Translations under genes and position numbers: made by a program | The notes under the pieces: model-generated | What the model was told of the DNA's origin: nothing | Databases searched by the model: none | What the model saw: only the letters and a program-made list of their open reading frames with translations | Part shown: positions 1 through 61,736 of the stretch, piece after piece | How the letters are laid out: the number at the start of each line of letters is the position of its first letter | Position numbering within the stretch: the stretch's first letter is position 1 | DNA from: Jacunavirus JC01 | Lineage: Duplodnaviria > Heunggongvirae > Uroviricota > Caudoviricetes > Casjensviridae | Reading direction: 5' to 3' (one strand) | DNA length: 61,736 nucleotides | IMG/VR virus record: IMGVR_UViG_2974716774_000001 | Span: 1 to 61,736 of that record

Positions 1-12
1 GGTGCGCAGAGC
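1..12. repeat. Terminal 12-bp direct repeat GGTGCGCAGAGC, left copy (putative cohesive end)
   Basis: Bases 1-12 are identical to bases 61725-61736; a lambda-gpA-like large terminase is encoded at 10651-12723. Confidence 0.6.
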
Positions 13-477
13 CGCGATTCGCGAAAAATTGCCGGTTCCTGTATAGCGCCGCCTTGAAAATCAGCAACTTACGTGGGGCCGCCGGTGGGCTTAGCGTAGC
101 TAACAGGATAATTTTTCAGAAATTCGTCGATAGCCCCGCATTGAAAGTTTTTATTTATCAGCGACTTACAGGCCGCGGTCATCTCGACGGCACAGTGTGT
201 TTCCGGAAACACAGATTTGCCGTATTAAGTGTGTCGGTCAAAAAGCCTTACTGTACAAGGATTTACTATACTCTTAACACACTAACACACAGACACACTT
301 AATGTGTATATAAGGTAAGTAGGTATTGTGTGATGATCGTAATGGCGTTTCACGTTACGTATTATATGTATGTATTAGCGAGTTTTGAGAGTAAGTGTGT
401 CATGGTGAAAGTGCCGAAAAAGTCATGCAGATCATAGGTTTACCCGGCACACCCATTTTTAGCGGAGGGTGTGTCGC

Positions 478-514
478 CCAAAAACCAAAAAACAAAAACG
501 GGGCCGAAGCCCCG
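478..514 (-). terminator. Rho-independent terminator ending the leftward primase operon
   Basis: Hairpin CGGGGC-CGAA-GCCCCG at 499-514; on the minus strand it is followed by a long T-rich run (complement of the A-rich 478-498). Confidence 0.6.
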
Positions 515-548
515 AATTGGATGTGACGCGCGGATCCGCAATGCACTT

Positions 549-3182
549 TTACGCCCACGTATCGGCGACCTCCTTCGCGGCGCAAGACGCGATTTGTTCT
601 TCCAGGTGGAGTTTCATGGCGTCGTAGTCGATGGTGTCTTTGTCCTTCATCCACTTTTCAGGGTGGCGCATCCATACTGATCCACGAACCCCGTTGACGC
701 GCAGCTGAATACGCTTAACCGGCCCTTTCGAGTACCCCAGCGCTGACAGTCGTGATGCCACTCTGCTGTCACTAGGACGTATGTCACGGGGCACGCTGCG
801 CAGTAACAGTCCTGTGTGTATTAGCTCGTCCGTGACGCCCGCCACATCGTCAGACGCAATGGCGTCTTCCACGAAGTTCGTGAAGTCGTCCTGGGCGTTA
901 TCGATCATGTCGCTGGTGGCTTCAGTGAGCGGAGCAATACCGGAAGAGTGGTCGAAGTCCTCGCTGTATTCCCAGTCACGGAACCACAGCCGCAGCTCGC
1001 CAGCGCACGCCTTGAATGCCTTCTCGAAGTCTTTGAAGAAGCCGGGCTTGTCCTTCAGGAAAGCCATCGCGTCTTCCTTACTGCGAAAGCGAGACCGGAC
1101 TATCAGGAAACGACGGTCGCCATTGCTAATCGGCAGCGCGGCGATGTCGTTGGTGTACATCATCCAGCTGGCCGTGTTCACTTCGTCCTGACCTTCGCGG
1201 TTCTTCCTCTCGATGAAAAGCTGCTCGTTAGTGATAGGCTCCTTCAGGGAGTTAATGACGTCATAGCGGTGGCCCGCAACGCTGATTTCCTCGATGACCT
1301 TCAGCATCGACCCGGCCTGCCATCCCGTGAATGGCCGGTGGATAACCTGGTTGTTGACGGTGCCGACGTTTTCGCGGCCCAGCAGGTACGACATGAATTT
1401 CTTGATAATCGTCTTGCCGGAACCCTGGCCGCCGAGAATGACCAGCGAGTACGTCATGCGTTTGTTCGGGTTATTGATAACCCATGCCAGCCAGTCCATC
1501 GCGTGCCGGTACTCTTCCGGGTCGACGAACTGCGTGCGGAAAAAGTCCTGCACAATCTCAACGGCTTTAAGGCCTTTCTTAGAGATTTTCTCCGGCACTC
1601 CCGGCATCGTTTTCGGGTCAAACGTGTTCAGCCAGAGTTTTCCCTGCCACCGGAAAAAGTCTTCGCTTGGCACGCCGACCTCAGGCTTCCATGACGAACC
1701 TGGCATCCGGCCGTGCATGTCCGGGTAGTACATCATGCCGTGGATAATCGGCACCGGCCGCAAAGCGGTGGCGAATTGCTCAGGACTGCAGCCCATAAAT
1801 GCGGTATGCTGCGCCAGCGAGTTATTGAACGCGTGCGGCACCAGCGCAACTTTCGTCTCGCGGTTGATGAAGAGGTTATCTTTCTCGGCGTACACCCACG
1901 GCTCTATCCAGGCTGGCGCATCAAACTGCTTGTGGTCGACAGACAGTGCGTTGCGTTTGGTGGAAGCAGGGATTTTCTTGCCGGTAATACGTTTGTAGTT
2001 ATCACAGGCCAGCTCTACTGCGTGATCGCGAATGGTTCCCCAGACCGGTGTTTCGCGAAGTCGCTCAGCTGCGCGATCCCATTCGTACAGGTCTTCTGCC
2101 TGTTCGAACATCGGGATAACCCGCAGTAAGATGTCCTTTTCCATACGGGCATCCTCCACTTTCTTCACCAGACTTCTGACGGTGAAGGTGGCACCGCCGG
2201 TGCGGCGGAAATTCCCGTTATCCCATTTGTCGTTAAACGCGGCCTCGTCGTAGTTCGACGCGCGCGCTGACCACTCCTGCGCCAGCTCGCGAAACTCATC
2301 CTGCTCGCGCTCAGCGTCTTTGATGGCTGCGATGACCGGGAACCAGGCAGAATAGTCTTCCGCTGGTGGCAGGTCTTCCAGCAGGGCAGCAAACTCGGCG
2401 TACGTGCCGTCCCATTTATCTTTCGCGTCGTCTGCGTCTACCCAGTCGTCCTCGTCCACTTCGCCCAGGGCATCGGAGCGGTCTTCCGGCGCGCCGCCGA
2501 CGATTTTCCCGCGCTGCGGTGGCTCGTACAGCTTGTCGCCAGGCTGGATTTTTTCCCATCCCTGCTCCATCGCATAGCGGTCAAACTCATCCACGATGCG
2601 GCGCGCGTCGGCAAGGCTCAGCACTTCGAGATCCATGTCAGCGTGCATCGTCAGCGGCGTGTCTTTGCTGACCCACTGATACGGCTTCTGGGTGCCCGGG
2701 TGGATACCGAAGGCGACGAACTGCTGGCCAGCACCGAGGATTTCCACGGCGTTCTTCTCGCCGAAGTCATCGACCCAGCTGTGCGACTTCACTTTCGTGA
2801 ACGGTTCGTCAGCGCAGTAGACGAGCAGCGTTTTTGGCGCCCGGCCCACGCGAGCGGGTGCAAACCCCACGTTGGCTTCGATGAAATCGCGCATATGCTT
2901 CGCCGCGTCGACGTCCATGCAGTCAATATCGACCGCTGGCGTGAACCAGGTGCGGATGCCGATGCCGTAGCGGAAATATTTCTTCTGCCATTCCTCCAGC
3001 GCGTCTTCGTTAACTGCAACCGACTCCCAGTTTTTCATGAGCGGCGCTTTACCGGCCGCCTTGAAAGGCACCAGCTCACCGGTCTTTTTGTCGCGGATCT
3101 TCGCGTCAAGAGGGGAGATTGGAATAAAGGCATAGCCGTTTTCTAGCAACGTCCTGCCGTATTGCTGGAGATATCTTTTCAT
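549..3182 (-). CDS. DNA primase/helicase (P-loop NTPase, D5-like)
   Basis: 877-aa ORF; Walker A-like LVILGGQGSGKT; long N-terminal region preceding the NTPase domain; sits beside the polymerase module. Confidence 0.65.
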   Translation of the reverse strand: MKRYLQQYGRTLLENGYAFIPISPLDAKIRDKKTGELVPFKAAGKAPLMKNWESVAVNEDALEEWQKKYFRYGIGIRTWFTPAVDIDCMDVDAAKHMRDFIEANVGFAPARVGRAPKTLLVYCADEPFTKVKSHSWVDDFGEKNAVEILGAGQQFVAFGIHPGTQKPYQWVSKDTPLTMHADMDLEVLSLADARRIVDEFDRYAMEQGWEKIQPGDKLYEPPQRGKIVGGAPEDRSDALGEVDEDDWVDADDAKDKWDGTYAEFAALLEDLPPAEDYSAWFPVIAAIKDAEREQDEFRELAQEWSARASNYDEAAFNDKWDNGNFRRTGGATFTVRSLVKKVEDARMEKDILLRVIPMFEQAEDLYEWDRAAERLRETPVWGTIRDHAVELACDNYKRITGKKIPASTKRNALSVDHKQFDAPAWIEPWVYAEKDNLFINRETKVALVPHAFNNSLAQHTAFMGCSPEQFATALRPVPIIHGMMYYPDMHGRMPGSSWKPEVGVPSEDFFRWQGKLWLNTFDPKTMPGVPEKISKKGLKAVEIVQDFFRTQFVDPEEYRHAMDWLAWVINNPNKRMTYSLVILGGQGSGKTIIKKFMSYLLGRENVGTVNNQVIHRPFTGWQAGSMLKVIEEISVAGHRYDVINSLKEPITNEQLFIERKNREGQDEVNTASWMMYTNDIAALPISNGDRRFLIVRSRFRSKEDAMAFLKDKPGFFKDFEKAFKACAGELRLWFRDWEYSEDFDHSSGIAPLTEATSDMIDNAQDDFTNFVEDAIASDDVAGVTDELIHTGLLLRSVPRDIRPSDSRVASRLSALGYSKGPVKRIQLRVNGVRGSVWMRHPEKWMKDKDTIDYDAMKLHLEEQIASCAAKEVADTWA

Positions 3183-3460
3183 TCAAGCACCTCGCCTTCA
3201 GCATCAAACCGCATGGCTTCCGGCGCCATTAACCAGGTCGCCTTCACTCCCGAACCGCTGGCCGCCGAGGCGAGCGCGGTGGCAACACGGTATGACATGC
3301 GTCCGGCTTCCTGTGCTTTCAGTGCTGTGTGGTAATTCACATCGGCGAGGCGGGATAGTTGCTGCATTGACCCGTCCCGGTGGGCGTAGGCAGACATAAT
3401 CATGCACAGGTACTTCAGTCGCATGTATTTGTCTTTGCGTGCCCAGTCTGGAAAGCGCAT
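3179..3460 (-). CDS. Hypothetical protein, first gene of leftward operon (possible HTH)
   Basis: 93-aa ORF overlapping primase start by 4 nt; segment SMQQLSRLADVNYHTALKAQ looks helix-turn-helix-like. Confidence 0.45.
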   Translation of the reverse strand: MRFPDWARKDKYMRLKYLCMIMSAYAHRDGSMQQLSRLADVNYHTALKAQEAGRMSYRVATALASAASGSGVKATWLMAPEAMRFDAEGEVLE

Positions 3461-3511
3461 AGTGTGTTCCTCAAAAATAAAACCCCACGCACAGGCGCGC
3501 GAGATTTGCAG

Positions 3512-3541
3512 ATACTAGGCCGCCTGACCGGCTCCCGTCAA
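3512..3541 (-). promoter_or_regulatory. Putative sigma70-type promoter for the leftward primase operon
   Basis: On the minus strand TTGACG, 18-nt spacer, TAGTAT, about 45 nt upstream of the 3460 start. Confidence 0.3.
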
Positions 3542-3627
3542 CGCAAATCTTATGGTACCGCCGTAATAAATTTGCATCCGGAAAGTAAGTTTTGATTTCT
3601 GTCACGTAAAAAATTTTAAAATACCGC

Positions 3628-3656
3628 TTGACGCTGGCCCGCCCCACGAATTACAT
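3628..3656 (+). promoter_or_regulatory. Putative sigma70-type promoter for the rightward replication operon
   Basis: TTGACG (3628-3633), 17-nt spacer, TTACAT (3651-3656), upstream of the 3704 start. Confidence 0.35.
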
Positions 3657-3703
3657 TTAGCTCGTCAAAACGACAAACCTACTAACCAATAACGGAGTGA
3701 GAT

Positions 3704-4081
3704 ATGTCTGGTTCTATTGAGCTGTTGATTGAAGCCCTGAATAACTGCACCGCTGCCCTGCAGGCCCACACCGCTGCAAACGGCAACGCCGCTGGCGCCG
3801 CAGCTGATAAATCTGCTTCTGGTGCTAAGAAAAACAACGCCAAACCGGCTAAACCGGAAACCCCGAAAGCAACGAAAACCAAGCAGGAAACCACTGAAGC
3901 GATCGTTGCGCTGAAAGACACCGTTGGCAAAGACGCTGCGGTCGCTCTTCTGAAGAAACACGGCTTTGCTAAGCTCGCGGACATCGCCGAAGATAAATTC
4001 GACGTGCTGTTCGAAGAAGCTACCGCACAGCTGGAAGCGCATAATGCCGCAGGCGACACTCCTGCTGACGACGACTTCTGA
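3704..4081 (+). CDS. Hypothetical Ala/Lys-rich protein with acidic C-terminal tail
   Basis: 125-aa ORF with RBS GGAG upstream; ends ...TPADDDF, reminiscent of SSB-type acidic tails. Confidence 0.55.
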   Translation: MSGSIELLIEALNNCTAALQAHTAANGNAAGAAADKSASGAKKNNAKPAKPETPKATKTKQETTEAIVALKDTVGKDAAVALLKKHGFAKLADIAEDKFDVLFEEATAQLEAHNAAGDTPADDDF

Positions 4082-4089
4082 TTGACCAG

Positions 4090-4110
4090 GCCCGGGCGAC
4101 CGGGCTTTTT
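4090..4110 (+). terminator. Intrinsic terminator/attenuator
   Basis: Hairpin GCCCGG-GCGA-CCGGGC followed by TTTTT, immediately before the RBS of the next gene. Confidence 0.5.
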
Positions 4111-4120
4111 GGAGTAAACA

Positions 4121-5461
4121 ATGCCCGCCAGATCCTTTCTTCTCCGCCTCATGGATGAATTTGGAAACGGCGGGCATTCTATTTTTGCGCCGTCCGGTTC
4201 GGCGATGTGGCTTTACTGTAGCGGAAGCCTTATCGCGAACCTGCTGGAAGATGACGACGGCTCGTACGAGGCTGCCGAAGGAACGGTGGCGCACGAGCTG
4301 GGAGAGCAGTGGCTGAAGTCTGGCGTTAAGCCCGACCATCGGCTCGGTGAGGTCGTCAGCGTCACGGAAGGCGAAGGCAAGCCGGTTTATGAAGTGCCTA
4401 TCGACGAAGTGATGCTGGACTTCGTTGAAGAGTACGTGCTGTGGTGTGAATGGCTCGAAGGCGACCACTTCGTCGAGCAGCGAGTCTATTTTACCGAGCT
4501 GATGCCGTACGCCAATCAGGATGAGATTGAGGAAGACCCGCTGGCGGTGCCGGTGGATTTCGTACCTCAGGGCGGTACCGCCGACCACGTTTGCTGCATG
4601 ATGGGTCTGATGATTATCACGGACTTCAAATACGGCAAGGGGATCTGGGTCGACGCGGTGGGCAACACCCAGGCGATGCTGTATGCGCTGGGATTCTTTT
4701 ACAAATGGGACTGGAAATACCATTTCGAAAAGATAGTTATCCGCATCGCTCAGCCGCGCCTGCATAACTGGGGCGAGTGGGAAATAACGCGCGACGAGCT
4801 ACTGGATTTTGCCGAGTTCGTCCGCGAGCGCGCTGCGAAGGCGTGGCAGATTAACGCGCCGCGCCGGGTGAGTGCCAAAGGCTGTCAGTGGTGCAAAGCG
4901 AAAGACAGTTGCGTCGCGAACGCCGTGGCGCTGGAAAACCTCGTCTACCGCGATTTTGATTTGCTCGCGGAAGAACTGACGGAGCACCATATGTCGATGA
5001 TGAAAGAGAAGCTGCGCGAAGAGTACAAGATGCACCTCGCCAAAGTGGCCGTGCTGGACGAGGCGGACATGGTGCGCATTCTGGAATTTCGTCGGCCCGT
5101 TGAGCAGTGGTTTAAAGCCATCAACGCAAAACTGGAGGCCGCGGCTAACGCTGGCCACACCATTCCCGGCAAGAAGCTGGTGGATGGAAAATCAAATCGC
5201 GTTTTCCGTAACCAGAAAGCGGCGATTGATCATCTGCTGTTCCTCGGCCTTGAGATGGAGGATATCGTCACCGAAGAGGTTATCTCTCCGGCTCAGGCAG
5301 AGGAAAAGTTAAGGAAGGTGGCAAAGCTGGACAGGAAGAGCATCGACGTTGCGCTTCGCAACTACGTGTTCAAGCCTCCCGGAAAACCCACACTTGTCAA
5401 TGACGACGACCCAAGAGTCGCCCTGGGAGACCACGACGAAGGTGCCTGGGACGATGAGTAA
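4121..5461 (+). CDS. DUF2800-like PD-(D/E)XK nuclease (Cas4/RecB-like fold with C-terminal Cys cluster)
   Basis: 446-aa ORF; N-terminal HSIFAPSGSAMWLYCSGS pattern and C-terminal CQWCKAKDSC cluster; typical partner of DUF2815 and PolA in phage replication modules. Confidence 0.6.
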   Translation: MPARSFLLRLMDEFGNGGHSIFAPSGSAMWLYCSGSLIANLLEDDDGSYEAAEGTVAHELGEQWLKSGVKPDHRLGEVVSVTEGEGKPVYEVPIDEVMLDFVEEYVLWCEWLEGDHFVEQRVYFTELMPYANQDEIEEDPLAVPVDFVPQGGTADHVCCMMGLMIITDFKYGKGIWVDAVGNTQAMLYALGFFYKWDWKYHFEKIVIRIAQPRLHNWGEWEITRDELLDFAEFVRERAAKAWQINAPRRVSAKGCQWCKAKDSCVANAVALENLVYRDFDLLAEELTEHHMSMMKEKLREEYKMHLAKVAVLDEADMVRILEFRRPVEQWFKAINAKLEAAANAGHTIPGKKLVDGKSNRVFRNQKAAIDHLLFLGLEMEDIVTEEVISPAQAEEKLRKVAKLDRKSIDVALRNYVFKPPGKPTLVNDDDPRVALGDHDEGAWDDE

Positions 5462-5503
5462 CTCCGTAACTCCGTAACTCCGTAACTCCGTAACTCCGTA
5501 ACC
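5459..5503. repeat. Octanucleotide microsatellite (TAACTCCG) x5 plus partial unit
   Basis: Five perfect tandem copies of TAACTCCG at 5459-5498 plus TAACC; first unit contains the stop codon of the upstream gene. Confidence 0.9.
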
Positions 5504-5510
5504 CGAAAGG

Positions 5511-6155
5511 ATGGCCAAAATGGCTGAGAAACAAAAACTGGTAGTGGCTAAGCGTATGCAGGGCGGTGTCGTTTACACGAACGGCATGATTCGTCTGGAT
5601 GAAGTTATTCTGAGCTATCCGCACCTCGATGAGATGTGGGCAGGCGAAACCGGCGATAAACCGGCGTACAGTGCTGAGTTCCTTGCGCCGAAAGAGACGC
5701 ATCGGGAAATCATCAAAGAGGCGCTCGATATCTGCCGCAAGCTGGCGTCAGAAAAGAAACTTAACATCGCTGGCGACAAGATGTTCGTGAAAGACGGCGA
5801 TAAGTGGTTCGAGCACAAGCCGGAGTGCGCAGGCCGCTTTAAGTTTACTGCCCGCGAACAGACGCACCCTACCGTTCGTCGTGCGGACGGCAGTAAGATG
5901 CACCCTAAGGATGACAAGGCAGAAATCAAAGAGATGTTCTACGGCGGCTGCATTGTATCCGCTCTTATCAACCCCTGGGTGCAGAACAACTCCTACGGCA
6001 AACGTATCAACGCCAACCTGAAAGCTGTGCGCTTCGTGCGTGACGGTGAGCCGTTTGGTGAAGGTCGTGTCGACGACGATGAGGCATGGGATGATGACGT
6101 AGGCGGCGGTGACGACTGGGATTCCGGCGACGCTGGCAGCGATGATGATTTTTAA
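5511..6155 (+). CDS. DUF2815-like single-stranded DNA-binding protein
   Basis: 214-aa ORF with RBS AAAGGA; acidic C-terminus ...DWDSGDAGSDDDF; conserved position between DUF2800 nuclease and PolA. Confidence 0.55.
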   Translation: MAKMAEKQKLVVAKRMQGGVVYTNGMIRLDEVILSYPHLDEMWAGETGDKPAYSAEFLAPKETHREIIKEALDICRKLASEKKLNIAGDKMFVKDGDKWFEHKPECAGRFKFTAREQTHPTVRRADGSKMHPKDDKAEIKEMFYGGCIVSALINPWVQNNSYGKRINANLKAVRFVRDGEPFGEGRVDDDEAWDDDVGGGDDWDSGDAGSDDDF

Positions 6156-6175
6156 AACCGCTACCGCTTAATGCA

Positions 6176-6199
6176 AGCCTGCCTTCGGGCGGGCTTTTT
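6176..6199 (+). terminator. Intrinsic terminator/attenuator upstream of the polymerase gene
   Basis: 8-bp stem AGCCTGCC / GGCGGGCT (one G-U pair), loop TTCG, followed by TTTTT. Confidence 0.45.
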
Positions 6200-6214
6200 C
6201 ATCTGGAGTTAAAA

Positions 6215-8269
6215 ATGCCTGACCACATTCGCCTTGACTATGAATCCCGTAGCCGAACCGACCTGCCCACTGCAGGCCTGGCCCGGTATGTGCGAGACCC
6301 GACCACGCAGGTGCTGATGGCTTCCTGGGAAGAGAACGATTCAGGGAAAATCGACTTCTGGGATATCCGCCAGGGCCGACGGCCGCCAAAACCGCTGATT
6401 GATGCTATCCGCGATCCGAAAGTTATCAAATGGGCCTTCAACGCGCAGTTTGAGCGCAACATGACCGAGCATGTCCTCGGCATAAAAACCCCGTATTCTT
6501 CCTGGCGCTGTACGATGGTGCTGGCGTACATGCTGGGCTTCTCTGGCGACCTCGCAATGATTGGCAGACTGGTAGGCCTGCCCGAAGAGATGCTGAAGAG
6601 CAAAGAGGGTTCGAAGCTCATCTCGCGTTTCTCAAAGCCGCGTAAACCAACAAAGGCCGACCCACGCGAATGGCACGACTGGACGACGCACCCGGAAGAG
6701 TTTGACAGTTTTGGCGGCTATAACCGACAGGACGTGCGCGCGGAGTCCGCTATCGGCCGTCGGCTCGGCAATACGGAGAAATACCCCATTCTGGAAAGCG
6801 AGTGGGATCTCTATGCGCTAGACCAGTACATCAACGACACCGGAGTCACCGTCAACGCCGAATTTGCGCGCATGGCACTTGAGGTGGCCGAGCGCAGGAA
6901 GCCGATCCTTTTTGAAGAGATGCGCGACATTACCGGCCTCAGTAACCCCAACTCCGTGTCTCAGCTGCTGCCCTGGCTGGGAGAACGCGGCTACCACTTC
7001 AGCGACATGCAGTCGGAAACAGTAAAGCAGGCGCTGCGCGAAGCCGATGAGCTGGGTCTTCCGGAAGAAGTTCGTCGCGTGCTGAAGCTGCGCCAGAACG
7101 TCAGCAAGTCGTCGCTCGGCAAATACAACACGATGCTGAGCACCATGACCGAGGAAGATAACAAATACCGCTACTCGCTGCAGATGTGGGGCGCCAGCCG
7201 CACCGGCCGCTGGGCAGGACGCGGCGTTCAGCTGCACAATTTGCCCCGCACGCCAAAAATGCTGGAAGACGAGTACATGCAGGACGTCGCCATTGAGATG
7301 GTGAAAAAAGGCGACATGGAAGGACTGGAGCTGCTGGTCGGCGAGCCGATGGACGCGCTGGTCGGTCTGATCCGCTCTGCCTTCATCCCCACCCCAGGCT
7401 ACCGTTTTGTGGTATCAGACCTGGCATCCATCGAATCGGTCGTTATCGGCTGGCTGACTGACTGCAAATGGTTCATGGACACGCTGCACGCCGGGCGAGA
7501 CCTGTACCGGGCGTTCGCCGCAGAGTGGCTGAAGATACCGTACGAAGAGACAAAACCGCACCGCAGCAAAGCCAAACCGGCAACCCTCGGCGCGGGCTAT
7601 GGTCTCGGCGGCGGCAAATTCGACCCGATTAAGAAAAAGAAAAACGGCCTGTGGGCATACGGCGAAGGTATGGGCGTATTCATGACCCAGCAGGAAGCGC
7701 ACGCGTCCGTGAATGCGTTCCGCGAGCTTTGCCCTGAAATCGTTTCGTACTGGCGCCAGCTGGAAGATGCAGCCAAGACGTGCATCAAAGAGCGCCGGTC
7801 GGTCAAGTGCGGCAAGGTTACTTTCGAGTTTCGTAAGCCGTTCATGGCCATCGTTCTTCCGTCCGGGCGCCGCCTGTATTACTTCAAGCCTTTCCTGAAA
7901 AAGAAAACCGTCGAGTACACGGACAAACACACCGGCGAGATCAAGACGTTCGAAAGCCAGGAGATTCTCTACTACGGGAAAGACGGCCCGAAATGGGGTC
8001 TCCAGCACACCTACGGCGGCAAGCTGGTGGAAAACATCGTACAGGCTATCGCGCGTGACGTGCTGGCCGGTGGGCTGAAACGCGCGCACGAAGACGGCTT
8101 CGGCATACCGTTCCACGTCCACGATGAAATCATCACGGAAGTGCCGGTCGACGACGAAGAGCGAAATCTCGATCGTCTGCGCCAGCACATGACGGCGCCG
8201 ATACCGTGGGCACCAGGTCTACCCCTCGGCGCAGCTGGGTGGGAAGGCTTCCACTACAGGAAAGACTGA
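6215..8269 (+). CDS. DNA polymerase, family A (Pol I-like)
   Basis: 684-aa ORF; motif A-like VVSDLASIESVV, motif B-like RSKAKPATLGAGYGLGG, motif C-like HVHDEIITEV; RBS GGAG upstream. Confidence 0.85.
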   Translation: MPDHIRLDYESRSRTDLPTAGLARYVRDPTTQVLMASWEENDSGKIDFWDIRQGRRPPKPLIDAIRDPKVIKWAFNAQFERNMTEHVLGIKTPYSSWRCTMVLAYMLGFSGDLAMIGRLVGLPEEMLKSKEGSKLISRFSKPRKPTKADPREWHDWTTHPEEFDSFGGYNRQDVRAESAIGRRLGNTEKYPILESEWDLYALDQYINDTGVTVNAEFARMALEVAERRKPILFEEMRDITGLSNPNSVSQLLPWLGERGYHFSDMQSETVKQALREADELGLPEEVRRVLKLRQNVSKSSLGKYNTMLSTMTEEDNKYRYSLQMWGASRTGRWAGRGVQLHNLPRTPKMLEDEYMQDVAIEMVKKGDMEGLELLVGEPMDALVGLIRSAFIPTPGYRFVVSDLASIESVVIGWLTDCKWFMDTLHAGRDLYRAFAAEWLKIPYEETKPHRSKAKPATLGAGYGLGGGKFDPIKKKKNGLWAYGEGMGVFMTQQEAHASVNAFRELCPEIVSYWRQLEDAAKTCIKERRSVKCGKVTFEFRKPFMAIVLPSGRRLYYFKPFLKKKTVEYTDKHTGEIKTFESQEILYYGKDGPKWGLQHTYGGKLVENIVQAIARDVLAGGLKRAHEDGFGIPFHVHDEIITEVPVDDEERNLDRLRQHMTAPIPWAPGLPLGAAGWEGFHYRKD

Positions 8270-8556
8270 TGGCCGCCAAAGTCGTCAAAGAGTCGAAAGT
8301 CGAGAAGGAGATCCGGCAGTACGCTCTCGCGACCGGCTGGTGGGTGGCGAAGTTCGTCGCCCCCGGCAAGCGCGGCGTACCGGATCGCCTGTTCATCAAA
8401 AACGGCTGGCACCTTTTCATGGAGATAAAAAGGCCCGGAGAGGTACCAACCGAACAGCAGTTACTTCGCCACCAGGAGATGCGCAAATATGGGGCTATTG
8501 TCGTATGGGTCGACAGCGTTGAAGAAGCTAAAAGCTGGCTTGATTTCATATGCTGA
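8269..8556 (+). CDS. VRR-NUC domain nuclease
   Basis: About 95 aa from the ATG overlapping the PolA stop (ATGA); residues PDRLFI...EIKRPGE fit the VRR-NUC pattern. Confidence 0.55.
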   Translation: MAAKVVKESKVEKEIRQYALATGWWVAKFVAPGKRGVPDRLFIKNGWHLFMEIKRPGEVPTEQQLLRHQEMRKYGAIVVWVDSVEEAKSWLDFIC

Positions 8557-10072
8557 ATACCGACACCGGAAATTTAAGCTGGTCGCCTATAAGCGGATGC
8601 AGCAGCACAAATACCAGCGAGAGGCCTATGACTTCATCATGGCCACGCCTTTCTGCGGGCTCTTCATCGACATGGGTCTCGGCAAAACAATCACCTCCCT
8701 GACCGCCGCGGTTGACCTGCTGATGAATTTCGAGGTCAGCCGCGTCTTGATCATCGCGCCCCGGCGCGTTGCTCGCAAAACATGGCCGGACGAGATTCTG
8801 GCGTGGGAACACACCTGCATGTTTGAGTTTCAGGTTATTGACGGCTCGGTTAAGCAGCGTCTGGAGGCCATCAAAAACCCGTGCAGCATTCACATTGTCA
8901 GCCGTGATAACGTCGAGTGGCTAACCGAGCAGTGGCGCCAGCGATGGCCATACGACATGGTTATCATTGACGAGAGCAGCTCCTTCAAAGACCACACTAC
9001 CAAACGCTTTAAAGCAATGCGCCGCGTTCGTCCGTACATCAAACGCCTCGTTGAACTGACGGCCACACCGGCGGCAGAGACCTACGAGCATCTTTTTGCC
9101 CAGGTCTATCTGCTGGACAGCGGCGCGCGCTTCGGCAAAAGCATCACGGTCTACCGCGAGCAGTATTTCAACTACAACCGCTGGACGTTCAAATACAAAC
9201 TGCGGGAGGGCTCGGAGCAGCAGATACTGGAGAAAATCGCCGACATCTGCCTGGTCATGCGCGCCGAGGACTATCTCGATCTGAAGCAGCCGGTGTACAT
9301 CAACCGCAAGGTGAAACTCGACCGCAAGCAGTCGAAGCTGTACGCCGAGATGGCTGAGAATTTCATCGTTGAGGTTTATGGCGCCGATGAGCAGCCGGTG
9401 ATGGTCGAGGCGGAGACAGCGGCGTCGCTTTCGGCCAAACTCCTGCAGATGTCCTCCGGCGTGCTATACAACACCTATCTGGACGGCATTAACGAGAAGA
9501 CCGGAAAGCCTATCCAGAAGCGCGACATCTACGAGATCCACACGGCAAAACTTGACATGCTGGAGGAAATCATAGAAGAGTGCGCTGGAGAGAACATTCT
9601 CGTGGCGTACCACTTCCAGTCGTCGCTTGACCGCCTGAAGAAGCGCTTTCCTAAAGCGGTTCAGATGGACAAAGAAGGCGAATGTGTCACGAAGTGGAAC
9701 CAGGGCAAGATAAGCCTGCTGCTGGCGCACCCGCAATCAGCCGGGCATGGTCTGAACCTGCAGAAAGGCGGCCACATCATTGTTTACTACGACATCCCGC
9801 ACTCGCTGGAGCTGTACATGCAGTTTAACGGCAGACTGGCGCGGCAGGGTCAGACGCACGTCGTCAAGATTATCCACCTCATCGCTGAAGGCGAGAAGCA
9901 GGATAAGCGCGGCGAGTGGGTGCCCATGCCGACGGTCGACGTCGGTGTCGTCGAATCCCTCCAGGCCAAAAAGGACGGCCAGGAATGGTTACTGGAAGAA
10001 TTGCTGCGGATACGCCGCCGACGCGCCAACGCGCGCAGGAAGGCACTGGCCGCAGCCGTAGAGGACTTCTGA
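8489..10072 (+). CDS. SNF2/DEAD-like helicase
   Basis: ATP-binding GLGKT motif, DESS (DEAH-like) box, C-terminal helicase region; start ambiguous (8489 overlaps the VRR-NUC gene, alternative ATG at 8597). Confidence 0.7.
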   Translation: MGLLSYGSTALKKLKAGLISYAEYRHRKFKLVAYKRMQQHKYQREAYDFIMATPFCGLFIDMGLGKTITSLTAAVDLLMNFEVSRVLIIAPRRVARKTWPDEILAWEHTCMFEFQVIDGSVKQRLEAIKNPCSIHIVSRDNVEWLTEQWRQRWPYDMVIIDESSSFKDHTTKRFKAMRRVRPYIKRLVELTATPAAETYEHLFAQVYLLDSGARFGKSITVYREQYFNYNRWTFKYKLREGSEQQILEKIADICLVMRAEDYLDLKQPVYINRKVKLDRKQSKLYAEMAENFIVEVYGADEQPVMVEAETAASLSAKLLQMSSGVLYNTYLDGINEKTGKPIQKRDIYEIHTAKLDMLEEIIEECAGENILVAYHFQSSLDRLKKRFPKAVQMDKEGECVTKWNQGKISLLLAHPQSAGHGLNLQKGGHIIVYYDIPHSLELYMQFNGRLARQGQTHVVKIIHLIAEGEKQDKRGEWVPMPTVDVGVVESLQAKKDGQEWLLEELLRIRRRRANARRKALAAAVEDF

Positions 10073-10073
10073 G

Positions 10074-10667
10074 ATGGTGGCGAAAAACAAAAATGCACCG
10101 ATGGCGCTAAGGGCGCGCCGGTCTAACCAGAACGACTCTGAAACCGAGTCGATGATATTCCAGGGCGCGAACATCACGCAGCTCGGGAAACTGTTTCGCA
10201 TGGATCGCCGCGACATCACGCCGAAAATAATGGACGTGGCGCCGTGTGGCGAGCGCGGCGGATACCCCATCTACTACGTCCATGAAGTCGCGCCGCACCT
10301 GGTGAAGCCGATATACGACGTCGAGACCTACCTCAAGCGAATGCACCCGAACGATCTGCCAAAACATCTGACGAAAGAGTTTTGGGGCGGGATGCGCGCC
10401 AAGCAGGAGTACGACAAGGAAGCGGGCAACCTGTGGGAGACGGATAAAGTCATCGCGATAATGAGCGAAGTTTTCAAAGTCCTGCGAATGTCTATCCTGC
10501 TGGCCGGTGACACCGTGGAGCGCGAAATCGCTTTCACCGCTGAACAACGCGAGAAGCTTCGCGTTATTCTCGACGGCGCGCTGCAGGAATGCGCTAACGG
10601 CCTGGTAAACCGCTTCGGCCCTGAGGCTGAGAAAGAGCAGGAGCAGGACGATGACGACGAAATATAA
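10074..10667 (+). CDS. Terminase small subunit (Nu1-like, putative)
   Basis: 197-aa ORF immediately upstream of and overlapping the large terminase; N-terminal region resembles the lambda Nu1 winged-HTH; acidic C-terminus QDDDDEI. Confidence 0.5.
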   Translation: MVAKNKNAPMALRARRSNQNDSETESMIFQGANITQLGKLFRMDRRDITPKIMDVAPCGERGGYPIYYVHEVAPHLVKPIYDVETYLKRMHPNDLPKHLTKEFWGGMRAKQEYDKEAGNLWETDKVIAIMSEVFKVLRMSILLAGDTVEREIAFTAEQREKLRVILDGALQECANGLVNRFGPEAEKEQEQDDDDEI

Positions 10668-12723
10668 AAACCTCGCTGCGATAGTAGCAGACCTGGCGGA
10701 GCAGCTGCGGCCGCCGGAGCGTCTCACCGTTGCCGCTGCCGCCGAGAAATATCGTTTCGTCAACCAGCCGGGTGCCTACATCGGGCCGTGGCTTAATGAG
10801 ACCGCGCCGTACATGGTCGAGCCGATGAACGTCTTCGCCAGCCGCGAGTATAACCGCATGGCGTTCGTCGGCCCGGCGCAGTGCGGCAAAACGGACTCCC
10901 TCATCATTAACGGCGTGGCCTATTCGGTGAAAGTCGACCCGCTGGACACGATGGTTTTCTGCCCCACCAGCAACGCGGCGCGCGACTTCTCGATGCGCCG
11001 TATCGACCGTCTCCACATGCACAGCCCCGAGATCGGGATGATGCTGCGCAAAAGCCGCGACGCCGACAACAAATTCGACAAGCACTATGTAAACGGCATG
11101 ATGCTGACGCTCAGCTTCCCGTCGAAAACGGAGATGGCAGGCCGCCCGGTAGGCCGCATCATCATGACCGACTTCGACCGTATGCCGATGGACGTGGATG
11201 GCGACGGCAACCCGTTTGACCTGGCGTCAAAGCGTACGACGACGTTTAACTCATTCGCCATGTGCTGCGCGGAGTCCTCGCCTTCCCTGCCGCTGACCGA
11301 CCCAAACTGGATAGCCAAAGGCGAGCATGAAGCGCCGCCCTGCGAGGGCATTTTCGCGCTCTACAACCGAGGCGACCGTCGACGCTGGCAGTGGCCATGC
11401 CTGCACTGCTGGACGTGGTTCGAGGGCAAATTCGAACACCTGCAGTGGGATACTCGCGAAGGCCTGTCCAACGCCGAGCGCGGCGAAACCGTACGCATGG
11501 TCTGCCCGCACTGCGGCGTGGAGATCCACCCTGACGAACGTCACGAGATGCAGCAGTGGGGGATGTGGGTGCCGGAAGGATGCCGTGTCAACGAGAAGGG
11601 TCAGCTCACGGGTAAGCGCCCTCGCACGCAGTTCGCGTCTTTCTGGCTGCGCGGCACGGCGGCGGCATTCGCTCAGTGGCGCAGCCTCGTCACCACCTAC
11701 CTCGACGCGCTGGATGAATATGACCGCACGATGTCCGAAGAGGCGCTGAAGAAATTCTGGAACAACGACATGGGCGAAGTCTACCGCCCGAAAAGCCAGG
11801 AGTCTCTGCGCGTACCGGAGGCACTCAAAGCCCGGGCCGAGAAGCTGCCGGAGCAGATGGTACCGAATGGCGTGCGTTTCCTCGTGGCGACCGTCGACGT
11901 CCAGCAGAACCGTTTTGAGGTTATGGTGTCCGGAATAATGCCCGGCCAGCCTTTTGACGTTGTGCCGATTGACCGCTTTAAGATCGCCAAGTCCGAGCGA
12001 CTGGACGTGGACGGCGAGCGCCTGCCCATTAACAGCTCAGCCTACCTTGAGGACTGGCGCCTGCTGGAAGAACGGGTCATCAACGCGTCCTACCCGCTGG
12101 CTGATGGCTCCGGTCGTCGGATGCGCGTCAAGATAACGGGCTGTGACTCCGGCGGTAAAGCCGGTACCACCGACAAGGCGTACGACTTCTGGCGTGAGCA
12201 GCGTGACAAAGGCAACGCTGGCCGATTCATTCTGCTGAAAGGTGAGCCAAACGCTTCGGCGCCGCGTACTCGCGTGGGCTTCCCGGACAGCCAGCGCAAA
12301 GATAATAAATCCGCAGCACGCGGCGATATTCCCGTGTTGTTCATAAACTCTAACATGATGAAGGACAGTCTTAACGGACGACTGGACGTCATGGAGCCCG
12401 GGAAGGGCATGATTCACCTGGCGACGTGGATGCCGGATGCGTTCTTCTCGGAGCTGTGCGCCGAGGTCAGAACGGACAAGGGATGGCAAAACCCGAAAAA
12501 CCTGCGAAACGAAGCGTGGGATTTGCTGTATTATCAGCTCGCTCTCTGCGCTTCGCCCAAGCTGCTGGCTGTCGAGATGATGGACTGGGAGAACCCTGTC
12601 GGCTGGGCGGAAGAGTGGGATAAAAACGACCTCGTATCGCAGCCAGATGAAGGCGAGCGCTTCCAGATGAAGGCGAGCGAGGATAAGATAGATTTCGGCA
12701 AATTCGCCGAGGCGCTTGCGTGA
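10651..12723 (+). CDS. Terminase large subunit (lambda gpA family)
   Basis: 690-aa ORF; Walker A GPAQCGKT; size and organisation as lambda gpA; followed by gpW-like and portal genes. Confidence 0.85.
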   Translation: MTTKYKNLAAIVADLAEQLRPPERLTVAAAAEKYRFVNQPGAYIGPWLNETAPYMVEPMNVFASREYNRMAFVGPAQCGKTDSLIINGVAYSVKVDPLDTMVFCPTSNAARDFSMRRIDRLHMHSPEIGMMLRKSRDADNKFDKHYVNGMMLTLSFPSKTEMAGRPVGRIIMTDFDRMPMDVDGDGNPFDLASKRTTTFNSFAMCCAESSPSLPLTDPNWIAKGEHEAPPCEGIFALYNRGDRRRWQWPCLHCWTWFEGKFEHLQWDTREGLSNAERGETVRMVCPHCGVEIHPDERHEMQQWGMWVPEGCRVNEKGQLTGKRPRTQFASFWLRGTAAAFAQWRSLVTTYLDALDEYDRTMSEEALKKFWNNDMGEVYRPKSQESLRVPEALKARAEKLPEQMVPNGVRFLVATVDVQQNRFEVMVSGIMPGQPFDVVPIDRFKIAKSERLDVDGERLPINSSAYLEDWRLLEERVINASYPLADGSGRRMRVKITGCDSGGKAGTTDKAYDFWREQRDKGNAGRFILLKGEPNASAPRTRVGFPDSQRKDNKSAARGDIPVLFINSNMMKDSLNGRLDVMEPGKGMIHLATWMPDAFFSELCAEVRTDKGWQNPKNLRNEAWDLLYYQLALCASPKLLAVEMMDWENPVGWAEEWDKNDLVSQPDEGERFQMKASEDKIDFGKFAEALA

Positions 12724-12730
12724 GGCAATT

Positions 12731-12985
12731 ATGATCGACACTACAGACCTTAAACTCAAACTGAAAGAGGCGGAGCAGGCCTATCATGACCTCATGACCG
12801 GCGGCTCTGTTCGCGTCTATGTTGACCAGAATGCTGAGCGCATCGAGTACACGGCGGGTAACAAGCAGAACCTGCTGAACTACATCATGCAGCTGCGGGC
12901 AATGATTTGCCGCATTGACCCGACCGACCCGGTATGCTTTATCGGTCTCGGCATCGCGCGCGGCCCGGTAGGAGTCATTTTCTGA
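12731..12985 (+). CDS. Head-tail joining protein, lambda gpW-like
   Basis: Short ORF with AYHDLMTGGSVRV matching the gpW core pattern (AALHDLMTGKRV); RBS GAGG upstream of the ATG at 12731. Confidence 0.6.
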   Translation: MIDTTDLKLKLKEAEQAYHDLMTGGSVRVYVDQNAERIEYTAGNKQNLLNYIMQLRAMICRIDPTDPVCFIGLGIARGPVGVIF

Positions 12986-14637
12986 TGAGCAAGAAAAACA
13001 GCAGCGGAGCCAACCTCGCCGTTATCGATCACCTGAGCGCCATCGCGGCGCCAAAGCAGTCGATGATTGGTGGCGGGCTGGAAGGGGCGAGCCGCACACA
13101 GCGAGAAACGATGAGCTGGAACCCGGCGATAATCTCGCCAGACCAGCAAATCCAGCTGGGCAACAAAGACCTGGCTGATGCCCGTGCGCGCGACATGATT
13201 CAAAACGATGGCTACTCCATCGGCACAATGGCCATTCACCGCGACAGCATCGTCGGCGCGCAGTACCGTCTGAATGCTAAGCCTAACTGGCGGGTGCTGG
13301 GCGTCAACGAAGCGTGGGCGCGCGAGTGGCAGCGAGAGGTAGAGGCGCGGTTTAACCTCGTGGCGGATTCGCCGGAGAACTACTTCGACGCCGCGGGCAT
13401 CAACACGCTGACCGGCATGATTCGTCTGGCCATCAGCAGCGTTTTGATGACCGGAGAGGTCGTGGCTACGGCAGAGTGGCTGCGCCAGGCCAACCGGCCT
13501 TTCAGCACTGCCATCCAGATGATCTCCCCGACCCGCCTGTCTAACCCAGACGGCATGATGGACAACCGCTTCCTGCGCTCCGGCGTTCGTCAGGACATGT
13601 ACGGTCGCCCCATCAGCTACTTCATCAAGAAAACTTTCCCGGGCGCCGAGTATGGCGCGGATGACTGGAAATGGATCGAGGTGCCTGCAACGAAGCCGTG
13701 GGGCCGACGTCAGGTCATCCATATCTACGAGCAGCTGCAGCCAGACCAGTCTCGCGGTGTCAGCGACATGGTGTCGGTGCTCAAGCAAATGCGCATGACC
13801 AAAAACTTCCAGGAGATCGTCCTGCAGAACGCCGTCGTAAACGCGTCGTACGCAGCGGCCATTGAGTCGGAGCTGCCGTCCGAAGTCGTTTTCAGTCAGA
13901 TGGGTCTGGGCCAGAACGGCTTCAAAGAAATGCTTGGCGGCTACATGGGCTCGCTGATGGAGTACATCGCGAGAACCAAAAACATCGCGATAGACGGCGT
14001 TAAGATCCCGCACCTCTTCCCGGGAACGCGCCTGAAGATGCAGCCAATGGGCACCCCTGGCGGCGTGGGCACTGACTATGAAGAGTCACTGCTGCGCAAC
14101 ATCGCCGCTGGCCTCGGGCTTTCGTACGAACAGTTCAGCCGCGACTACACCAAAACCAACTACTCCAGTGCGCGCGCCTCGATGGGCGAGACCTGGAAAT
14201 TCATGAACAGCCGCAAAAAGATGGTGGCTGACCGTTTCGCGAGTCACATCTACTCCCTGTGGCTGGAAGAGGAAATTGCGGCGGGCAATGTTCCGCTGCC
14301 GCCGGGCAAGACGCGCGACTGGTTTTACGCTCCGCTCGTCAAAGACGCGCTGTGCAAAGCCGAGTGGATTGGCGCGAGCCGCGGTCAAATCGACGAGAAG
14401 AAAGAAACCGAAGCTGCTATCCTGCGAATCAAGAACGGGCTGTCGACGTACGAGATTGAAATCGCAAGACTGGGCGGCGACTGGCGAGAAGTGTTTGACC
14501 AGCGCGCCGAAGAAGAGGGTATTATCAGAGAGAAGAAACTTAATTTCTCTGGTCAGCCCGTGCAGGAAGATACTGCGGAAAACGGCAGCGCCGAAGAGAA
14601 GACTACCGCAGAAACCGAGGATGCTACCAATGAGTAA
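12985..14637 (+). CDS. Portal protein (lambda gpB-like)
   Basis: About 550 aa from the ATG overlapping the gpW stop (ATGA); position between gpW and gpC-like genes. Confidence 0.75.
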   Translation: MSKKNSSGANLAVIDHLSAIAAPKQSMIGGGLEGASRTQRETMSWNPAIISPDQQIQLGNKDLADARARDMIQNDGYSIGTMAIHRDSIVGAQYRLNAKPNWRVLGVNEAWAREWQREVEARFNLVADSPENYFDAAGINTLTGMIRLAISSVLMTGEVVATAEWLRQANRPFSTAIQMISPTRLSNPDGMMDNRFLRSGVRQDMYGRPISYFIKKTFPGAEYGADDWKWIEVPATKPWGRRQVIHIYEQLQPDQSRGVSDMVSVLKQMRMTKNFQEIVLQNAVVNASYAAAIESELPSEVVFSQMGLGQNGFKEMLGGYMGSLMEYIARTKNIAIDGVKIPHLFPGTRLKMQPMGTPGGVGTDYEESLLRNIAAGLGLSYEQFSRDYTKTNYSSARASMGETWKFMNSRKKMVADRFASHIYSLWLEEEIAAGNVPLPPGKTRDWFYAPLVKDALCKAEWIGASRGQIDEKKETEAAILRIKNGLSTYEIEIARLGGDWREVFDQRAEEEGIIREKKLNFSGQPVQEDTAENGSAEEKTTAETEDATNE

Positions 14638-15994
14638 AATGGCAACGCAGGCTTTCAAACAGGCGCTGGCCCGTATGCAGCTTCAGCCCATGATGATTGA
14701 GCCGAGCGCAGTTCCGCAAATCGCCGCGTACGCTCAGGCCATGATGGCGGGTGGCGAGCTGCCGGAGGACATGACCGAAGAGCTGCTCAACATGAAGTTT
14801 GACGAGCTGTGCCAGACCTACGGCTACAGCAGCTCAACCCGTGGTAAAAACTTCGCGTTTGCCGACGGCACCGCGATCATTCCGGTGCATGGCTCGCTGA
14901 TTAACCGCTACGGCGGGTATTATTACGGCGACGTCACCGGGTATAACTTCATCCGTCGGCAGCGCGCTGAAGCGATGGCTGACCCGGACGTGGAGCGAAT
15001 TATCTATGACGTTAACAGTAACGGCGGCGAAGCTGCAGGATGCTTTGAACTGTCGGATGAATCGTTTGAAATGCGAGGACAAAAACCGACGCTGGCCGTG
15101 GTCGACTCCAACTGCTATTCGGCGGCGTACGCATTTGCGAGCAGCGCGGATAAAATTTCCGTGACGCCTTCGGGCGGAGCGGGTAGTATCGGCGTCATCT
15201 CGATGCACACGGACATCTCAAAGCTCCTGTCGGATTATGGTGTTAAGATTACACTTATCACCGCCGGGGAGCATAAGGCTGATGGCAACCCGTTTGAGCA
15301 GCTGTCACCGGAAGTGAAGGCGAACATTCAGGCGAGCGTAGACGCAACCCGCGATAAGTTCGTCGCACTGGTGGCGCGAAATCGTGGGATAGACGAGAAG
15401 GCAGTACGTGACACGGAAGCGCGCTGCTTTAACGCCAGTGATGCGCTGGCGCTGAATCTAATTGACGCGGTAGAGACGCCGACACAGGCCATCTCCGCGT
15501 TTATTAACGGGCCATCCGGCTCAACCACTGAGGACGATTCAATGACCAAAGAACAAACCACCAAGCCGGATGGCGCTAATGCGCAGGCACCAGACCCGGC
15601 AAAAATGGAACGCGAACGCATCGCGGGCATTATGAACTGCGAAGCGGCAAAGGGTAAAAGCACTCTCGCTTCTCACCTGGCTTTCAGCACCACGATGAGC
15701 GTGGATGAGGCCAGCGCGATTCTGTCCGCTGCCGCGCCTGAAGCTTCAGCAGCTGCACCGGCAGCGCCAGCTGCACCGGCAGCGCCATCCGCTCCGACTG
15801 CTGCAGCTCCGGGAGCACAGGCAAACGTTCCGGTTGTACCGGCCGCACCGGCTGCACAGACCAACTTCTTCGCTCAGGCCATGAACGCGTCACAGCATCC
15901 GCAAGTCGGCGCGGATGCTCCGGCTGACGGCAAAGGCGAAGAAGTGGACGAGCTGATGGCCAGCTTCACCCTGGCCACTGGCGAAAAGTTTTAA
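14630..15994 (+). CDS. Head maturation protease / scaffold (lambda gpC-like, S49 peptidase family)
   Basis: About 454 aa; ClpP/S49-like core (IIPVHGSLI...YDVNSNGGEA...); Ala/Pro-rich C-terminal region; start overlaps the portal stop. Confidence 0.65.
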   Translation: MSKMATQAFKQALARMQLQPMMIEPSAVPQIAAYAQAMMAGGELPEDMTEELLNMKFDELCQTYGYSSSTRGKNFAFADGTAIIPVHGSLINRYGGYYYGDVTGYNFIRRQRAEAMADPDVERIIYDVNSNGGEAAGCFELSDESFEMRGQKPTLAVVDSNCYSAAYAFASSADKISVTPSGGAGSIGVISMHTDISKLLSDYGVKITLITAGEHKADGNPFEQLSPEVKANIQASVDATRDKFVALVARNRGIDEKAVRDTEARCFNASDALALNLIDAVETPTQAISAFINGPSGSTTEDDSMTKEQTTKPDGANAQAPDPAKMERERIAGIMNCEAAKGKSTLASHLAFSTTMSVDEASAILSAAAPEASAAAPAAPAAPAAPSAPTAAAPGAQANVPVVPAAPAAQTNFFAQAMNASQHPQVGADAPADGKGEEVDELMASFTLATGEKF

Positions 15995-16009
15995 CACGGG
16001 AGCCCGAAA

Positions 16010-16405
16010 ATGCTTATGACTCTGATGGCATCTCTGCCAAACCTGCTCGCAGGTAATTTTGACCTGGGCTCCTGGGAGCCTACCCAGATTCATTCTGGTG
16101 AAGCGGATATCGTGACCGACGGCGAACCTGTCGGCGTGGCGTTCGCGAAATATCAGGTTATCGCTCGTGCTAACGCAGGCGCTAACGCTGGTAAACTCGT
16201 ACCGTGGGATCCGGCGGGCAGTGACGGCGCAGAACTGGCGATCGGCATTGCTAACGAAGCTGGCGTTCCGGGCACTTACGCTCCGTACTACTGCGGTGGG
16301 GTTTTCAACCCTGACGCGATTGTGTGGCCTGCGAGTGTCACCTCCGTTGCGGCCCGCAAAGCAGCATTTGCGCGCACCAACATCCAGATCACCACGCTGT
16401 ACTAA
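16010..16405 (+). CDS. Head decoration protein (lambda gpD-like)
   Basis: 131-aa ORF immediately upstream of the major capsid gene; similar in size and composition to gpD. Confidence 0.55.
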   Translation: MLMTLMASLPNLLAGNFDLGSWEPTQIHSGEADIVTDGEPVGVAFAKYQVIARANAGANAGKLVPWDPAGSDGAELAIGIANEAGVPGTYAPYYCGGVFNPDAIVWPASVTSVAARKAAFARTNIQITTLY

Positions 16406-16416
16406 GGAGACACAGA

Positions 16417-17478
16417 ATGGCTGGACTTTATGATACTTACCGCCTCCTCGCGACGCAGCGTAAGTTTAAACAACTCCCGACGTTCTTCCTGAACTGGTTT
16501 ACCTCTCAGGTTAACTTTCCGGAAGACAAAATTGCCTTCGACAAAGTGTCCACTGACCTGACCCGCATCGCGCCGTTCGTCGCGCCGACTGCGCAGGGTA
16601 AAGTGATCCGCGAAGAAGGCCACACCATGACGGCGTTTAAACCGGCGTACGTTAAGCCGAAACACGTCATCGATCCTAACATGATTATCCCGCGCCAACC
16701 GGGCGAAGCGCTGGCCACCGGCTCGCTGACCATCGATCAGCGTCGTCAGGCGGTCATCGCTTTCCTCCTGCGTAAGCATCGTGCCATGCACGAGAATACC
16801 TGGGAGTGGATGGCGGCGCAGGCGCTGCTGTATGGCTACGTCGACGTCGAAGGTGAGAACTACCCGAAAACCCGCGTGGACTTCGGCCGCGATCCGGCGC
16901 TGACTGGTACGGTTAACTGGGCTGCCGCAGGTTACACCTTCGAGCAGGCGATGGAAGACCTGTACATGATGCGCCGCCTGGCCAACGACAAGTCTGTCAG
17001 CGCAGCTGTGACCGTTGACCACGTTTTCGGTGGCGACGCATGGGCGCAGTTCGCGAAGATCGGCAAGGAAGCGCTGTTCGGCCGCAACGGCCTGATGGAC
17101 ACCACCGTCGGCGGCTCTGAAACGCGCATCACCCGTCTGTGGGATGGCTTCGAAGGTGTCGAATACATGGGCACCATCGCTGGCCTGAACGGCGGCGGTA
17201 AGATTAACGTCTGGGTGAACACGCAGAAATTCCGCGATGAGAAGAACGAGTCGCAGTACCTGATGCCTCAGGATTCTGTGCTCGGCGTTTCTCAGTCAGT
17301 GGACGGCGTTCGCTGCTTCGGCGCGGTACTGGACAAGGCAGCTGGCTATCAGGCTCTCGAATACTTCCCGAAAATGTGGGAGAACGAAGACCCGAGCGTC
17401 GAGTACCTGATGACCCAGGGCGCACCGCTGATGGTTCCGCGTGATCCGAACGCGACCTATCTGCTTAAAGTGCTCTAA
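16417..17478 (+). CDS. Major capsid protein (lambda gpE family)
   Basis: 353 aa from the ATG at 16417 with RBS AAGGAGA; gene order W-B-C-D-E as in lambda. Confidence 0.8.
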   Translation: MAGLYDTYRLLATQRKFKQLPTFFLNWFTSQVNFPEDKIAFDKVSTDLTRIAPFVAPTAQGKVIREEGHTMTAFKPAYVKPKHVIDPNMIIPRQPGEALATGSLTIDQRRQAVIAFLLRKHRAMHENTWEWMAAQALLYGYVDVEGENYPKTRVDFGRDPALTGTVNWAAAGYTFEQAMEDLYMMRRLANDKSVSAAVTVDHVFGGDAWAQFAKIGKEALFGRNGLMDTTVGGSETRITRLWDGFEGVEYMGTIAGLNGGGKINVWVNTQKFRDEKNESQYLMPQDSVLGVSQSVDGVRCFGAVLDKAAGYQALEYFPKMWENEDPSVEYLMTQGAPLMVPRDPNATYLLKVL

Positions 17479-17494
17479 TCGGCACTAATGAACG

Positions 17495-17514
17495 GCCCGG
17501 TTCGCCGGGCGTTT
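17495..17514 (+). terminator. Possible intrinsic terminator after the capsid gene
   Basis: Hairpin GCCCGG-TTCG-CCGGGC followed by a weak T-rich tract GTTTAAAACTTTT. Confidence 0.35.
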
Positions 17515-17537
17515 AAAACTTTTCAGGAGAGAAGGCC

Positions 17538-17942
17538 ATGCCTCAACGTAAAGTAGTCCAGACTGTAGTCCTGCTCCGCGATGGCGAGCGCATTGTGCCG
17601 CCGGTCGGCAAGCCGTTCAACTTCACCGCGGAAGAGCTGAAGCGTATCGAAGAAGTGAATCCGGACGCAGTGGCGAAGATTGTCGACCCGGGCACCGATG
17701 AAGGTAAACTGGTGACGCTGACCCAAGCTGAGATTGATCAGCAGAAGCAGCAGGCGATCGATGATGCCATTGCTAAATTCAAAAAAGAGCAGGGTATCAA
17801 AGATGATGCTGAAAACACCGATGGCGGCGCTGACAAAAACGCTGCTGGCACCACTGCCAGCAAAACGCAGCAGTCCGGCAAAACGCAGCAGTCCGGCAAA
17901 AACGACAAGTCAGCTGCTGATGCAGCGGGCGATGACATCTAA
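17538..17942 (+). CDS. Hypothetical head-associated protein (position of lambda FI)
   Basis: 134-aa ORF with RBS AGGAGAGAAGG; contains an in-frame 18-bp tandem duplication (KTQQSG KTQQSG). Confidence 0.5.
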   Translation: MPQRKVVQTVVLLRDGERIVPPVGKPFNFTAEELKRIEEVNPDAVAKIVDPGTDEGKLVTLTQAEIDQQKQQAIDDAIAKFKKEQGIKDDAENTDGGADKNAAGTTASKTQQSGKTQQSGKNDKSAADAAGDDI

Positions 17943-17944
17943 AA

Positions 17945-18304
17945 ATGTCAAGAATTGCTGAGGTGAAAGCCAAAGCGCGGAGGGCCGTACATTCGGCCTT
18001 CCGTCTTGACGCGACCTATCAGGATGCGTCTCTCGATGCCGCCGTACCTGTCACGGTTCGGTGGCATAACCGTATCGTGATCCAGGGAGATTACGACTCC
18101 AGCGGTTATGCGAACATTATCGACGGCATCGAAAGAATCATCTTCAACCGCGAAGAGCTGGACGCGCTGGGCATCGACCCGCGCAGTGGAGGCGTACTGG
18201 TCATCACTGAGCCCGGCTTTGACAACGCAGTGTTGTATCTCGACGCCCGCGAGCCTATGGTCGGGCCGATAGAAGAGAAATGGTGGGTTAAGCGGAGTTC
18301 CTGA
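17945..18304 (+). CDS. Head-tail connector protein (gpFII-like, putative)
   Basis: 119-aa ORF; C-terminal ...EEKWWVKR resembles the FII ...ENFWVDR pattern; position after the capsid genes. Confidence 0.4.
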   Translation: MSRIAEVKAKARRAVHSAFRLDATYQDASLDAAVPVTVRWHNRIVIQGDYDSSGYANIIDGIERIIFNREELDALGIDPRSGGVLVITEPGFDNAVLYLDAREPMVGPIEEKWWVKRSS

Positions 18305-18306
18305 TT

Positions 18307-18930
18307 ATGTCCGTCACCGTAGTAACCGCAGGATCTAAGGAGCTGATGACTTATCTGGAGACGGTGCCTGAGCTGGCGAAGCGCGCAATGCGCCTGGCCA
18401 TCAACGGTACCGCGAAGGGTAAGGGCATGACCGCCATCAAGCGCCAGATGCTTGACGAGGTGGCCTTCCCGTCCGGATACCTGAACGCCGACCGTCTGCG
18501 CGTCACCCGCCTCGCCTCCGACAACAATCTCGAAGCCACCATCACCGGCCGCAAACGTGCCACCAGCCTTGCGCGCTTTGTCACGGGCAACCCGGTAGTG
18601 GGCTCCGACAAAGGTGGCGGCGTCAGTGTAAGAGTGCAGCGCGGCCGCACGACCTACCTTAAACAAGCCTTCCTCGTGCGACTGAAGCGCGGCGCCAGCT
18701 TGAGCGAGGATAATTACAACCTCGGCCTGGCGGTTCGTCTGAAGCCGGGAGAGAGCCTGACCAACAAACGCACGCAGCATCAGGCATGGCTGGTGCCAAA
18801 CAAGGTGGCGCTGCTTTACGGGCCATCGGTAGACCAGGTATTCTCCGGCGTGATAGAAGAGCTGCGTCCGGTCATTGGTCAGGAGGTGGCCAGTGAGTTC
18901 CACCGACAGTTTGCGAGGCTGAGTAAATAA
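18307..18930 (+). CDS. Tail completion protein (putative)
   Basis: 207-aa ORF between head-tail connector and major tail genes. Confidence 0.4.
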   Translation: MSVTVVTAGSKELMTYLETVPELAKRAMRLAINGTAKGKGMTAIKRQMLDEVAFPSGYLNADRLRVTRLASDNNLEATITGRKRATSLARFVTGNPVVGSDKGGGVSVRVQRGRTTYLKQAFLVRLKRGASLSEDNYNLGLAVRLKPGESLTNKRTQHQAWLVPNKVALLYGPSVDQVFSGVIEELRPVIGQEVASEFHRQFARLSK

Positions 18931-19442
18931 TGGCAGAAGAGCACATCCGGCTTAAAATTCTCAAAGCGCTGACGAAGCACCTGGAAGGCATCAACGGCAT
19001 TGAGCCCTACGTCCACGACATTCGCGGCTCGGTATACCGCGGGCGCGCCATTCTGGGCGATTCCATGCCGCTTCCGTGCGTGTCTATTCTCGAAGGCAAG
19101 GCTACAGACTACGGAGAGTTTGCAGACGAGGAAGAAACTGTTAGAAAAGATAAGTGGCTTCTCTTGATTCAGGGCTGGGTGAAGGACGATCCAGCCAACC
19201 CCACTGACCCGGCGTATGGTCTGCTGGCTGATGTGGAGCTACGGTTATCCGATATTACCGCCAAAGAAGCGGGTGCTCCGAAATTTCCGGACATTCACCT
19301 TCTCGGTGGGTTAATATCCTCGCTGACTCTCGCCGCGCCGGTTGTCCGGCCGCCGGAAGATGCGCTGTCAAGCAAGGCGTTTTTCTACCTGCCGGTACTG
19401 GTAGGTTTGAAATCGGACTTAACTAAACCTGGAGGGCGATAA
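18930..19442 (+). CDS. Tail terminator/completion protein (putative)
   Basis: 170-aa ORF directly upstream of the major tail protein gene; start overlaps the upstream stop. Confidence 0.35.
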   Translation: MAEEHIRLKILKALTKHLEGINGIEPYVHDIRGSVYRGRAILGDSMPLPCVSILEGKATDYGEFADEEETVRKDKWLLLIQGWVKDDPANPTDPAYGLLADVELRLSDITAKEAGAPKFPDIHLLGGLISSLTLAAPVVRPPEDALSSKAFFYLPVLVGLKSDLTKPGGR

Positions 19443-20585
19443 ATGCCTAACTATCAACCGAATTATGTGGTCGGCCGCGGTAGCCTGTATTTCAACAAGT
19501 TTAAGAAAAACTCGAATACCCCGGAAACCGGCGAACTGTATTTCGGCAACACGCCGGAGTTCACCATTACCTCTGACTCAGAAACGCTTGACCACTACTC
19601 TTCGGAGCAGGGTATGCGTAACCTCGATGCGCGCGTGATGCTGGAATACACCCCGGGTGGCAGCTTCACCTGTGATGAAATCAACGCGGATAACCTGGCG
19701 CTGCATTTCCTCGGTGAAAACACCAATATCACCCAGCTGCAGATGACAGACCGCAAAGAGATCATCCCGGTACTGAAGCGTGCTCGCTACTATCAGCTGG
19801 GCATTGATGACGTCACCCCGAGCGGCGTGCGTAACATCAACAACCTGCAGATCGTGGTGGCCAGCGTCGATTCGTCCATCTCTCTGGGCGCAGGCGACGT
19901 GACCAGCATCCCCGGCGCTACCGTGCTTCCGGCGGACAACTACGAAGTGGATCTGGCCAACGGCCGCATCTACATCGAGCCGGACGCCTCGGCTGTCGGC
20001 GCGGAAGGTATGCAGGCGGCGGTGCAGTACGACGTTGACCCGCAGGTGCGAAATATGGTCATCGGCAAAGCGGACATGATTTATGGCTCGCTGCGCTTCA
20101 TCTCCGACAACCCGGTCGGCGGGAACAAGGATTACTTCTTCCCGAAAGTGGCGCTGACGCCGGATGGCGATTATGCTCTCAAAGGTGACGACTGGCAGGT
20201 GATGAGCTTCACCTTCAGCGCGATGAAGCTGAACAGCCGGACGGCGTACATGTACATCGACGTGCGCAGTGGCACCGAGTCTGCGACTGAAGGTACCACC
20301 CGTACCATCACCGCTACCCCGGCGGCCACCAGCTCTACGGTGGGCACTGCAGTCAACGTGACGATTACGGTTCGCGATGGCAGCAACAACCTGGTGCAGA
20401 ACGAAGCCGTTACCCTGACCGCTAACAGCGGCTCAACGGTGACACCGGCCAGCGGCAGCACCAACGCCTCCGGCCAGCTGGTTGTGCAGCTGAACCGCGC
20501 TACGGCGGGCACGGGTACGGTGACGGCTACGCTTGACAGCGGCAAGTCAGTGACCTCGGCTCAGGTGACTTTCGCCGCGGCTTAA
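19443..20585 (+). CDS. Major tail protein with C-terminal Ig-like (Big_2-type) domain
   Basis: 380-aa ORF with RBS GGAGGG; C-terminal about 90 aa is Thr/Ser/Val-rich beta-strand-like (TITVRDGSNNLVQNEAVTLTANSG...) typical of Ig-like decorations; followed by a strong terminator. Confidence 0.7.
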   Translation: MPNYQPNYVVGRGSLYFNKFKKNSNTPETGELYFGNTPEFTITSDSETLDHYSSEQGMRNLDARVMLEYTPGGSFTCDEINADNLALHFLGENTNITQLQMTDRKEIIPVLKRARYYQLGIDDVTPSGVRNINNLQIVVASVDSSISLGAGDVTSIPGATVLPADNYEVDLANGRIYIEPDASAVGAEGMQAAVQYDVDPQVRNMVIGKADMIYGSLRFISDNPVGGNKDYFFPKVALTPDGDYALKGDDWQVMSFTFSAMKLNSRTAYMYIDVRSGTESATEGTTRTITATPAATSSTVGTAVNVTITVRDGSNNLVQNEAVTLTANSGSTVTPASGSTNASGQLVVQLNRATAGTGTVTATLDSGKSVTSAQVTFAAA

Positions 20586-20605
20586 AGCCGAAAGGAAAGC
20601 AAGCG

Positions 20606-20633
20606 AAGCGCCTACGGGCGCTTTTCTTGTTTT
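20606..20633 (+). terminator. Rho-independent terminator after the major tail gene
   Basis: Stem AAGCGCC / GGCGCTT, loop TACG, followed by TTTTCTTGTTTT. Confidence 0.6.
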
Positions 20634-20687
20634 AACGGCATGGCTTTGTGCTAAATTAGCGGTGTTTAGCAAACAGGAGCGTCTACC

Positions 20688-21143
20688 ATGTCATTAGCAG
20701 ATTTTCAACCTGAAACCCGTACCGTTAAAGTCAAGAACGTCACCTTCGAAGTCCGCGGCCTTTCCTTTGCCGACATCTCCAGCCTTATCCGCACGCACAT
20801 GGATGACCTCGAAGCGGTCTTCACCATGTACGAGCGCGAGGCGCAGGGGCTTAACTTCGGCAACTTGGCGATGGCCAGACTGGCCACTGCTCTCATCTCC
20901 GATGCGCCGGGCCTCGTTGCCCACATCATCGCGCTGGCCGCCGACTCTCCGGAGTTCGTCGACAAAGCCGCACGCCTTCCCGCCTTCACGCAGCTTGATG
21001 CACTGAAGAAAATCGGAGCGATGACCTTCGAAGAGGTCGGCGGTGTAAAAAAGCTGCTGGAGATGATCGTCGAGCTGGTGGAAAACCTTCAGCCAGAAAA
21101 AAGCGAGCAGCCGAAGCGGTCGTCTCCGTCCGGGAAAAAATAA
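20688..21143 (+). CDS. Tail assembly chaperone (gpG-like)
   Basis: 151-aa ORF directly upstream of the tape measure gene with RBS AGGAG; ends at GGG AAA AAA TAA. Confidence 0.6.
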   Translation: MSLADFQPETRTVKVKNVTFEVRGLSFADISSLIRTHMDDLEAVFTMYEREAQGLNFGNLAMARLATALISDAPGLVAHIIALAADSPEFVDKAARLPAFTQLDALKKIGAMTFEEVGGVKKLLEMIVELVENLQPEKSEQPKRSSPSGKK

Positions 21144-21382
21144 TCAACTACTACGATGGAATGCGGGAGCAGGTCAGTCTGCTCCTTTCCGAAGGCCACC
21201 CACACGCCCGGCGCTACCCACTGGCGACGCTGTGGCTGGAAGCACAAATCGTAATGCGCCGTCATAACCAAAGATTTGTCACCGAATCCCTGCTGATGCA
21301 GGGCTGTATCGGAACGATAATGAATGGGAAGAAAGGCTCTAAGCATTATCAGGACATGATAAGGAAACTTAGCGATGGCTAA
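20688..21382 (+). CDS. Tail assembly chaperone frameshift product (gpGT-like, predicted -1 frameshift near 21134-21140)
   Basis: The -1 frame is open from the slippery run GGGAAAAAA through 21382 and ends just inside the tape measure gene. Confidence 0.45.
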
Positions 21383-24300
21383 CAATTCATCCCGTGACGT
21401 CGAGCTTAATATCCGGGCGAGAGACTACAGCCAGAAAACGCTGAAGCAGGTAACAGATGCCATCAGCGACATGGCCAAAGCCCAGGATGCCCAGCGCCTT
21501 GCTGCCGAGCGCGGCGAAGTCACCGCCAAAGAGCTGGAGGCGAGCTACCGCAAGCTGGAGAGCGCCGGTCAGGCGCTGCTTAAGCTCAACTCACTGGTTG
21601 AAGTGTATAAGCGACAGACGGCCGCGCTGGAAGCCCAGCAGGTCAAGCTGGAGCAGACCGTCGAGAAGCAGAAGGAGCTGCAGGCCGCGTATGACGGCGC
21701 CGAGAAAGTAACGAAGCGTCAGGAGGCAGCACTGGCCCGCGCTAACCGCGCCGTGGAGAAAGCCACGCAAGGCCTGAGCGACCAGCAGGCTCGCGTATCC
21801 CGTGCGGCCGCGGAGCTGGACAAATACGGCATCTCCACCAACGAGCTGGCCCGGAGCCAGCAGACCATCGTGGCCAACGTCGGGCGCGTTAACGCGGTGC
21901 TGGAGCGCCAGGACAACATTATCCAGCGCGTGCCTGAGGCAGTGAGGAAATACAATCAGGCGTGGGATGAGGCGATCGCGACAAACAACCGTCTCGATAC
22001 GGCGCGCCTGGAAAAATATAACCGCGCGTGGGATGAGGCGATCGCCATCAACAACCGCATGGACGCCGCCGCCAAGCTGACGCAGCAGCGCCTCGAAGAG
22101 CAGGCTTACGCGATCGATAAGGTTATCACAGGCCTGCGGCGCCAGGCGGATGAGGCCATCGCAGCATCGCGCGGCTACCAGACTCTCGGCCGTGTGGTGG
22201 CAGCGACGAACCTGAGCACCGGCGGCCGTCTGGCCACTGACCTGCAGGCCATCGTTACGCCAGCGCAGGCGGCGCGTTCTACTCTGGGCGGGCTGGAGAA
22301 ACAGGTCGACTCGCTCTCCCGGGAAATTGAGGCGGGTGGGAAAAACATCGAGGGCGCAGCCCAGAAGCTGAAAGACCTGCAGGCCGCGCAGCAGGCGGCA
22401 ATCGGCATGGCCCGTCTTATTGACCAGTTCCGGGCACAGACGACTGCCGTGCGTACCGCGCGTGCGGAGTTTCAGGCAGCACGCGCCGACGTCATGCAGC
22501 TGGCCGAGCGTATGCGTGCCGCACAGGCTGACACCGAGGGTCTGGGTCGTGAGATGCAGGCGGCGCAGCAGCGCCTTAATGCCGCGACGCAGGCACTGCG
22601 CACTACCGGCGCGGCAGCGCGACAGACGCAGGCGGCGCTACGGTCAGCCGGTGTCGACACCCGAACGCTGGGCACTGAATCCGATCGCCTGCGCACTACC
22701 GCACAGCGTACGACGACGGCCGTCGATGGGCTGGCGGGCGCAGTTCGTCGCAGCGGGGAGGCAGCACGCGACGGCGCGAAGGCATTCTCCTTCTTCACGG
22801 ACAGCGGCCGTACCACGCTGTCGGCCACACAGCGCCTCAAAGGTGAGATTCTGGCGCTGACCACGACGTACATTGGCTTCCAGGGCGCTATCAACCTGGC
22901 GGGCGGCGCGGTGGATGCGTTCAAGACCCGGCAGCAGGCGCTCATCAAGATCTCGCAGGTCGTCGGCAAAGACCAGAACCGTCTCAACGCCGAGTGGGAG
23001 TACATGGAGGGTCTGGCCAACCGGCTCGGTGTCAAGATTGAGGACGTGGCCCAGGGATACACCTCATTCGCCGTGGCGGCCAAAGCGACAGGCCTCAGCC
23101 TGCAGCAGACGAAGTACGTGTTCGAGAGCATCACCAAAACCGGCCGCGTGTTCCACCTGTCGGCCGATGACATGCAGGGCGTGTTCCGCGCCATGCAGCA
23201 GATGCTGTCGAAGGGTCAGGTCTATGCGGAAGAGCTTACCGGCCAGCTGGGCGAACGTCTCCCGGCGGCGGTGGCGTTGTTCGCTAAAGGCATGGACATG
23301 ACCACGCAGGAGCTGCTGAAGGCGATGCAGAACGGCGAGATCAGCTCGCAGGCCGTCATCAACTTCGCACGCGCCAACGCCAAAGCTATCGACGCCGAAA
23401 TCGAGACCGCCAGCAAAGGCGTGGATGCGATGGAAGCGCGCGCCCAGAATGCCATGTTTAACTTCAAACTGGCGATGGCGGACTCCGGCTTCATCGAGGC
23501 GTACGTCAGGATGCTGGAGCGCCTGACCGAGTTCCTGAACAGCCCTGACGGTGCAGAGGCCGCGAAGAAATTCGGTGATGCTTTCTCCAAAGCCGCAGAC
23601 GCGATCATCTGGTGCGTTGACAACATCGACATTCTGATTAACGCGCTGACCGTTTTCGCAGGCCTGAAGGCGGTGCAGTATGTCGCGGGTCTCGTGCAGG
23701 GGCTGCGCAAGCTGGCGCCGCTGTTCGCGCAGATCGGCAAAATCGGCGATGGCATCCTGTCGTTCTTCAGCAAATTCGCAGCGCGCCTGGCGACAGGCAC
23801 CGGCGCAGTGAAAGGCCTGGGCATCGCGCTTGGCGGGCTGGTGCGCGCCATACCGTACGTGGGCTGGGCGCTGCTGGCCTATGACATCGGGGCCATCTTC
23901 TATGAGCAGTCGCAGACATTCGCCAAAGCGGTCGACGAGGTTATCCGCGACTTCAAGAACCTCGGCAATCAGCTTATCGCACTGGCGGAGACACCGGTGG
24001 CAGCGCTGCGGGATCTGGCGTATGCCATCGTGCGGCCTATCACCACGCTCTTCTCTACCAGCATCACGGCTATCGCGAACTGGATAGCGGATGTCGTCAG
24101 CCTGATCCCGGGCGTTGGTGAAGACCTGGCCAAGTGGACGCGAGACGTGGCGAAGGAGCTGACCAAGCAAAACCGTGACATGTTCCAGAACGTGTCCGGC
24201 ATCTGGGATGACGTCAATGACAAATGGGCCAAGATGAATGACGACATCACCAAAAAATACAGCCAGACGATGAGCGAGGTCGTTCGTCAGACGCTGGCCG

Positions 24301-25883
24301 CTAAAGCCAAAATGCTGCAGACGGATCTCAGCGCGGCGATGGGCTTCCAGTTCACCGAAGACCCGGGCGGCGGGATCAGCAAGCGTGACCGTGAGGTGCA
24401 GGCGCTGACCAAAGAGTTTGAAAAACTGCAGAAGTCCGCCGACAAAGCGAAGAAGTCGGCCAAAGAAGCACTGATGCGTAAAAACCTGCCGGGCCGCCTG
24501 GCGCTGGTCGACGAAGAGTTCGCACCGCAGCTCGCCAGGGCGAAAGCGCTCGGCGGCGATGAAGGGGCCAAGCTGACCAAACAGCTGCAGGGCATCATCG
24601 CTATCCGTAAGCAGGCCGAGACCGACGAGTACAACGCGTCACAGCGTAGTTCGTCCGGCATCGACAAGCGAGCACGCGCGTTGGAGAACCTGACGCAGAA
24701 ATACAAAGAGCTGAAAGACTCTATCCAGCTCAAAGAGGTGCAGCAGGATCCGACGTCTTCGCTGGCTGACCGCACCGCGGCTGCTGTGCAGAAAGCTAAC
24801 ACCGAGATGGATAAATATATCCGTCAGGCTAATAAGCTCGGTGGCGCGGAAGGCAAAGCACTCTCCGACCAGTTTACTGCCCTGAAGACGGTTAACGAGC
24901 AGTACATCACCCAGAAGATGCAGCTGGAGGAAGTGGAGCGCCTGGAGAACAAGGTCAACAATCTGCTGGCCATCCGTAAGTCGCGGATTGAGGAAATCAA
25001 CGCCAAACGTGAAGCGGGCGTTATCAACGAAGACCAGCAGGTCGCAGGCGTCAATCAGGTCAATCAGGAAACGCAGGGGCCGCTTAATGCCGCTCTGGGC
25101 CAGCTGCAAAGCGCGGGGTCACAGGCGCAAAGCATCATGGGGCCGGAGGCATGGGCGCAGCTCCAGGCGAACATCGCTGCGGCAAAAGCCAGTATGCTTG
25201 ACCTGACAGGTACTTTCACCACGATGGACTCTACCGTCGTTAAAGGTGTTCTCGGCGGCTTTGAAGCGGCGATGGACTCTATCTATGACAGCATGGTACA
25301 GCTCATCCGCGGCACGCAGTCTCTCAGTGACGCGTTTTCGAACCTGGGCGTGGCAGTGGCCAAGTTCTTCGCCGACTTCCTGCGTCAAATCGCAATGGCC
25401 ATCCTTCAGCAGATGGTGCTCAATGCGCTTGCGGGAATGGGAGGCGGTATCGGCGCGGCGGCGCAGGCAGCGGGCGGCGTGGCCAAAGGTGCGGCCAAGC
25501 ACAACGGTGGTATCATCGGCAGCTCGACGACCGGAGGTATGCAGACACGTCAGATGCAGACGTCGTGGTTTGCCAACGCTCCGCGCTTCCACACCGGCGG
25601 GCTGCCCGGCCTGAAGTCAGACGAGGTACCAGCCATTCTGCAGAAAGGCGAGCAGGTGCTGTCCAAAGATGACCCGAACAACATCCTGAACCAGCAGCGG
25701 TCTACGTCAGGCGGTGCTGCGTCGCCGCAGATGAATCGCTTCGTGCTGGTGGACGACCGCACCAAGATCCCCGAGGCCATGAACAGCCAGGAAGGGGAGC
25801 AGGTATTCGTGCAGTTCCTTCAGCGCAACGCCGCGACAGTCCGGCAGATTGCGTCACGTAAAACGAGCGGGAGAAACGGATAA
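21375..25883 (+). CDS. Tail tape measure protein
   Basis: 1502-aa ORF, N-terminal coiled-coil-like Ala/Gln/Arg-rich region, central hydrophobic Gly/Ala-rich region; located after the chaperone pair. Confidence 0.85.
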   Translation: MANNSSRDVELNIRARDYSQKTLKQVTDAISDMAKAQDAQRLAAERGEVTAKELEASYRKLESAGQALLKLNSLVEVYKRQTAALEAQQVKLEQTVEKQKELQAAYDGAEKVTKRQEAALARANRAVEKATQGLSDQQARVSRAAAELDKYGISTNELARSQQTIVANVGRVNAVLERQDNIIQRVPEAVRKYNQAWDEAIATNNRLDTARLEKYNRAWDEAIAINNRMDAAAKLTQQRLEEQAYAIDKVITGLRRQADEAIAASRGYQTLGRVVAATNLSTGGRLATDLQAIVTPAQAARSTLGGLEKQVDSLSREIEAGGKNIEGAAQKLKDLQAAQQAAIGMARLIDQFRAQTTAVRTARAEFQAARADVMQLAERMRAAQADTEGLGREMQAAQQRLNAATQALRTTGAAARQTQAALRSAGVDTRTLGTESDRLRTTAQRTTTAVDGLAGAVRRSGEAARDGAKAFSFFTDSGRTTLSATQRLKGEILALTTTYIGFQGAINLAGGAVDAFKTRQQALIKISQVVGKDQNRLNAEWEYMEGLANRLGVKIEDVAQGYTSFAVAAKATGLSLQQTKYVFESITKTGRVFHLSADDMQGVFRAMQQMLSKGQVYAEELTGQLGERLPAAVALFAKGMDMTTQELLKAMQNGEISSQAVINFARANAKAIDAEIETASKGVDAMEARAQNAMFNFKLAMADSGFIEAYVRMLERLTEFLNSPDGAEAAKKFGDAFSKAADAIIWCVDNIDILINALTVFAGLKAVQYVAGLVQGLRKLAPLFAQIGKIGDGILSFFSKFAARLATGTGAVKGLGIALGGLVRAIPYVGWALLAYDIGAIFYEQSQTFAKAVDEVIRDFKNLGNQLIALAETPVAALRDLAYAIVRPITTLFSTSITAIANWIADVVSLIPGVGEDLAKWTRDVAKELTKQNRDMFQNVSGIWDDVNDKWAKMNDDITKKYSQTMSEVVRQTLAAKAKMLQTDLSAAMGFQFTEDPGGGISKRDREVQALTKEFEKLQKSADKAKKSAKEALMRKNLPGRLALVDEEFAPQLARAKALGGDEGAKLTKQLQGIIAIRKQAETDEYNASQRSSSGIDKRARALENLTQKYKELKDSIQLKEVQQDPTSSLADRTAAAVQKANTEMDKYIRQANKLGGAEGKALSDQFTALKTVNEQYITQKMQLEEVERLENKVNNLLAIRKSRIEEINAKREAGVINEDQQVAGVNQVNQETQGPLNAALGQLQSAGSQAQSIMGPEAWAQLQANIAAAKASMLDLTGTFTTMDSTVVKGVLGGFEAAMDSIYDSMVQLIRGTQSLSDAFSNLGVAVAKFFADFLRQIAMAILQQMVLNALAGMGGGIGAAAQAAGGVAKGAAKHNGGIIGSSTTGGMQTRQMQTSWFANAPRFHTGGLPGLKSDEVPAILQKGEQVLSKDDPNNILNQQRSTSGGAASPQMNRFVLVDDRTKIPEAMNSQEGEQVFVQFLQRNAATVRQIASRKTSGRNG

Positions 25884-27583
25884 TGGCACTGACAGGCCTC
25901 CGTCCACTCAAAGAGACCAACACGCTGGGCACCTCCGCTCAGCGCTTTGGACTACTCAATGGGGCGTACGATATTTTCGTGCAGGACACCTACACCGGCG
26001 GCGACGCTGACCAGAACTACTACGCGGCCAAGTGGCTGCGTCTGGCGGCGGGCACCTACCAGCTGCGCTTCATCGGCGATGACTCGGCGACGTTCAGCCT
26101 GAACGGGATGCAGGTGGCGTCCGGCACCTACGACGGCAGCTGGATCACGCCGGTCGTCGAGACGTTCACGGTTGGCGCGGATGACGTATACCGCTGGGAT
26201 ATCGTGAACCACAACGGCCCGGCCAATTCGCCCGCGTTCGTCTCATACGAGCTGAGCAAGGACGGCGTGATTATTGAGGTGTCTCGCGCGCAGGACTTCA
26301 TCGGCGACCTCGTACCGATCCCGGACAAAGCGCTGGGCCCGAAGCCGCCGTACAATAACGATATCCGTCTGAGCTACCCGATCTTCCTGCCGAAGCCAAA
26401 CTGGAAAGACGGCGTTACCGAGCGACTGGAGTGGAAGACCGATGTGCTGGTGTCCGAGACCGGCGCCGAGCAGCGCCGCAAGCTGCGCCAGTACCCCCGC
26501 CGGTCGCTGGAGGCGAGCTTCACCGGGCAGGGCAATTACGCCGCGCTGATCGACAGCTACCTGTCCGGCGTCGGCTACTCCAACGGCCTGGTGCCGCTGT
26601 GGTGGGATGAGACGCCGATTAGTGGCGACGTGGTGGCGGGCGCGGTAGACATCTTCGGCGACTTCAAGTGGCGCGAGTTTAACGCGAACGACGTCGTGAT
26701 TATCCGCAGGCCGGGCCGCGTCACCGACTATGAGCTGAACATTGTGGCCGAGCGCAGCGACACCAAACTGGTGCTGCTCTACGGCCTGCAGGAAGACACG
26801 CGTGCTGGCACCATCACGCCGGTGCGGGTGGCACAAATCCGCGAGCAGCTCTCCGGCACGATCCTGACCGACCGCGTTAAGCAGTACCAGCTGCGCTTCT
26901 TCACGGTGGAAGCCGCGGACTACCCGGCAGAGTGGACTTTCCCGATTTACGAGCGCACCAACCTGCCGATCCTGACGTGGGAGCCGAACTACCGCGAGTC
27001 GCTCGACCTCAACTACGACCGGCAGATCTACACCTGGGATAACGAGGTGGGCAACCCTTACACCGTTGACCCGGGCGGCACGCTGCAGCTGGGCGAGAAA
27101 ATGGGCTTCACGGTGTTCGGACGCGCGGAAATGCACGGCCTCAAGCGCACGCTGTATAAACTGTCTGGCCGGTGGCGCGAGATTCATGTGCCGTCCGGCA
27201 GCGACGAGTTTACGCTGGCCCGCGACATCAATGACAGCGCTGGCGCACTCGTGGTCTACCGCAGTGGCTATAACCAGTACCGGCTCAGCCAGCAGGCCAC
27301 CCGGCGCGACATTCTCGTCGAGCTGTATGACGGGCGCGTCCTGCCTAACACCATCATCTCCAGCCGCGTCGTGGGGGATGAAGAGTGGCTATTTCTGCAG
27401 GAGACGCTGCCGCCTGTTCCCAAAGACCAGGTGCGTCGTATAAGCTACATGCCGAGAAGCCGACTCGATATCGACGCCATCGAAATCAGCAGGCTTACCG
27501 ACGCGGACGGCGCGGCCCAGGTGGCACTGACTTTTAAAGCCATCACTGAAAGAAGGAACGCGCCGCCGATAACTTTCCAGTGA
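25883..27583 (+). CDS. Tail tip protein (distal tail / tip assembly, putative)
   Basis: 566-aa ORF immediately after the tape measure gene (TAATG overlap). Confidence 0.5.
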   Translation: MALTGLRPLKETNTLGTSAQRFGLLNGAYDIFVQDTYTGGDADQNYYAAKWLRLAAGTYQLRFIGDDSATFSLNGMQVASGTYDGSWITPVVETFTVGADDVYRWDIVNHNGPANSPAFVSYELSKDGVIIEVSRAQDFIGDLVPIPDKALGPKPPYNNDIRLSYPIFLPKPNWKDGVTERLEWKTDVLVSETGAEQRRKLRQYPRRSLEASFTGQGNYAALIDSYLSGVGYSNGLVPLWWDETPISGDVVAGAVDIFGDFKWREFNANDVVIIRRPGRVTDYELNIVAERSDTKLVLLYGLQEDTRAGTITPVRVAQIREQLSGTILTDRVKQYQLRFFTVEAADYPAEWTFPIYERTNLPILTWEPNYRESLDLNYDRQIYTWDNEVGNPYTVDPGGTLQLGEKMGFTVFGRAEMHGLKRTLYKLSGRWREIHVPSGSDEFTLARDINDSAGALVVYRSGYNQYRLSQQATRRDILVELYDGRVLPNTIISSRVVGDEEWLFLQETLPPVPKDQVRRISYMPRSRLDIDAIEISRLTDADGAAQVALTFKAITERRNAPPITFQ

Positions 27584-27590
27584 GGCGTGT

Positions 27591-28409
27591 ATGAGCTATA
27601 ACGACAGAGAGTCATCCAACTACGACGGCGAACCCATATACCTGTATGAGTTTCGCCTCAACGATCAATACTGGCGCTACACCTCCGCCGCGACGCGCAT
27701 GTCGCTCGGGGGTCAGGTGTGGGAGCCAATGGGGGTCTCCGACGACGGGATAAAACAGACGGGTGACACATCGGTGGACGCGCTAAACATAACGATGCCC
27801 ATCTCGTCTCCCGTCGTCGGACTTTTCATCGGTACGCCGCCTATCAGCCCAATCTACATCACACTGCGCCGGTTCCACATGGGTGACGATGATGCGGCCG
27901 TCTGCTACGTCGGCGAGGTGATGGAGAGTAACCAGAACAGCCCCGTGTCCGCGGTACTCACCTGCAACACCCTTTCCGCATCTCTCGAACGAAACGGCCT
28001 GCGCCTGTCCTACACGCGCGGCTGCCCGTATTCCCTGTATGACGTCTGCTGCAAGGTGGACAAAGAGCAGTTCCGCTACAACGGCACCATATCCACTGTG
28101 GGCGGCAGCCAGATAACGGTGCCGGGCATCGAGACGTTCGGCGACCGCTGGTTTGCTGGTGGCTATATTGAGTGGGTGGATCCGAAGCGCGGCGTCGACC
28201 GTCGGGCCATTGAGCAGCATACCGGAAACAAGCTGACCATTTTCGGCACGGTCTCCGGCCTGGCCGGTGGGATGATTATCAAAATCTACCCGGGCTGTCC
28301 GCGCACCACGCAGGCCTGCAAAACCAAGTTTAACAACCTGGCCAACTACGGCGGGATCCCGTCGATGCCTGACCGCTCCCCGTTCGACGGCAATCCTATT
28401 TTCAACTAA
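27591..28409 (+). CDS. Tail tip protein with C-terminal Cys cluster (hub-like, putative)
   Basis: 272-aa ORF with RBS GAGG; cysteines in RGCPYSLYDVCC and PGCPRTTQAC suggest a metal or Fe-S site. Confidence 0.5.
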   Translation: MSYNDRESSNYDGEPIYLYEFRLNDQYWRYTSAATRMSLGGQVWEPMGVSDDGIKQTGDTSVDALNITMPISSPVVGLFIGTPPISPIYITLRRFHMGDDDAAVCYVGEVMESNQNSPVSAVLTCNTLSASLERNGLRLSYTRGCPYSLYDVCCKVDKEQFRYNGTISTVGGSQITVPGIETFGDRWFAGGYIEWVDPKRGVDRRAIEQHTGNKLTIFGTVSGLAGGMIIKIYPGCPRTTQACKTKFNNLANYGGIPSMPDRSPFDGNPIFN

Positions 28410-28419
28410 GGAGTACACC

Positions 28420-28650
28420 ATGTGGTTCGCACTGGCGGCACTGGTCATATCCATCATCCTGCAGGTCGCGCTGGCGCCGAAACCGACGCAGCCAAAACCG
28501 GCCACCTTCTCCGACTTCGATATCCCGCAGGCGGAAGAGGGTACACCGCAGGCCGTATGCTTCGGCGAATGCTGGAGTGGTGACTGGCAGGTACTTGCGT
28601 ACGGCAATTTCCGTACGAAGAAAGTCAAAGCTAAGCAGGCTAAAAAATGA
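28420..28650 (+). CDS. Small membrane protein (tail-associated, putative)
   Basis: 76-aa ORF with RBS AAGGAG; N-terminal hydrophobic helix WFALAALVISIILQVALA. Confidence 0.4.
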   Translation: MWFALAALVISIILQVALAPKPTQPKPATFSDFDIPQAEEGTPQAVCFGECWSGDWQVLAYGNFRTKKVKAKQAKK

Positions 28651-28868
28651 CAGATGAACCGCGTATCTACATGCGCCATGCGCGCGCTATGAACATCTGC
28701 GGCCCGGGCGTGGAGCGCATCGCCGAGCGCATGGGGGTCAACCTGATGGACTTCCTGGAGAACGGGTATCCGTGCGCACTGGCCGAGAAGTCCGCTAACC
28801 CGCTGCTGCGCAAGGCCGCGGCAATGGCACGCGAAGAGTGGGAGGCCGCACATGGGAAAGGCCAGTAA
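28647..28868 (+). CDS. Hypothetical protein
   Basis: 73-aa ORF overlapping neighbours by 4 and 17 nt in the tail tip operon. Confidence 0.35.
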   Translation: MTDEPRIYMRHARAMNICGPGVERIAERMGVNLMDFLENGYPCALAEKSANPLLRKAAAMAREEWEAAHGKGQ

Positions 28869-31800
28869 GGTTACAGTCGGCTACAAATATTATATGGGCC
28901 TGCACATGTCGATCTGCCGCGGGCCGGTCGACGAGCTGTGCGAGATTACCGTGGGCGATCGGCAGGCCTGGCAGGGCTCTGTCACCGGCAACACGCAATT
29001 CAGCATCAACAAAAAGAACCTTTTCGGCGGCACCAAAGCGGAAGGTGGCATCGACGGCACGCTGGACGTGATGATGGGCGGCGCTACCCAAACTATGTCG
29101 AGCAAGCTGCGCGCGATGCTGCAGGGCGATCAGCCGGAGTTTCGCGGCCTGATGACGACCTTCTTCGACGGCATGGTCTGCGCCATGTCGCCGTACCCGA
29201 AGGCCTGGAAGTTCCGCGTTCGTCGCATCCTGTCCGGCTGGGATGGCCCGGTGTGGTATCCGCAGAAGGCAACCATTAACCTGACCGGCTATTACGACGA
29301 TGGCTCCAGTCGCCAGATTAAGGCGATGAACCCGGTTCACATCATTTACGAAGCGCTGACTAACCGCGCGTGGGGGCTGGGCCGCGACCGCTCACTCTTC
29401 CTCGATGACGCGTGGCGTAAAGCTGCCGACGACATCTACGACGAAGGCTTCGGTCTGTGTATCCGCTGGGGGCGGCAGGACACGCTGATGTCATTCGTGC
29501 AGACGATTATCGACCACATCGGCTGCGCGGTATACGTGGACAAGTTCACCGGTAAATTCAAGATAAAGCTCATCCGCAACGACTATGACGCGGATTCTCT
29601 GCCCATAGTGGATATGGACTCCGGCCTGCTGTCTATCGACGAGGCGACCAACGCGTCGACGTATAACCTCATCAACGAAGTGATCGTCAACGCGCACAAC
29701 CCTGTCACCAACAAAGACTTTCAGGCCCGTCAGCACAACCTGGCGCTCATCCAGACGCAGGGCGCGCTGAACAGTGACACCCGCGACTACCCGGGCATCC
29801 CGACGCCGGAGCTGGCCATCCGCATCGCCCAGCGTGACCTGAAGGCGGCCTCGACCAACGTCCGGCGCTTCACCGTGACCGCCGACCGTCGGTTGTGGCG
29901 CCTGCAGCCCGGCGATGTCTTCAAGCTGCGTGACCCGCAAAGCCGCGGTATCGAGACTGTGGTCGTGCGCGTTGGCAAGGTGGAAGAGACTAACCAGACT
30001 GACGGCAGTATCAAAATCACTGCAGTGCAGGACGTCTTTGGCGTTGAGCTGAATACCTTCGCTGACGTTCAGCCGCCATCCCACGTCGAGCCGACTTTCG
30101 ACCCGCAGCTGGCCCGTCGTCTGGTTTACGAGTACACCTACGCCGAGCTGGCCCGCCTGCTGCCCACCGGTGAGTTCGAGGCTATCAAACCGGCGGAAGG
30201 CTTTGTCCACGCCCATGCGGAGAAGCCGACGGCCATGTCTGCCGGTGCTGACCTCGCGGTGCGCCCGGAGGGCCAGGCTAACTTCGTCGTTAACGGCACC
30301 ACCGACTTCACGCCACTGGCCGAGCTGCAGAACCAGATTGGCTACCTCGACACGCAGCTGCAGTATTACCGCGAGATTGACTTCGACGATGACGAAGAGG
30401 TGTATGTCGGCATGTCGCTGCTGATCGGCGATGGCCAGAAGAACGAAATAGTGCGTCTCGATGCGCTTGACCGCACCACGAAGACGATGACTATCGCGCG
30501 TGGCTGCTGGGATACTATCCCGCAGCGGCATTTCGGCGGCGCGCTTATCTGGGCTATCGAGGATAACGGCGGCACCGACGCGACGAAGTACCTGTCCGGC
30601 GAGACCGTCGACGTCAAGATCCTCCCGTTCACCCTGCGCGGCGGCAGCTACCCTATCGACGAAGCGCCGATTGACAGCGTGCTCATGCGCCATCGCTTCT
30701 TCCGGCCGTACGCGCCCGGGCTGGTGGAGGTCGAGACAATCGCCCGTGGCAGCAAAGCGCCGTGGTACGTCTCTTTCGACCTGCGGGCTGACGTCGGCTC
30801 AAACGAGGTGCCGGACTTCGCGCTCATCACCTGGGCTCACCGCGATCGCCCGGTGCAGCAGGATAAGCTGATTGACCACATGCAGACCAGCATCGGGCCG
30901 GAACCGGGCACGACGTATCGCCTGCGTGTCTTCAACGCCACTGGCGCGCTGGTACGCACCGAAACCGGCATCACCGGCACGCAGTTCGCCTATACCTACC
31001 AGATGGCCGCTGATGACACGCAGGTGGAGCTGGAAGCCACAGAGTCGACCTTCGGCACCATCTTCCTCGATGCGCAGCGTGACGGCGTGGATTCGTGGAT
31101 GTACTACACGCTGACGTTCACCGTTCACAAGAAGCCGCCGCAAAACGGCGAGGTGGCGCTGCTCTCGATGCAGACGACCGCCGATGACACCGACATGACC
31201 TCCAACCCGGATAACGACCTCTCCGGCGCGCAGGTGTCGAGTATGCAGATGAACGCGACGCAGGATGACTCGGATATCGCGACAGGCGACGACAACACCG
31301 GCGGCCAGGTGGCGCTGATGAGCGAGAACGCCACGCAGACCACGAAGATCCTGCCGACCATCGACTTCTACCTGTACGAAGCGCCCTACCTGACGCTGGC
31401 GCGGGAAGGCCGCGATTTGACGCATTCCCAGATGCTCGGCTTCGTTGCGCGACCGTCTGACCGTGCTACCGATGGCTACGACTTCTGTGACCGCCTGCAG
31501 GGCGAAGAGGCCTGGCACAATAACGGCGCCGCGCCGTGGACTCCGTGGGGCGTGCTGAAGGGCTTCATGGCGCAGCTGACCAACGAGTTTGAAGTCGACC
31601 TGACCAGCGATACTGATGGCGTGCCGATCGGCTCCGTCCAGCAGGGCGACGTGCTGCTCATCGACAACGAGCTGATGGTCGTGCAGTCTGTCGACGGAAA
31701 ACGCTTCACCGTTGGCCGCGGTGCCGTGGATACCGTACCGGCCATCCACTACGCGAAAGTCGTGGTATGGCTGTTTGACCGCGCGCACGCTGCTGCCGAC

Positions 31801-32670
31801 AGGCTTTACGGCGACAACGACGTGGCCAACGCCGTCATCAGGCCACACAGCTTCGCCGAGGCTATCCGCCCTGAGGATATGCCGTTTAAGCAGCTGCAGA
31901 TGCAGTACCGGCCAATCCGGCCATACCCGCCGGGCATGTTGCTGTTTAACGGCCAGCACTGGTTCAAGCGCATCAACGCACTGGCAGACGAGAACTACGA
32001 GAAGCCGCAGGGCAAGCCGGTCATCGTGACCTGGGCGCACCGTAACCGCATCTGGCAGGACGACGAAGCGTACGACCACTACGCCACGGGCATCCCGCCG
32101 GAGCCGGGTGTGGAGTACCGTATCTGGATTGGGTACCGGTACATCGAGAATCGCCAGGAAGTGAAGGTCACTCTCGATACGCTGGTGACGTCGGATGCCG
32201 GTATCACGTTCACCAAAGAGATGGTAGAGCGCTGGGGCGAGAAAGCTGGCCGCTTCCTACAGTCTCCCGGCTTTGTCGGCGTAGAGGTGGCAGTCAACGC
32301 AGTGCGGGATGGCGTGTTTAACTGGCAGGGCTACGGCGCGCAGATGCTGCTGCCGTCTTACCCGCTGAGCCCGGGCGAGAAGCCTGGCGGCGGCACGGTT
32401 CCGCCAGACCCGGAATACCCGCAGCCCGGCGACCCGACGCCTAACCCGAACGACCCGGATCCAAACCCGAACCCGGGCGACGGCAATGGCGACACCGACC
32501 CGCTGCCAGACCCGGGCAACCCAGACCCGAATCCGGATCCGGAAGTGCCGGACACTGACCCACCGGCGCCAGAACCGGAGCCGGAGCCAGACCCGGAGAA
32601 CGTATTCGGCTGGTCGAACAACTGGGATCACGGCTGGGCATCGAAACTGCCTGACCAGAACGGAGAATAA
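28852..32670 (+). CDS. Tail tip central fibre / host specificity protein (lambda gpJ-like)
   Basis: 1272-aa ORF; internal region ELAIRIAQRDL...RRLWRLQPGDVF resembles the gpJ pattern; C-terminal Pro/Asp/Asn-rich low-complexity linker. Confidence 0.65.
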   Translation: MGKASKVTVGYKYYMGLHMSICRGPVDELCEITVGDRQAWQGSVTGNTQFSINKKNLFGGTKAEGGIDGTLDVMMGGATQTMSSKLRAMLQGDQPEFRGLMTTFFDGMVCAMSPYPKAWKFRVRRILSGWDGPVWYPQKATINLTGYYDDGSSRQIKAMNPVHIIYEALTNRAWGLGRDRSLFLDDAWRKAADDIYDEGFGLCIRWGRQDTLMSFVQTIIDHIGCAVYVDKFTGKFKIKLIRNDYDADSLPIVDMDSGLLSIDEATNASTYNLINEVIVNAHNPVTNKDFQARQHNLALIQTQGALNSDTRDYPGIPTPELAIRIAQRDLKAASTNVRRFTVTADRRLWRLQPGDVFKLRDPQSRGIETVVVRVGKVEETNQTDGSIKITAVQDVFGVELNTFADVQPPSHVEPTFDPQLARRLVYEYTYAELARLLPTGEFEAIKPAEGFVHAHAEKPTAMSAGADLAVRPEGQANFVVNGTTDFTPLAELQNQIGYLDTQLQYYREIDFDDDEEVYVGMSLLIGDGQKNEIVRLDALDRTTKTMTIARGCWDTIPQRHFGGALIWAIEDNGGTDATKYLSGETVDVKILPFTLRGGSYPIDEAPIDSVLMRHRFFRPYAPGLVEVETIARGSKAPWYVSFDLRADVGSNEVPDFALITWAHRDRPVQQDKLIDHMQTSIGPEPGTTYRLRVFNATGALVRTETGITGTQFAYTYQMAADDTQVELEATESTFGTIFLDAQRDGVDSWMYYTLTFTVHKKPPQNGEVALLSMQTTADDTDMTSNPDNDLSGAQVSSMQMNATQDDSDIATGDDNTGGQVALMSENATQTTKILPTIDFYLYEAPYLTLAREGRDLTHSQMLGFVARPSDRATDGYDFCDRLQGEEAWHNNGAAPWTPWGVLKGFMAQLTNEFEVDLTSDTDGVPIGSVQQGDVLLIDNELMVVQSVDGKRFTVGRGAVDTVPAIHYAKVVVWLFDRAHAAADRLYGDNDVANAVIRPHSFAEAIRPEDMPFKQLQMQYRPIRPYPPGMLLFNGQHWFKRINALADENYEKPQGKPVIVTWAHRNRIWQDDEAYDHYATGIPPEPGVEYRIWIGYRYIENRQEVKVTLDTLVTSDAGITFTKEMVERWGEKAGRFLQSPGFVGVEVAVNAVRDGVFNWQGYGAQMLLPSYPLSPGEKPGGGTVPPDPEYPQPGDPTPNPNDPDPNPNPGDGNGDTDPLPDPGNPDPNPDPEVPDTDPPAPEPEPEPDPENVFGWSNNWDHGWASKLPDQNGE

Positions 32671-32672
32671 TC

Positions 32673-33410
32673 ATGCCATTAAAAAATGCCCCGAGTCAGG
32701 GGCTTAACTACGGATGGGTGCGCGGCGAGGACTACTGGGGCGGCCCGGTCAACGACGACCTTATCTTCCTCGATACGCTGCTGCACCCTGTCGTCAGGTC
32801 AATGTCTTTCAGCTCGCCACCAGCCGATGCCGTGCCGGGCGACCGCTTCATCGTGGCGGCCAACCCGACAGGCCCGTGGGTGAACCACGCGGGGGATCTG
32901 GCGGCGCTGGTGGAAGGCACATGGGTTTTCTATAAACCGAAGACCGGCTGGCGTCTGCGCCTGCTCTCCACGAATCAGTTCGTCTGGTACAACGGGGATA
33001 ACTGGCAGGATGAGGTGACAGGGGATGACCCGGTTAACCCCGGGCCGGATCCAACGGTCAAGCCGACAGCGTACGACATCGCGGTGACAGTGAGCGACGC
33101 CATGTACCCGGACGAGGCGCTGGTGCATATGCCTCTGCTCGATGCGATGATGCTCCCGGCCAACATGGCAGACAGCTCGCTCGACATGCTACAGTCGTCT
33201 CAGGTTTACGCGCAGATGCGAGTGCAGAGGAACGGCACCAACGTGGGCACCATTACCGTTGAGGCAGGCTCGTACAATGCCACCTTCGCCACGGCCGGTG
33301 GAAACGCCGTTCCCTTCGCCAAAGGGGATCGCCTGACTATCCGTGGCCCGGCAGTCGCGGTGGACGCATTCAAGAATTTTGGATTCGTCATCCGCCTGAA
33401 ATTCGTGTGA
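32673..33410 (+). CDS. Hypothetical tail-associated protein
   Basis: 245-aa ORF with RBS GGAG directly after the gpJ-like gene. Confidence 0.45.
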   Translation: MPLKNAPSQGLNYGWVRGEDYWGGPVNDDLIFLDTLLHPVVRSMSFSSPPADAVPGDRFIVAANPTGPWVNHAGDLAALVEGTWVFYKPKTGWRLRLLSTNQFVWYNGDNWQDEVTGDDPVNPGPDPTVKPTAYDIAVTVSDAMYPDEALVHMPLLDAMMLPANMADSSLDMLQSSQVYAQMRVQRNGTNVGTITVEAGSYNATFATAGGNAVPFAKGDRLTIRGPAVAVDAFKNFGFVIRLKFV

Positions 33411-33417
33411 GGAAAGC

Positions 33418-34371
33418 ATGGCCACCTTTATCGACGGCTTTGAACAGTTTGACGGCGACCGCACTGCGGCGCTGATGCGCATGGCAGGCTACTCCGTCGG
33501 CGGTGTCACCCTGGCGGCGGGCAGGAAGGGCAACAGCCGCTCGGTCAGCTGCTACCGCGCCACGCTCTCCCGGGCATGGTCGATGGTCGACAATCTCCTG
33601 ACGCTGGGCTTCGCGGTCAAATTCGACCAGCGTGGCCCGCTGCTGTCCGTGGGATCCGGCGCGAACCAGCTGTACCTGTGGGTAGACCCGGAGACCGGGC
33701 TGGTTAACCTCGGCACTGGCCTGGCGGCCGGTACGCCGGGATACATCAACCCGCTGAAAAACCGCTGGTACTACTTCGAGCTGCAGCTGGACAAGTCCAC
33801 CAGCAAAGCGACGCTGTTCGTGAATGGCAAACAGGACATCTCGATACCGCTGCCATCCTTCATCACCGGCAACCTGACCGTGCTGCTCAACCCGTTTCAG
33901 CTCTTCGTGGCGCCGAAGGAGGACTACGGCACGCGGCTCTACGACGACCTGTACCTCAACGACGGCCCGCGGCTCGGCCCGATTCAGGTCACGTCGCGTT
34001 TCGCCACGGCGGATGGCAGCAAGACCGGCTGGAGTTTTGACGGTGCTGCTACGCGCTGGCAGGCGGTGTCGCCGCCGATTAACGAGCTGGACAAGTTTAT
34101 CTACACGGCGATCGACGGGAACGAGAACAGCTTCATCTCCGGCACCTCGCTGCCGGACAATAACCCTATCCGGTACCTGCAGCTGGTAACGCTCTTCAGG
34201 AAGGCCACGTCTGACCCGATGAGCCTCGACTTTAACATCGGCAGCCAGGTGAAACGTGAGTCAAACATCAGCCGCGACTGGACGTTCCGATATACGATGA
34301 TGAGCGCGTCGGGGTATGATGCCGACAGCATTAAGGCCGCCGAGTTCGGCGTCAAACTGATTCTGGGGTAA
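33418..34371 (+). CDS. Paralog 1 of a five-member tandem family (putative lectin-like tail fibre/decoration protein)
   Basis: 317 aa; N-terminal M-x-x-F-I-D-G-F-E; internal RWYYFELQL...LFVNGK; RBS GAGGAAAG. Confidence 0.55.
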   Translation: MATFIDGFEQFDGDRTAALMRMAGYSVGGVTLAAGRKGNSRSVSCYRATLSRAWSMVDNLLTLGFAVKFDQRGPLLSVGSGANQLYLWVDPETGLVNLGTGLAAGTPGYINPLKNRWYYFELQLDKSTSKATLFVNGKQDISIPLPSFITGNLTVLLNPFQLFVAPKEDYGTRLYDDLYLNDGPRLGPIQVTSRFATADGSKTGWSFDGAATRWQAVSPPINELDKFIYTAIDGNENSFISGTSLPDNNPIRYLQLVTLFRKATSDPMSLDFNIGSQVKRESNISRDWTFRYTMMSASGYDADSIKAAEFGVKLILG

Positions 34372-34375
34372 ACAC

Positions 34376-35353
34376 ATGCTGATTTTTATGGATGGCTTCG
34401 AGCAGCTGAGAGACACGGTGGCCTCCGGCTCGCCTTCCCCGCTGCTGACAGTTCTCAACGCCTCCGGCTACACCGCCTCAGGCAATATCACCGTTGACCC
34501 AGCGCGCGTTCAGACGTCGCGCTGCCTGACGCTGGTGGACACGGCGACGCTGAAGCGCACCTTCACCTCGACGCAGGGCAAGGTCGTTATCGGCTTTGCG
34601 TACAAAGGCGGCACCCGCACGGATATCACGAATATCACGAACGTCGGCGCGCTGCAGTGGGATGCGACCACGGGCAAGCTGAAGATGGCCAATGGCACCG
34701 GCACGGCCACGGTGCTGCTGGACACGTGGTATTACTACGAGATTGTGATCGACAAGGCGAACCAGCTACTGCAGGTCTTCGTGAATAACGGAAAAGACAT
34801 CGAGGTCGGGCTACCGGCCAGCGCGCAGAACCTGTCGACATTTGAGTGCCTGTGGGCTGGCGCCGCGGCCGATAACAAAGGCGTTGATGACCTGTACTTC
34901 GTCGACAGCGCCACCGGCCGCTACGTTGACCGCATGGGGCCGATAGCCATTACCGCCCGCCTGCCCACGCAGGACGTCGACAAAGAATGGTCGCCTTCCA
35001 GCGGCACCGACCACTGGGATCTCGTCAATAACATGCCGCCGGTCGACGACCAGTATGTCCAGTCAAACACCTCCGGCGCGACTGACACGTACCTCTCGAA
35101 CGTCGGTCTGCCTCAGGGCGCCGCGATCCTGGCCGTCGGCATCACGGCGCTGAATAAGAAGTCCGATATCGACGCCCGGCAGCTGGGGCTGGTCATCGGG
35201 CGCAAGGGCCAGACGCAGAAGGAAAAGGTGGACACTCAGCTCTCCACCAGCCCAAAATACAGTTACGCCGTCTTCGAGACCGCGCCGGACAACACGGCGT
35301 GGACGGATGAAAGCGTGACCTCAGTACCGTTCGGCGTCGTCGTGCGCCCATAA
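34376..35353 (+). CDS. Paralog 2 of the tandem family
   Basis: 325 aa; N-terminal MLIFMDGFEQ; TWYYYEIVID...VFVNNGK; YVQSNTSGATD motif. Confidence 0.55.
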   Translation: MLIFMDGFEQLRDTVASGSPSPLLTVLNASGYTASGNITVDPARVQTSRCLTLVDTATLKRTFTSTQGKVVIGFAYKGGTRTDITNITNVGALQWDATTGKLKMANGTGTATVLLDTWYYYEIVIDKANQLLQVFVNNGKDIEVGLPASAQNLSTFECLWAGAAADNKGVDDLYFVDSATGRYVDRMGPIAITARLPTQDVDKEWSPSSGTDHWDLVNNMPPVDDQYVQSNTSGATDTYLSNVGLPQGAAILAVGITALNKKSDIDARQLGLVIGRKGQTQKEKVDTQLSTSPKYSYAVFETAPDNTAWTDESVTSVPFGVVVRP

Positions 35354-35366
35354 CAGGAGAAACACA

Positions 35367-36392
35367 ATGTCTCTTAAATTTCAGGACGGCTTCGACCACT
35401 ACGCCGCAACCGGAGTTAAGGGCGCGACGCTTCAGCCGTATCTCACCGATAACGGCTACGATGTGCGTAACGCCTCCGACACCACGTTCGCCGTGGTTGA
35501 TGGTCGACGTGCTGGCGCGCGGGCGCTGCAGTTCACCGTGGCGCGAAACTCAACGACGAACGCGTCGCTGTCGTGGGGCTTCACCTATCAGGGCGACTAC
35601 GCCTGCTTCGGCTTTGCGATGAAGGCCAGCGGCTCCCGTATGCGCATCTGCCGCATCGAGAACGTCATCGACGTCGACTGGGATGCCACTACCGGCAAAA
35701 TCAGCGTGGCGGGCCAGCTGGGCGTTAACCCGCTCATCCTGAACGACTGGTACTACTTCGAGATTGAATGCGACTTCACCGCGAATAACGTTAAGATCTG
35801 GGCGAACAACGAACTGCAGCTGACCGTGGATATCTCGTCCGTCGCGAAGCCCGCGAAAGCGACTATCGTGTGGGGCCAGGTAGGCACCGCGCCGGATGCT
35901 GGCGTGCAGATCCTGGATGACTTCTACGCGCTCGATGCCGGTGGCACCTCCAATACCGCACGCCTGTCGCCGATTGAAGTCGTGACCCGTGCGCCGTCAG
36001 CCGACATCACGACCCAGTGGGAGATCGTGAACGCTACGGCAGGCACGCCGCACTACCAGATCGCCGGGCAGCTGGAGCCGAACAAAGCGGGCGCGCCGTA
36101 CCTGCAGTCGAACACCGCTGGCGCCACTGACCTGTTCCGCTCCAACACCGCGCTGCCGACAGACAACACGGTCTTTGCGGTCTCCGTCATCGCGTACGCT
36201 CGCAAGGGCGACGTGGACGACCGCAAACTCGGTCTGCTGATCCAGCCTGAGGGCGGCTCTGAGTCCGAGACGCAGGTGCCGCTGACGGAGGCCTTCAAGT
36301 ATTACCAGCAGACCTTCGATAAAACGCCGAGCGGCGGCGCGTGGAATAAGAACATTGTAGAGTCGCTGCAGTTCGGCATCCGCACGCGCTAA
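35367..36392 (+). CDS. Paralog 3 of the tandem family
   Basis: 341 aa; N-terminal MSLKFQDGFDHYA; DWYYFEIECD...IWANN; YLQSNTAGATD motif; RBS AGGAGAAA. Confidence 0.55.
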   Translation: MSLKFQDGFDHYAATGVKGATLQPYLTDNGYDVRNASDTTFAVVDGRRAGARALQFTVARNSTTNASLSWGFTYQGDYACFGFAMKASGSRMRICRIENVIDVDWDATTGKISVAGQLGVNPLILNDWYYFEIECDFTANNVKIWANNELQLTVDISSVAKPAKATIVWGQVGTAPDAGVQILDDFYALDAGGTSNTARLSPIEVVTRAPSADITTQWEIVNATAGTPHYQIAGQLEPNKAGAPYLQSNTAGATDLFRSNTALPTDNTVFAVSVIAYARKGDVDDRKLGLLIQPEGGSESETQVPLTEAFKYYQQTFDKTPSGGAWNKNIVESLQFGIRTR

Positions 36393-36401
36393 GGAGCCAG
36401 C

Positions 36402-37559
36402 ATGGCCATTCTTTTCGTTGAAGGCTTTACCGGCGTGCCGCGCGTCGCAAACGGCGGGTGGGCAAACACCCATCCGCTGTACGCGCTGGGCTGGACGCTG
36501 AACGCCAAATACAACGGCTCCAGCGCCGTATCTGCGTCCGATGGCAACGTGGTGGCCAGCGTAGAGGCAGACCCGACGTTCGCCACGCGCAGTCAGGTGT
36601 CGCTGCAGAAAACGTCGGCGAATGGTTCGCTGTCGCTGGTGCAGCAGATGACGCAGGCTTTCGACACCTCCGGGTATCAGAAGTACGTCATCGGCGGGAT
36701 GTTCCTGGTGAGCCAGACGGACACCTCAGCGGCAGGCGGCTACGTGGTTATTTCGGGCGCTGTGCAGTTCCCAAGCTCCCAGGGCAGCTTCCCTACGGCT
36801 GACATCCTTGCGCAGTTCTACGTGCCGAATAACGGGGCTGACGGCACCGCGTCTGCGACCATTGTCAGTCAGTCGCTCGTCACGCCGCTGCTGAAGAAGG
36901 ACAAGTGGACGCACTTCGAGGTTTTCGTCGAACAGGACACCGACCGCATTCGCGCCTACCTCGATGGCACGCTGGTGCTGGACTACACCTACACCGGCAC
37001 CTTCGGCTCGGCAACCGGCGGACTCAGCCTGACGGCGTTGCGCTCCACGGCACAGACGGGCGTCTTCACCACGAAATTCTCTAACGTCTACATGCTGGGC
37101 TGCGACGACGTTCATACTGGCCCTCTCGGCCCGGGTGCCCGCGTGCTGGAAGTGGCGCCAGCGGCTGACTTCGCCGTGACGTGGGGCCGTCCTGCCAGCT
37201 TTGCGAGCAACGCCGCGGTGCTGCAGCAGGCCTTCAACGCCGCCGCGCCGTCGTTTCTGACCACGGCCGATACCACGCCAGACCTGTACAAAGGCCCGGA
37301 CGCAGTGGCGGCTAACGCGGCTACGGTGTACGGCGTGGCCATGAAAGTGAACGCGATGACAATGGCCGAGGGCAACCACGCGATCGCGGCCGCCGCGCAG
37401 TACGGCACCAGCAGCTCCGTGGGGCCGCGCAGCTACAACCTGCAGCTGGGTACGCTCAAGCCGCTGGTGCTGGACATCTCGAAGAACCCGGCAACGGCCG
37501 AGCGCTGGACACCTTCGGAAATCACCGCGGCCGGTATCGGCATCAAGATGCTTAACTAA
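36402..37559 (+). CDS. Paralog 4 of the tandem family (more divergent)
   Basis: 385 aa; N-terminal MAILFVEGFTG; KWTHFEVFVEQD...YLDG; RBS context TAAGGAGCCAGCATGG shared with paralog 5. Confidence 0.5.
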   Translation: MAILFVEGFTGVPRVANGGWANTHPLYALGWTLNAKYNGSSAVSASDGNVVASVEADPTFATRSQVSLQKTSANGSLSLVQQMTQAFDTSGYQKYVIGGMFLVSQTDTSAAGGYVVISGAVQFPSSQGSFPTADILAQFYVPNNGADGTASATIVSQSLVTPLLKKDKWTHFEVFVEQDTDRIRAYLDGTLVLDYTYTGTFGSATGGLSLTALRSTAQTGVFTTKFSNVYMLGCDDVHTGPLGPGARVLEVAPAADFAVTWGRPASFASNAAVLQQAFNAAAPSFLTTADTTPDLYKGPDAVAANAATVYGVAMKVNAMTMAEGNHAIAAAAQYGTSSSVGPRSYNLQLGTLKPLVLDISKNPATAERWTPSEITAAGIGIKMLN

Positions 37560-37568
37560 GGAGCCAGC

Positions 37569-38645
37569 ATGGGCGTCACCCTGATGGAAAACTTTGACTG
37601 TGACGTGGGCGCGCTGGTGGAGCGGGGCTGGGTTATGCCCGCCACCACGACGAACGTCTTCACAGCCATTGAGCAGTTCACTGAGAACGGCATCACCCGA
37701 AACTGCTTCCGCCACAGCATGTCGATGAGCTATTACGGCTTCGGCGCGTTCTACCCGTTCCGCATCCCGCTGCCCGCATCGAAAGAGTTTTTCGTGTCAT
37801 TCCGGATGCGCTACCCGAACGCCTCCCGTATCAACTCGTCAACCGCATGGAGCGTCTCTACTAACAGTGGGCGTTCAGCCGCGAACCTGGTGCTGGAGGT
37901 CTACCCGGCCGATGCTTATTCCAGCGTCTACCTGAAGAACAACGGACAGGTGGCGGGGTCTCCCAGCTACCGGTTCAACCATCAGACGTGGGCGACCATT
38001 GAGATGCAGCGCAAAGCGGACGGCTCGACGAAGGTGTGGGTGGACGACATGCTGCTCTACAGCGCAAACGCAAACACCACGGCCTCGGCGGACAACTACC
38101 TGTACATGGGCGTGGTCAATGCCGGGCAGGGCAGCACGATTGATGGATATCAGATAGCCGACGTCGTTGTCATTGACCCGACCACGGCAGGCCTGCAGAA
38201 TCGACCGGGATCCAGTGAGCGCGTATTGTCGCTGGCCGCAAGTGCCGATGTGCTGGCACAATGGACGGCGATCGGCGGCGCCACCGAGCCGCACAACCAG
38301 CTGATGAAAAACTATCCGGCCACGGTGGATACGACGAAAGTGCTGCAGGGCGACACCGCAGGGCAGCGCGAGCAATACAGCCTCGCGGATTTCCCGGCAG
38401 GCTTTGGCACGCAGCTGCTGACGCTCGGCTTTGAGCAGCGCGCGAACAACCCTGGCAGCTCGCCGCACGTCTTCACTACCGAAGTGGATCTGGGTGCCGG
38501 GCCTGTCGGTGTCGCAGATAACACCGTGGCACCCGGCGCAACGTACAGCTATCGCCCGGTGTACGTGGCCTCAAAGCCCGGCGGCGGTACATGGACAGCG
38601 GCGGACATCCCGGCGCTGAAGATAGGCTTCTCCGTTAAGTCATAA
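37569..38645 (+). CDS. Paralog 5 of the tandem family (more divergent)
   Basis: 358 aa; N-terminal MGVTLMENFD; QTWATIEMQRK...VWVDD; same RBS context as paralog 4. Confidence 0.5.
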   Translation: MGVTLMENFDCDVGALVERGWVMPATTTNVFTAIEQFTENGITRNCFRHSMSMSYYGFGAFYPFRIPLPASKEFFVSFRMRYPNASRINSSTAWSVSTNSGRSAANLVLEVYPADAYSSVYLKNNGQVAGSPSYRFNHQTWATIEMQRKADGSTKVWVDDMLLYSANANTTASADNYLYMGVVNAGQGSTIDGYQIADVVVIDPTTAGLQNRPGSSERVLSLAASADVLAQWTAIGGATEPHNQLMKNYPATVDTTKVLQGDTAGQREQYSLADFPAGFGTQLLTLGFEQRANNPGSSPHVFTTEVDLGAGPVGVADNTVAPGATYSYRPVYVASKPGGGTWTAADIPALKIGFSVKS

Positions 38646-38654
38646 GGCGCATAT

Positions 38655-40763
38655 ATGGCCGAAGCTATTAAGATGGCGGGCTACCGACTGGTAAGCCTGT
38701 CCTATAACGGCAAAACGCCGGACAAGCTGGGCGCGGCCACCGCAGGTACGCTATCCATCATCTACGTTGAGGCCGCGATAAACCGCGTCGCCTCTTTTCG
38801 TCTTACCGCCCTGAGCGCAGCTACCCGATCCCCTGACAGAATTGGTGCCGTGTCTGCGGCCACCACGGCCATGATTTACGTCGAAGCGCCGGTCAACCGC
38901 ATGGCCACGTATCGCCTGGTCGGCCTGAGTGCCACGACTCGCCAGCCGGACAAGCTGGCAGTGGCCACTGCAGGTCTCGTGGCGTTCCTGATCCGCCCGC
39001 CTTTCGGCAGCGCGCAGGCCGGGCGCTTCGGCTTCATCATCGAGCAGAAAGAGGTCGGGCCTCCGGCGTACGTGAAAGAGGCACAGCTGCTCGTTACCGC
39101 CGCGCGGCAGGTGCCGCCGGTAAGCCAGGTCATCTCGTACGAGAGCGTGCGCCAGACAGTGATGCTGACGTCCATGCTCTACGGCGCGATGCCGTTCCCG
39201 CTCTCCTACACTCGCGCGAAGCAGCTGCACCAGCTCGTGCTGCAGGCGAAGCCGATCAGCACTATCTCGTACGAGTCCGTGAAGCAGGTGCGCAACCTGG
39301 CGGCGACGCAGTTCAACTACATCATTCCGGGAGACGTCTGGTCGAAGAGCAGCGCCGCCCAGACCGTGATGCTGGTCTGTCAGTCGCTCACCATTCCGTA
39401 TACGCCGACGTCCGGCGAGTACCTCAGGCAGAACCTGATGCTGGTGGCGCTGCAAAGCGCGCCAATGCCCATCCGTATTTCCCGCGTTACCGTGCGGCAG
39501 GAGAGCGTGCTGGTGGCGCTGAAGCGTCCGCAGGAGAGACTGCCACGGTCGATTACCCGCGTGCCGCTGGTGACGACGCTGGCTTCGCAGAGACGCATCG
39601 ATCCGATGCCGCGCTCCGCCGAATTTGTGGGCGCCGTGCTTTCGCAGGCGTCAGTGCCCACGGTAATGCCGGAGCCGCACGGCCCTGACCACGTAGCGCA
39701 GCTGTATTCGCTGGCGCTGGTTCCGACCGTTATGCCCGCAGTCCAGGGCGTGCAGCAGGTTAAACAGGAGCGCGTGCTGGTGTCGCAGGCCCGCCCGGCG
39801 CCGCTACCGATTTCCCGCGAGGCTGTACCTCAGGTTACGCTGCTTGCCTCGCAGGGCACGTCATACCCGGCACCGGGATCCATGTCGAGCCTGCAGGTGA
39901 AACAGGAGCGCACGCTGGCGCTGGTGCAGTCGTCCTATCCGCCGCCGACCCGCATCTCCTATACCGCCGTGCCTCAGGTGGCCATTGCGTTCATGACCCA
40001 CCCTCCAGCGTCTTACTACCCCGACCCGGAAGTGGTGTACGAGCGCTCGCGCTATGACTTCGTGTCGCAGTTCGTCGAGCTGGTGACGATGGGTCGACCG
40101 TTGGCGCTGCCGCTGTCCTATGTGCCGGTGCCGCAGCTGGCCATGCTCACCGCGCAGCACGCGGACTACCTGTCGCCGGAAGAGATGGCTCGCTCCGGTG
40201 CCTTCACCTGGCAGGTCATCGAGAACGTCGCGACCACAGCGGACTACCCTTCCGCCGACGCACCGGCCAGCCGCGTTATCGTGCCGCAGCTCATCGAGCA
40301 CGTTGCGGTGACGGCCGACTACCCTGATGCCCATCTGCCGGTCAATTACGCGATTGTGACGCAGGTCGTGGAGCATACGGCCACGGTTGAGACTTATCCC
40401 GATCCGGGCACCCTTCAGTCAGTGCAGAATGTGTGGCAGGTATCCGAGCAGCTGGCGGTCGAAACTGATTACCCGGACGCTGGTGCGCTACACTCACCTG
40501 TGATAGCTTTGCAGCTTGTTGAGCAGGTCACTTCGTCGGCTAACTACCCGGACAAAGATTTCCCGCAGTCTTTCGTCCGGCTGGCTCAGGCGACACAGCA
40601 GGTGGCCTTCAAAGCAGCTTACCCTAACAAGGACGTTCCACAGTCCTCGGCTCGGGTAAATCAGGTGCTCCAGCATGTTGCCCGGCGCGACCTGACGATG
40701 TATCAGCTACCGGTACCGCCGCGGCGCCACAGAGTGCGGGTCGTGTGCCGATTCGTGTACTGA
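38655..40763 (+). CDS. Repeat-rich protein (putative tail fibre shaft)
   Basis: 702-aa ORF with three types of internal tandem peptide repeats (N-terminal about 38-aa units, central ISYESV-type units, C-terminal about 27-aa units ending in DYPD/TYPD/NYPD). Confidence 0.55.
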   Translation: MAEAIKMAGYRLVSLSYNGKTPDKLGAATAGTLSIIYVEAAINRVASFRLTALSAATRSPDRIGAVSAATTAMIYVEAPVNRMATYRLVGLSATTRQPDKLAVATAGLVAFLIRPPFGSAQAGRFGFIIEQKEVGPPAYVKEAQLLVTAARQVPPVSQVISYESVRQTVMLTSMLYGAMPFPLSYTRAKQLHQLVLQAKPISTISYESVKQVRNLAATQFNYIIPGDVWSKSSAAQTVMLVCQSLTIPYTPTSGEYLRQNLMLVALQSAPMPIRISRVTVRQESVLVALKRPQERLPRSITRVPLVTTLASQRRIDPMPRSAEFVGAVLSQASVPTVMPEPHGPDHVAQLYSLALVPTVMPAVQGVQQVKQERVLVSQARPAPLPISREAVPQVTLLASQGTSYPAPGSMSSLQVKQERTLALVQSSYPPPTRISYTAVPQVAIAFMTHPPASYYPDPEVVYERSRYDFVSQFVELVTMGRPLALPLSYVPVPQLAMLTAQHADYLSPEEMARSGAFTWQVIENVATTADYPSADAPASRVIVPQLIEHVAVTADYPDAHLPVNYAIVTQVVEHTATVETYPDPGTLQSVQNVWQVSEQLAVETDYPDAGALHSPVIALQLVEQVTSSANYPDKDFPQSFVRLAQATQQVAFKAAYPNKDVPQSSARVNQVLQHVARRDLTMYQLPVPPRRHRVRVVCRFVY

Positions 40764-40771
40764 TATGACTA

Positions 40772-40791
40772 ACGGGCTTCGGCCCGTTTTT
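40772..40791 (+). terminator. Rho-independent terminator after the tail fibre region
   Basis: Hairpin ACGGGC-TTCG-GCCCGT followed by TTTTT. Confidence 0.6.
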
Positions 40792-40806
40792 ACTGAAGGG
40801 GTATCT

Positions 40807-41136
40807 ATGTCCAACCAAAATGCAGACGAAGGGGCAAAATCGGGCGTGAAAGTCGACCTGACAATCAACATCCCGACAATGCTGTCTCTGTTCGCGATGG
40901 TCGCGGGATCCATCACCTATGTTAACGGGCAGATCACCGCCATCAACAATCAGCAGCTCGTGACCGTCGGCGACGTGAAAGTGCTGCAGACGCAGGTAGC
41001 GGCACAGGGAGCGGCGCAGACCGCGCTCCGCGCTGACACCGCCACCCAGCTCGCCCAGTTCCGCACCGAAGTCCGGTCAGACCTACGTGACCTGAAAGAA
41101 GGTGTGGATCAACTCAACCGAAATAGTGGACGTTAA
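40807..41136 (+). CDS. Putative holin (single transmembrane segment)
   Basis: About 110 aa from the ATG at 40807 with RBS GAAGGGG; one hydrophobic helix INIPTMLSLFAMVAGSITYV; directly upstream of the lysis genes. Confidence 0.35.
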   Translation: MSNQNADEGAKSGVKVDLTINIPTMLSLFAMVAGSITYVNGQITAINNQQLVTVGDVKVLQTQVAAQGAAQTALRADTATQLAQFRTEVRSDLRDLKEGVDQLNRNSGR

Positions 41137-41138
41137 TC

Positions 41139-41894
41139 ATGCCGAAATATACCGAGTATTTTGGAAACGCCTCTCTGCCTCGTGGGATCCGGAACAACAA
41201 CCCGGGCAACATCGAATGGGGCAGCCCGTGGCAAGGTCTGGCCAAGACCATCGGGCGCAACCGGGATGACCGATTTGCGCAGTTCGTCGACCCGGCCAGT
41301 GGCATCCGCGCCATTGCCGTGACACTCATCACCTACTATGACAAGCGCAAAGCCAAAGACGGCAGCCGCATCGACAGCGTGCGCGAAGTTATCGATCGCT
41401 GGGCACCGCCGGTCGAGAACAACGTGTCCGCCTACGCGAAGCAGGTGGCCGCGGTGCTCAACGTGCGCCCGGAGGATGAAACGCTAAACCTCCACAACTA
41501 CGACACCATGCGCGGGCTGGTGGAGGGCATCATCCGCCACGAAAACGGCGACCCGAAAAAAGCTGGCGTCACTCCGTACAACAACGCAAACCAGTGGTAT
41601 CCGGACGAAGTGATCGACGAGGCTCTCCGCCGCGCCGGTCTGGTAAAGAAGGTCGCCACGGTAGGCTCCGTTCCCGCCACTAAGACGACCGCCGCTGCCG
41701 GTACCGTCGCTGCCATTGGCGTTGGCCAGCTTGCTGAAGTCAGCCAGCCGGTCATTGACGCCGTGCGCAACTCGCAGGACAACATCACCTCAGGTCAATG
41801 GACGCGCATCGCTTTCGGTGTCGTTACCATCGGCATCGGGGCGTGGCTGACGTACCTGCAGTACCGCAAATACAAAGCGGGTCAAGCCGTATGA
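41139..41894 (+). CDS. Putative endolysin / cell-wall hydrolase with C-terminal transmembrane segment
   Basis: 251-aa ORF between the holin candidate and the spanin pair; conserved-looking GIRNNNPGNIEWG segment; C-terminal hydrophobic helix IAFGVVTIGIGAWLTYLQY. Confidence 0.4.
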   Translation: MPKYTEYFGNASLPRGIRNNNPGNIEWGSPWQGLAKTIGRNRDDRFAQFVDPASGIRAIAVTLITYYDKRKAKDGSRIDSVREVIDRWAPPVENNVSAYAKQVAAVLNVRPEDETLNLHNYDTMRGLVEGIIRHENGDPKKAGVTPYNNANQWYPDEVIDEALRRAGLVKKVATVGSVPATKTTAAAGTVAAIGVGQLAEVSQPVIDAVRNSQDNITSGQWTRIAFGVVTIGIGAWLTYLQYRKYKAGQAV

Positions 41895-42178
41895 TGGCCT
41901 TATGGTCACGGATGAAGACGGGCGTCATTCTGGCGCTCGCCTTCGTCGGCATTCTGCTCAGCGTGTGGTTCGGCGGTCGGCGCAGCGGGTCGGTCAAAGA
42001 ACAGTACGAGCGGAAGAAAGACGAGCTGGCGGCCGAGAAGAAGGCTAACCAGCAGCATACCGAAACGCGTCAGGAGGTGAATGATGTCCAGGATGAAACT
42101 AACTCTCTGCCGCCTGGCGAAGCTGAGCGTCGTCTTCGCGATGGCTGGATGCGCGGCTCCGACGACGGTCGAGACTAA
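41891..42178 (+). CDS. i-spanin (Rz-like)
   Basis: Start overlaps the upstream stop (ATGA); N-terminal TM helix GVILALAFVGILLSVWF followed by a charged coiled-coil-like domain. Confidence 0.55.
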   Translation: MMALWSRMKTGVILALAFVGILLSVWFGGRRSGSVKEQYERKKDELAAEKKANQQHTETRQEVNDVQDETNSLPPGEAERRLRDGWMRGSDDGRD

Positions 42179-42341
42179 CCCGCGAGACTTCTGCCTGGTG
42201 GCCAAAGCGATCTACATCGGCGATGGGGATAAGCTGACGGACAAGACGGCGGAGCAGATTTACAGTCACGACTGCACGGGCCAGCGGCTGTGCGGGTGGG
42301 GCGGTAAGAGGGCAGCAGAGGTATGCAGCAGGAAGCGATAA
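42081..42341 (+). CDS. o-spanin (Rz1-like lipoprotein), overlapping the i-spanin gene
   Basis: Signal peptide with lipobox-like FAMAGC, Cys-containing small periplasmic domain; starts inside the i-spanin gene in another frame. Confidence 0.55.
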   Translation: MMSRMKLTLCRLAKLSVVFAMAGCAAPTTVETNPRDFCLVAKAIYIGDGDKLTDKTAEQIYSHDCTGQRLCGWGGKRAAEVCSRKR

Positions 42342-42347
42342 AAATAT

Positions 42348-42378
42348 GCCCGCTGGGCGCCTGAATCACTCAGCGGGC
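42348..42378 (-). terminator. Possible terminator in the convergent intergenic region
   Basis: Inverted repeat GCCCGCTG ... CAGCGGGC with a 15-nt loop; T-rich only on the minus strand side. Confidence 0.35.
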
Positions 42379-42433
42379 AAACATCACACCAACAAACCGT
42401 CATTCCCGTTCTGTTCGCAGTTAAGCACTTCCC

Positions 42434-42916
42434 TCAGCTGGCGTCAACACTCTCTTTCCTGAAGCACATCCAGTGGGTGTCGACACGTTTCCCTGACCGA
42501 TGGCCAAATAACGGAGCCGCATCCACGAGAGTGAGGATTTCGCGTACGCGGTGGCTGGTGTCGTTCCACTTGAAGATTAGCGTTCCACCCGGCCGGAGAA
42601 CGCGGAAGGCTTCGCTAAAACCTTTCCTCAGGTCTTCCCGCCAGGTGTCTTTGTTGAGCACGCCGTATTTGTGGCGCAGCAAGCTGCGCGGCCCAGCGCG
42701 GGATACGTGCGGTGGATCGAAAACGACCATCTCGAAAGTCTCATCGGCGAAAGGCAGCTGGCGGAAATCTGCCTGGACGTCAGGGCGAACTTCGATGGTT
42801 CGGTCGGTCATCTGAAAAGTGCCCACACGGATGTCGCAGAAAACAACGCGCGGGTCTTTCCTGTCGAACCAGAAAACTCGGCTGCCACAGCACATGTCAA
42901 GCACGGTTTTATCCAT
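42434..42916 (-). CDS. Small DNA methyltransferase (N6-adenine or N4-cytosine type)
   Basis: 160-aa ORF; DPPH motif (VVFDPPHV) and Gly-rich SAM-binding-like LDMCCGSRVF. Confidence 0.55.
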   Translation of the reverse strand: MDKTVLDMCCGSRVFWFDRKDPRVVFCDIRVGTFQMTDRTIEVRPDVQADFRQLPFADETFEMVVFDPPHVSRAGPRSLLRHKYGVLNKDTWREDLRKGFSEAFRVLRPGGTLIFKWNDTSHRVREILTLVDAAPLFGHRSGKRVDTHWMCFRKESVDAS

Positions 42917-43343
42917 CGAGGTTCGCTCCGTGCCACAGGGCGTTATCCGCGTCTCTCTTTTTCATCAGTGCCATCAGGCTATCGGTGTAGCCGCGGACGT
43001 CTATGAGCCCGCCAGCTAGTTTTTTGTTAAGCAGATCCAGCTCCTGCTGATAGGTCATGCAGTGGTCTCCAGGCATGAACAGCATGTGCTTTTTATCCGG
43101 CACGCCGCCGTGCGGCACCATCGCTTCCGAGGCACTGATGATAAGCGCCCGCGCGTGGAAGAACGGCCAGCGGCTGTCCTCAAAGTACATGGCCGGGATG
43201 CTGACGCTTTGGGTGTGAAAGACACCCATTTTGTCGCCTTTCCACTGCCACTGGATCTTCACTGACGAACCTGTGCGCTGGATGTCCACGCGCGCTGCCA
43301 TGTTGGCCGCGTTTGCATAATCGAGAAGTCGAGTCACGTTCAT
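42909..43343 (-). CDS. Hypothetical protein
   Basis: 144-aa ORF overlapping neighbours by 4-8 nt in the leftward operon. Confidence 0.45.
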   Translation of the reverse strand: MNVTRLLDYANAANMAARVDIQRTGSSVKIQWQWKGDKMGVFHTQSVSIPAMYFEDSRWPFFHARALIISASEAMVPHGGVPDKKHMLFMPGDHCMTYQQELDLLNKKLAGGLIDVRGYTDSLMALMKKRDADNALWHGANLDG

Positions 43344-43651
43344 GGCTGTTCACCTTTGCTGATGATTTCAAGGCCGTACTCGCGTATCGCCCGGATGAAC
43401 ACCTTATGCGGGATACGACGAGTGTTTTTGTGTTTCAGGCTGCGCGCCACCACTTCGCCCAGCTCCGGCGAATGGCTCACCACAACGGCACGGAACGCGG
43501 CATCCCGGCGAGGATAATCGTTCAGTATAAACTGGGTGCCGACAGGCAGCTGCGCTTTAAACTCGTTGGCCAGGTTAAGGGCTGCTACGCGCGCCGTGGC
43601 TTCTTTGACCAGCAGCGCGCGGCCGGTGGATGTGTTGGCTTTCACAATCAT
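43340..43651 (-). CDS. Hypothetical protein
   Basis: 103-aa ORF, 4-nt overlaps with both neighbours. Confidence 0.45.
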   Translation of the reverse strand: MIVKANTSTGRALLVKEATARVAALNLANEFKAQLPVGTQFILNDYPRRDAAFRAVVVSHSPELGEVVARSLKHKNTRRIPHKVFIRAIREYGLEIISKGEQP

Positions 43652-44025
43652 TTCAGTTCCTCCGCGATTTGTCTGGCGATGTGGTACAACGGGGCGACTT
43701 TGTTTGGAGCAATGCGCATTGCCGTTTCGAGGCAGCGCGGGATCGGGTCTTCACGACGCGCTTTGGGCCAGTACCACACGTATCCGTGAATGCGCGCTTC
43801 CCAGTAGCAATAGCGCAACGATTGGAGCTGGCTAATAATGCTGCTGTAAGACCGACCGAGCAGCAACGTCATGCGCTCAATGCTGTCGCCGCGCATCACA
43901 CACTTGATGAGGTATTCACGTTCGGCGTCGCTCCAGCGCGTCCGGGCACGCGGTGCAGGCCGTGGCGCGGTTAAGTAGACTGGCTCCAGCGGATAGTCAT
44001 CAAACAGTGAGTTTCTGGCTTTCAC
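43648..44025 (-). CDS. Hypothetical protein with possible HTH (candidate regulator)
   Basis: 125-aa ORF; segment WSDAEREYLIKCVMRGDSIERMTLLLGRSYSSIISQL looks helix-turn-helix-like. Confidence 0.4.
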   Translation of the reverse strand: MKARNSLFDDYPLEPVYLTAPRPAPRARTRWSDAEREYLIKCVMRGDSIERMTLLLGRSYSSIISQLQSLRYCYWEARIHGYVWYWPKARREDPIPRCLETAMRIAPNKVAPLYHIARQIAEELK

Positions 44026-44351
44026 TTCAGATCCTCCGCGGTGAGGTTAAAAGACTTTTTGCAAGACAGCGAGTACACAAGCTCGTCATGCCGCAAGGAT
44101 ACGGTAAGGCATCCCATGACCTCGGAACCGTTCATGACTACAGAGTATTTGGACTCAGCGCCGTTTTTCTCAAAAACGGTGTTAAAAGAAGCGCCGGGAT
44201 AAAGGCGGCGCGATTCTCTCATGACCTTAATCAAGATGTTCGATATTTTTCGGGCGTGCTGTTCACGGATGGCATCGGCAATGCTTTCTGCAAATGCGCC
44301 TACATCACCATCTTTCACTTCAAAGGAGAAACGTGGCGGGATGTTTTTCAT
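44022..44351 (-). CDS. Hypothetical protein
   Basis: 109-aa ORF directly downstream of a promoter. Confidence 0.45.
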   Translation of the reverse strand: MKNIPPRFSFEVKDGDVGAFAESIADAIREQHARKISNILIKVMRESRRLYPGASFNTVFEKNGAESKYSVVMNGSEVMGCLTVSLRHDELVYSLSCKKSFNLTAEDLK

Positions 44352-44385
44352 AAAAAATGCTCCGGTAGTGTGGGTCTACAGGAGC

Positions 44386-44414
44386 ATTATGATTATACAC
44401 TTCATGTGTGTCAA
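44386..44414 (-). promoter_or_regulatory. Sigma70-type promoter with embedded dyad (family member)
   Basis: Minus strand TTGACA-CACATGAAGTGTATAAT-CATAAT; 17-nt spacer contains ACAC-N5-GTGT. Confidence 0.45.
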
Positions 44415-44421
44415 ACAGTTT

Positions 44422-44631
44422 TTACTTGATTTTCGAAAAGTCCATTTTCTGCGCTTCACGCCAGGCCTGATTCTTTGCCTGTCGAACAGACATTCCGGTC
44501 GCACGTAATTCCTCCACGCGGGTCTTTTGCCAGTCGATGTAATGGTACTGCGCCCAGGCCGGTGTCCGGCGGGCTACTGCTTCAAGCCTCTCGACGCGCT
44601 CTTCAAGAGTACGGCCCATTGCTCTCTCCAC
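44422..44631 (-). CDS. Hypothetical protein
   Basis: 69-aa ORF, basic/acidic helical composition. Confidence 0.4.
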   Translation of the reverse strand: MERAMGRTLEERVERLEAVARRTPAWAQYHYIDWQKTRVEELRATGMSVRQAKNQAWREAQKMDFSKIK

Positions 44632-44948
44632 TATTTCTGTTTAGCCACCCAGTCCGCGTTAATTGAAAAGCGGACGAACCCTTCTTTGTCCGGCGCTGAG
44701 CCGACGTCTACGGCTCGCAGGCGTCGCCACCCAAGATATTTCGCCGGAACGAAATGCGTATTAAAGCCGGGAAGCAGGTGCATGTAGTAATGCACGGGCT
44801 TAAACGGCACTTCGAGCACCGGCATGTCGTGATACGACATCTCCCGGTATGCCCGCTTCGCCTCTTTGTAGGCAAGAGCGAACAACATGTGGCGACGCTT
44901 GAGCTGTTCCACGTAGTTAAACCGTCTTATCTGAGCTGCGCTAAACAT
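44631..44948 (-). CDS. Hypothetical protein
   Basis: 105-aa ORF downstream of a family promoter. Confidence 0.45.
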   Translation of the reverse strand: MFSAAQIRRFNYVEQLKRRHMLFALAYKEAKRAYREMSYHDMPVLEVPFKPVHYYMHLLPGFNTHFVPAKYLGWRRLRAVDVGSAPDKEGFVRFSINADWVAKQK

Positions 44949-44982
44949 AAAAATCCCCTCGTTGGATTAACCTTCAAGGGGA

Positions 44983-45011
44983 ATATAGATTACACACTAG
45001 AGGTGTGTCAA
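44983..45011 (-). promoter_or_regulatory. Sigma70-type promoter with embedded dyad (family member)
   Basis: Minus strand TTGACA-CACCTCTAGTGTGTAAT-CTATAT. Confidence 0.45.
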
Positions 45012-45217
45012 CGACTTTCTCGGCTGTTCCACGGCTGCGAGATGTCAGAGTCAACAACGCATCCGGTAAACGGCGCCCAGGACGTGCGGGTCTGCTGGTT
45101 GATGCCTGTGGTAGTGCAGATTGAGGACGATACTGCCGACCACAGATAGAACACAAAGAGAACCGCGAGAACGATAGTCACTGCAGCGCCAACGCCTTTG
45201 GTATGATTGATTACCAT
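45008..45217 (-). CDS. Small membrane protein (putative)
   Basis: About 69 aa from the ATG at 45217 preceded by RBS GGAGG; one hydrophobic helix AAVTIVLAVLFVFYLW. Confidence 0.35.
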   Translation of the reverse strand: MVINHTKGVGAAVTIVLAVLFVFYLWSAVSSSICTTTGINQQTRTSWAPFTGCVVDSDISQPWNSRESR

Positions 45218-45313
45218 AGCTGGCCTCCGTCTGGTTTGGTGTATCACCGCTTTCAAAATACCAGAGCGCCACTGCCTTCCTCTTCAGATTAGTCTGCTTA
45301 ATGTAAATCTGCT

Positions 45314-46021
45314 TTACAGATCCTCCCACCTTCTGAACCACGCTTCCCGATCGAAATGCTTCTTCGCCGCCAGTGGCATCCCGATCTCCATCAGCTCTTC
45401 CCGGCGGACGTACTCTTCTGGCGCGCGGCTGGTGCTGAGGCCATCGAAGATAATCAGCGACGCGCCGAAGCCTGCGGTAGAGGCATCAGAAGACATGGCG
45501 TCTGGTCTGTACCAGCGAGGCAGGTCGAAAGCGATACGCCCTTTGATGTGGATAATCTTCGAGCATTCGCCGTCCGGCCACCAGCTCTCCGACGTCGCCG
45601 ACTTCACCAGCCAGAAAGATGGCGTGCCTTTCCGGTGCTCTTCGTACGCCTTCTTCATGATGTGCTGCATACCGGTGACGTGGGGCGCCCGACGGCCGCG
45701 CCCGGCGCGCTTGATGCTGTAAGGTGGATTGCCGAAGCATTTGACCGGCTCAGCGTCATCCGCACCCGCCAGCTCGGCACCTTTGCGCAGCGCTGCGCTC
45801 CAGTCCTGCGTCAGCGCGTTATCATCTGCCGTGAAGAACACCGGGCACTTCGCATTGGGGCCGTCACTGAACAGGTCGACGACGAACGGGCCATACAGCT
45901 CATCCAGCGCCAGGTAGAGCCAGTCCGGCGTACACCACTGGTCGCCTATCTCGTTCGGCAGGTGGGTCTGCTGGGCCTGCAGTTGCTGCAGAGCACGCAC
46001 GTACTCATTGCTCATCGGCAT
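45314..46021 (-). CDS. DNA N6-adenine methyltransferase (phage Dam-like)
   Basis: 235-aa ORF; NPPY catalytic motif (CFGNPPYS) and W-C-T-P-D-W segment. Confidence 0.65.
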   Translation of the reverse strand: MPMSNEYVRALQQLQAQQTHLPNEIGDQWCTPDWLYLALDELYGPFVVDLFSDGPNAKCPVFFTADDNALTQDWSAALRKGAELAGADDAEPVKCFGNPPYSIKRAGRGRRAPHVTGMQHIMKKAYEEHRKGTPSFWLVKSATSESWWPDGECSKIIHIKGRIAFDLPRWYRPDAMSSDASTAGFGASLIIFDGLSTSRAPEEYVRREELMEIGMPLAAKKHFDREAWFRRWEDL

Positions 46022-46490
46022 CCCCTTTGAGATACGGCGGGATGAATCCGTGTACCTGGTCTCCCTCGCGCAGCAGGCGGATCATCATTGCAAGCACGTC
46101 AACCATTTCCGACTCAACCCGGTGCCAGCTGCCTCGTCCTTCGAGATAATGGACGCATTCCTTTGTGACCTCGCCAGCCTCTTCCCCGAATTTGGTCAGC
46201 ACATAGTTGGGCTGGGGGAATTTCTGCATGGCTGCCTCAGCGCGCTCCATCGCGTCGTCCACCAGCTTGAGGAAGAGCTGCTGGCCTCTGTCCTTGTTGC
46301 TGGACAGCGCATGGAACTCATCGGTGTGGATGAAATAGTGCTTGATGGTTCCCGCGATATTAGGCGTGTGACGGCTGGTGTCGTGTCCAGCGTGGAAAGC
46401 CCAGCTGAAAAAGTCCAGCATCTGCTCGGTGGTAAAAGTCAGCGTCTTGCCTTTCTGCTCGCTGATAATTTCGTCAAATGTCTTGCTCAT
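46005..46490 (-). CDS. MazG-like nucleotide pyrophosphohydrolase (putative)
   Basis: About 161 aa; acidic motif pattern FGEEAGEVTKE...ESEMVDVLAMM resembles the EExxE...E..D metal-binding signature. Confidence 0.4.
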   Translation of the reverse strand: MSKTFDEIISEQKGKTLTFTTEQMLDFFSWAFHAGHDTSRHTPNIAGTIKHYFIHTDEFHALSSNKDRGQQLFLKLVDDAMERAEAAMQKFPQPNYVLTKFGEEAGEVTKECVHYLEGRGSWHRVESEMVDVLAMMIRLLREGDQVHGFIPPYLKGDADEQ

Positions 46491-46864
46491 TTGTATCCCC
46501 ATGATTTAACAATGTGAATCACCCGGCGGCACTGCTTGATGCTGAAGTGTCCAATGTGGCAGCGGCCCACGGAAATGCGCATGGCGCGGGCCAGCATCCT
46601 GTATGCAACGTCGCGGGAGTGCCTGCCATTGCGCCACACCTGGTCGAACAGGCGGTGCGCTTCGCTCCTGACGGCGCGCAGGTTTTTATTGGCCAGCGTT
46701 CCCATTGGGGCTTCTGTTCCCCTGTGGCAGCCGACATAGGCGTCACATGGCACGCAACGCCAGAACTTCTTGTCGGCGAGGTCTTCGCGGTGCGGATACA
46801 GGTCTGTGCCGCTGGCCAGCTCCGCAGGTTTTCCGCAGTATGTACATTTAACTTGAGATGGCAT
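46487..46864 (-). CDS. Zinc-finger protein (phage-associated CxxC...CxxC)
   Basis: 125-aa ORF; Cys pairs CTYCGKP and CVPCDAYVGCH. Confidence 0.45.
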   Translation of the reverse strand: MPSQVKCTYCGKPAELASGTDLYPHREDLADKKFWRCVPCDAYVGCHRGTEAPMGTLANKNLRAVRSEAHRLFDQVWRNGRHSRDVAYRMLARAMRISVGRCHIGHFSIKQCRRVIHIVKSWGYK

Positions 46865-46890
46865 TAAACTGCTCCCATGCTAATCGGTTT

Positions 46891-47931
46891 CTATAAATCG
46901 CTTCGTTCAGTCTCATAAGCTGCGATAACAGTTGCGCTGACGAACCGGGCAGCGATTTGAGGTACGATGGCGTTACCATATCCTTTGAGTAGCCCCACGC
47001 GGCCGGGTACCCCATGAGCCAGCGGGAATGTTCCGGGTTCAACGGGCCTGAAGCATCCATCCCGGCAGAAGAGCCAGTCAGCACTTCCCCAGTCTCCGTG
47101 ATCCGCACTGGGCAATCCGGCATAACCAGCTGCGCGGCAACGTCCAGTCTGTCCACTGACAGTTTGCCGTTGCGTATCCGTCCTCCCTGATAGCCGCCCT
47201 TGTGATCCGTCGCGCTCGATGTTGGCCATATCGCCAGCTTCGCCTCCCCGCCCAGCTTCAGGATTTTCCGGCCCGCCGATGTGCTGTAGTCGCTGCCCTT
47301 CGCATCGTTCGCTATCGCCGTATGCCAGCTGGTCATCTTCGCCTGCTGCGCCAGCGAGCTGCCCGTCATGTTGGCCGTGATGCCCGACCAACCGCGCCGC
47401 CCGTCCGAGTGACTCGGTGTCGTCCAGGCGAAAGGCCGCGAAAAATAATCGGTCGCGTTTGTGCGGAGCGCCGACGCCTGCAGCTGGCAGTACATGCGCT
47501 GCGCAGGCGTAACCTTCCTCTTCCAGCTCAATGAGTAAAGCGTCAAGCCAGTGGTCTTTTTTAACTGCCGCTGCAACCTGCTCGCCGAAGAGCATTGGAG
47601 GACGACACTCTGCGATGAGATCGAGAAGGGCCGGAGCCAAGTGACGTGAATCTCTTGCCCCGAGGCCTGCTCCAGCCACGCTGAAAGGCTGGCACGGAGG
47701 ACTACCCGTCCACAGCGGGAGATCGTCCGGGAGCCCGGCGAGTCGCAGGGCAAGCGGCCATCCGGCGATGCCTGCGAAGAAGTGGCACTGGGTGAAGCCA
47801 CGGAGGTCTTGTGGTCTGACATCTAAAATGCTCCGCGTGTCTACGATGCCCATCGGGATAAGCCCGGCGTCAATGAGAAGCCGCAGCCTTTCAGCTGCGA
47901 CCGGATCGTACTCGTTATAGTAATTCATCAC
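46891..47931 (-). CDS. DNA cytosine-5 methyltransferase, reading frame apparently interrupted by two frameshifts
   Basis: Frame A (46891-47931) carries motif I (FFAGIAGW), motif IV (GSPPCQPFSVAG), motif VIII (HKRDRLFF) and C-terminal motif X (GNAIVPQIAARF); the target-recognition region and motif IX (RWLMGYP) are in the overlapping +1 frame (ORF 46848-47822). Confidence 0.55.
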   Translation of the reverse strand: MMNYYNEYDPVAAERLRLLIDAGLIPMGIVDTRSILDVRPQDLRGFTQCHFFAGIAGWPLALRLAGLPDDLPLWTGSPPCQPFSVAGAGLGARDSRHLAPALLDLIAECRPPMLFGEQVAAAVKKDHWLDALLIELEEEGYACAAHVLPAAGVGAPHKRDRLFFAAFRLDDTESLGRAARLVGHHGQHDGQLAGAAGEDDQLAYGDSERCEGQRLQHIGGPENPEAGRGGEAGDMANIERDGSQGRLSGRTDTQRQTVSGQTGRCRAAGYAGLPSADHGDWGSADWLFCRDGCFRPVEPGTFPLAHGVPGRVGLLKGYGNAIVPQIAARFVSATVIAAYETERSDL

Positions 47932-48506
47932 AGACGCCAGGAAGCCGGTGATACGACGTTAAGCCGAGATGTGTTTTTGGCGATGCGCAGGGTCAGCGGA
48001 TTGGCCTCGCAGTAGGAGCTGAGGCCGCGCGCATATTGATCCATTGCACCGATGCGGCGGATTTCGAGGTCGGCGCGCTTCGTCATCGCCTCGACATACC
48101 GGCGGGCGCTGTTTTTGTCCGGCGCATAGACCAGCATCGCGCGTTGCATCGTCTCGTCATTGACGACGAACGCTTGCAAAATCCCGCTCAGTGGCGGTGT
48201 GGGCCAGGCACCACTGGCGACGTGGGCGAGCACCCGATTCTCAAGCTCATCATATGCCTGGGCGACCAATGGGGCGTTGCCGACTACTTTCTCCCGTATC
48301 CGATTAACTTCTTCCTGCACGCGATTTGAACGCGGAATTATTCGGTGCATCGGGAGGCCGCTGGAAAGATGCGGGCGGGAAACGCCTTTTCTTGCGGTCG
48401 GCGAGCACTCAGGCGGGTCTTTATCGTCCACAGCCCATGTTTTACCGCATACCTTGCATGAATATTCGTCGTTCATGCGTACGACGTCTTTATGCTCAAG
48501 AGACAT
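47928..48506 (-). CDS. Hypothetical protein with N-terminal zinc-ribbon-like CxxC
   Basis: 192-aa ORF; CKVCGK ... ECSP near the N-terminus; 4-nt overlap with the methyltransferase start. Confidence 0.45.
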   Translation of the reverse strand: MSLEHKDVVRMNDEYSCKVCGKTWAVDDKDPPECSPTARKGVSRPHLSSGLPMHRIIPRSNRVQEEVNRIREKVVGNAPLVAQAYDELENRVLAHVASGAWPTPPLSGILQAFVVNDETMQRAMLVYAPDKNSARRYVEAMTKRADLEIRRIGAMDQYARGLSSYCEANPLTLRIAKNTSRLNVVSPASWRL

Positions 48507-48515
48507 AGCTACCTC

Positions 48516-48710
48516 TCATTTCTTCCGCGCTTCGATGGCTTTCACCATGTCGCAGATCGCGGTGTAGTCCAGCGCGACTCGCGTCCCGCTGGGCAGTTCC
48601 AGTGACATGACGTCCAGGTCTTCGTCGACCCGCACCTCAAATGAGGCCCGCTCAGGCTCGGGCTGCCAGATTTGCCGTATGGCGCCGGGAATGATGCGGA
48701 CAGTGACCAT
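48516..48710 (-). CDS. Hypothetical small protein
   Basis: 64-aa ORF packed between neighbours. Confidence 0.35.
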   Translation of the reverse strand: MVTVRIIPGAIRQIWQPEPERASFEVRVDEDLDVMSLELPSGTRVALDYTAICDMVKAIEARKK

Positions 48711-48712
48711 TG

Positions 48713-49216
48713 TTAAAATCCTACGCCGTCAGCTTTACGTTTAGGTGGGATTCTGCGTGGCTCAGGCTCCTGAATCTCCGGCTGAACCTCTTCGCGGAAC
48801 TCATTGGCGGTTTTGATGACTTCGCGCATACCCTCTTCGCTCAGCCTGCCGTAGTCCTTCTCATTGACGTGGATGCCAATGGAGTTAGTGACTGCCCGAT
48901 TGACGATGCTGGTCACGAGCGTGGTTCCCGGGAACACGCCACCCGCAGAGAAGCCTGCCTGGTAGAGCGCATCGGCGGCGTCGCGGATATAATCACGGCA
49001 CGCGGCGCCGGACTCCGGTTTAACCAGCGCCAGCAGAATGGCGGCATAACGTTCGTCCACGACGGACACGTCGTCGCTGCACAGGATTTCCAGCTTGTCT
49101 TTCTGGCTGCAGCGCGCGACAACCTGATCGCCGTTGACCAGCTCGACGGCCAGAATGCGCGGGAACTTCGGAGCATCGGTAACGACCAGCTGGCCGGTTT
49201 GAATTAATTTAGTCAT
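48713..49216 (-). CDS. Hypothetical protein
   Basis: 167-aa ORF, 1-nt overlap with the upstream gene. Confidence 0.45.
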   Translation of the reverse strand: MTKLIQTGQLVVTDAPKFPRILAVELVNGDQVVARCSQKDKLEILCSDDVSVVDERYAAILLALVKPESGAACRDYIRDAADALYQAGFSAGGVFPGTTLVTSIVNRAVTNSIGIHVNEKDYGRLSEEGMREVIKTANEFREEVQPEIQEPEPRRIPPKRKADGVGF

Positions 49217-49965
49217 CAGATTGATTCCTCATCGGTTATTAACTGGAAGGCATCACCGCGCACAGACCACGGCTGCCAGACATCCACTACAAGACACCCG
49301 CCGAAGCCAGCGTCAAAACAATTCTGCACCTGCACCCAGAAGCGTACGCGGGAGCTGCCAGCGCAGCCCTGCAGCGGCCAGTCCCAGCTGTGCGGGGCGA
49401 TGACCGGGAAACGCAGGATGGGTGAGGGCACAGAGTAAGGGTTTGCCGCGCCCATGCGGATCAGCGCGCGCTTCAGGTCTGCCCGGCGCTGCCACATATC
49501 CACGGTGTCGGCACCGCGCAGGAAGTGGTCGTACGGCATGTGGGCGATAATCATGGCGGCCACGTCTTCCGCCGGTGCTGGCCATTCCGGGTCAAAGCAC
49601 CAGTCGGCCATCAGCGAGCGCAGCTTATCGGCACGGCCGCCGTTGTCTTTGTCGTACAGCATGGCGTCGAACGCGTGCCACGGGAAATTAACCTGCACGC
49701 CATTGCGGGTGAATCGCGGATTGGGCTCGCTGTAGAGCGACGAGTAGAGTTTCCTGAACTCATCTTCCAGCGCCAGCGAAAAGCCGTTCAGCGACGTTCC
49801 TGTGGCGTCTCCGGCGGTGTCGTAGACATGGATTTCAGTGCCGTTGGTGACAACGATGACTCGCTGCCCGTCAGGCCAGGGGAAAGGATAGAGGGTAACT
49901 TTGTCCGGGTCGCGCTGGTCAAACGGGCGGATCCGCGGAACGGGTTTGCTCAGTTTCATAGTCAT
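49216..49965 (-). CDS. Hypothetical protein
   Basis: 249-aa ORF directly downstream of a family promoter. Confidence 0.5.
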   Translation of the reverse strand: MTMKLSKPVPRIRPFDQRDPDKVTLYPFPWPDGQRVIVVTNGTEIHVYDTAGDATGTSLNGFSLALEDEFRKLYSSLYSEPNPRFTRNGVQVNFPWHAFDAMLYDKDNGGRADKLRSLMADWCFDPEWPAPAEDVAAMIIAHMPYDHFLRGADTVDMWQRRADLKRALIRMGAANPYSVPSPILRFPVIAPHSWDWPLQGCAGSSRVRFWVQVQNCFDAGFGGCLVVDVWQPWSVRGDAFQLITDEESI

Positions 49966-49988
49966 ATCTCACTGTGGTGGCAATGAGA

Positions 49989-50017
49989 ATACTAATTACA
50001 CACTCTGCGTGTGTCAA
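49989..50017 (-). promoter_or_regulatory. Sigma70-type promoter with embedded dyad (family member)
   Basis: Minus strand TTGACA-CACGCAGAGTGTGTAAT-TAGTAT. Confidence 0.45.
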
Positions 50018-50030
50018 GAAGAATCTGGGC

Positions 50031-50061
50031 AAAAGAAAAGCCCGGGTGACTAATCCGGGCT
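50031..50061 (-). terminator. Rho-independent terminator (leftward)
   Basis: Stem AGCCCGG / CCGGGCT with 9-nt loop; on the minus strand followed by TTTTCTTTT. Confidence 0.55.
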
Positions 50062-50115
50062 TTGGGTGATGCACTTACCAGTGAGTGTGATACGTCGGAG
50101 CTGGAATGCAGTAAA

Positions 50116-50385
50116 TCATATATCCGGGTTCTCGTAAATAAGTTTCCACCAGTTATATGCCTCCAGATCTATCTCGACGACGAGCGGGTCATCGAGGTAC
50201 GACATGCAGGTGCCGACGTCTTCCACCATCAGGCAGCAGCTCTCCGGGTGGTGGAGCAGACGCACCTGGCGGAACGTCTTGCGCCACAGCTCATCGCGCT
50301 CCAGGCCTGCCGGGCATTCGATAATCTGGCCAGTGCCCTTGTCCTGCCAGTATTCGGTTTCGAGGCTGACGTATCTGCCCATCAC
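50116..50385 (-). CDS. Hypothetical acidic small protein
   Basis: 89-aa ORF. Confidence 0.4.
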   Translation of the reverse strand: MMGRYVSLETEYWQDKGTGQIIECPAGLERDELWRKTFRQVRLLHHPESCCLMVEDVGTCMSYLDDPLVVEIDLEAYNWWKLIYENPDI

Positions 50386-50603
50386 GATACCCTCTTGATC
50401 CGCGTGCCGGTCTTGCCGTAAATCTCGTCGCGCTCGACGAACCGGAAAGCCAGCCTCAGGTTGAGTTTATAGCCCAGCTTGCGCAGGTACGTGCAGTGCT
50501 TGGGCAGGACGTTCTCCAGGAAGAACGAGTCGCCGATGGCCAGTCGCGCCAGCAGCTCCTCGTGCTTCTGCCTGGTCTCAGGGGAGATGTCAGATATCGT
50601 CAT
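50382..50603 (-). CDS. Hypothetical small protein
   Basis: About 73 aa from the ATG at 50603, overlapping the RdgC-like C-terminus by 14 nt. Confidence 0.4.
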   Translation of the reverse strand: MTISDISPETRQKHEELLARLAIGDSFFLENVLPKHCTYLRKLGYKLNLRLAFRFVERDEIYGKTGTRIKRVS

Positions 50604-51816
50604 CGTCGTCTTCGCTCTCTTCTTCGCCGAGATCCCACTCGTCATCCACCATGTCCTCTTCGCTTTCCGGCAGCGGCTCGCCGCCTTTCGCCTTAGCCTT
50701 CGATTCTTTGGCCACCGCGATATCGTCGCCGTCCGCGTAGTCCTCCAGCGCCGAGCGGTTAACGGTGACGCCGGTGCGATACATCGCGGTGCTGAAGGCA
50801 ACGATGGCGCGACGCATGACCCACAGCTCGCTCATCCACAGCTGGAAAGCATTGTCACCGCGATCATATTCCTGCCCGAAGTCCACGTCATCGCTCTCGG
50901 CGCTGGTGGAGAACGCTTTTACGTCGCCGTTGTGGTTCATCTTCGCCCAGATGTTCTCCATGCCAGGCAGATTGGACATGAAGCGGAACTCCATTTCCGT
51001 CGGGAAGAAGCCGGACGCCAGCAGATCGCGGTAGCGCGGCTCAGCCAGCTCGCCGTCTTTGACCGAGATGGTCTCTTTCTCATCGTTCACGAGTTTCAGG
51101 TGGCTGCCCAGCAGGAAAAGGTCTGCCACATCGGAGTGACGGAGCAGGATGCTGCGGAAGAAGCGCTGCATGGCGCCCTGGTCGACGTACGCGGGCACCG
51201 TAGGGAGCGAGCTGAACGCCTTGCGGATGAGCGCCGTGACATCTTCTGCTGCCTTCTGGCTGCCGGTGAAGACATACAGGTCAAGCCCGTCGATCATGAC
51301 GTAAATGCGGCTGCGGCGGATGGGCGCGGTGGTCAGCAGCTGCGCCGTCACCTCGTCTTTCAGGATGGCGTAGTCTTTGCGGTTCAGCTCGCGCTCTTCG
51401 CGTGCCTTCATCTCGGCGGCGCGCTCAAACAGCTTGTCGTTGATGGAGCTGGACGGCAGCACGCGCTCGCGCTTCTCGATGCACATTACCAGGGAATTGC
51501 ATTCGTGGATCTCGACGACCAGCGGCTGCACATATTTATCTTCGCCGTCTTCTTTACCCGCGTACATGTCTTCCGGCACCGCGTAGTGCGGAGGTACGAA
51601 GCCCCAGGTGCGCCACTGGCCGTGCGCCGGGTCTTTGGCCGGGTGCTCTTTCAGGCGGTCGTGGATGAGCTGAATGGCGGACTCGTGGTCGATTTCGCCT
51701 TCGTGCAGATCCAGAATGGTCAGCAGCGCCGCCGCCACGTCTTTGCCTTCGCGGACGTTCTCGGCGATCTTATCGAGGTAGTAGTGCTGGAACTTATCGA
51801 AGTGCTTCAGTTTCAT
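50590..51816 (-). CDS. Recombination-associated protein RdgC-like
   Basis: 408-aa ORF; AAEDVTALIRKAFSSLPTVP and NSLVMCIEKRERVLPSS match the RdgC pattern ([37 protein letters not shown]); acidic C-terminal tail EEESEDDDDDI. Confidence 0.6.
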   Translation of the reverse strand: MKLKHFDKFQHYYLDKIAENVREGKDVAAALLTILDLHEGEIDHESAIQLIHDRLKEHPAKDPAHGQWRTWGFVPPHYAVPEDMYAGKEDGEDKYVQPLVVEIHECNSLVMCIEKRERVLPSSSINDKLFERAAEMKAREERELNRKDYAILKDEVTAQLLTTAPIRRSRIYVMIDGLDLYVFTGSQKAAEDVTALIRKAFSSLPTVPAYVDQGAMQRFFRSILLRHSDVADLFLLGSHLKLVNDEKETISVKDGELAEPRYRDLLASGFFPTEMEFRFMSNLPGMENIWAKMNHNGDVKAFSTSAESDDVDFGQEYDRGDNAFQLWMSELWVMRRAIVAFSTAMYRTGVTVNRSALEDYADGDDIAVAKESKAKAKGGEPLPESEEDMVDDEWDLGEEESEDDDDDI

Positions 51817-52157
51817 TGGAATGTCTCCGGTGTCACGTTAATGAAGGTTTTCTCCTGCGCGCCCGGCACAACCGCCTTGCGGACATGCGTCAGCGCTTCG
51901 GTCATGCGCTCCCGTGCGGCCTGCAGGCTGGCGCACTGGCGGGAATACTGCTTATCGAGGTCATTAAACAGCGCCTCGTCTTCGGGGTTCGTCGACTCGG
52001 CCAGCTCATTCAGAAGCACCGGGTAGAAGGCGTGCAGCTCTTCCTCGATCTGCGTGAGCCACAGCTCCATGTCGGTGTCCATCCGGGTCAGGCGGTCATA
52101 GTGGGCCGCCATCGTTCTGCGGTGCTGCTTGCCCGCAACGTTAGGGTTATTCGACAT
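51813..52157 (-). CDS. Hypothetical protein
   Basis: 114-aa ORF, 4-nt overlap with the RdgC-like start. Confidence 0.4.
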   Translation of the reverse strand: MSNNPNVAGKQHRRTMAAHYDRLTRMDTDMELWLTQIEEELHAFYPVLLNELAESTNPEDEALFNDLDKQYSRQCASLQAARERMTEALTHVRKAVVPGAQEKTFINVTPETFQ

Positions 52158-52407
52158 CTTTGCTCTCCGCCTGTTTCAGTCCGTACGCCAGGTCGTTAAT
52201 AACCTGCGCCGCTGACATGCCCACGTAGCCGTGCTTGTTTGAGGCCTCCATCGCTTCTTCGTACCACTCTTTGTAGTCTTCGAGGTAGTCAATGCGAGAG
52301 AGGATCTTGCGAACCTGCCCGATATCTACCGATACGCCATCGAGACCTTGCTGCGATGCGATGCGCAAGGCCTGCAGAATCTCTTCAATGCTCAAGTTAT
52401 TCGACAT
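52147..52407 (-). CDS. Hypothetical protein
   Basis: 86-aa ORF. Confidence 0.4.
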   Translation of the reverse strand: MSNNLSIEEILQALRIASQQGLDGVSVDIGQVRKILSRIDYLEDYKEWYEEAMEASNKHGYVGMSAAQVINDLAYGLKQAESKDVE

Positions 52408-52630
52408 TACCTGGCTCCCCCAGCACTTCCAGAATCTCGTGTTGCGTTACCGCCCACTGCACTTCCGGGCTCTCAGCGTGGCCGCTGATATGCACGAGAT
52501 GGTGGACGAGGTAGACCCGCATGTCCGGGCGAGACATCGGGTGATGCGATTTAACAAGACCGCGATAGACGCGGTTGTTATAGCTGTCGCGAAAACGAAT
52601 TTCGCAGCCGATCAGATTGCAGTTCCGCAT
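52397..52630 (-). CDS. Hypothetical protein
   Basis: 77-aa ORF. Confidence 0.35.
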   Translation of the reverse strand: MRNCNLIGCEIRFRDSYNNRVYRGLVKSHHPMSRPDMRVYLVHHLVHISGHAESPEVQWAVTQHEILEVLGEPGNVE

Positions 52631-52652
52631 GGTTATCTCCTGCGGTAAGAGG

Positions 52653-53009
52653 TTATTGTCCGTACAGCCAGCCTTTGTGTTGCTGAAGCAGCTCAGTCGG
52701 GTAGTGCGTGCAGCACCAGCGCAGCAGCATGTACGCGTAGGCGCGCTGCTGGGCGCACTGCTCGTGCCCTACGGCTTTGGCCGGGGTGTAGCGGCCCTTC
52801 TCAAACACGACGTCGCCGTCGCGCTCGGCGATAACGCCTGTCCAGCTCAGGCGGATCTTGAGCCCGTGGCGGCGCTCCAGATCGTTAAACAGCGGTGCGA
52901 TGGCCACGCTTACCGGGGCCACCAGCGTGTTGATGGCCATTGCCGTTTTCGTTGGCACGGCGCCGAGCTTCCACGCCTCGTCTGACACGTTAACCTTGCT
53001 CATCTTCAT
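52653..53009 (-). CDS. Hypothetical protein
   Basis: About 118 aa from the ATG at 53009 preceded by RBS AAGGGG. Confidence 0.4.
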   Translation of the reverse strand: MKMSKVNVSDEAWKLGAVPTKTAMAINTLVAPVSVAIAPLFNDLERRHGLKIRLSWTGVIAERDGDVVFEKGRYTPAKAVGHEQCAQQRAYAYMLLRWCCTHYPTELLQQHKGWLYGQ

Positions 53010-53376
53010 CCCCTTTGGTCGGTAGTTCCACGCTGTAAAGCAGGCGGCTAAGGTCAGCCCGAGCATCCTTCACGCCGCGCACGTATTCTTTCAGGTACTG
53101 CTCGCCGTTCTTCTCGGCCTGCCCGTTGTACTGCGCCATCAGCTGCTCTTTGATGCTGGTGGACAGTGCCGTGTTCGCGCCGCCGCTGCGCACATGGCTG
53201 TCAAACACGGCATAGCGGCCCTGCAGGTAGGCGTTGATGGCCATCTGGCGGCGGAAGCGCGTGTGGTAGCGCCAGGTGTTGAACGCCATGTACACCAGCG
53301 GCGCGCAGATAAGCAGATTGCCGAACCACGCGATCGCGGTCAGCTCCGCCCGGTGCTGCAATATCCAGTCAAGCAT
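52990..53376 (-). CDS. Hypothetical membrane protein
   Basis: 128-aa ORF; N-terminal hydrophobic helix LTAIAWFGNLLICAPLVYMAF. Confidence 0.4.
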   Translation of the reverse strand: MLDWILQHRAELTAIAWFGNLLICAPLVYMAFNTWRYHTRFRRQMAINAYLQGRYAVFDSHVRSGGANTALSTSIKEQLMAQYNGQAEKNGEQYLKEYVRGVKDARADLSRLLYSVELPTKGDEDEQG

Positions 53377-54034
53377 CGTTGTCCTCCACCAGCTCGTAGA
53401 CGAGGAAGCCCGGAACTTCGGTGATGCGCATGGGCCGCGATTCGACCAGCGTTTTCAGCACCTCAGCCGTGTTGATGCGCAGCTCGGTCATGCCGTTGCC
53501 GATCATGATTTGACGAACCGTGGCTTCAAAGAAGGCGTTGAACTCTTCTCCGTGGCGCTCTTCCATCTTGTCCATCAGCGCACGAAGCAGTTCATTTTCG
53601 TCGAGCAGATCCCACTGCTTCTGGAGGCGCTCAACCTCGGCCTGCGCCTTCTCGCGGGTGTCGATGACGTCGCGACCGGCCAGCGATTCAAACTGAGCGG
53701 CGCTGGTGTCGGTTTCAGCCGCCTGCACAGGGGAATACTTAACCTCTTTTAAATCCTCCGCCATCTTGTCATAAGGCGCAGCAAATGCAGCGTACGAACC
53801 CGGCTGGCGGCCCTGCGGCGCCACGGTGGAGTTATAGGCATAGCCTGCCACCTTCGTGCCGTTAAGCAGCACGTTCAGGCGCGCCGCCACCGCGTCATAG
53901 AGCGACGGGTTGAGGTCTTTAATCCGCACTGCCACACCGCCGTTAAGCTCGGCGATAATGCTTTTGATCGGCGATACACCGTCAAATTTGTTAGCCACAG
54001 CCACGGCCAGGTTCATCAGTTCTTTCTGTTCCAT
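53369..54034 (-). CDS. Hypothetical protein
   Basis: About 221 aa from the ATG at 54034 preceded by RBS AAGGA. Confidence 0.45.
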   Translation of the reverse strand: MEQKELMNLAVAVANKFDGVSPIKSIIAELNGGVAVRIKDLNPSLYDAVAARLNVLLNGTKVAGYAYNSTVAPQGRQPGSYAAFAAPYDKMAEDLKEVKYSPVQAAETDTSAAQFESLAGRDVIDTREKAQAEVERLQKQWDLLDENELLRALMDKMEERHGEEFNAFFEATVRQIMIGNGMTELRINTAEVLKTLVESRPMRITEVPGFLVYELVEDNDA

Positions 54035-54044
54035 GTTGGTGTCC

Positions 54045-54581
54045 TTAAATCTTGTCACGGAGCCACTGGATCCCAGCGGACATGTATTTGACCTGATGAA
54101 TCGCATCATCGAGGGCGTTGTGGAATGTGCCTTCTCGTTCGAACTTCAACGGGTTTATGCCTGCCAGATCTACCGCCGTACGAACGTCGCGGATATTCCA
54201 GAATTTCCACGGTGTCGGAAGATGCAGCTGAGCGAACCACGCTTCCAGAATAGTGATGTCGAACACGGATCCGTTGCCCCAAACGAGGTCATTACCGTCC
54301 AGCCACTGAATGAATTTAAGGGCACTCTCGCGCGGGTTGTCGCTGCCATTAAACGCGTCCTGCTTAGCGGCGTCTGACTGTTTCTGCCACCATTCCAGGG
54401 TGTCGGGGTCAACGTGCCCGAAGGCGCGGGCATTTTCGTAGCCCATGCAGCAGTAGAACGTCTCACCGATCTCGCCCGTGTAGCGGTCGAAAGCCACGGC
54501 GCCGATGGACAGCACCGAACAGCCCGGGCTACGGCCGAGCGTCTCAATGTCGATCATTACGTCACGATGTTTCTTTTTCAC
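54045..54581 (-). CDS. DEDDh-type 3'-5' exonuclease (DnaQ-like)
   Basis: 178-aa ORF; Exo I IDIETLG, Exo III HNALDDA. Confidence 0.6.
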   Translation of the reverse strand: MKKKHRDVMIDIETLGRSPGCSVLSIGAVAFDRYTGEIGETFYCCMGYENARAFGHVDPDTLEWWQKQSDAAKQDAFNGSDNPRESALKFIQWLDGNDLVWGNGSVFDITILEAWFAQLHLPTPWKFWNIRDVRTAVDLAGINPLKFEREGTFHNALDDAIHQVKYMSAGIQWLRDKI

Positions 54582-55450
54582 CAGTCTTCTCCGAAAGGAT
54601 TACACTCTTCAGTGCAGTTACCCGGCGCATCTTCATACAACGGCCGGTAGTCATTATCGACTTCACTAAACGTCGCTATCAGGTCAGCGGCGCTACGGAA
54701 GCCCCGGTACATCTTGCGTGGCCCTTCGACCACATTTGGCCCGACGTCACCACAGCTTTTCTCCATTTCCGCCGCGGCGTGGAAGTATTCCGGATTGTCC
54801 TGGAAGGCCCGGAGCAGCTTCGCGTCAGACTTTTTAAAGCAGAAAACGCAGTTTCCGCAGTGCTCAGGTATCCCCAGGTCAAACGGCATAAACTCCCACC
54901 AGTCGAGCACATCTTCTTTCGTGGTTGGCCACCAGTGCGCCAGCGGGTACACCTTGTTTTGCCGGGTCTGGCGGTCAGGCTTTTTAGGCTTGATGCGCCG
55001 TGGTTCGTCAATGCGCATACCGACGGCTGTCAGGTATTCCCCTTTGGCCCAGCCCAGCGCCTCCCACAGATACCCGTGGATCGGTATCTCTTTCAGCTCC
55101 CGCGTGCAGTGCAGGTAGTTGGTGTTCGGTAGCCCATACTTCCGGCACATCTCGATGTAGGGCTCACCTTTGCGGCTGGCGGTCTCGTACGTCACTACCT
55201 TCCAGCCGGTGCGCACGCCTTTCTGCTCGTGCGTTATCGCCTCCACCCACACGGTATTGAAGCCCAGCTGAACGTCGCAGTTATGCACGAAGTCCAGCGT
55301 GGCCGGGTGCTCAAAGCCAGTGTTGGCGAAAAGCACTTTAATGTCGTACTCGTCTGACTTCTCCTGCAGCAGCCGGTACGTCATGTGCGCCGAGGTTCGG
55401 CCACCGGACATGGCGGCCACCAGCCGTGGTTTCATTTGTGATGCCCGCAC
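54578..55450 (-). CDS. PP-loop ATP pyrophosphatase superfamily protein (PAPS-reductase-like)
   Basis: 290-aa ORF; PP-loop-like AAMSGGRTSA near the N-terminus; cysteine pairs HCGNCVFC and NCTEEC. Confidence 0.55.
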   Translation of the reverse strand: MRASQMKPRLVAAMSGGRTSAHMTYRLLQEKSDEYDIKVLFANTGFEHPATLDFVHNCDVQLGFNTVWVEAITHEQKGVRTGWKVVTYETASRKGEPYIEMCRKYGLPNTNYLHCTRELKEIPIHGYLWEALGWAKGEYLTAVGMRIDEPRRIKPKKPDRQTRQNKVYPLAHWWPTTKEDVLDWWEFMPFDLGIPEHCGNCVFCFKKSDAKLLRAFQDNPEYFHAAAEMEKSCGDVGPNVVEGPRKMYRGFRSAADLIATFSEVDNDYRPLYEDAPGNCTEECNPFGEDW

Positions 55451-56208
55451 TTTGAACAGACCAGATAATCTTCCTGGTAGATGTCGGGACAGGAATGAGG
55501 AACCCAGTTGTGCTCACAGGGCTTCGTCTTTTCGCGGTCGATCCCGAGCGTCAGCGGGGCGATTTCATTCGGCATTATCTGGAAGTGGTTAGTCAGCGCG
55601 CCTGCGATGGCCATGCCTTCTTCCCGATCGATGCGTGTTTCGATGCGGGTCAGCAAGCCCTGCTGGAAGATGAATGAGGTTTCGCCCTGCACGTCGTCCA
55701 GCTGAATGACGCGAGGCATCTGATTGAGGTCGGGCAGCTTAAAGCTGGTGGTTTTTCCGCTGCCCTGCTGGCCGACACCGATGACGTCAGGACGGGATTT
55801 CCCCTGTTCCGGTGCGGCGGGCTTATATTGTCGATTCTCCATGCCGAGAAGCTTGAGTGCCTCATCGAAGAACATGATTTCCACCGAAAATCCCTCTGAC
55901 TCCAGTTTGTCGCGGGTTTTAGTGAGTTTTTCCTGACGTGCAACGTTCGTCAGAACCAGAAAGCGCCAGCCCAAAAGGGAGGTTTCGACCTGTTTGCCTG
56001 CAGCTCTGCACCGCGCAGCGAAAGAAGTCATGTTAATCAGATCCCGGAAATTTCCATCCCAGCTGTCGAGGACGCTTTTGCATTTAAGCTTCTCCTTAAG
56101 CGCATAGGCGTAGGTGGTTTTTCCGCAGCCCTGCGGGCCGACAACGATGACGAACGTCGGTCGGTCGCTGGTGACGGGAGGGATGGTGCTGCCATTATGT
56201 CGAATCAT
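55432..56208 (-). CDS. P-loop NTPase with two Walker-A motifs and C-terminal Cys/His zinc-ribbon-like tail
   Basis: 258-aa ORF; VGPQGCGKTT and VGQQGSGKTT; VIQLDD Walker-B-like; C-terminal CEHNWVPHSCP...CSKCGHH. Confidence 0.5.
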   Translation of the reverse strand: MIRHNGSTIPPVTSDRPTFVIVVGPQGCGKTTYAYALKEKLKCKSVLDSWDGNFRDLINMTSFAARCRAAGKQVETSLLGWRFLVLTNVARQEKLTKTRDKLESEGFSVEIMFFDEALKLLGMENRQYKPAAPEQGKSRPDVIGVGQQGSGKTTSFKLPDLNQMPRVIQLDDVQGETSFIFQQGLLTRIETRIDREEGMAIAGALTNHFQIMPNEIAPLTLGIDREKTKPCEHNWVPHSCPDIYQEDYLVCSKCGHHK

Positions 56209-56273
56209 TTCTCTGCTCCGGTTGGGGTGGTACGCCCGGCGAAGAGGTGCCGGGCCTATGGGTGCGCTGGCGG

Positions 56274-56684
56274 TCAGGCCGTGCGCGTTACGATGACCTG
56301 CACGTATACCACGCCGCTCGGCGTGATGGTGGCGTTGGTCTCCATTGTGAAGTTACGGTTGTCGACGCTCTTCGCGTGACGGATGGACTGATTCAGCGAC
56401 TGGCGCAGCTGGCGCTTCCATTCGTTCATGTTCTGACGAACCTCGGCCAGCGTCATGTCGTCCGGCATTTTCAGGCTGCGCGAGTAGTTTCCGCCAGGCT
56501 TGAGAGACAGCAGGTTGGAGATGGCGCTGCCCGGGCGGCCGTTGCCCGGCAGGTCTACGTCCGGCTCGGCAGACAGCAGGGCTGCGGTGATAGCCTGCGC
56601 AGTAAGGCTGGTGGCTGTGTTGCCGCCGGTCGGCGCGTCCACATCATCAGGCAGATCCCATACGTCGTCGTGCTCGTTTGACAT
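56274..56684 (-). CDS. Hypothetical protein, first gene of the long leftward accessory operon
   Basis: About 137 aa from the ATG at 56684 preceded by RBS GGAG; the longer upstream ORF extension runs through the direct repeats and is rejected. Confidence 0.5.
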   Translation of the reverse strand: MSNEHDDVWDLPDDVDAPTGGNTATSLTAQAITAALLSAEPDVDLPGNGRPGSAISNLLSLKPGGNYSRSLKMPDDMTLAEVRQNMNEWKRQLRQSLNQSIRHAKSVDNRNFTMETNATITPSGVVYVQVIVTRTA

Positions 56685-56717
56685 TTTATTACTCCGTGTG
56701 TCGTTTGAAGATGTGAG

Positions 56718-56747
56718 AAAGATATAACTACACTTCGGATGTGTCAA
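56718..56747 (-). promoter_or_regulatory. Sigma70-type promoter with embedded dyad (family member) driving the leftward operon
   Basis: Minus strand TTGACA-CATCCGAAGTGTAG...TATATC about 30 nt upstream of the 56684 start. Confidence 0.45.
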
Positions 56748-56771
56748 ACTTTTTCTGGGCGCTCGGGGGCA

Positions 56772-57024
56772 GGCTGACTTTCTGAAGTAAGGCGGCGCGG
56801 CATGGCGTTCGTCACGGAAAACCGACAGCCGGGTAACTTTTTGAAGTAAGGAAACGCCGTGGCGCCGCGCGACAACCGGCTGACTTTTTGAAGTAAGGAA
56901 GTCATTCAAAAATTTTGGAAGCGAGCGACAGCCGGGTAACTTTTTGAAGTAAGCCGGGGATTTTCCTGAACAGCCGCAAAACCTCGTCGGCTCGATCGAC
57001 AGCCGGGTAACTTTTTGAAGTAAG
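56772..57024. repeat. Array of five direct repeats (core CTTTTTGAAGTAAG; long form CGACAGCCGGGTAACTTTTTGAAGTAAG)
   Basis: Copies at about 56772-56792 (degenerate), 56823-56850, 56873-56898 (degenerate), 56926-56953 and 56997-57024. Confidence 0.85.
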
Positions 57025-57293
57025 CCCCGCGGGCGGCGCGCCTCGCGCGTATATAAAGAGGGCCGTGGCGCCGGGCGGCCCAGGGTGGCGCCGAAAACGT
57101 GTGAAAATACGCGATTTTTGCTTTTTCTATGTGAATCAAGCACTTATCGAATTTTCAGCGCCCTGGGCGGCGTGGTTTTCTTGTGAATCAATGGCTTACG
57201 AGGTGGGCGGCGCGCCCTGGTGGGCCGGGCCGTTCTGGATTTCCATATAAACCAGGCATTTAGCGAATCTGTGAAAATTTTTGTAGAAAGTCT

Positions 57294-57322
57294 TTGACAC
57301 ACTCCGGGTGTATCACTACTAT
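57294..57322 (+). promoter_or_regulatory. Sigma70-type promoter with embedded dyad (family member) driving rightward genes
   Basis: TTGACA-CACTCCGGGTGTATCAC-TACTAT. Confidence 0.45.
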
Positions 57323-57372
57323 TCATCTCATCGGGGCAGCGGCCCCCATCTAAAAACTGATGAGGCGAAAAT

Positions 57373-57633
57373 ATGGAAAAGGTCTATCACACGCTCAAAG
57401 GCGAAACCCTTCAACACTGGCTCACCATTGCCATTATCCGCGATGTTTCCGGCGATGCACGTGTTGAAACGCGCAGCACGATCCATGTTAATAAAGTCTC
57501 CCCCGTCTCCTTCACCTGGGGCGCAGATTTTACCGACGCTGACATCCTGAATGATGGCGACCTTCTGCGCGTAGTTTACCAGCGCTACGGTCGTGACATT
57601 TTCACCGGTAAATATACCCGCGATTTTAATTAA
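57373..57633 (+). CDS. Hypothetical protein
   Basis: 86-aa ORF with RBS GAGG upstream. Confidence 0.4.
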   Translation: MEKVYHTLKGETLQHWLTIAIIRDVSGDARVETRSTIHVNKVSPVSFTWGADFTDADILNDGDLLRVVYQRYGRDIFTGKYTRDFN

Positions 57634-57643
57634 GGAGATCATC

Positions 57644-58165
57644 ATGCAAACTATTCAAACTAAATATAGCAATGGTCGAGTACGTGCCGCGTGCTGGAAT
57701 GGCTCCTGTCGTATTGATGCAGACCCGGCGCTGTCCAGTGAGGCTAATCATCGTGCCGCCGCTGAAAAATTGGTCGCTAAATTAAACGCTAATCGTAACG
57801 TTTTATGGGGGATCGTATGCAGCGCGCCATCGGTGGGCGACGGCTGGACTTTCATTATTGACTACGTGCCGGATATTCGCCCGCTTAATATGTCCATCAC
57901 GGTTAAATTCATGCCCGCGACTAATACCGGCCCGGCTTATATGCGTGTTTATTCATGGTTAAAACCAAAAGGAATTAAGGTGCATTATTCGCCGAAAGTC
58001 GCGGACGGTTGCGATATTCAAGGGCACGCGTTGTATGCGGCAAATATAATGCTGGATGAAATAAACCGCCAGTGTGAGGAAACGCGCGCGGGTATCAAAT
58101 ACGGCATTAGCGAATACGTTATGACCTACGACGGCGATCGCCTGTTCACCGTCAAAGCTGAATAA
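57644..58165 (+). CDS. Hypothetical protein
   Basis: About 173 aa from the ATG at 57644 preceded by RBS AAGGAG. Confidence 0.45.
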   Translation: MQTIQTKYSNGRVRAACWNGSCRIDADPALSSEANHRAAAEKLVAKLNANRNVLWGIVCSAPSVGDGWTFIIDYVPDIRPLNMSITVKFMPATNTGPAYMRVYSWLKPKGIKVHYSPKVADGCDIQGHALYAANIMLDEINRQCEETRAGIKYGISEYVMTYDGDRLFTVKAE

Positions 58166-58277
58166 TATTTAATTCTGGCCTTTCCGCCGTCGAAATATGA
58201 AAGCCCCGCGGGCCGTGAGTAGCGGCGGAAAAGGTTTTAATTAAGTGTTAATCCGAATAACTGAAAGGGGAATTATT

Positions 58278-58901
58278 ATGCGTGCCATTAGTCTGTCTGA
58301 ATCCGCTTCTTACCGTGTCCTGTACACTTCCCTTGCGCATGTGTCGCCTGCGGATCTTGCCAACCTTAAATCTATGTGTGAGGCCGGATATTATTTCGTT
58401 CACAACGTGGAAAATGATTTTTCCGGTATTATTTGCCGCTATGGTGCCGTAACGCCTGAAAGCGATGTCGGGGAAGTGATGATCGGCGATTATGGGTTTT
58501 CTGAATCTTTCGGCGAAATGATCGCGCAGTTCAAAGACGCCGGTTTTGATGCGGTGCATTTTGACGTTGACGGGGATTTAGTGGAGGGCGTCACCTGGTA
58601 CACGGAAAATAATACTCGTGTACAGCCCATTGCTTACGGCTGTGAAATATTAACATGGTGGGATCTGGCCGTTGAGCATCAGCTCACCGCAACGGATGAA
58701 TACGGGGATGACGGCGACGCGGATTTAAAATATTTTTTGGCGGATGGCGTGCTGTACTGCCTCGATAATTTCATGCGAGTAACTGATGGCGAAATGCAGG
58801 AGATGGGCTTTCACGCGAGCGCCGGTGAATCAAACGGCAGCGCCATCTGCATTACGCTCTCGGATAATAGTGATTTTGTCGACGTGGCGCGCGTATCATG
58901 A
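58278..58901 (+). CDS. Hypothetical strongly acidic protein
   Basis: About 207 aa from the ATG at 58278 with RBS AAGGGG; very high Asp/Glu content. Confidence 0.45.
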   Translation: MRAISLSESASYRVLYTSLAHVSPADLANLKSMCEAGYYFVHNVENDFSGIICRYGAVTPESDVGEVMIGDYGFSESFGEMIAQFKDAGFDAVHFDVDGDLVEGVTWYTENNTRVQPIAYGCEILTWWDLAVEHQLTATDEYGDDGDADLKYFLADGVLYCLDNFMRVTDGEMQEMGFHASAGESNGSAICITLSDNSDFVDVARVS

Positions 58902-59104
58902 CCGGCCCGGCAAAACGTGCGGCGGTTAAATTTACCGTATGCGCCGCGCTTGCTGTATTCGGTGGAGTGGCGATCCCGTTTGCCGGGTCGCCGTATAAGG
59001 TTTTTCTTTATGTCCTGGCTATCGGCGTATGCGTTAAACTCGCATGGCCCAGCCAGGAGGAGGGCGAGGCGCTGATTAAGGCGGTAGACGATGAGAAGCG
59101 TTAA
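58898..59104 (+). CDS. Small membrane protein
   Basis: 68-aa ORF; two hydrophobic segments. Confidence 0.4.
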   Translation: MTGPAKRAAVKFTVCAALAVFGGVAIPFAGSPYKVFLYVLAIGVCVKLAWPSQEEGEALIKAVDDEKR

Positions 59105-59279
59105 GATTGAAACGCGCGGCGGCATGTTGCTACGCGCGCCGCTCGATGCGATATCCGTTATCGAGGAAACCGGATCGTTGCGCGCTGAATGGGACATGCG
59201 GCATGTGTTGATTCATAATCCGCGCTTCCTGTACACGGTCAGGCCCGGCGATATCAAATCAATTCAGTATTCCCAATAG
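59091..59279 (+). CDS. Hypothetical small protein
   Basis: 62-aa ORF overlapping the upstream gene; followed by a terminator. Confidence 0.35.
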   Translation: MRSVKIETRGGMLLRAPLDAISVIEETGSLRAEWDMRHVLIHNPRFLYTVRPGDIKSIQYSQ

Positions 59280-59303
59280 CCCGCATCGCGGGCTTTTTTA
59301 TTT
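59278..59303 (+). terminator. Rho-independent terminator
   Basis: Stem AGCCCGC / GCGGGCT, loop ATC, followed by TTTTTTATTT. Confidence 0.65.
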
Positions 59304-59372
59304 CCGATCCGCGACGAACGCCCTAGTTTTGGATAGCTCGCTAACTATCACATCACGAAAATAAATGATTGT

Positions 59373-59401
59373 TTGACACACTTCAGGTGTATCATTAATA
59401 T
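59373..59401 (+). promoter_or_regulatory. Sigma70-type promoter with embedded dyad (family member)
   Basis: TTGACA-CACTTCAGGTGTATCAT-TAATAT. Confidence 0.45.
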
Positions 59402-59447
59402 TCTCTTATCAGGCCGATTCCCGGCCCCCACTGATGAGGTTGTGATT

Positions 59448-59840
59448 ATGGATCGTACGAAACTTGCCGCTGATTTCACCCAGGGCTATATCGAGGCGCT
59501 GTTATTCTCTTCCACTGTCGAGATCAACGGCGAAACGGTGAGCGCCGATCTGGTGGGATATGTTTCAACCGCTGCGATCGGCTCATGCACTGCGGATTGT
59601 AACGATTTCCTGTCAAAGCATAAGCCGCTGGTAAAACAGGCCGCACGCATTGAAGGCTACAGCGCATCACAGGCGGGCCATGATTTCGCGCTCACCCGCA
59701 ACGGTCACGGCGCTGGATTCTGGGATCGCGAGGTGTTGCCCCAGGAGCTGCGCGACGCGCTCACAGCCGCATCACAGGCTTTCGGTGAGGTCAGCGCATA
59801 CGTGAATGATGCCGGTGAGGTCGAATTAGCCAACGCCTGA
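59448..59840 (+). CDS. Hypothetical protein
   Basis: About 130 aa from the ATG at 59448 with RBS GAGG. Confidence 0.45.
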   Translation: MDRTKLAADFTQGYIEALLFSSTVEINGETVSADLVGYVSTAAIGSCTADCNDFLSKHKPLVKQAARIEGYSASQAGHDFALTRNGHGAGFWDREVLPQELRDALTAASQAFGEVSAYVNDAGEVELANA

Positions 59841-59846
59841 AAGTGT

Positions 59847-59876
59847 TTGACACACTCGGTGTATGTCATGTATATT
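59847..59876 (+). promoter_or_regulatory. Sigma70-type promoter with embedded dyad (family member)
   Basis: TTGACA-CACTCGGTGTATGTCATG-TATATT. Confidence 0.4.
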
Positions 59877-59904
59877 CACCACATCAACTGGTGAGAGGTG
59901 ACAC

Positions 59905-60102
59905 ATGAAAACGATTTTCCTGATTTGCGGCCTGCTGGCGCTGGCTTTACTGGCTCTGAATGTTGAGTTTATCGGCGTGGCGGTCTTTGTGGTTGTCGCT
60001 GGTGCAATCGCAGCTGGTGGCGCGGCAATGATTCTTCTCCCGCTGTTCATCATGGCGCGTGACATCTGCCGCGCAGTGAGTAAGGCGGTGAGCCGTGGCT
60101 AA
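59905..60102 (+). CDS. Small hydrophobic membrane protein (two TM segments)
   Basis: 65-aa ORF with RBS GAGAGG; almost entirely hydrophobic. Confidence 0.45.
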   Translation: MKTIFLICGLLALALLALNVEFIGVAVFVVVAGAIAAGGAAMILLPLFIMARDICRAVSKAVSRG

Positions 60103-60346
60103 TAAATTCCTGATGGCCATGCGCCAGGCGGACACGTATCGCGGCCATCTGCGCGCTAAAGGCTTTACCCGCAAGGCTGGATCGGGCGACCTGATTTTCA
60201 CGCGTGGCGACGCCGATCTGCGCTATGACGGCGACGCCGATCGCTGGGTGTGTGATGTGTTCACCGTTGTTGATGGCGAGCGCGCCGTGCTGTTTACCCG
60301 CAAGGCCGCGCCCATGCTCTTAACCGTTTTGAAATCTGTTCTGTGA
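60095..60346 (+). CDS. Hypothetical protein
   Basis: 83-aa ORF overlapping the upstream stop. Confidence 0.4.
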   Translation: MANKFLMAMRQADTYRGHLRAKGFTRKAGSGDLIFTRGDADLRYDGDADRWVCDVFTVVDGERAVLFTRKAAPMLLTVLKSVL

Positions 60347-60356
60347 GGTGCTGATT

Positions 60357-60620
60357 ATGTCAATTGCTCTTATCCTGGCGGTGTGTACGCCGCTTATTTC
60401 CGGCGGTGATGAATGCACGCATCACTATGTGAAAATGTACGACACTCCCGCGCAGTGTGTGGCTGTGATGGATCGAAACCAGCAAAAGCTTGATGACCGC
60501 TATCTGGCCTGTCAAAGCGCCGATGCTATGTGGCTCATCGACCGCACCAACGGGCGCAGCGCAGAGCAAATCATCGCTGACCTTAACGCCAGCATTCCGT
60601 ATCAGGGCGGCGCTAAATGA
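60357..60620 (+). CDS. Hypothetical secreted/lipoprotein-like protein
   Basis: About 87 aa from the ATG at 60357 with RBS GAGGTG; N-terminal signal-like MSIALILAVCTPLISGG. Confidence 0.4.
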   Translation: MSIALILAVCTPLISGGDECTHHYVKMYDTPAQCVAVMDRNQQKLDDRYLACQSADAMWLIDRTNGRSAEQIIADLNASIPYQGGAK

Positions 60621-60707
60621 TGCGCCTGTTCTGTTTCGCGCTTTCCGGCGCGTATCTCGCTATCCTGGTGGCGCTGTTAGCCGCCGTATTCCTTCAGTGG
60701 TGACGCC

Positions 60708-61115
60708 ATGTCTATTGCAACTATCCCCCGTTACTATGTGCGCCTTGTGCGCCCGCATCGCCTGGAGCCGGGCCAGAAAATCATGGTTGAGGTCAAAACG
60801 CTGGTGCCGCTTGAGCCAATGACGCTAAACCGTCGTACCGTGTCGCGGTCTGACTGGCGCGTCGTTACCGTGGATGACGTGGAGTTTTTCGGCTCGCATG
60901 TCCTGGTGAATTGGTCGTATGACGATGAGCGCTACAACCGGGAAACCGAAAGATTTGATCCGCGCGTCAAATACGGCGCTATCCGCTACGATGCCGTGGA
61001 GCAATACGCGCCGCTCGTGCTTGCCTGGATCGAGGGCACCGAAAAAGAAAAACGCATCTGCATAGAAAATCGCGAGGCAAAGTACGGCATCTTTCCGCGT
61101 GACCGCTTCCGATAG
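60708..61115 (+). CDS. Hypothetical protein
   Basis: 135-aa ORF, last rightward gene before the terminal non-coding region. Confidence 0.45.
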   Translation: MSIATIPRYYVRLVRPHRLEPGQKIMVEVKTLVPLEPMTLNRRTVSRSDWRVVTVDDVEFFGSHVLVNWSYDDERYNRETERFDPRVKYGAIRYDAVEQYAPLVLAWIEGTEKEKRICIENREAKYGIFPRDRFR

Positions 61116-61156
61116 CTGATATCCATTCCTTCCCGTCTCTCATCCGGCCCGCCCTG

Positions 61157-61183
61157 CGCGGGCTTTTTTATTTCCGCTATTCC
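61157..61183 (+). terminator. Rho-independent terminator
   Basis: Stem GCCCGC / GCGGGC, loop CCTGC, followed by TTTTTTATTT; near-copy of the 59278-59303 terminator. Confidence 0.65.
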
Positions 61184-61343
61184 GCCACGCTTTGACCTTT
61201 ATCCGACTTGTGCGACGAACGCCCTGGTTTTGGATTCAATTCTAATTATCACGCATGTTATTAGTTAGCCGTGCCCGTTGCCACGTTGCAGCGTGCGCCC
61301 TGCGATGCGCCCTGTAAGCGGGCCTGTGATACGGGCCAGTGCT

Positions 61344-61445
61344 CACACACTTCGGATGTGTCATGGGTGGCTGTGGTGCTGACACTTCGGATGTATCAAA
61401 GGCGCGGTGTGATTGTGACACGTTGATACACATGGAATGTGTCAT
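61344..61445. promoter_or_regulatory. Cluster of TGACAC/GTGTCA dyad elements (operator-like or packaging-recognition sites)
   Basis: CACACACTTCGGATGTGTCA (61344-61363), TGACACTTCGGATGTATCA (about 61380-61398), GTGACACGTTGATACACA and AATGTGTCATG (about 61412-61445). Confidence 0.4.
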
Positions 61446-61724
61446 GCCTGCGGCTGTGCTGTGGTACGGATGATGCCGCGTGCCCTGGTGTGGTGGGCTG
61501 GTGGATAGCCCTGATAATACCCTTTCTCCTGATGTTCTGTGATGCGGTGTGACAACCGCACTATCTGATGCCCATAGAAGGCCGATAAACGAGGCTGTGC
61601 GGGCCGATCTATGCTGTGCCTATGATACCCTATTGCTTCTGTGCTTGCGTGGCGTGTGGTGCGCGCTGTGCGTTATTCCGCGAAAGCCGAAAAGGTACTT
61701 CCCCGGCCAGGCCGGAAAGCCGGG

Positions 61725-61736
61725 GGTGCGCAGAGC
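61725..61736. repeat. Terminal 12-bp direct repeat GGTGCGCAGAGC, right copy (putative cohesive end)
   Basis: Exact copy of bases 1-12 at the last 12 positions of the window. Confidence 0.6.

Follow-up and report, generated by a model that had tools for sequence, protein, structure and literature searches.

Predicted IHF-type bend sites and a putative UP element beside the iterons in the early control region of a Chi-like phage

Genome context and layout of the early control region

The DNA analysed here was a stretch of 61,736 nucleotides from Jacunavirus JC01 (IMG/VR record IMGVR_UViG_2974716774_000001), hereafter called the window, which both starts and finishes with GGTGCGCAGAGC. The same 12 nt have been published as the cohesive end of Salmonella phage Chi (PMC4342425), so the window is the complete cos genome of a Chi-like phage (Casjensviridae), a group whose members are used as flagellum-targeting models and for biocontrol. 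Within the phage collection, its nearest relative is Salmonella phage BAU.Micro_SLP-22 (Casjensviridae, Jacunavirus), to which part of the genome is about 75% identical.

The locus of interest is a non-coding spacer of 690 bp (56685-57372), which is flanked by divergent sigma-70 early promoters and contains five iterons in its left half and a second set of repeats (57025-57290) in its right half. The leftward early promoter P_L (56719..56747, minus strand; TTGACA-17 nt-TATCTT) was obtained in a promoter scan with 10/12 matches, has equivalents in the relatives and drives the DUF7609 gene (56274-56684; Pfam assignment). The protein encoded by this gene has no informative relative with a solved structure, and the gene is not iteron-specific, since it also occurs in Proteus phage Saba (Cenphatecvirus). 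The same scan yielded the rightward early promoter P_R (57294..57322, plus strand; TTGACA-17 nt-TACTAT), which has an operator-like inverted repeat ACAC...GTGT and whose first gene is a DUF7300 gene starting at 57373 (Pfam). No promoter was detected by the scan inside 57025-57290 or pointing into it. The literature searched contained no description of the early control region of Chi-like phages or of the iteron sequence, and the database records of the relatives annotate hypothetical, apparently spurious genes across the control region.

The iteron array (56764..57024, plus strand) was identified by repeat search and consists of five co-oriented copies of CGACAGCCGGGTAACTTTTTGAAGTAAG, the first of which is degenerate; the copies are spaced at 47-71 bp and are not contiguous. 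Within the window, the iteron core TTTTTSAAGTAAG is confined to this array. This core is kept in Chivirus, Jacunavirus, Enchivirus, Redjacvirus, Lavrentievavirus, Yonseivirus and Kokobelvirus as well as in metagenome contigs, while AAGTAAG iterons are absent throughout the genome of phage Saba. This phage retains the DUF7609 gene, the divergent promoters and an orthologous replication module, its inter-promoter gap measures only about 130 bp, and the whole iteron plus second-repeat module is missing from it. Searches with the iteron pattern recovered distant contigs only (one match, in the giant-virus contig L029, was a chance hit), and an exact-pattern scan with the IHF-type unit described below found no closer relatives for footprinting. 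Comparison of the spacer with plasmids and E. coli genomes revealed no similarity.

Composition of the second repeat set

The initial annotation had described, right of the iterons, a second set of repeats in which AT-rich segments with four TGTGAA(T/A) motifs alternate with GC-rich blocks. All of this was borne out, and the set proved to be distinct from the iterons and conserved among relatives. The TGTGAAW copies are located at 57100, 57130, 57182 and 57270, every one of them on the plus strand. Over the whole genome, the motif occurs at the frequency expected by chance (12 found vs. 11.7 expected); four copies within 177 bp were reached in 0/5000 dinucleotide-preserving shuffles of 57025-57290, which contained a mean of 0.04. 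The alternation in base composition is pronounced, with 20-base segments of 0.90-0.95 GC (57025, 57065 and 57205) between segments of 0.25-0.35 GC. Short words recur in the GC-rich blocks, namely GGGCGGCG at 57031, 57165 and 57205 (3/12 genome copies) and GTGGCGCCG at 57065 and 57085, with another copy at 56859 between the iterons (together three of the eight genome copies); CCWGG occurs at 57080, 57162, 57216 and 57252.

Reading from the iterons towards P_R along the plus strand, the set opens with GC box 1, CCCCGCGGGCGGCGCGCCTCGCGCG (57025..57049), which includes the GGGCGGCG copy at 57031 and is followed by a degenerate T-box-like element, TATATAAAGAGGG (57050..57062). The latter was recognised by sequence comparison and has counterparts in GTATAAAGAGGG of contig L028 and in TTTTTATAGAGAA after the last iteron of phage Chi. 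GC box 2 (57060..57093) contains two GTGGCGCCG copies (57065 and 57085) and CCAGG at 57080 and forms inverted repeats with GC boxes 3 and 4, of which it is the inverted partner. GC box 3, GCGCCCTGGGCGGCGTG (57158..57174), carries CCTGG at 57162 and GGGCGGCG at 57165, and GC box 4 (57199..57232) carries GGGCGGCG at 57205 and CCTGGTGG at 57216, which differs by one mismatch from the host Chi site. GC box 2 adjoins unit A (57093..57113), an A-tract followed by CGTGTGAAAATACGCG that includes the first TGTGAA, but has no IHF core. This TGTGAA (57100) lies within GAAAACGTGTGAAAATACGCG, an A-tract unit, and unit A is of the same kind as the units GAAAAACGTATGAAATC and the repeated GAAAAAACGTATGAAATCA of contig L018. 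Tandem-repeat detection (TRF) returned nothing in the repeat set because its units are conserved as motifs only; the set is real and family-wide.

We also considered a small structured RNA, terminators or a small protein as the content of the region. The scan reported two terminator-like hairpins (57098 and 57158), and ORFs of 60-61 aa overlap the region, at which the records of relatives also annotate hypothetical genes. However, the DNA folds no better than its shuffles on either strand (z -0.53 and -0.96), the count of terminator-like hairpins equals the shuffle expectation, and Rfam was blank within the interval. The small ORFs are not conserved, with no similarity between the window ORF and gp63 of phage Chi; the region of the relatives is not colinear and keeps motifs only, and no promoter is directed into it. 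An RNA or protein product is therefore scarcely credible, and the region is putative protein-binding DNA, neither RNA nor coding sequence.

IHF-type sites in the spacer and at the left cohesive end

The two central TGTGAAT motifs run straight into AATCAAGCACTTA and AATCAATGGCTTA, which match the core of the binding consensus of the integration host factor, IHF. This consensus reads WATCARnnnnTTR, and an A-tract of 4-6 nt is present in the other half of some sites, e.g., lambda H' (bioRxiv 10.1101/382655). Predicted IHF-type site 1 (57114..57146, plus strand) comprises T-tracts at 57114-57127, TATGTG with the second TGTGAA and the core AATCAAGCACTTA at 57134-57146, and site 2 (57175..57198, plus strand) comprises GTTTTC, TTGTG with the third TGTGAA and the core AATCAATGGCTTA at 57186-57198, which begins 52 bp past the first core. 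A degenerate third unit, GATTTCCATATAAACCAGGCATTTA (57238..57262, plus strand), emerged from the repeat search and the element map; its core AACCAGGCATTTA at 57250 has one mismatch vs. WATCARNNNNTTR and begins 64 bp after site 2. TTTTT precedes core 1 by 7 nt and TTTT precedes core 2 by 6 nt, and in contig L018, A5-6 tracts are located 7 nt ahead of the cores; a tract placed in this way before the core has been described for lambda H'. A repeated unit of about 30 bp can be described, in which an A/T tract is followed by C-(G/T)T(A/G)T(G/A)-(A/T)GAA and this by TCAAnnnnTTA. Read in this way, TGTGAA(T/A) would be the flexible pyrimidine-purine part of the repeated unit, two copies of which are predicted full IHF consensus sites.

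The scoring of IHF sites was positive for the region, as the only two perfect WATCAANNNNTTR matches of the 61.7-kb window lie at 57134 and 57186 (0.58 expected in the window), and none occurred in 5000 local shuffles. Perfect matches to WATCARnnnnTTR / WATCARNNNNTTR number four in the window, all on the plus strand and all in non-coding control DNA: two belong to the second repeat set, and two are located close to the left cos end, at distances of 59 and 156 nt. The latter pair consists of AATCAGCAACTTA at 59 and TATCAGCGACTTA at 156 (59..168, plus strand). Perfect IHF-type sites were also located at nt 60 in phage Chi and at nt 59 in phage Enc34, counted from the left ends, so that three genera share a cos-proximal site 59-60 nt away from the left cohesive end. 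The cosB region of phage lambda carries an IHF site, I1, which the cos-adjoining pair of the phage studied here resembles in its location. The conserved position of these sites provides independent support for the use of IHF by this phage group and suggests that the group exploits the host protein.

Conservation of the motifs among relatives

To follow the elements through the family, we collected the orthologous spacers of the named phages Chi, FSL SP-030, SLP-22, Redjac, PatoteraRojo, Enc34, pPM_01, Seifer and Kokobel1 together with those of five metagenome contigs. These spacers could not be aligned colinearly, and motifs alone are conserved. An unbiased strand-specific search for 11-mers with up to two mismatches, covering the DNA from the last iteron to the -35 hexamer in 11 non-redundant genomes, recovered TTTTGTAGAAA in 10/11 genomes, AATCAATGGTT in eight of the 11 and GC-box words likewise in 8/11, compared with a maximum of 5-8 genomes for any word in 30 shuffles. 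In ten orthologous spacers, perfect IHF cores have a density of 1.0 per kb; the remaining 61 kb of the window contain none, and the flanks and phage Saba contain 0.03-0.05 per kb, so that the cores are about 20-fold enriched in the spacers. Site 1 has orthologous sites in relatives, and near-identical site 2 cores are present in SLP-22, SP-030 and the contigs L019, L018 and L028. Contig L018 contains four co-oriented units such as GAAAAAACGTATGAAATCAGGGGTTTAC, whose cores are exactly 64 bp apart.

The position of the cores is linked to the iterons. In seven lineages, the distance from the last iteron to the first core is 95-131 nt (mean 112, sd 11) although the intervening sequence does not align, whereas the distance from the first core to the -35 hexamer varies from 55 to 288 nt among them. 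The TGTG of the window is replaced by TATA or TATG in the relatives, which have TATAGA, TATAAA or TATGAA at equivalent positions. Such alternating pyrimidine-purine steps would suit a kinked, protein-bent site.

Several observations count against the IHF reading. On the consensus strand, the cores are preceded by a T-run vs. an A-run in lambda H', the copies in the control region of phage Chi each carry one mismatch, and the spacer of Lavrentievavirus (pPM01) contains no IHF-like core. Furthermore, distances of 108 and 160 nt between the cores and the downstream -35 hexamer are large for direct activation, and in relatives, NGGY often occupies the four "free" spacer positions of the core, suggesting a constraint beyond IHF or a different reader. 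The assignment of the cores is a match to a consensus, which predicts occupancy rather than proving it.

The units could accordingly be read by a phage-encoded DNA-binding protein or a host factor other than IHF, the match to the IHF consensus being incidental. Apart from the semi-conserved NGGY inside the core, this is favoured by semi-conserved bases outside the IHF positions (CGTATGA, CTATGTG or CGTATAGA before the core) and by the T-box TTTTTRTAGARA, which the repeat search showed to be similar to the conserved iteron half TTTTTSAAGTAAG, so that one protein could read both. Neither the phyletic comparison nor domain searches supplied a candidate protein, however, the same consensus is found at the fixed cos-adjacent position in three genera, and a kinked IHF site would be expected to favour the alternating pyrimidine-purine steps. 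We regard another reader as improbable. Two further candidates were discarded. For CRP sites (TGTGA-N6-TCACA), the second half-sites were absent by inspection and the relatives do not contain TGTGA, and inspection revealed no GG-N10-GC element that would indicate a sigma-54 promoter downstream of an IHF site.

A putative UP element at P_R

The fourth TGTGAA and a T-box together form TGTGAAAATTTTTGTAGAAAGTC (57270..57292, plus strand), which opens with TGTGAA at 57270, stops 1 nt short of the -35 hexamer of P_R and is read as an UP element abutting it. We compared it with the 17-bp UP-element consensus AAAWWTWTTTTNNNAAA (PMC2412878). The segment 57273-57290 matches this consensus with two mismatches (starts 57273/57274) and ends 3-4 nt before the TTGACA at 57294, directly upstream of the -35 hexamer, where UP elements are usually located (about -57 to -41). 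Three UP matches were detected in the window vs. 0.57 expected, and two of the three are the P_R site; 57273/57274 is tied with 58728, at two mismatches each, as the closest match to AAAWWTWTTTTNNNAAA in the window. The stretch 57270-57292 is also the sole strong match to the family-wide T-box matrix (PWM) in the 61.7 kb, and in seven relatives, the same A/T-rich element keeps this offset, beginning 15-16 nt upstream of the -35 hexamer. The last TGTGAA copy is therefore read as part of a near-consensus putative UP element for P_R. In relatives, the T-box TTTTTRTAGARA also occurs away from promoters, typically 8-12 nt after an iteron.

Evaluation of a DnaA-dependent or iteron-type replication origin

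According to the initial annotation, TGTGAATCA differs from the reversed DnaA box at a single position, which is arithmetically correct. Four 8/9 matches to TTWTNCACA within 177 bp might represent a cluster of weak DnaA boxes that recruits host DnaA. These are near-matches only, however: a perfect DnaA box (TTATCCACA / TTWTNCACA) occurs neither in 57025-57290 nor in any of the ten orthologous spacers (0/10), and the sole perfect one in the window is located at 45547. The TATA or TATG of the relatives (TATAGA, TATAAA, TATGAA) in place of TGTG destroys the CACA core, and the density of one-mismatch boxes in their spacers, 2.25 per kb, is near the background of 1.0-1.4 per kb. Moreover, the phage has its own primase-helicase, polymerase and SSB. 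The DnaA-box reading is thus largely refuted, and we consider recruitment of DnaA by these motifs very improbable.

A broader proposal had been that the region is an origin or a complex regulatory region. The complex regulatory part stands, whereas the likeness to an origin is one of architecture. As an iteron-type origin, the second repeat set would be its AT-rich/GC-rich half: an initiator would bind to the iterons, IHF would bend the DNA, AT-rich DNA would melt, and the Prim-Pol/SF3 helicase would be loaded. The co-oriented iterons recall pSC101, R6K gamma and RK2 oriV, the IHF-type sites lie at a conserved distance from the iteron array, the AT-rich segments are flanked by GC-rich blocks, and the region is seemingly untranscribed and located at a strand-switch point. 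A GC-skew model, in which skew was regressed on gene orientation plus replication side, also placed the best origin of the window at 56250 (t 3.8), and the detrended cumulative skew had its minimum at 55475 and its maximum roughly opposite at 26831. This coincidence is not reproducible, because the best positions in the other phages disagree with it (44250 in Chi, 49000 in Enc34, 20500 in pPM01 and 20750 in Saba, each at the late/early gene junction) and their control regions reached t values of only 2.0, 1.1, -0.3 and 0.1, respectively.

Other observations also weigh against an origin. The flanking genes do not code for a Rep-like initiator domain, DnaA boxes are absent, and phage Saba has orthologous replication genes yet iterons nowhere. 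A phyletic screen for window proteins that are found in Chi, Enc34 and pPM01, but not in Saba, yielded a single 68-aa protein with two transmembrane segments, so the sole protein in iteron-bearing genomes that is missing from Saba is a membrane protein. The replication module includes an 877-aa protein combining Prim-Pol, PriCT_2 and SF3-helicase parts, whose C-terminal domain was evaluated as an iteron reader and rejected. The last 138 aa share 31% identity with iteron-less Saba, are equally similar to Saba and pPM01, and could not be detected in Chivirus, Enc34, Redjac and Seifer, which have the iterons. No co-variation between this domain and the iterons was observed, and none of the primase segments showed divergence specific to Saba. 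In a duplex-stability scan, the AT segments of the region were among the weaker ones, and rank 4 at 100 bp was its promoter part; the least stable duplex of the genome lies at 238-337 beside the primase gene and cos. The module of iterons and second repeats resembles an origin in its architecture, but an origin role is not supported by our analysis; the iteron-type origin appears doubtful, though it deserves consideration.

It is also conceivable, although rather unlikely, that the iterons and the GC-box/IHF-type units with 52-64 bp between cores constitute one family-specific nucleoprotein machine. Such a machine might be a new class of phage origin serving the Prim-Pol/SF3-helicase replisome, or it might titrate a host factor in the manner of an enhancer or decoy. 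Either way, the machine would be a cassette that was gained and lost, being present in at least seven genera and missing in Cenphatecvirus Saba.

Proposed function in the early control region

The region is best explained as a group of IHF-type bend sites plus an UP element of P_R in the promoter-proximal half of the spacer, a reading to which we give an even chance. In its best-supported form, it would comprise two to three co-oriented IHF-type bend sites, the UP element and G-rich GC boxes. The occurrence, statistics, conservation and location of the motifs lead us to infer IHF binding, a bending geometry and an effect on transcription. After injection, IHF, which bends its specific sites by about 160 degrees, would sharply bend the spacer at two or three sites, which are 52 and 64 bp apart and would be roughly in helical phase, and thereby fold the upstream iteron array with whatever binds to it towards P_R. 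The UP element, if contacted by the alpha subunits of RNA polymerase, would raise transcription from P_R, and the GC boxes (GGGCGGCG, GTGGCGCCG and CCWGG), which separate the AT-rich units, may bind a factor. The likely role of the region is architectural, in that folding by IHF would couple the iteron array to the early promoter region.

Elements of these kinds are already known, and their description in this phage family is what is new. As in lambda attP H' and cosB I1, the IHF-type sites are located in non-coding control DNA of a phage, and the second pair adjoins the cohesive end like I1. In contrast to the lambda sites, those of the repeat set are two to three co-oriented predicted sites, 52/64 bp apart, which are interleaved with GC boxes and lie beside iterons, and unlike at H', a T-run is found upstream on the consensus strand. 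The IHF-stimulated early promoters of phages, lambda pL and Mu Pe/Pc, likewise have IHF-type sites upstream of a strong sigma-70 early promoter with A/T-rich upstream DNA, and in Mu, the sites are positioned between divergent promoters, as in the spacer studied here. The cores described here are located further upstream than in these systems, at 108 and 160 nt from the -35 hexamer, and it is their spacing to the iteron array, not to the promoter, that is conserved. The putative UP element resembles that of rrnB P1 in being a 17-bp A/T-rich match, with two mismatches, at 3-4 nt before the -35 hexamer. It differs in that its T-box TTTTTRTAGARA is also found at promoter-distant positions in relatives and may have a second reader. 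With the pSC101 ori, R6K gamma ori and RK2 oriV, the region shares a direct-repeat array, an adjacent IHF-type site and AT-rich plus GC-rich neighbours, the order in RK2 oriV being iterons, then AT-rich, then GC-rich DNA. This likeness is one of architecture, since the phage region has no adjacent rep gene and no DnaA box and its iterons are 47-71 bp apart.

Coordinates are now available for two divergent early promoters, the iteron array, the IHF-type sites and the UP element of a Chi-like phage, and the chain of misannotation leading from TGTGAA motifs via DnaA boxes to an origin is corrected. The predicted sites would imply a dependence on host IHF at both cos and the early promoters. For phage engineering, the region is a candidate strong-promoter cassette, and insertions into it would probably be harmful.

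Absence of the iterons in Saba and surroundings of the array in relatives

At 9803-10048, Proteus phage Saba (MN062188; sequences L014/L015) still has a DUF7609 gene beside two divergent promoters, but only ~130 bp separate the two promoters, and no iterons were found anywhere when we searched across its genome. Because the promoters and the DUF7609 gene are thus present without the repeats, the iteron module behaves as a gain/loss cassette. Around its cos site and primase gene, Saba has 1.6 kb of non-coding DNA with repeats unlike the iterons, namely three copies of TCATTTTTTAACCG as well as GTAGG-type repeats. The sole window protein common to Chi, Enc34 and pPM_01 but undetected in Saba is a 68-aa two-transmembrane protein encoded in the P_R operon (58898-59104, plus strand).

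An inverted A/T element, GTTCAAAAATTTTC, lies directly 5' of one particular iteron of the window (56905-56916) and precedes one particular iteron in nearly all relatives, namely Chi, SP-030, Redjac, Enc34, Seifer and the relative represented by sequence L023. It is the reverse of the A/T core common to the iteron and the T-box, the A/T-rich element 5' of the P_R -35 region. In FSL SP-030 (L001, 1864-2388), the gene for an HNH endonuclease, gp63, abuts the iteron array and occupies the place taken in other phages by P_L and the start of the DUF7609 gene; a leftward promoter was looked for in this control spacer and none was detected.

Public records place genes for hypothetical proteins over the non-coding repeat region in SLP-22 (XCX10872-XCX10874; L002, 4497-5594), Chi (gp63; L031, 3977-4150) and pPM_01 (gp15; L006, 2596-2724). 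These are probably spurious; in the one pair compared, the window ORF at 57065-57250 showed no similarity to Chi gp63.

Early promoter family and the P_R leader

A family of early promoters in the window follows the pattern TTGACACAC-N5-GTGT(A/G)T..TAnnAT, with 8 matches against 0.83 expected. Family members are located on the minus strand at 44395-44414, 44992-45011, 49998-50017, 56719-56747 and 61345, and on the plus strand at 57294-57322, 59373, 59847 and 61423. An operator-like inverted repeat spans the -35 region and spacer in this family, and a shut-off repressor may act here. Near the right end of the window, two weaker copies stand face to face.

Ahead of the first rightward gene, the 5' leader (57324-57365) contains a GC hairpin (GGGGCAGCGGCCCC) nested in the longer inverted repeat CATCTCATC...GATGAGG. 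Relatives also have GC-rich leader hairpins; folding of the window leader against shuffled sequences gave no significant gain in stability (z -1.2).

Genome ends, primase and alternative origin candidate

Both termini of the window (1-12 and 61725-61736) read GGTGCGCAGAGC, exactly the 12 nt that have been published as the cohesive end of phage Chi, so the window represents a complete cos genome. Each end is flanked by ~550 nt of non-coding DNA (1-548; 61160-61736) containing GTGTGTC/GACACAC-type repeats. IHF-consensus sites lie by the left cohesive end at 59-71 and 156-168 (plus strand). Counted from the left cohesive end, a perfect match to this consensus keeps its place at 59-60 nt in three genera (nt 60 in Chi, KM458633; nt 59 in Enc34), which suggests that IHF assists cos recognition, as it does through I1, the IHF site in cosB of phage lambda, which the cos-proximal sites of the window, Chi and Enc34 resemble.

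The left-end non-coding DNA adjoins the primase gene and is a candidate for an alternative origin, since duplex stability across the genome reaches its minimum there (238-337). The "primase" (549-3182, minus strand; 877 aa) is a fusion of Prim-Pol, PriCT_2 and SF3 (DUF5906) helicase, the helicase part resembling the NrS-1 phage primase-helicase (PDB 6k9c). Its C-terminal ~130 aa are the fastest-evolving part and, judged by eye, resemble a winged-helix domain.

After detrending, the cumulative GC skew of the whole window traces a V: it is lowest at 55475 and peaks at 26831, within the co-oriented tail genes. Chi, Enc34, pPM_01 and Saba do not show this pattern.

Recombination hotspots

The host recombination hotspot Chi (GCTGGTGG) occurs 32 times in the whole window (e.g., at 912, 2362, 56607 and 61497) against 2.98 expected, a roughly ten-fold excess, with 21 of the copies on the plus strand. 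Among the control spacers of relatives, perfect copies are found in phage Chi (three) and Kokobel1 (one), and GC box 4 of the window (57199-57232) carries CCTGGTGG, one mismatch from the hotspot.

Follow-up and report, generated by a model that had tools for sequence, protein, structure and literature searches.

Seven near-identical sites in the accessory arms of the 61,736-bp window (the whole stretch of DNA analysed here) are best read as sigma70 promoters that each carry an operator for a dimeric, most likely phage-encoded repressor; from sequence and comparison, the probability of this reading is put at roughly 0.6. Three strong promoters would fire rightward over 57.3-61.1 kb and four leftward over 56.7-42.4 kb, starting the operons of the accessory arms. 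A dimeric protein that recognizes two half-sites one helical turn apart would cover -34 to -14 of each promoter and, when bound, would exclude RNA polymerase at all seven, and the accessory operons would be silenced, or timed, in concert. Promoter-less copies of the site near both genome ends would be bound by this protein as well.

The window starts and ends with the identical 12 bases GGTGCGCAGAGC (1-12 and 61725-61736), which were reported as the 12-base cohesive end of Salmonella phage Chi (PMC4342425). The nucleotide identity of the structural genes to those of Chi-like phages is only 72-76%. In a search of the phage collection, the best record was Jacunavirus SLP-22, with 41% of a 20-kb query covered at 76% identity, and no near-identical genome was found in the collection. 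Based on the Chi cos at both ends and the low identity to Chi-like records, the window is read as the complete genome of an undescribed, Chi-like member of the Casjensviridae. The cos overhang is equal in the window and Chi despite the only distant relatedness of the two genomes. The gene map has the Chi layout, with the following blocks:

3460 to 549, leftward: primase operon
3704-42178, rightward: long block of replication, structural and lysis genes
56684 to 42434, leftward: left accessory arm
57373-61115, rightward: right accessory arm

When the genome ends are joined, about 1.1 kb surrounding the junction is without a convincing gene. The genes of the leftward arm at 54578-55435, 45314-46015 and 42434-42916 are for a PAPS-reductase-like protein, a Dam-family adenine methyltransferase, which is present in all genera sampled, and a second methyltransferase, respectively, and these enzymes hint at DNA modification.

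The seven promoter sites had been placed by a preliminary description at 57294, 59373 and 59847 on the plus strand and at 44414, 45011, 50017 and 56747 on the minus strand, and all of these coordinates and strands were confirmed. The modules are as follows, with the inverted repeat in the spacer given as the dyad:

Module 1, 57294..57322, plus strand: first promoter of the rightward arm; -35 at 57294-57299; dyad 57295-57315, TGACACAC-TCCGG-GTGTATCA; -10 TACTAT at 57317-57322; next gene (DUF7300 protein, plus strand) starts at 57373
Module 2, 59373..59401, plus strand: dyad 59374-59394; -10 TAATAT at 59396-59401; next gene starts at 59448
Module 3, 59847..59876, plus strand: dyad 59848-59868, TGACACAC-TCGGT-GTATGTCA; -10 TATATT at 59871-59876; next gene starts at 59905
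Module 4, 44386..44414, minus strand: dyad 44393-44413; -10 CATAAT at 44391-44386; next gene starts at 44351
Module 5, 44982..45011, minus strand: dyad 44990-45010, core CACAC-N5-GTGTG; -10 TATATT at 44987-44982; next gene starts at 44948
Module 6, 49989..50017, minus strand: dyad 49996-50016; -10 TAGTAT at 49994-49989; next gene starts near 49959
Module 7, 56719..56747, minus strand: first promoter of the leftward arm and weakest member, TTGACACAT; -10 TATCTT at 56724-56719; next gene (DUF7609, minus strand) starts at 56684

The motif is strongly over-represented in its exact or composite form. TTGACACAY-N4-5-GTGT was found six times, compared with 0.01 expected from dinucleotide shuffles, and ACAC-N5-GTGT was found 14 times with both strands counted, compared with 1.55 expected from shuffles; enrichment is limited to such motifs, and the nine-mer TTGACACAC with one mismatch permitted was not enriched (12 found, 12 expected). 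A weight matrix of 46 columns, built from the seven sites, scored them at 46-58 bits, or at 18-45 bits in a leave-one-out analysis. The next-best matches, at 9-17 bits, were the reverse strands of the same seven sites, because of the dyad, and above 8 bits nothing more was found. A similar frequency of the motif inside coding regions had been named in advance as evidence against the family; the weight matrix gives no match in coding sequence. An independent consensus scan of 42000-61736 ranked the same seven sites at the top, with 10-11 of 12 hexamer matches. All seven are intergenic on the gene map and are oriented toward the next gene. Their placement upstream of gene starts therefore holds as described, but the stated distance of 20-45 nt does not, since 28-50 nt separate the end of the -10 hexamer from the start codon.

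The -35 hexamer is an exact TTGACA in every site and is followed by a spacer of 17 or 18 bp; when the first T of this hexamer is given index 1, the -10 begins at index 24 or 25. All seven -10 hexamers have A as their second base and T as their sixth. An A-rich upstream element, aGAAA, is located at about -44 to -40, which is the position of the proximal UP subsite, and TATTCtC follows the -10 hexamer. The similarity among the seven sites, from the A-rich element to TATTCtC, spans about 45 bp. A terminator-like hairpin is present at 59278-59294, upstream of module 2 (59373). Because of the perfect -35 hexamer, the 17-18 bp spacer, the -10 hexamer, the A-rich element, the orientation and the one upstream terminator, the seven sites are very likely sigma70 promoters of the host type. 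A promoter on the reverse strand, using the right arm of the dyad as its -35, was considered and rejected, as no -10 hexamer lies at a fitting distance.

The ACAC...GTGT dyad that had been pointed out in the spacer is present, but its extent had been set too short: the full dyad is 21 bp long, TGACACAC-N5-GTGTRTCA, occupies index 2-22 and has its centre at index 12 (about -24). It covers about -34 to -14, which is the contact region of RNA polymerase, and its left arm overlaps the -35 hexamer. In the module at 59847 the inner GTGT is shifted 2 nt nearer the -35 and the outer TGACA/TGTCA frame is retained; the module at 56747 has the most degenerate right arm of the seven. Sites for the host proteins CRP, FNR, Fis and IHF were rejected, since their consensus sequences do not fit the half-site.

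Relatives were compared as annotated genomes, a locus search with a single protein having given just two relatives. The promoters of the relatives were chosen by a regular expression for -35 and -10; three loci had first been found by a dyad-containing pattern, which introduces a small selection bias. The promoter-dyad architecture is present in all eight Casjensviridae genera sampled and also in three IMG/VR contigs, with the following dyads:

Jacunavirus SLP-22 and contig L012: TGACACA-N7-TGTGTCA, with perfect 7-bp arms in two promoters
Chivirus FSL SP-030: TTGACATAC-N5-GTGTA
Yonseivirus Seifer: ACACG-N3-CGTGT
Redjacvirus: ACAYAY..GTRTGT
Sharonstreetvirus (Aeromonas): GACACC-N7-GGTGTC
Lavrentievavirus (Proteus): ACACC..GGT
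Dunedinvirus JS26: GACATGC-N5-GCNTGTC
IMG/VR contigs L007, L008 and L010: ACAYAY..GTGTRT, like the window

Over 49 promoters, complementarity about the symmetry axis at index sum 24 was 68%, compared with 9-43% for other axes, and a formal pair count over 52 promoters found 79.4% of cells paired; this apparent symmetry is inflated because the -35 hexamer partly fixes the left arm. The covariation score of the 52 promoters was 0.271, compared with 0.170 ± 0.014 for shuffles, of which none among 500 reached 0.271, and slid partner registers scored at most 0.134. At pair 8/16, 36 promoters have A-T, 10 have C-G and 3 have G-C, and both sides of the pair change between genera. Covariation as such is equally expected for a hairpin. 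When information content was profiled over 36 promoters of the ACAYAY type, A at -28, T at -20 and T at -18 proved invariant (2 bits), and the remaining arm positions carry 0.5-1.4 bits; the -10 hexamer stays below these invariant positions, with 0.78 bits at -12 and 1.24 bits at -11, and the five central bases, -26 to -22, carry 0.3-0.6 bits. Such a variable centre between conserved arms is the pattern to be expected if the two half-sites are contacted and the bases between them are not.

Dyads without a clear -35 or -10 had also been noted near 293-309 and 61344-61445. They were confirmed at four places, and further half-sites were found beside the left one:

291..311: promoter-less dyad near the left cos end, AGACACAC-TTAAT-GTGTATAT
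225-235 and 391-401: half-site repeats TTAAGTGTGTC flanking 291-311, plus GTGTGTC at 469-475
61343-61363, 61380-61398 (19-bp version, 2 bp shorter) and 61424-61444: promoter-less triplet, 292-393 bp from the right cos end

The copy at 61343-61363 has a 17-nt core, TGACACATCCGAAGTGT, that is identical to the core of module 7 (56747). The promoter-less copies keep ACACAC..TGTGTCA, have lost the TTG of the -35 and have no -10. Equivalent triplets, equally far from the right end, are found in the Jacunavirus-like contig L012 (284-388) and in Redjacvirus (L015, 237-495), and SLP-22 has one such triplet at the edge of its record. Because the promoter-less copies keep the dyad, with its position conserved in relatives, it is concluded that the dyad is selected for itself and not as a by-product of promoter sequence. 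The earlier suggestion that it exceeds the needs of a promoter is thus upheld by conservation across eight genera, arms more conserved than the -10 hexamer, a variable centre, pair covariation and these promoter-less copies.

At the left end (225-235, 292-302, 391-401 and 469-484) TTAAGTGTGTC occurs three times, once inverted; a triple ACACAC run lies at 277-298, and GTGTGTCG..CAAAAA occurs twice. These left-end repeats represent half-sites of the promoter dyad, differently arranged, and recognition by terminase is one possibility for their role.

It may be asked whether a regulator is needed at all. The sites could be plain strong sigma70 promoters, with a spacer likeness that stems from common descent or cassette duplication and perhaps from selection on spacer shape (alternating CA/TG steps). 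Such an origin would account for a similarity that takes in the A-rich element and TATTCtC over about 45 bp, as in paralogous copies, and agrees with the overlap of the left arm with the -35 and with the pyrimidine-purine alternation ACAYAY/RTRTGT, which is retained where complementarity fails. It is nevertheless judged unlikely. Orthologous promoters (for example, 45011 in the window, 7234 in L007 and 16171 in SLP-22) differ chiefly in the five central bases, which diverge freely between fixed arms; moreover, pair 8/16 shows two-sided change in other genera, and dyads persist without TTG and -10 at positions conserved in three genera.

Alternatively, what binds the dyad might be a host regulator, or a phage protein acting mainly at the genome ends, such as the small terminase or an end-binding or injection protein, with occupancy of the promoters only secondary. 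Lambda cosB-type sites adjoin the nick site and are not some 300 bp away, which speaks against a genome-end signal; the promoter-less triplets, at a conserved 240-500 bp from the right cos end in three genera, and the half-site repeats at the left end favour a function there. In the related phage JS26, the right genome end was reported to enter the cell first (bioRxiv 10.64898/2025.12.19.695335), which fits the same view, as does the fact that no clear repressor gene was found. Seven of the 11 dyad copies are, however, within promoters, and a host factor is disfavoured by the dyad type, which differs among phages of related hosts and agrees among those of distant ones. Taken as a whole, this explanation is also rather unlikely.

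That the dyad acts as a nucleic-acid structure (DNA cruciform, single-strand hairpin or stem-loop in read-through RNA) is very improbable: covariation at 8/16 and 6/18, the many transition-type mismatches that would be G-T/G-U wobbles and the transcription that internal promoters receive from upstream are compatible with it, but the predicted single-strand energies of the seven dyads are only -1.6 to -5.2 kcal/mol and no better than shuffles in five of them, wobble-type mismatches occur on both strands so that neither folds consistently, the arm sequence itself is fixed per genome beyond pairing, the two first promoters have no upstream transcript, and an Rfam search of the window gave no family match. 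A hairpin promoter of the N4 virion RNA polymerase type was rejected on the weak hairpin energies, mostly within the shuffle range, and on the presence of full sigma70 hexamers.

The dimeric protein that would occupy the seven promoters is more likely encoded by the phage than by the host, because the dyad type follows phage genus rather than host: Providencia and Proteus phages differ in it, and Proteus and Aeromonas phages agree. Two genes were considered as its source:

3179..3460, minus strand: 93-aa protein, upstream of the primase gene, with a predicted Cro/XRE-type helix-turn-helix fold
56274..56684, minus strand: DUF7609, alone among the small arm genes in being found in each of the seven other genera

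The product of 3179-3460 has detectable sequence homologues in five genera, and JS26 has a small gene at the same position that aligns at only 22% identity. As a candidate with a predicted Cro/XRE fold, this protein may be the dyad regulator, which is possible but doubtful. It had been suggested in the preliminary description, and the helix-turn-helix fold is supported by prediction, but the recognition helix does not track the dyad type: within the family, the helix of the window is very unlike that of Chi or Redjac, despite similar dyads. Different motifs, GGTACC and AGATTTGC, are conserved in the promoter region of the gene, and these could be the real targets of the protein. The second suggested regulator, 43648-44025, gave only a weak PHROG hit and has no homologue in other genera.

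Several observations concern the divergent region at 3461-3703, which separates the primase operon from the long rightward one. It contains two dyad-free TTGACG promoters with GC-rich 18-bp spacers, and its leftward promoter is bracketed by the inverted repeat AGATTTGC/GCAAATCT, the second part of which is also found in Chi and Seifer. GGTACC motifs recur in the equivalent region of other genera sampled and are paired in several of them. In Chi, Seifer and XAP3 the stretch from cos to the primase gene codes for a second helix-turn-helix protein, the variable gp01. Chi gp01, 'cro/cI', cannot be the family-wide factor because the window and SLP-22 have no homologue and no such gene at that place.

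DUF7609 has a promoter of the family directly upstream in 7 of 8 genomes, including that of JS26, whose homologue gp28 was reported to be essential (bioRxiv 10.64898/2025.12.19.695335). Its predicted structure is a mediocre model with no informative fold match, and as the dyad regulator this protein is a second, weaker and improbable candidate. The broader idea that a new-fold regulator of the DUF7609 type reads both the accessory promoters and the triple array near the first-injected end is quite unlikely; if true, early and middle transcription throughout the Casjensviridae would be timed in step with DNA entry or with the handling of the ends. Searches of about 40 early and arm proteins against Pfam, PHROGs and NCBIfam detected no recognized DNA-binding domain in any of them, and no MerR-family protein was hit among the 40 early and arm proteins in Pfam.

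One regulon that controls the accessory genes in both directions, as had been proposed, is plausible. RNA-seq of JS26, which gives timing per gene, revealed that its two arms are expressed at different times, the equivalent of the right arm of the window at 5 min and that of the left arm at 20 min (PMC8754663). The dyad promoters of JS26 were found in the arm classed there as 'middle' and not in the 'early' one. Because of this location, the regulon may serve to time expression and not just to switch early genes off, and simple early shut-off may be the wrong timing model. In the literature on Casjensviridae and Chi promoters, the motif string and DUF7609, no prior description of the promoter family or the dyad was found.

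Dispersed promoter-operator modules are a known kind of system, by analogy with those of 434, P22, P1 and phiC31. In 434 the operator, ACAA-N6-TTGT, is a short dyad that covers part of the site used by RNA polymerase on early promoters, and a small helix-turn-helix dimer binds it. The sites described here resemble this and other lambdoid operators (434 and P22 Cro/cI at OR/OL) in their conserved arms, variable centre and overlap with the RNA polymerase site, and the window encodes a protein with a predicted 434/Cro-like fold. They differ in that each promoter carries one operator instead of a tripartite switch, in that the outer half of one operator arm is the -35 hexamer, and in that the seven promoters are dispersed in an apparently virulent phage, in which no cI-type repressor, integrase or immunity region was seen. 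The P1 C1 operators and the phiC31 inverted repeats occur in many dispersed copies, through which one protein controls many operons. Here, too, one operator is repeated over the genome, each copy on a member of a highly similar promoter family; P1 and phiC31, however, are temperate and have known repressors, P1 operators are asymmetric, and phiC31 early promoters are not known to be of sigma70 consensus, whereas the operator described here is joined to a perfect TTGACA and has further, promoter-less copies in triplets near cos.

Two further comparisons concern the spacer. Operators of the MerR family also lie between -35 and -10 with a centre near -24, but MerR promoters have spacers of 19-20 bp and are activated by DNA twisting; an operator of this type was rejected here, with spacers of the optimal 17-18 bp and no MerR-like protein detected. 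The T7 A1-A3 and T5 early promoters are likewise several near-consensus host promoters with A-rich upstream elements, serving non-essential early genes near the first-injected end; they are shut off by polymerase-directed factors and not by operators, and they are not known to have a conserved spacer dyad, unlike the promoters of the window. The system described here is a new, family-wide member of the known kind, with an unusual fusion of -35 and operator arm and with conserved arrays of promoter-less dyads close to the genome ends.

Chi-like phages are widely isolated for the control of Salmonella, Klebsiella, Proteus and Aeromonas, and their transcription control is, to our knowledge, essentially unstudied. 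A family-wide promoter-operator motif with clear covariation is now available, together with a map of the early and middle operons. The 21-bp dyad can serve as bait for the identification of the regulator, and the promoters are compact strong parts for engineering Chi-like phages. Attention is also drawn to the conserved arrays of candidate binding sites beside the cos ends.

Some minor features were observed around the promoters. The leaders behind the promoters at 57294 and 59373 (57326-57372 and 59402-59447) share CTYATC, a GC-rich hairpin and CTGATGAGG, in this order, and in both the 3' arm of the hairpin overlaps a GAGG ribosome-binding site; the predicted fold energies of the leader hairpins are no better than those of shuffles. 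Contigs L010 and L012 retain the leader start CACATCGGGGCGG as well. Between the first leftward promoter and the first rightward one lies a divergent region of 550 bp, in which five direct repeats of about 31 nt (CGACAGCCGGGTAACTTTTTGAAGTAAG...) occupy 56764-57027 and three copies of TGTGAATCAAGCACTTA lie further right, at 57130-57262. The repeats at 56764-57027 could be a replication origin or the array of a second regulator. One of the repeats of about 31 nt has 93-95% identity to unannotated intergenic DNA of Chi-like Salmonella phages, and JS26 has a different iteron array at the same divergent place.

Follow-up and report, generated by a model that had tools for sequence, protein, structure and literature searches.

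An acidic two-domain DUF5983 protein in the first rightward operon of Cronobacter phage JC01 as a candidate inhibitor of a host protein

What a small, strongly acidic protein does in the right arm of a Chi-like phage is the question raised by one gene of Cronobacter phage JC01, a member of the Casjensviridae. The window that we analysed is the whole genome of 61,736 nt, published as that of a Chi-like phage of 61,736 bp with the terminal 12-mer GGTGCGCAGAGC (PMC9759504), which we find at each end of the sequence; the same paper gives the gene no function (PMC9759504). A first-pass annotation had proposed, from composition and position, that the product is a DNA mimic reminiscent of the anti-restriction proteins Ocr and ArdA. 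Here we describe the two-domain family to which the protein belongs, and weigh mimicry against other readings. The one that we prefer, while giving it somewhat less than an even chance, is that the protein acts early in infection by binding a host protein and inhibiting it stoichiometrically.

We do not claim the gene as new, since databases already list its sequence as a hypothetical protein with a DUF5983 domain: its product of 207 aa is identical (100%) to an entry for Cronobacter phage JC01 (P0001) that is named 'hypothetical protein' in GenBank and 'DUF5983 domain-containing protein' in UniRef. The position of its reading frame is as first described, with an ATG at 58278 and a TGA stop that ends at 58901, and the peptides that had been quoted to illustrate its composition (DYGFSESFGEM, DEYGDDGDADLKY and FDVDGDLVEG) are all found in the protein. 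Computing the pI (4.05) and the net charge (-27) bears out the richness in Asp and Glu on which the proposal was built. There are 21 Asp and 15 Glu (36 residues, 17.4%) and only 3 Lys and 6 Arg (9 residues, 4.3%), and the pI is lower than that of any other among the 102 ORFs with a Met start and a length of 100 aa or more, counted over all six frames of the genome. The mechanical ORF opens at an in-frame GTG at 58245, ahead of the ATG; we favour the ATG because the homologues begin there (P0003, for example, starts MRAISLSES) and because a Shine-Dalgarno-like AAGGGG lies 7 nt upstream of it. The GC content of the gene is 49.8% compared with 58.5% genome-wide, and the gene and its two upstream operon partners all lie at about 49-50%. 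A nucleotide search of the right arm against phages returned a single match, of 56 nt.

The features of the locus are collected in Table 1. The acidic gene had also been described as standing under a promoter of a recurrent family. The family is real (TTTGACACACT..GGTGTATCA..TAnTAT, at 57294-57322, 59373-59401 and 59847-59876, with a leftward copy at 56747-56719), but the copy in question lies about 960 nt upstream, and no promoter-like site was found on the + strand directly before the gene. Between this promoter, which is presumed to drive the operon that contains the acidic gene, and the gene itself there are two ORFs and then a stable hairpin (-37.9 kcal/mol, z -3.4, 0 of 200 shuffles equally stable), in which a GC-rich inner stem is followed by UUUUAAUU. 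The hairpin may be an attenuator or an RNA-stability element; an Rfam scan of the right arm, hairpin included, gave no match.

Table 1. Coordinates of the acidic gene, its domains and the surrounding operon in the JC01 genome.
Feature	Position	Strand	Basis or remark
Sigma-70-like family promoter, TTGACA-17-TACTAT, with near-palindrome ACACAC..GTGTAT inside	57294..57322	+	
Operon ORF 1, 86 aa, homologue of Chi_029	57373..57633	+	
Upstream gene, 173 aa, phrog_3199 (E 1.3e-60), homologue of Chi_030	57644..58165	+	
Long hairpin, occupying most of the 112-nt gap before the acidic gene	58163..58251	+	RNA fold
Shine-Dalgarno-like AAGGGG, 7 nt before the ATG	58265..58270	+	sequence reading
Acidic two-domain protein CDS, 207 aa + stop	58278..58901	+	100% identical to P0001
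N-terminal domain, aa 1-110: PF19419 DUF5983 C-terminal domain / phrog_5003	58278..58607	+	profile matches
C-terminal domain, aa 111-207: phrog_1845-type, no Pfam family	58608..58898	+	profile matches
Downstream gene, 68 aa, small predicted membrane protein, phrog_8635, homologue of Chi_035	58898..59104	+	
Last operon ORF, 62 aa	59091..59279	+	
Intrinsic-terminator-like hairpin + T-run, operon end	59278..59294	+	identical copy at 61146-61164

Further features of this part of the genome were observed. The match of the operon's last ORF to phrog_18953 ('tail protein', E 1.6e-9) is confined to the C-terminal 58 residues of that family, and is odd for an early-region gene. The operon ends at 59278-59351 and 61146-61252 have an identical terminator, CGCGGGCTTTTTTATTTCCG, followed in both cases by an 80%-identical 41-nt element (GCGACGAACGCCCTrGTTTTGGAT..), and such cassettes of terminator and spacer recur before the following promoter or the end of the genome. 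A near-palindrome, ACACAC-N5-GTGTAT, lies between the -35 and -10 elements at 57286-57332, 59365-59411 and 59839-59885, with partial copies at 61345-61399, and suggests an operator for a common repressor that overlaps each early promoter. A divergent control region of about 600 bp (56719-57322) separates the leftward and rightward gene blocks; its promoters at 56747-56719 and 57294-57322 lie on either side of a 31-nt repeat (CGACAGCCGGGTAACTTTTTGAAGTAAG..) present in five direct copies (56764-57027, spacing 47-71 nt), which could be regulator-binding sites or origin iterons, and through which a spurious minus-strand ORF of 289 aa (56274-57143) runs. A second acidic protein, of 130 aa (59448-59840, ORF pI 4.56, phrog_1915, motif LTRNGHGAGFWD), has its own family promoter. 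On the minus strand, 55432-56208 encodes a protein of 258 aa whose two P-loop motifs, GPQGCGKTT and GQQGSGKTT, are specified by an internal DNA repeat of 40 nt at 93% identity (55747-55786 and 56113-56152); with weak AAA and Zeta-toxin-like Pfam matches, it appears to be an internally duplicated NTPase.

Two unrelated families are joined in the acidic protein. Residues 16-108 match PF19419, the C-terminal domain of DUF5983, at 31.4 bits for a gathering score of 27 (E 2.4e-7, profile positions 3-88 of 90), in agreement with the precomputed Pfam annotation, and this N-domain also matches phrog_5003 (E 4e-9). The C-domain, with the motif Y..(L/M).DFMR ... ES..S ... LSD..D.V..(A/G)R (alignment A4), matches phrog_1845 weakly when searched directly (residues 117-204, E 0.014), and stand-alone C-domain relatives retrieved by the family profile match phrog_1845 with E values down to 2.6e-11; no Pfam family was matched by these stand-alone proteins. 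An internal duplication that would relate the two domains to each other was ruled out (hhalign probability 0.9%). An exhaustive family-profile search of 1.84 billion representative proteins (E <= 0.001) found 210 relatives, which were pooled with earlier database matches into a set of 216 and scored locally. This set contains 85 full-length two-domain proteins (counted as database matches, near-identical cluster representatives included), 47 N-domain matches and 83 C-domain matches. The full-length proteins are mostly encoded on Casjensviridae-like contigs of 58-62 kb, the closest being from Casjensviridae phages of the genera Yonseivirus and Jacunavirus, and in the other two groups stand-alone proteins of about 100 aa predominate. 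Neither domain family is assigned a function by PHROGs, Pfam, NCBIfam or PADLOC. A PADLOC search with the acidic protein and its seven neighbours gave no match at E <= 1, an NCBIfam search gave nothing for the gene or its neighbours, and for the longer DUF5983 fusions, P0095 and P0101 among them, which lie on short contigs, the sequence added at the N-terminus is without Pfam, PHROG or PDB annotation.

An AlphaFold2 model computed from a 52-sequence alignment has a mean pLDDT of 93.6 and a pTM of 0.84, and so high a pTM for a two-domain chain argues for fixed packing between the N- and C-domain. The order of elements predicted for the N-domain is beta-alpha-beta-beta-alpha-alpha-beta; the predicted C-domain has more beta strands, and its acidic loop EYGDDGDAD (about residues 141-150), where pLDDT is lowest, is the sole softer segment of the model. 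When two copies were modelled in tandem, joined by a 30-residue Gly/Ser linker (17-row alignment), the pTM was 0.76, in a prediction with no PAE map, only the linker fell below pLDDT 50, and strand pairing was added near residues 4, 11-13 and 102. Judged from these tethered copies, the protein is probably a homodimer. Foldseek found no structure resembling the model among 350,542 solved chains (best E 0.17); the whole-family profile found nothing below E 0.26 among all PDB sequences, and PDB-sequence profile searches with the whole family, the N-domain and the C-domain found nothing below E 0.1. At the detection level of these tools we can exclude similarity to Ocr, ArdA, KlcA and numerous anti-defence proteins of recently determined structure, whose presence in the PDB set we presume. 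The only significant matches among predicted viral structures are uncharacterised phage proteins, among them gp72 of Erwinia phage pEp_SNUABM_08, which matches the C-domain alone (TM 0.83 on the target), gp79 (DUF5983) of the same phage and a protein of Colwellia phage 9A. No enzyme fold, which the first-pass annotation had set against mimicry, was recognised in the predicted structure.

Within the N-domain, His21 is invariant in the 85 full-length proteins and in 45 stand-alone N-domains, D96 (86-95%), D98 (82-87%), R54 (77-96%) and G50 (82-87%) are highly conserved, and the loop past the last strand reads H-F-D-x-D-(A/G)-D. The C-domain conserves chiefly hydrophobic and aromatic residues, together with R167 and R205. 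The family signature of an invariant His past strand 1, G-x-I-x-R and (A/V)-H-(F/L)-D-x-D, which in JC01 comprises H21, G50-I52-R54 and A92-V93-H94-F95-D96-V-D98, is common to a DUF5983 homologue of 163 aa from an E. coli island (L012), which is non-acidic (pI 6.06, net charge -2). As this homologue keeps the motifs, the core property of DUF5983 would be a specific polar site. This opens a reading that we regard as unlikely, though a live one: His21, R54, H94 and D96-x-D98-(G/A)-D would form a site for a divalent cation or a nucleotide-like ligand, and the protein would be a metal or small-molecule binder, or a small enzyme, that for instance sequesters or cleaves a host signal, its acidity being incidental or serving cation binding. 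The 100% conservation of His21, the high conservation of D96, D98 and R54 and the retention of the motif in the non-acidic E. coli protein all speak for such a site, and a catalytic or metal/ligand site accounts for His21 and the D96-x-D98 loop no less readily than a surface for protein binding would. A preprint, moreover, places a DUF5983 protein in the glyoxalase/bleomycin-resistance (VOC) group by DPAM, and the order predicted for the N-domain, written as beta-alpha-beta-beta-(alpha-alpha)-beta, would resemble a module of the VOC fold, which pairs beta-alpha-beta-beta-beta modules; the VOC/glyoxalase assignment was not clearly reproduced for the JC01 protein. A universal three-His metal site was ruled out, as H42 and H94, near-invariant in the phage two-domain group, are present in 45% and 61% of stand-alone N-domains.

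Acidity is likewise shared by the phage relatives. Across 52 aligned relatives of 30-54% identity the net charge ranges from -8 to -32 (-21 to -32 for the full-length two-domain members) with a median pI of 4.09, and stand-alone versions of the N- and C-domain are acidic too, their median charge being about -10 for every 100 aa. Individual acidic positions drift among the 52, and many are poorly conserved. Since net charge is kept at this level of identity while the positions that provide it drift, the acidity is selected and not accidental. To judge from these sequences, strong negative charge is a trait of the phage and phage-plasmid branch of DUF5983, and its conservation suggests a basic or nucleic-acid-binding target. 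The DNA mimics already known have charge densities comparable to that of the acidic protein. The proposal first made for this gene is a mimic of the Ocr/ArdA kind; its acidic surface would imitate the phosphate backbone and sequester a type I restriction-modification or other DNA-binding defence enzyme, letting unmodified phage DNA escape. The proposal draws on the charge of each chain and its conservation in the phage family, on a predicted homodimer such as Ocr and ArdA form, on an early-looking, variable accessory slot, and on the leading-region enrichment of DUF5983 and its proximity to KlcA-type anti-restriction and orphan methylase genes. We nevertheless consider it improbable. The protein resembles neither Ocr nor ArdA nor any other solved structure in sequence or fold; it is predicted to fold compactly into two alpha/beta domains and not into an elongated, helical shape; the invariant His and the DxD-type loop look like a specific site, not a diffuse charge pattern; and the E. 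coli DUF5983 homologue is non-acidic (pI 6.1).

The two domains are fused in JC01, in Klebsiella Yonseivirus phages and in Salmonella phage SLP-22, and they are encoded by separate genes in Erwinia phage pEp_SNUABM_08 (gp79 and gp72 for the N- and C-domain, respectively) and in an SSU5-like phage-plasmid. The phrog_3199 gene is part of the Casjensviridae core (120 phage records), and the stretch between it and the membrane-protein gene is variable in this family, usually with a C-domain protein. In Chi, four genes follow the phrog_3199 homologue, the last of which, Chi_034 (phrog_9514), combines a different, non-acidic N-terminal domain with the same C-domain; proteins of this type are found in about 100 Chivirus records. 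In pEp_SNUABM_08 the C-domain alone occupies this slot and DUF5983 is a separate gene 2.5 kb downstream. In three metagenomic contigs (L006, L007 and L015) phrog_3199 is directly followed by a stand-alone C-domain gene, whereas other stand-alone C-domain genes lie within arrays of small unannotated ORFs.

Beyond the phages, about 200 non-mobilizable SSU5-like plasmids (about 105-135 kb among the records listed) carry the N-domain alone, in a gene that adjoins a DUF1380 gene and has a DUF4942 methylase near it, and at least one SSU5-like phage-plasmid also has a stand-alone C-domain gene, labelled 'ABC transporter', 3.6 kb from the N-domain gene (A4 profile E 7e-20). This co-occurrence, fused or split, indicates that the two domains travel together, and their recurrence in three arrangements argues that they work together.

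Some relatives and neighbours deserve separate mention. In pEp_SNUABM_08 the slot of the JC01 gene, beside the C-domain gene, also holds gp71 (211 aa, phrog_10310, L009 4608-5243), an acidic-looking protein whose N-terminal motif 'F.F.EL.D.AK..A' recalls the start of the C-domain, with a marginal match to the family profile (E 0.067). The second acidic protein of JC01 is conserved (48% identity) beside the C-domain gene of contig L015. C-domain proteins of 93 aa are annotated 'ABC transporter' on the Enterobacter hormaechei plasmid NZ_CP132001.1 (L004 8894-9175) and in Klebsiella phage ST13-OXA48phi12.3, and for stand-alone C-domain proteins this label is very likely a misannotation.

That the C-domain is near-universal in the early operon of this family could mean that it has a core phage function rather than one in counter-defence, as the partner of the 173-aa phrog_3199 protein or of the coupled small membrane protein in, for example, replication start, superinfection exclusion or regulation. 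A C-domain gene comes after phrog_3199 in JC01, Chi, pEp_SNUABM_08 and the three contigs named above, C-domain proteins occur in most Chivirus genomes, and the ATG of the 68-aa membrane-protein gene overlaps the stop of the acidic gene (ATGA), a 4-nt overlap that is kept in Chi between Chi_034 and the homologue of the membrane-protein gene. Against such a role, which we find similarly hard to credit, both domains are also encoded by unrelated elements in which phrog_3199 is missing (a single plasmid record matches it), stand-alone genes sit among the arrays of small ORFs, and the flanking genes differ in the SAKp11 and SLP-22 phages.

In E. coli, 4,603 of 5,426 complete genomes contain DNA resembling yeeW, the island gene for DUF5983, which among the matches listed coincides with yeeW and cbtA annotations. 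In islands of the CP4-44 type the gene order is DUF905, DUF932, an annotated anti-restriction protein, RadC/JAB, DUF987, CbeA, CbtA and DUF5983, after which come DUF957 and DUF4942. Most inspected E. coli copies keep only DUF5983_N and have lost the PF19419 domain. We also rejected an identity of the C-domain with AntiFam element ANF00264, which lies downstream of DUF5983 in E. coli, as at the E. coli locus the profile had no match in any forward frame beyond DUF5983. A part in a toxin-antitoxin system, whereby the phage version neutralises CbtA-type toxins or acts on FtsZ and MreB, the cytoskeletal proteins that these toxins target, might be read from the prevalence of yeeW-like DNA, from its translational coupling to cbtA, whose stop codon it overlaps by 4 nt, and from published surveys that place DUF5983 consistently downstream of cbtA, but is very unlikely given that the phage protein carries the very domain that most of the E. 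coli copies have lost, is without DUF5983_N and has no cbtA or cbeA nearby in JC01, in SSU5-like elements or in other phages.

DUF5983 also stands out in the leading regions of conjugative plasmids. A DUF5983 family, number 72 of Samuel & Burstein (2024), has 618 members and is among the 100 largest leading-region-enriched families (enrichment FDR p 6.6e-199); its genes lie in T-strand orientation, at a median of ORF position 2 counted from oriT (PMC11541004, Suppl. Table 1). The families DUF905, DUF1380 and DUF4942 are in the same list, and family 72 had no DIAMOND or Foldseek match to the anti-CRISPR or anti-restriction sets of that study (PMC11541004). The homologue of the acidic gene in Klebsiella phage SAKp11 is followed, three genes further downstream and at about 0.7 kb, by a gene for a DUF905-containing protein.

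A protein that is very acidic and confidently folded, and whose N-domain belongs to a leading-region-enriched family, may reasonably be suspected of disabling some host protein soon after infection, which is why we prefer an inhibitor of this kind. According to this model, the acidic gene would be an accessory gene in a Chi-like phage's first rightward operon, expressed early in infection, as its sigma-70-like promoter suggests. Its product, two compact and mutually packed alpha/beta domains that probably form a homodimer with a charge of about -27 per chain, would bind and block a host protein stoichiometrically while infection is being established, the candidate target being a defence component or some other nucleic-acid-binding or basic protein. 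The domain relatives in plasmid leading regions, phage-plasmids and CP4-type islands are suspected of the same role. We infer both the binding of a host target and an anti-defence activity, to which the anti-defence neighbours contribute guilt by association. It is possible, if doubtful, that DUF5983-C and phrog_1845 together constitute an unrecognised two-part anti-defence or establishment module, with a fold unlike that of solved proteins and possibly a new class of nucleic-acid mimic; as doubtful is that such a module would be common to the early operons of lytic phages, phage-plasmids, islands and leading regions.

As far as we found, the searchable literature holds no description of the two-domain architecture, of its fused-or-split co-occurrence across phages and phage-plasmids, of the branch-specific acidity, or of the bridge between an early slot of Chi-like phages and a leading-region-enriched plasmid family. 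If inhibition of a host defence is indeed the role of the JC01 protein, it would provide a function for DUF5983, present in most E. coli genomes, and would connect what Chi-like phages carry in this early accessory slot with the 'anti-defence islands' known from conjugative elements. For JC01 as a biocontrol agent, knowledge of a counter-defence gene would aid the prediction of host range. If the role is not in anti-defence, the protein is one of many uncharacterised acidic early proteins of phages. A confident model without a solved structural relative makes it, in addition, a good target for structure determination.

The systems that are already known set the protein in context. With Ocr (T7 gp0.3) and ArdA it shares negative charge density, small size, a predicted dimer and an early or establishment location. 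However, its predicted fold is of two compact alpha/beta domains, whereas Ocr is elongated and helical and ArdA a three-domain arc, and the invariant His and DxD loop of its N-domain family set it apart from both. The elongated all-helical dimer fold of Ocr is absent from the predicted model, and in a Pfam search of the protein DUF5983 was the only family matched at E <= 0.1, the Ocr family and ArdA (PF07275) being unmatched. Leading-region family 72 has the same Pfam domain as the JC01 protein, but its members come from conjugative elements and islands and not from lytic phages. The PF19419 proteins of the YeeW/Aec77 type have the invariant His, the Arg and the His-x-Asp motifs in common with it and reside on mobile elements among establishment and anti-restriction genes. 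The JC01 protein differs from them in lacking DUF5983_N (PF25638 has no match in it and matches K-12 YeeW at E 2e-29), in its additional phrog_1845 domain and in its pI (4.05 compared with 6.06), and there are no cbtA or cbeA genes in the JC01 right arm. The phrog_1845/phrog_9514 proteins of the Chi_034 type, finally, have Y..L.DFMR, ES.FS and LSD.D.V..R in common with residues 111-207 and take the same slot in the early right-arm operon of Casjensviridae as the JC01 gene, but in most cases they stand alone, at about 95-100 aa, or, as in Chi_034, carry another N-terminal domain.

Follow-up and report, generated by a model that had tools for sequence, protein, structure and literature searches.

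Setting of the locus

Two near-identical hairpins of the intrinsic-terminator type lie in the rightward early region of phage JC01, 0.5–2.5 kb from the right cos end, each followed by the same 41-nt element (Table 1). We refer to the upstream terminator with its element as copy A and to the downstream pair as copy B. All ORFs neighbouring the two terminators are on the + strand, and each hairpin closes a co-oriented gene block. The block enclosed by the two copies holds two early promoters and a series of small accessory ORFs. Searches of these ORFs against Pfam and PHROGs returned function-unknown families only. A search for related loci with the 135-aa protein returned nothing, and the same search with the phrog_1915 protein returned only distant, unrelated phages.

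JC01 is a Chi-like siphovirus of the Casjensviridae whose host is Cronobacter. Chi-like phages are flagellotropic and poorly studied, and have been proposed for biocontrol of Cronobacter and Salmonella. The published JC01 genome is Chi-like, has 61,736 bp and carries the terminal 12-mer GGTGCGCAGAGC; terminators and repeats are not mentioned in its description (PMC9759504). The window analysed here has this same length, bears the cos 12-mer at each end, and is the complete JC01 genome. Its gene order is colinear with that of Salmonella phage Chi. The closest sequenced relative in the phage collection was the Jacunavirus Salmonella phage BAU.Micro_SLP-22 (hereafter SLP-22), with 75% identity in the packaging genes; no close relative came up when the phage and plasmid collections were searched by megablast. 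Look-ups by protein yielded seven short uncultured contigs from further samples. L083 (SRR10605997) spans copy B, and L084 (SRR21374460) and L207–L211 span copy A. Two further contigs, L085 and L086, are uncultured Chi-like sequences of roughly 61 kb each.

Comparison with SLP-22 placed copy A at a break in synteny. The SLP-22 order is gp70-like gene, promoter, 0078 (255 aa), 0079, 0080, small peptide and terminator, with 0078 and 0079 abutting. The JC01 gp70-like protein, 0078 C-terminus and 0079 homologue are each 46–47% identical to their SLP-22 counterparts, and between the 0078 remnant and 0079 JC01 carries terminator A, element A, promoter P2, the phrog_1915 gene, promoter P3 and the 65-aa ORF. 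Accessory genes thus split the 0078 and 0079 homologues, and copy A therefore marks the left edge of an insertion. Relative to SLP-22 the insertion covers 59278–60094. Copy B does not form its right boundary; simple integration at a repeat therefore does not fit, and the history must be more complex.

Table 1. Coordinates of the features at and around the duplicated boundary in the JC01 genome
Feature	Position	Strand	Description
Partial third copy of the element (5' part)	56801..56818	-	TCCGTGACGAACGCCATG; between iteron-like repeats 1 and 2
62-aa ORF ending at terminator A	59091..59279	+	Matches C-terminal 57 residues of 255-aa SLP22_0078, 47% identity
Terminator A (predicted)	59278..59306	+	7-bp G+C-rich stem, 3-nt loop (59278-59294), then TTTTTTATTTCCG
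Block between terminator copies	59307..61145	+	Element A, P2, P3, accessory ORFs
Element A	59311..59351	+	GCGACGAACGCCCTAGTTTTGGAT (24-nt core), AGCTCG (variable middle), CTAACTATCAC (tail)
A/T-rich spacer	59352..59372	+	ATCACGAAAATAAATGATTGT; element A to -35; 21-22 nt in all seven copy-A sequences
Early promoter P2 (predicted)	59373..59401	+	TTGACA-17-TAATAT, embedded inverted repeat ACAC..GTGT; predicted to drive the phrog_1915 gene
phrog_1915 gene	59448-59840	+	Predicted to be driven by P2
Early promoter P3 (predicted)	59847..59876	+	TTGACA-18-TATATT; P2 paralogue; predicted to drive ORFs 59905-61115
65-aa membrane ORF	59905-60102	+	In block
SLP22_0079 homologue	60095-60346	+	In block
87-aa ORF	60357-60620	+	In block
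Small ...LQW peptide ORF	60617-60703	+	In block
135-aa ORF	60708-61115	+	Last ORF before terminator B
Terminator B (predicted)	61146..61176	+	7-bp stem, 5-nt loop (61146-61164), then TTTTTTATTTCCG
Copy B-specific spacer	61177..61211	+	Missing from copy A via 24-nt and 7-nt deletions
Element B	61212..61252	+	GCGACGAACGCCCTGGTTTTGGAT, TCAAT, TCTAATTATCAC; kept in L083 (1699-1739)
Possible decayed promoter remnant	61278..61306	+	TTGCCA-17-TGCGAT, 25 nt past element B; from sequence reading

The two terminators

The stem-loops are AGCCCGC-ATC-GCGGGCT in terminator A (−12.5 kcal/mol, z = −3.9) and GGCCCGC-CCTGC-GCGGGCT in terminator B (−13.4 kcal/mol, z = −2.2). Both stems have 7 bp with six G-C pairs and are followed directly on the 3' side by the U-rich tract TTTTTTATTT (U6AU3), which is part of an identical tail of ∼13 nt reaching 59306 and 61176, respectively. 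The stop codon of the 62-aa ORF (59277–59279) overlaps the foot of the terminator A stem, and terminator B starts 31 nt past the stop codon of the 135-aa ORF. Judged by hairpin, U-tract and position, both are textbook intrinsic terminators, at which transcription would be expected to end.

Copy B is the last terminator of the rightward early region and lies ∼560 bp before cos. Its hairpin aligns with the terminal terminators of SLP-22, L085, L086 and L083, and on the alignment with those of SLP-22, L085 and L086 we take copy B to be the ancestral copy. Near the other genome end there is a minus-strand terminator at 514–499, which very probably stops transcription before cos from that side.

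Extent of the duplication

The original prediction was of two near-identical terminators, each with the same element downstream and a shared end after it (TAA...ATCAC). Word counts bear this out. The window has exactly two occurrences of the 20-mer CGCGGGCTTTTTTATTTCCG (59287 and 61157) and exactly two of the 24-mer GCGACGAACGCCCT(A/G)GTTTTGGAT (59311–59334 and 61212–61235), with none expected in shuffles in either case. Similarity then continues to TAACTATCAC (59342–59351) in copy A and TAATTATCAC (61243–61252) in copy B, giving a 41-nt repeat at 80% identity. Some of the predicted positions needed correction. The second terminator is real, but 61157, given as its start, is the right arm of a hairpin that begins at 61146; the element is likewise real, but its placement at 59318–59341 and 61222–61245 was 7–10 nt too high.

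Pairwise alignment took the similarity well beyond the hairpin. The gapped local alignment of copy A with copy B scored 68.5, against 18.2 ± 2.1 for shuffles (maximum 26.5), and extends from the right arm of the hairpin to ...ATCAC. Copy A corresponds to copy B minus internal deletions of 24 nt and 7 nt, in agreement with an alignment of nine sequences; between the TTTCCG tail and the element, copy A has 4 nt and copy B 35 nt. From these alignments we read terminator and element together as one homologous segmental duplication, not as two look-alike terminators. Similarity upstream of the hairpin (GATATC and a further 9/19 matches) was too weak for us to extend the repeat in that direction. 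We also rejected a MITE or insertion sequence: there are two copies only, on one strand, with differing flanks, and the hairpin is the sole inverted repeat flanking the unit.

Conservation and distribution of the element

Conservation of the element is bipartite, with blocks of 24 nt and 11–13 nt flanking a variable centre of 4–6 nt. The pattern can be written GCGACGAACGCCCT(A/G)GTTTTGGAT-N4-5-...CTAAYWATCAC, and the clade consensus is GCGACGAACGCCCTGGTTTTGGAT, 4–5 variable nt, then TCTAATAATCAC. Across six copy-A sequences, which are closely related and non-independent, variable columns numbered 9/41 in the element (22%) against 40/89 in flanking non-coding DNA (45%; Fisher p = 0.012). The 24-nt core had 17% variable columns, equal to the promoter. 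The lower variability of the element than of its flanks is modest evidence that it lies under constraint. Divergence between copies was 5/41 for L084 copy A against JC01 copy B (∼12%) and 8/41 between the two JC01 copies. Orthologous non-coding DNA diverges by 10–17%, and the inter-copy figure of ∼12% is not lower than this.

The distance from the element to the −35 hexamer of the following promoter is constant (21–22 nt), and that from the terminator to the element ranges over 0–45 nt. The element therefore most likely belongs with the promoter side of the junction, where it might be a candidate protein-binding site upstream of the promoter.

Scans of the element for other kinds of signal returned little. 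A consensus scan found no promoter hexamers at usable spacing within it, and RNA folds of both strands were no better than shuffles (z −0.7 to +1.1). A covariance scan of 56000–61736 with Rfam 15 at a permissive E-value gave nothing with E < 0.2; the matches at 59203–59308 are terminator-driven noise, well below gathering scores. By eye we rejected a sigma-54 site (wrong GG/GC spacing), a sigma-28 site (poor −10), a sigma-E site (GAAC and TCTAA are present, but with a spacer of 18 nt, not 16) and an IHF or DnaA box (consensus misfit).

We also looked for the element elsewhere. The search in related phages that had been proposed with the prediction showed it kept in L083, L084 and L207–L211. 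An exact-pattern scan for the element found none in IMG/VR or in the JGI metagenomes, and sensitive BLASTN with copy A alone gave terminator-like matches only. A metagenome scan with the terminator 19-mer GCGGGCTTTTTTATTTCCG hit >120 unrelated contigs with generic terminators, none carrying the element and none related to the window. Neither Chi nor L086 has the element, nor does it occur downstream of the terminal terminator of SLP-22; it is therefore not required by Chi-like phages generally. SLP-22 has only the word GCGACGAAC, after its gp70-like gene. L085 has a diverged GACGAACG...TTTTTGG right behind its terminal terminator, which L086 lacks through a 61-nt indel. Trace and loss together indicate that the element sequence is old but dispensable.

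Within JC01, the partial third copy falls in the divergent early-promoter region. In JC01, SLP-22 and L085, the spacers between the iterons of the putative origin also contain the word GACGAAC. Genome-wide, YGACGAACG was counted 16 times; dinucleotide shuffles gave 2.2 and codon shuffles 5.3 ± 1.8. We did not retain this excess as evidence about the element: the occurrences have no extended context, and other words, such as GCTGGTGG, are equally enriched. It probably reflects codon-pair usage.

Promoters at the junctions

JC01 has seven paralogous early promoters, in all of which an inverted repeat is embedded: three on the + strand, starting at 57294 (P1), 59373 and 59847, and four on the minus strand, starting at 56747, 50017, 45011 and 44414. 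By its hexamers P2 is predicted to be a strong sigma-70 promoter, and the spacer between element A and its −35 hexamer could be taken to resemble an UP element. Terminator A, element A and P2 form a composite terminator–promoter junction of ∼125 bp. A second such composite, on the minus strand at ∼50058–49989, is without the 41-nt element.

Behind element B the situation is different. The second hexamer of the possible promoter remnant has no A at position 2, and homology of the remnant to P2 is weak (∼10/22 positions). On this reading TGCGAT cannot act as a −10, and copy B is predicted to have no functional promoter. Beyond 61306 there are three promoter-core copies without a −10 hexamer, and then cos.

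The prediction had called the repeat a duplicated regulatory cassette. What stands of this is a homologous segment with terminators that is kept in relatives, with copy A joined to an early promoter, so that the name is apt for copy A. What does not find support is a regulatory role for the element itself, which shows no promoter, RNA structure or Rfam match and whose one sign of function is its lower variability, or a cassette at copy B, which has no functional promoter.

Variation among close relatives

Copy A was found in six independent contigs (L084 and L207–L211) and copy B in L083, at the same positions as in JC01. Gene content of the region varies; the small ORFs downstream differ among L083, L084 and JC01. 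L211 equals JC01 minus exactly 473 nt, comprising P2 and the phrog_1915 gene. Its junction lies inside repeated promoter-upstream sequence, and the region upstream of P2 is joined directly to P3. That L211 lacks exactly one promoter-plus-gene cassette implies that cassettes are gained and lost here through repeated regulatory sequences. L210 is a mosaic, with L084-like sequence giving way to JC01-like sequence at the promoter. In the same region of Chi, a perfect 23-nt direct repeat brackets gp70–gp75. These comparisons suggest a hyperplastic right arm whose repeated regulatory sequences act as recombination substrates. Copies A and B might also recombine with each other, deleting or exchanging a 1.9-kb block, although none of the relatives found had the inter-terminator block missing or replaced, and recombination between A and B was not observed.

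Discussion

The duplication is real, but as an operon boundary copied within an accessory region prone to shuffling it is ordinary. The JC01 junction is a further case of known phage genome architecture, plus a small conserved element.

We propose that a module of 75–105 bp, consisting of a terminator and downstream DNA that includes the 41-bp element, was duplicated within the variable right arm of JC01. Copy B (61146–61252) would be the original and copy A (59278–59351) its paralogue, reduced by the 24-nt and 7-nt deletions. Copy A very probably ends the transcript from P1, with P2 and P3 in all likelihood re-initiating transcription for the accessory genes; copy B in turn very probably ends the P2 and P3 transcripts and shields cos. 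As direct repeats, the modules, together with the seven early-promoter paralogues, would offer homologous stretches at which recombination could add or remove gene cassettes. The 41-bp element, on the promoter-upstream side, would most likely be a protein-binding site. Taken whole, with boundary-module duplication, re-initiation scheme, repeat-driven cassette exchange and binding site together, we put the probability of this account at about 0.6.

The main competing possibility, which we hold to be real but doubtful, is that the element is functionless spacer copied along with the terminator, still similar between the copies since the duplication is not very old or since the copies are sometimes homogenised. 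Inter-copy divergence (5/41 and 8/41) is indeed in the range seen for orthologous non-coding DNA (10–17%), and a passive spacer would account for an element without a recognisable promoter, RNA structure or Rfam family that is missing in Chi and L086 and is the exact site of the L085/L086 61-nt indel. Such a spacer would not be expected to vary half as often as its flanks among copy-A orthologues (22% vs 45%, p = 0.012), to show bipartite conservation and a constant distance to the −35 hexamer, or to leave GACGAACG...TTTTTGG in L085 despite far greater overall divergence. At the other extreme, the similarity of the two copies could be put down to chance, to convergent terminators or to an assembly artefact. 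Terminators of the form GCCCGC...GCGGGC-T6 are generic enough for the 19-mer to recur in >120 unrelated metagenome contigs, but the likeness here runs 41 nt past the terminator, where none is expected, and the copies recur in seven independent assemblies from other samples; we regard this explanation as refuted.

Two readings would give the element an expression function of its own. It could be an unconventional promoter, with the AATAAT/AACTAT/AATTAT tail as a −10-like hexamer and the 24-nt core as an activator box replacing the −35, so that transcription re-initiates right behind each terminator on the model of T4 middle promoters. The tail keeps A2 and T6 of the −10-like hexamer in every copy, a sequence reading places the core at roughly −44 to −21 from the implied start site, and a two-part promoter fits the bipartite conservation. 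We nevertheless consider it improbable. A −35 hexamer and an extended −10 TG are both missing, the consensus scan was empty, the genome has two copies only and none upstream of late genes, and the stretch from copy B to cos holds no gene-like or structured-RNA-like sequence for such a promoter to serve; at copy A it would be redundant, given the strong sigma-70 promoter already present ∼30 nt further on. Still less likely, to a degree that we give it very little weight, is that the element encodes a small RNA or the product of a 17-codon minus-strand ORF (GTG..., V-I-[VI]-x-x-x-S-K-T-R-A-F-V-A...). In every copy the core can be read through in the minus-strand frame without a stop, and three of five core substitutions among relatives are synonymous in this frame; however, the plus-strand frame has a similar synonymous count, so that signal is not specific. 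The ORF starts with GTG and has no Shine-Dalgarno sequence and no promoter in that direction, and its C-terminus is inconsistent between copies, with ∼30 codons in L084. We rejected it as a gene on the missing ribosome-binding site, the inconsistent end and the unspecific synonymous signal. For a small RNA, the folds of either strand were at z −0.7 to +1.1 and Rfam matches were none.

Returning to the duplicated-module account, a stronger version would make the 41-bp element a candidate site of a phage or host protein carried in a mobile terminator–operator–promoter cassette. We regard this version as unlikely. If such a cassette-borne binding site did exist, the early accessory genes of Chi-like siphoviruses would be shuffled through portable regulatory junctions like the PeSLs discussed below. 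A factor bound there might then couple termination, re-initiation and cos-proximal protection, and might also be what recognises the GACGAAC word between the iterons of the putative origin.

The analysis provides a concrete and testable map of early transcription units for the poorly studied Chi-like group. Gene shuffling by repeated regulatory junctions, known in T4-like myoviruses, may extend to an unrelated siphovirus lineage. With direct repeats 1.9 kb apart, spontaneous deletion variants lacking six or seven accessory genes are to be expected, and such variants would bear on the genetic stability of JC01 as a candidate biocontrol phage.

Comparison with known systems

As hairpins, the two terminators do not differ from the intrinsic terminators of Enterobacteriaceae and their phages: a G+C-rich 7-bp stem, a loop of 3–5 nt and a U-run, just past the last stop codon. 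The difference is that in JC01 41 nt of downstream DNA were copied along.

In lambdoid and other tailed phages, a moron is a promoter–gene–terminator insert between genes that are direct neighbours in relatives. The JC01 block is similar in bringing its own promoters between genes that abut in SLP-22. It differs in that the terminator is at the upstream edge of the insert, that the block carries two promoter–gene units, and that the terminator was copied from the phage's own terminal terminator and is not foreign DNA.

The right end of Chi has a terminal terminator, promoter-core-like repeats and cos. Copy B occupies the terminal terminator position of this arrangement, and Chi too has a direct repeat in the region (23 nt, at gp70–gp75), but that repeat is unlike the JC01 one in sequence and excludes the terminator. 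The 41-nt element is limited to the JC01 clade, apart from the diverged trace in L085.

PeSLs (promoter-early stem-loops) are composite terminator/promoter repeats of T4-like myoviruses that serve as recombination substrates (Comeau et al. 2014, PMC4122927; Arbiol et al. 2010, PMC2839356). JC01 resembles them in three respects. A small stem-loop terminator adjoins an early promoter, both at copy A and in the ∼50058–49989 composite; direct repeats lie in a variable region rich in small function-unknown ORFs; and indel junctions between close relatives fall inside repeats, as in L211, with the mosaic L210 likewise switching at the promoter. These junctions, however, were seen at promoter repeats and not at the terminator-plus-element repeats, and neither an excision circle nor an inter-terminator deletion was observed in JC01. 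PeSLs are numerous, whereas JC01 has two terminator-plus-element units (and seven early-promoter paralogues); copy B, with no working promoter, is not a full composite; and an extra conserved 41-bp element stands between terminator and promoter. JC01 is a siphovirus of another family, with sequences unrelated to the PeSL consensus. On these comparisons, we class the JC01 repeats as an analogue of PeSLs and not as a member of the PeSL family.

Promoter-core repeats near cos

Between the last terminator and cos, JC01 carries three copies of the palindrome that forms the core of its early promoters (table), all three of which are without a -10 hexamer. The arrangement at the right end is common to phage Chi, Salmonella phage SLP-22, a contig from a JC01 relative (L083) and two ~61-kb uncultured Chi-like contigs (L085 and L086); in phage Chi there are four copies, inverted. 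Phage by phage, the right-end copies match that phage's own promoter core, which suggests that a single sequence-specific protein binds the early promoters and the near-cos cluster alike.

The non-coding cos region itself spans ~1.1 kb (61177-61736 plus 1-548), with terminators at both sides, facing inward.

Features of the JC01 genome and of its relatives
Feature	Genome	Position	Strand	Remarks
Early-promoter core palindrome copies	JC01	61343-61363, 61380-61398, 61424-61444		TGACACA-N5-7-TGTRTCA
Early promoters, for comparison	JC01	57294, 59373, 59847	+	
Early promoters, for comparison	JC01	56747, 50017, 45011, 44414	-	
Terminator	JC01	499-514	-	
Cohesive end, 12 nt	JC01	1-12 / 61725-61736		present at both ends
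Iteron-like direct repeats	JC01	56764-57027		...GGTAACTTTTTGAAGTAAG; n = 5; spacing 47-71 nt
Iteron-like array	Phage Chi (L001)	1124-1368		
Iteron-like array	SLP-22 (L082)	1542-1799		
Iteron-like array	L085	4320-4565		
Element-start/GACGAAC sites	SLP-22 (L082)	~1563, ~4753		
Element-start/GACGAAC sites	L085	~4362, ~4413, ~8601		
Chi recombination hotspot, examples	JC01	912, 2362, 60013, 61497	+	
Chi recombination hotspot, examples	JC01	10971, 55424	-	
Small hydrophobic peptide ORF ending ...(L/C)QW	JC01	60617-60703		
Same	L086	~7822-7899		
Same	L085	~8471-8548		
Same	SLP-22 (L082)	~6516-6590		
Second terminator-promoter composite	JC01	~50058-49989	-	terminator GCCCGGATTAGTCACCCGGGCTTTTCTTTT, 13 nt, early promoter TTGACACACGCAGAGTGTGTAATTAGTAT

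Iteron-like arrays and dispersed words

The iteron-like repeats sit between divergent early promoters and are conserved across Chi-like genera. The array is a candidate for a replication origin or for a regulator array.

The opening 12–15 nt of the 41-nt element that follows each of terminators A and B (YCCGYGACGAACGCC) occurs again at 56801-56818 on the minus strand, opposite to the element, within the spacer separating iterons 1 and 2. The corresponding iteron spacer of SLP-22 and L085 has the word GACGAAC(C/G). Over the whole window YGACGAACG occurs 16 times, where dinucleotide shuffles give 2.2 and shuffles that preserve codons give 5.3 ± 1.8; these sites lack an extended context and are mostly antisense to genes. 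GACGAAC is also common in SLP-22, L085 and L086; there was none in the 7-kb right end of phage Chi.

The genome has 32 copies of GCTGGTGG, the Chi recombination hotspot of E. coli, 21 on the plus strand and 11 on the minus, a density of one per 1.9 kb; codon shuffles gave 9.3 ± 2.4 copies. Two plus-strand copies lie less than 1.8 kb from the right cos end.

Small ORFs and gene-content changes

A 62-aa ORF (59091-59279) ends at terminator A and, at its start, overlaps the last part of the gp70-like gene. It matches the 255-aa SLP22_0078 only over the C-terminal 57 residues; it could be what is left of a truncated gene, or a gene for a stand-alone domain. In SLP-22, L085 and L086 the ORF ending ...(L/C)QW is the final one ahead of the terminal terminator. 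An additional 135-aa ORF (60708-61115) separates it from terminator B in JC01, and L083 has a further 72-aa ORF in this interval.

Two short contigs come from JC01 relatives. One (L211) is missing 473 nt, exactly the early promoter P2 and the phrog_1915 gene that it drives (window 59366-59838), with the junction falling in the repeated promoter region; the other (L210) is a mosaic whose parentage changes at the promoter. L085 and L086 differ by a 61-nt indel right after the terminal terminator (L085 8590-8650 versus L086 ~7945), the L085 version holding GACGAACG...TTTTTGG and one repeat that resembles the promoter core; the site just 3' of this terminator looks like a hotspot for indels.

A perfect 23-nt direct repeat of phage Chi, CCGGATTTTCGGGGAACGCCGCA, lies at L001 4061-4083 and 6540-6562 (record ~56560 and ~59039). 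The first copy marks the 5' end of gp70, and the second comes right after the gp75 stop codon, upstream of the terminal terminator; the pair flanks the same variable block.
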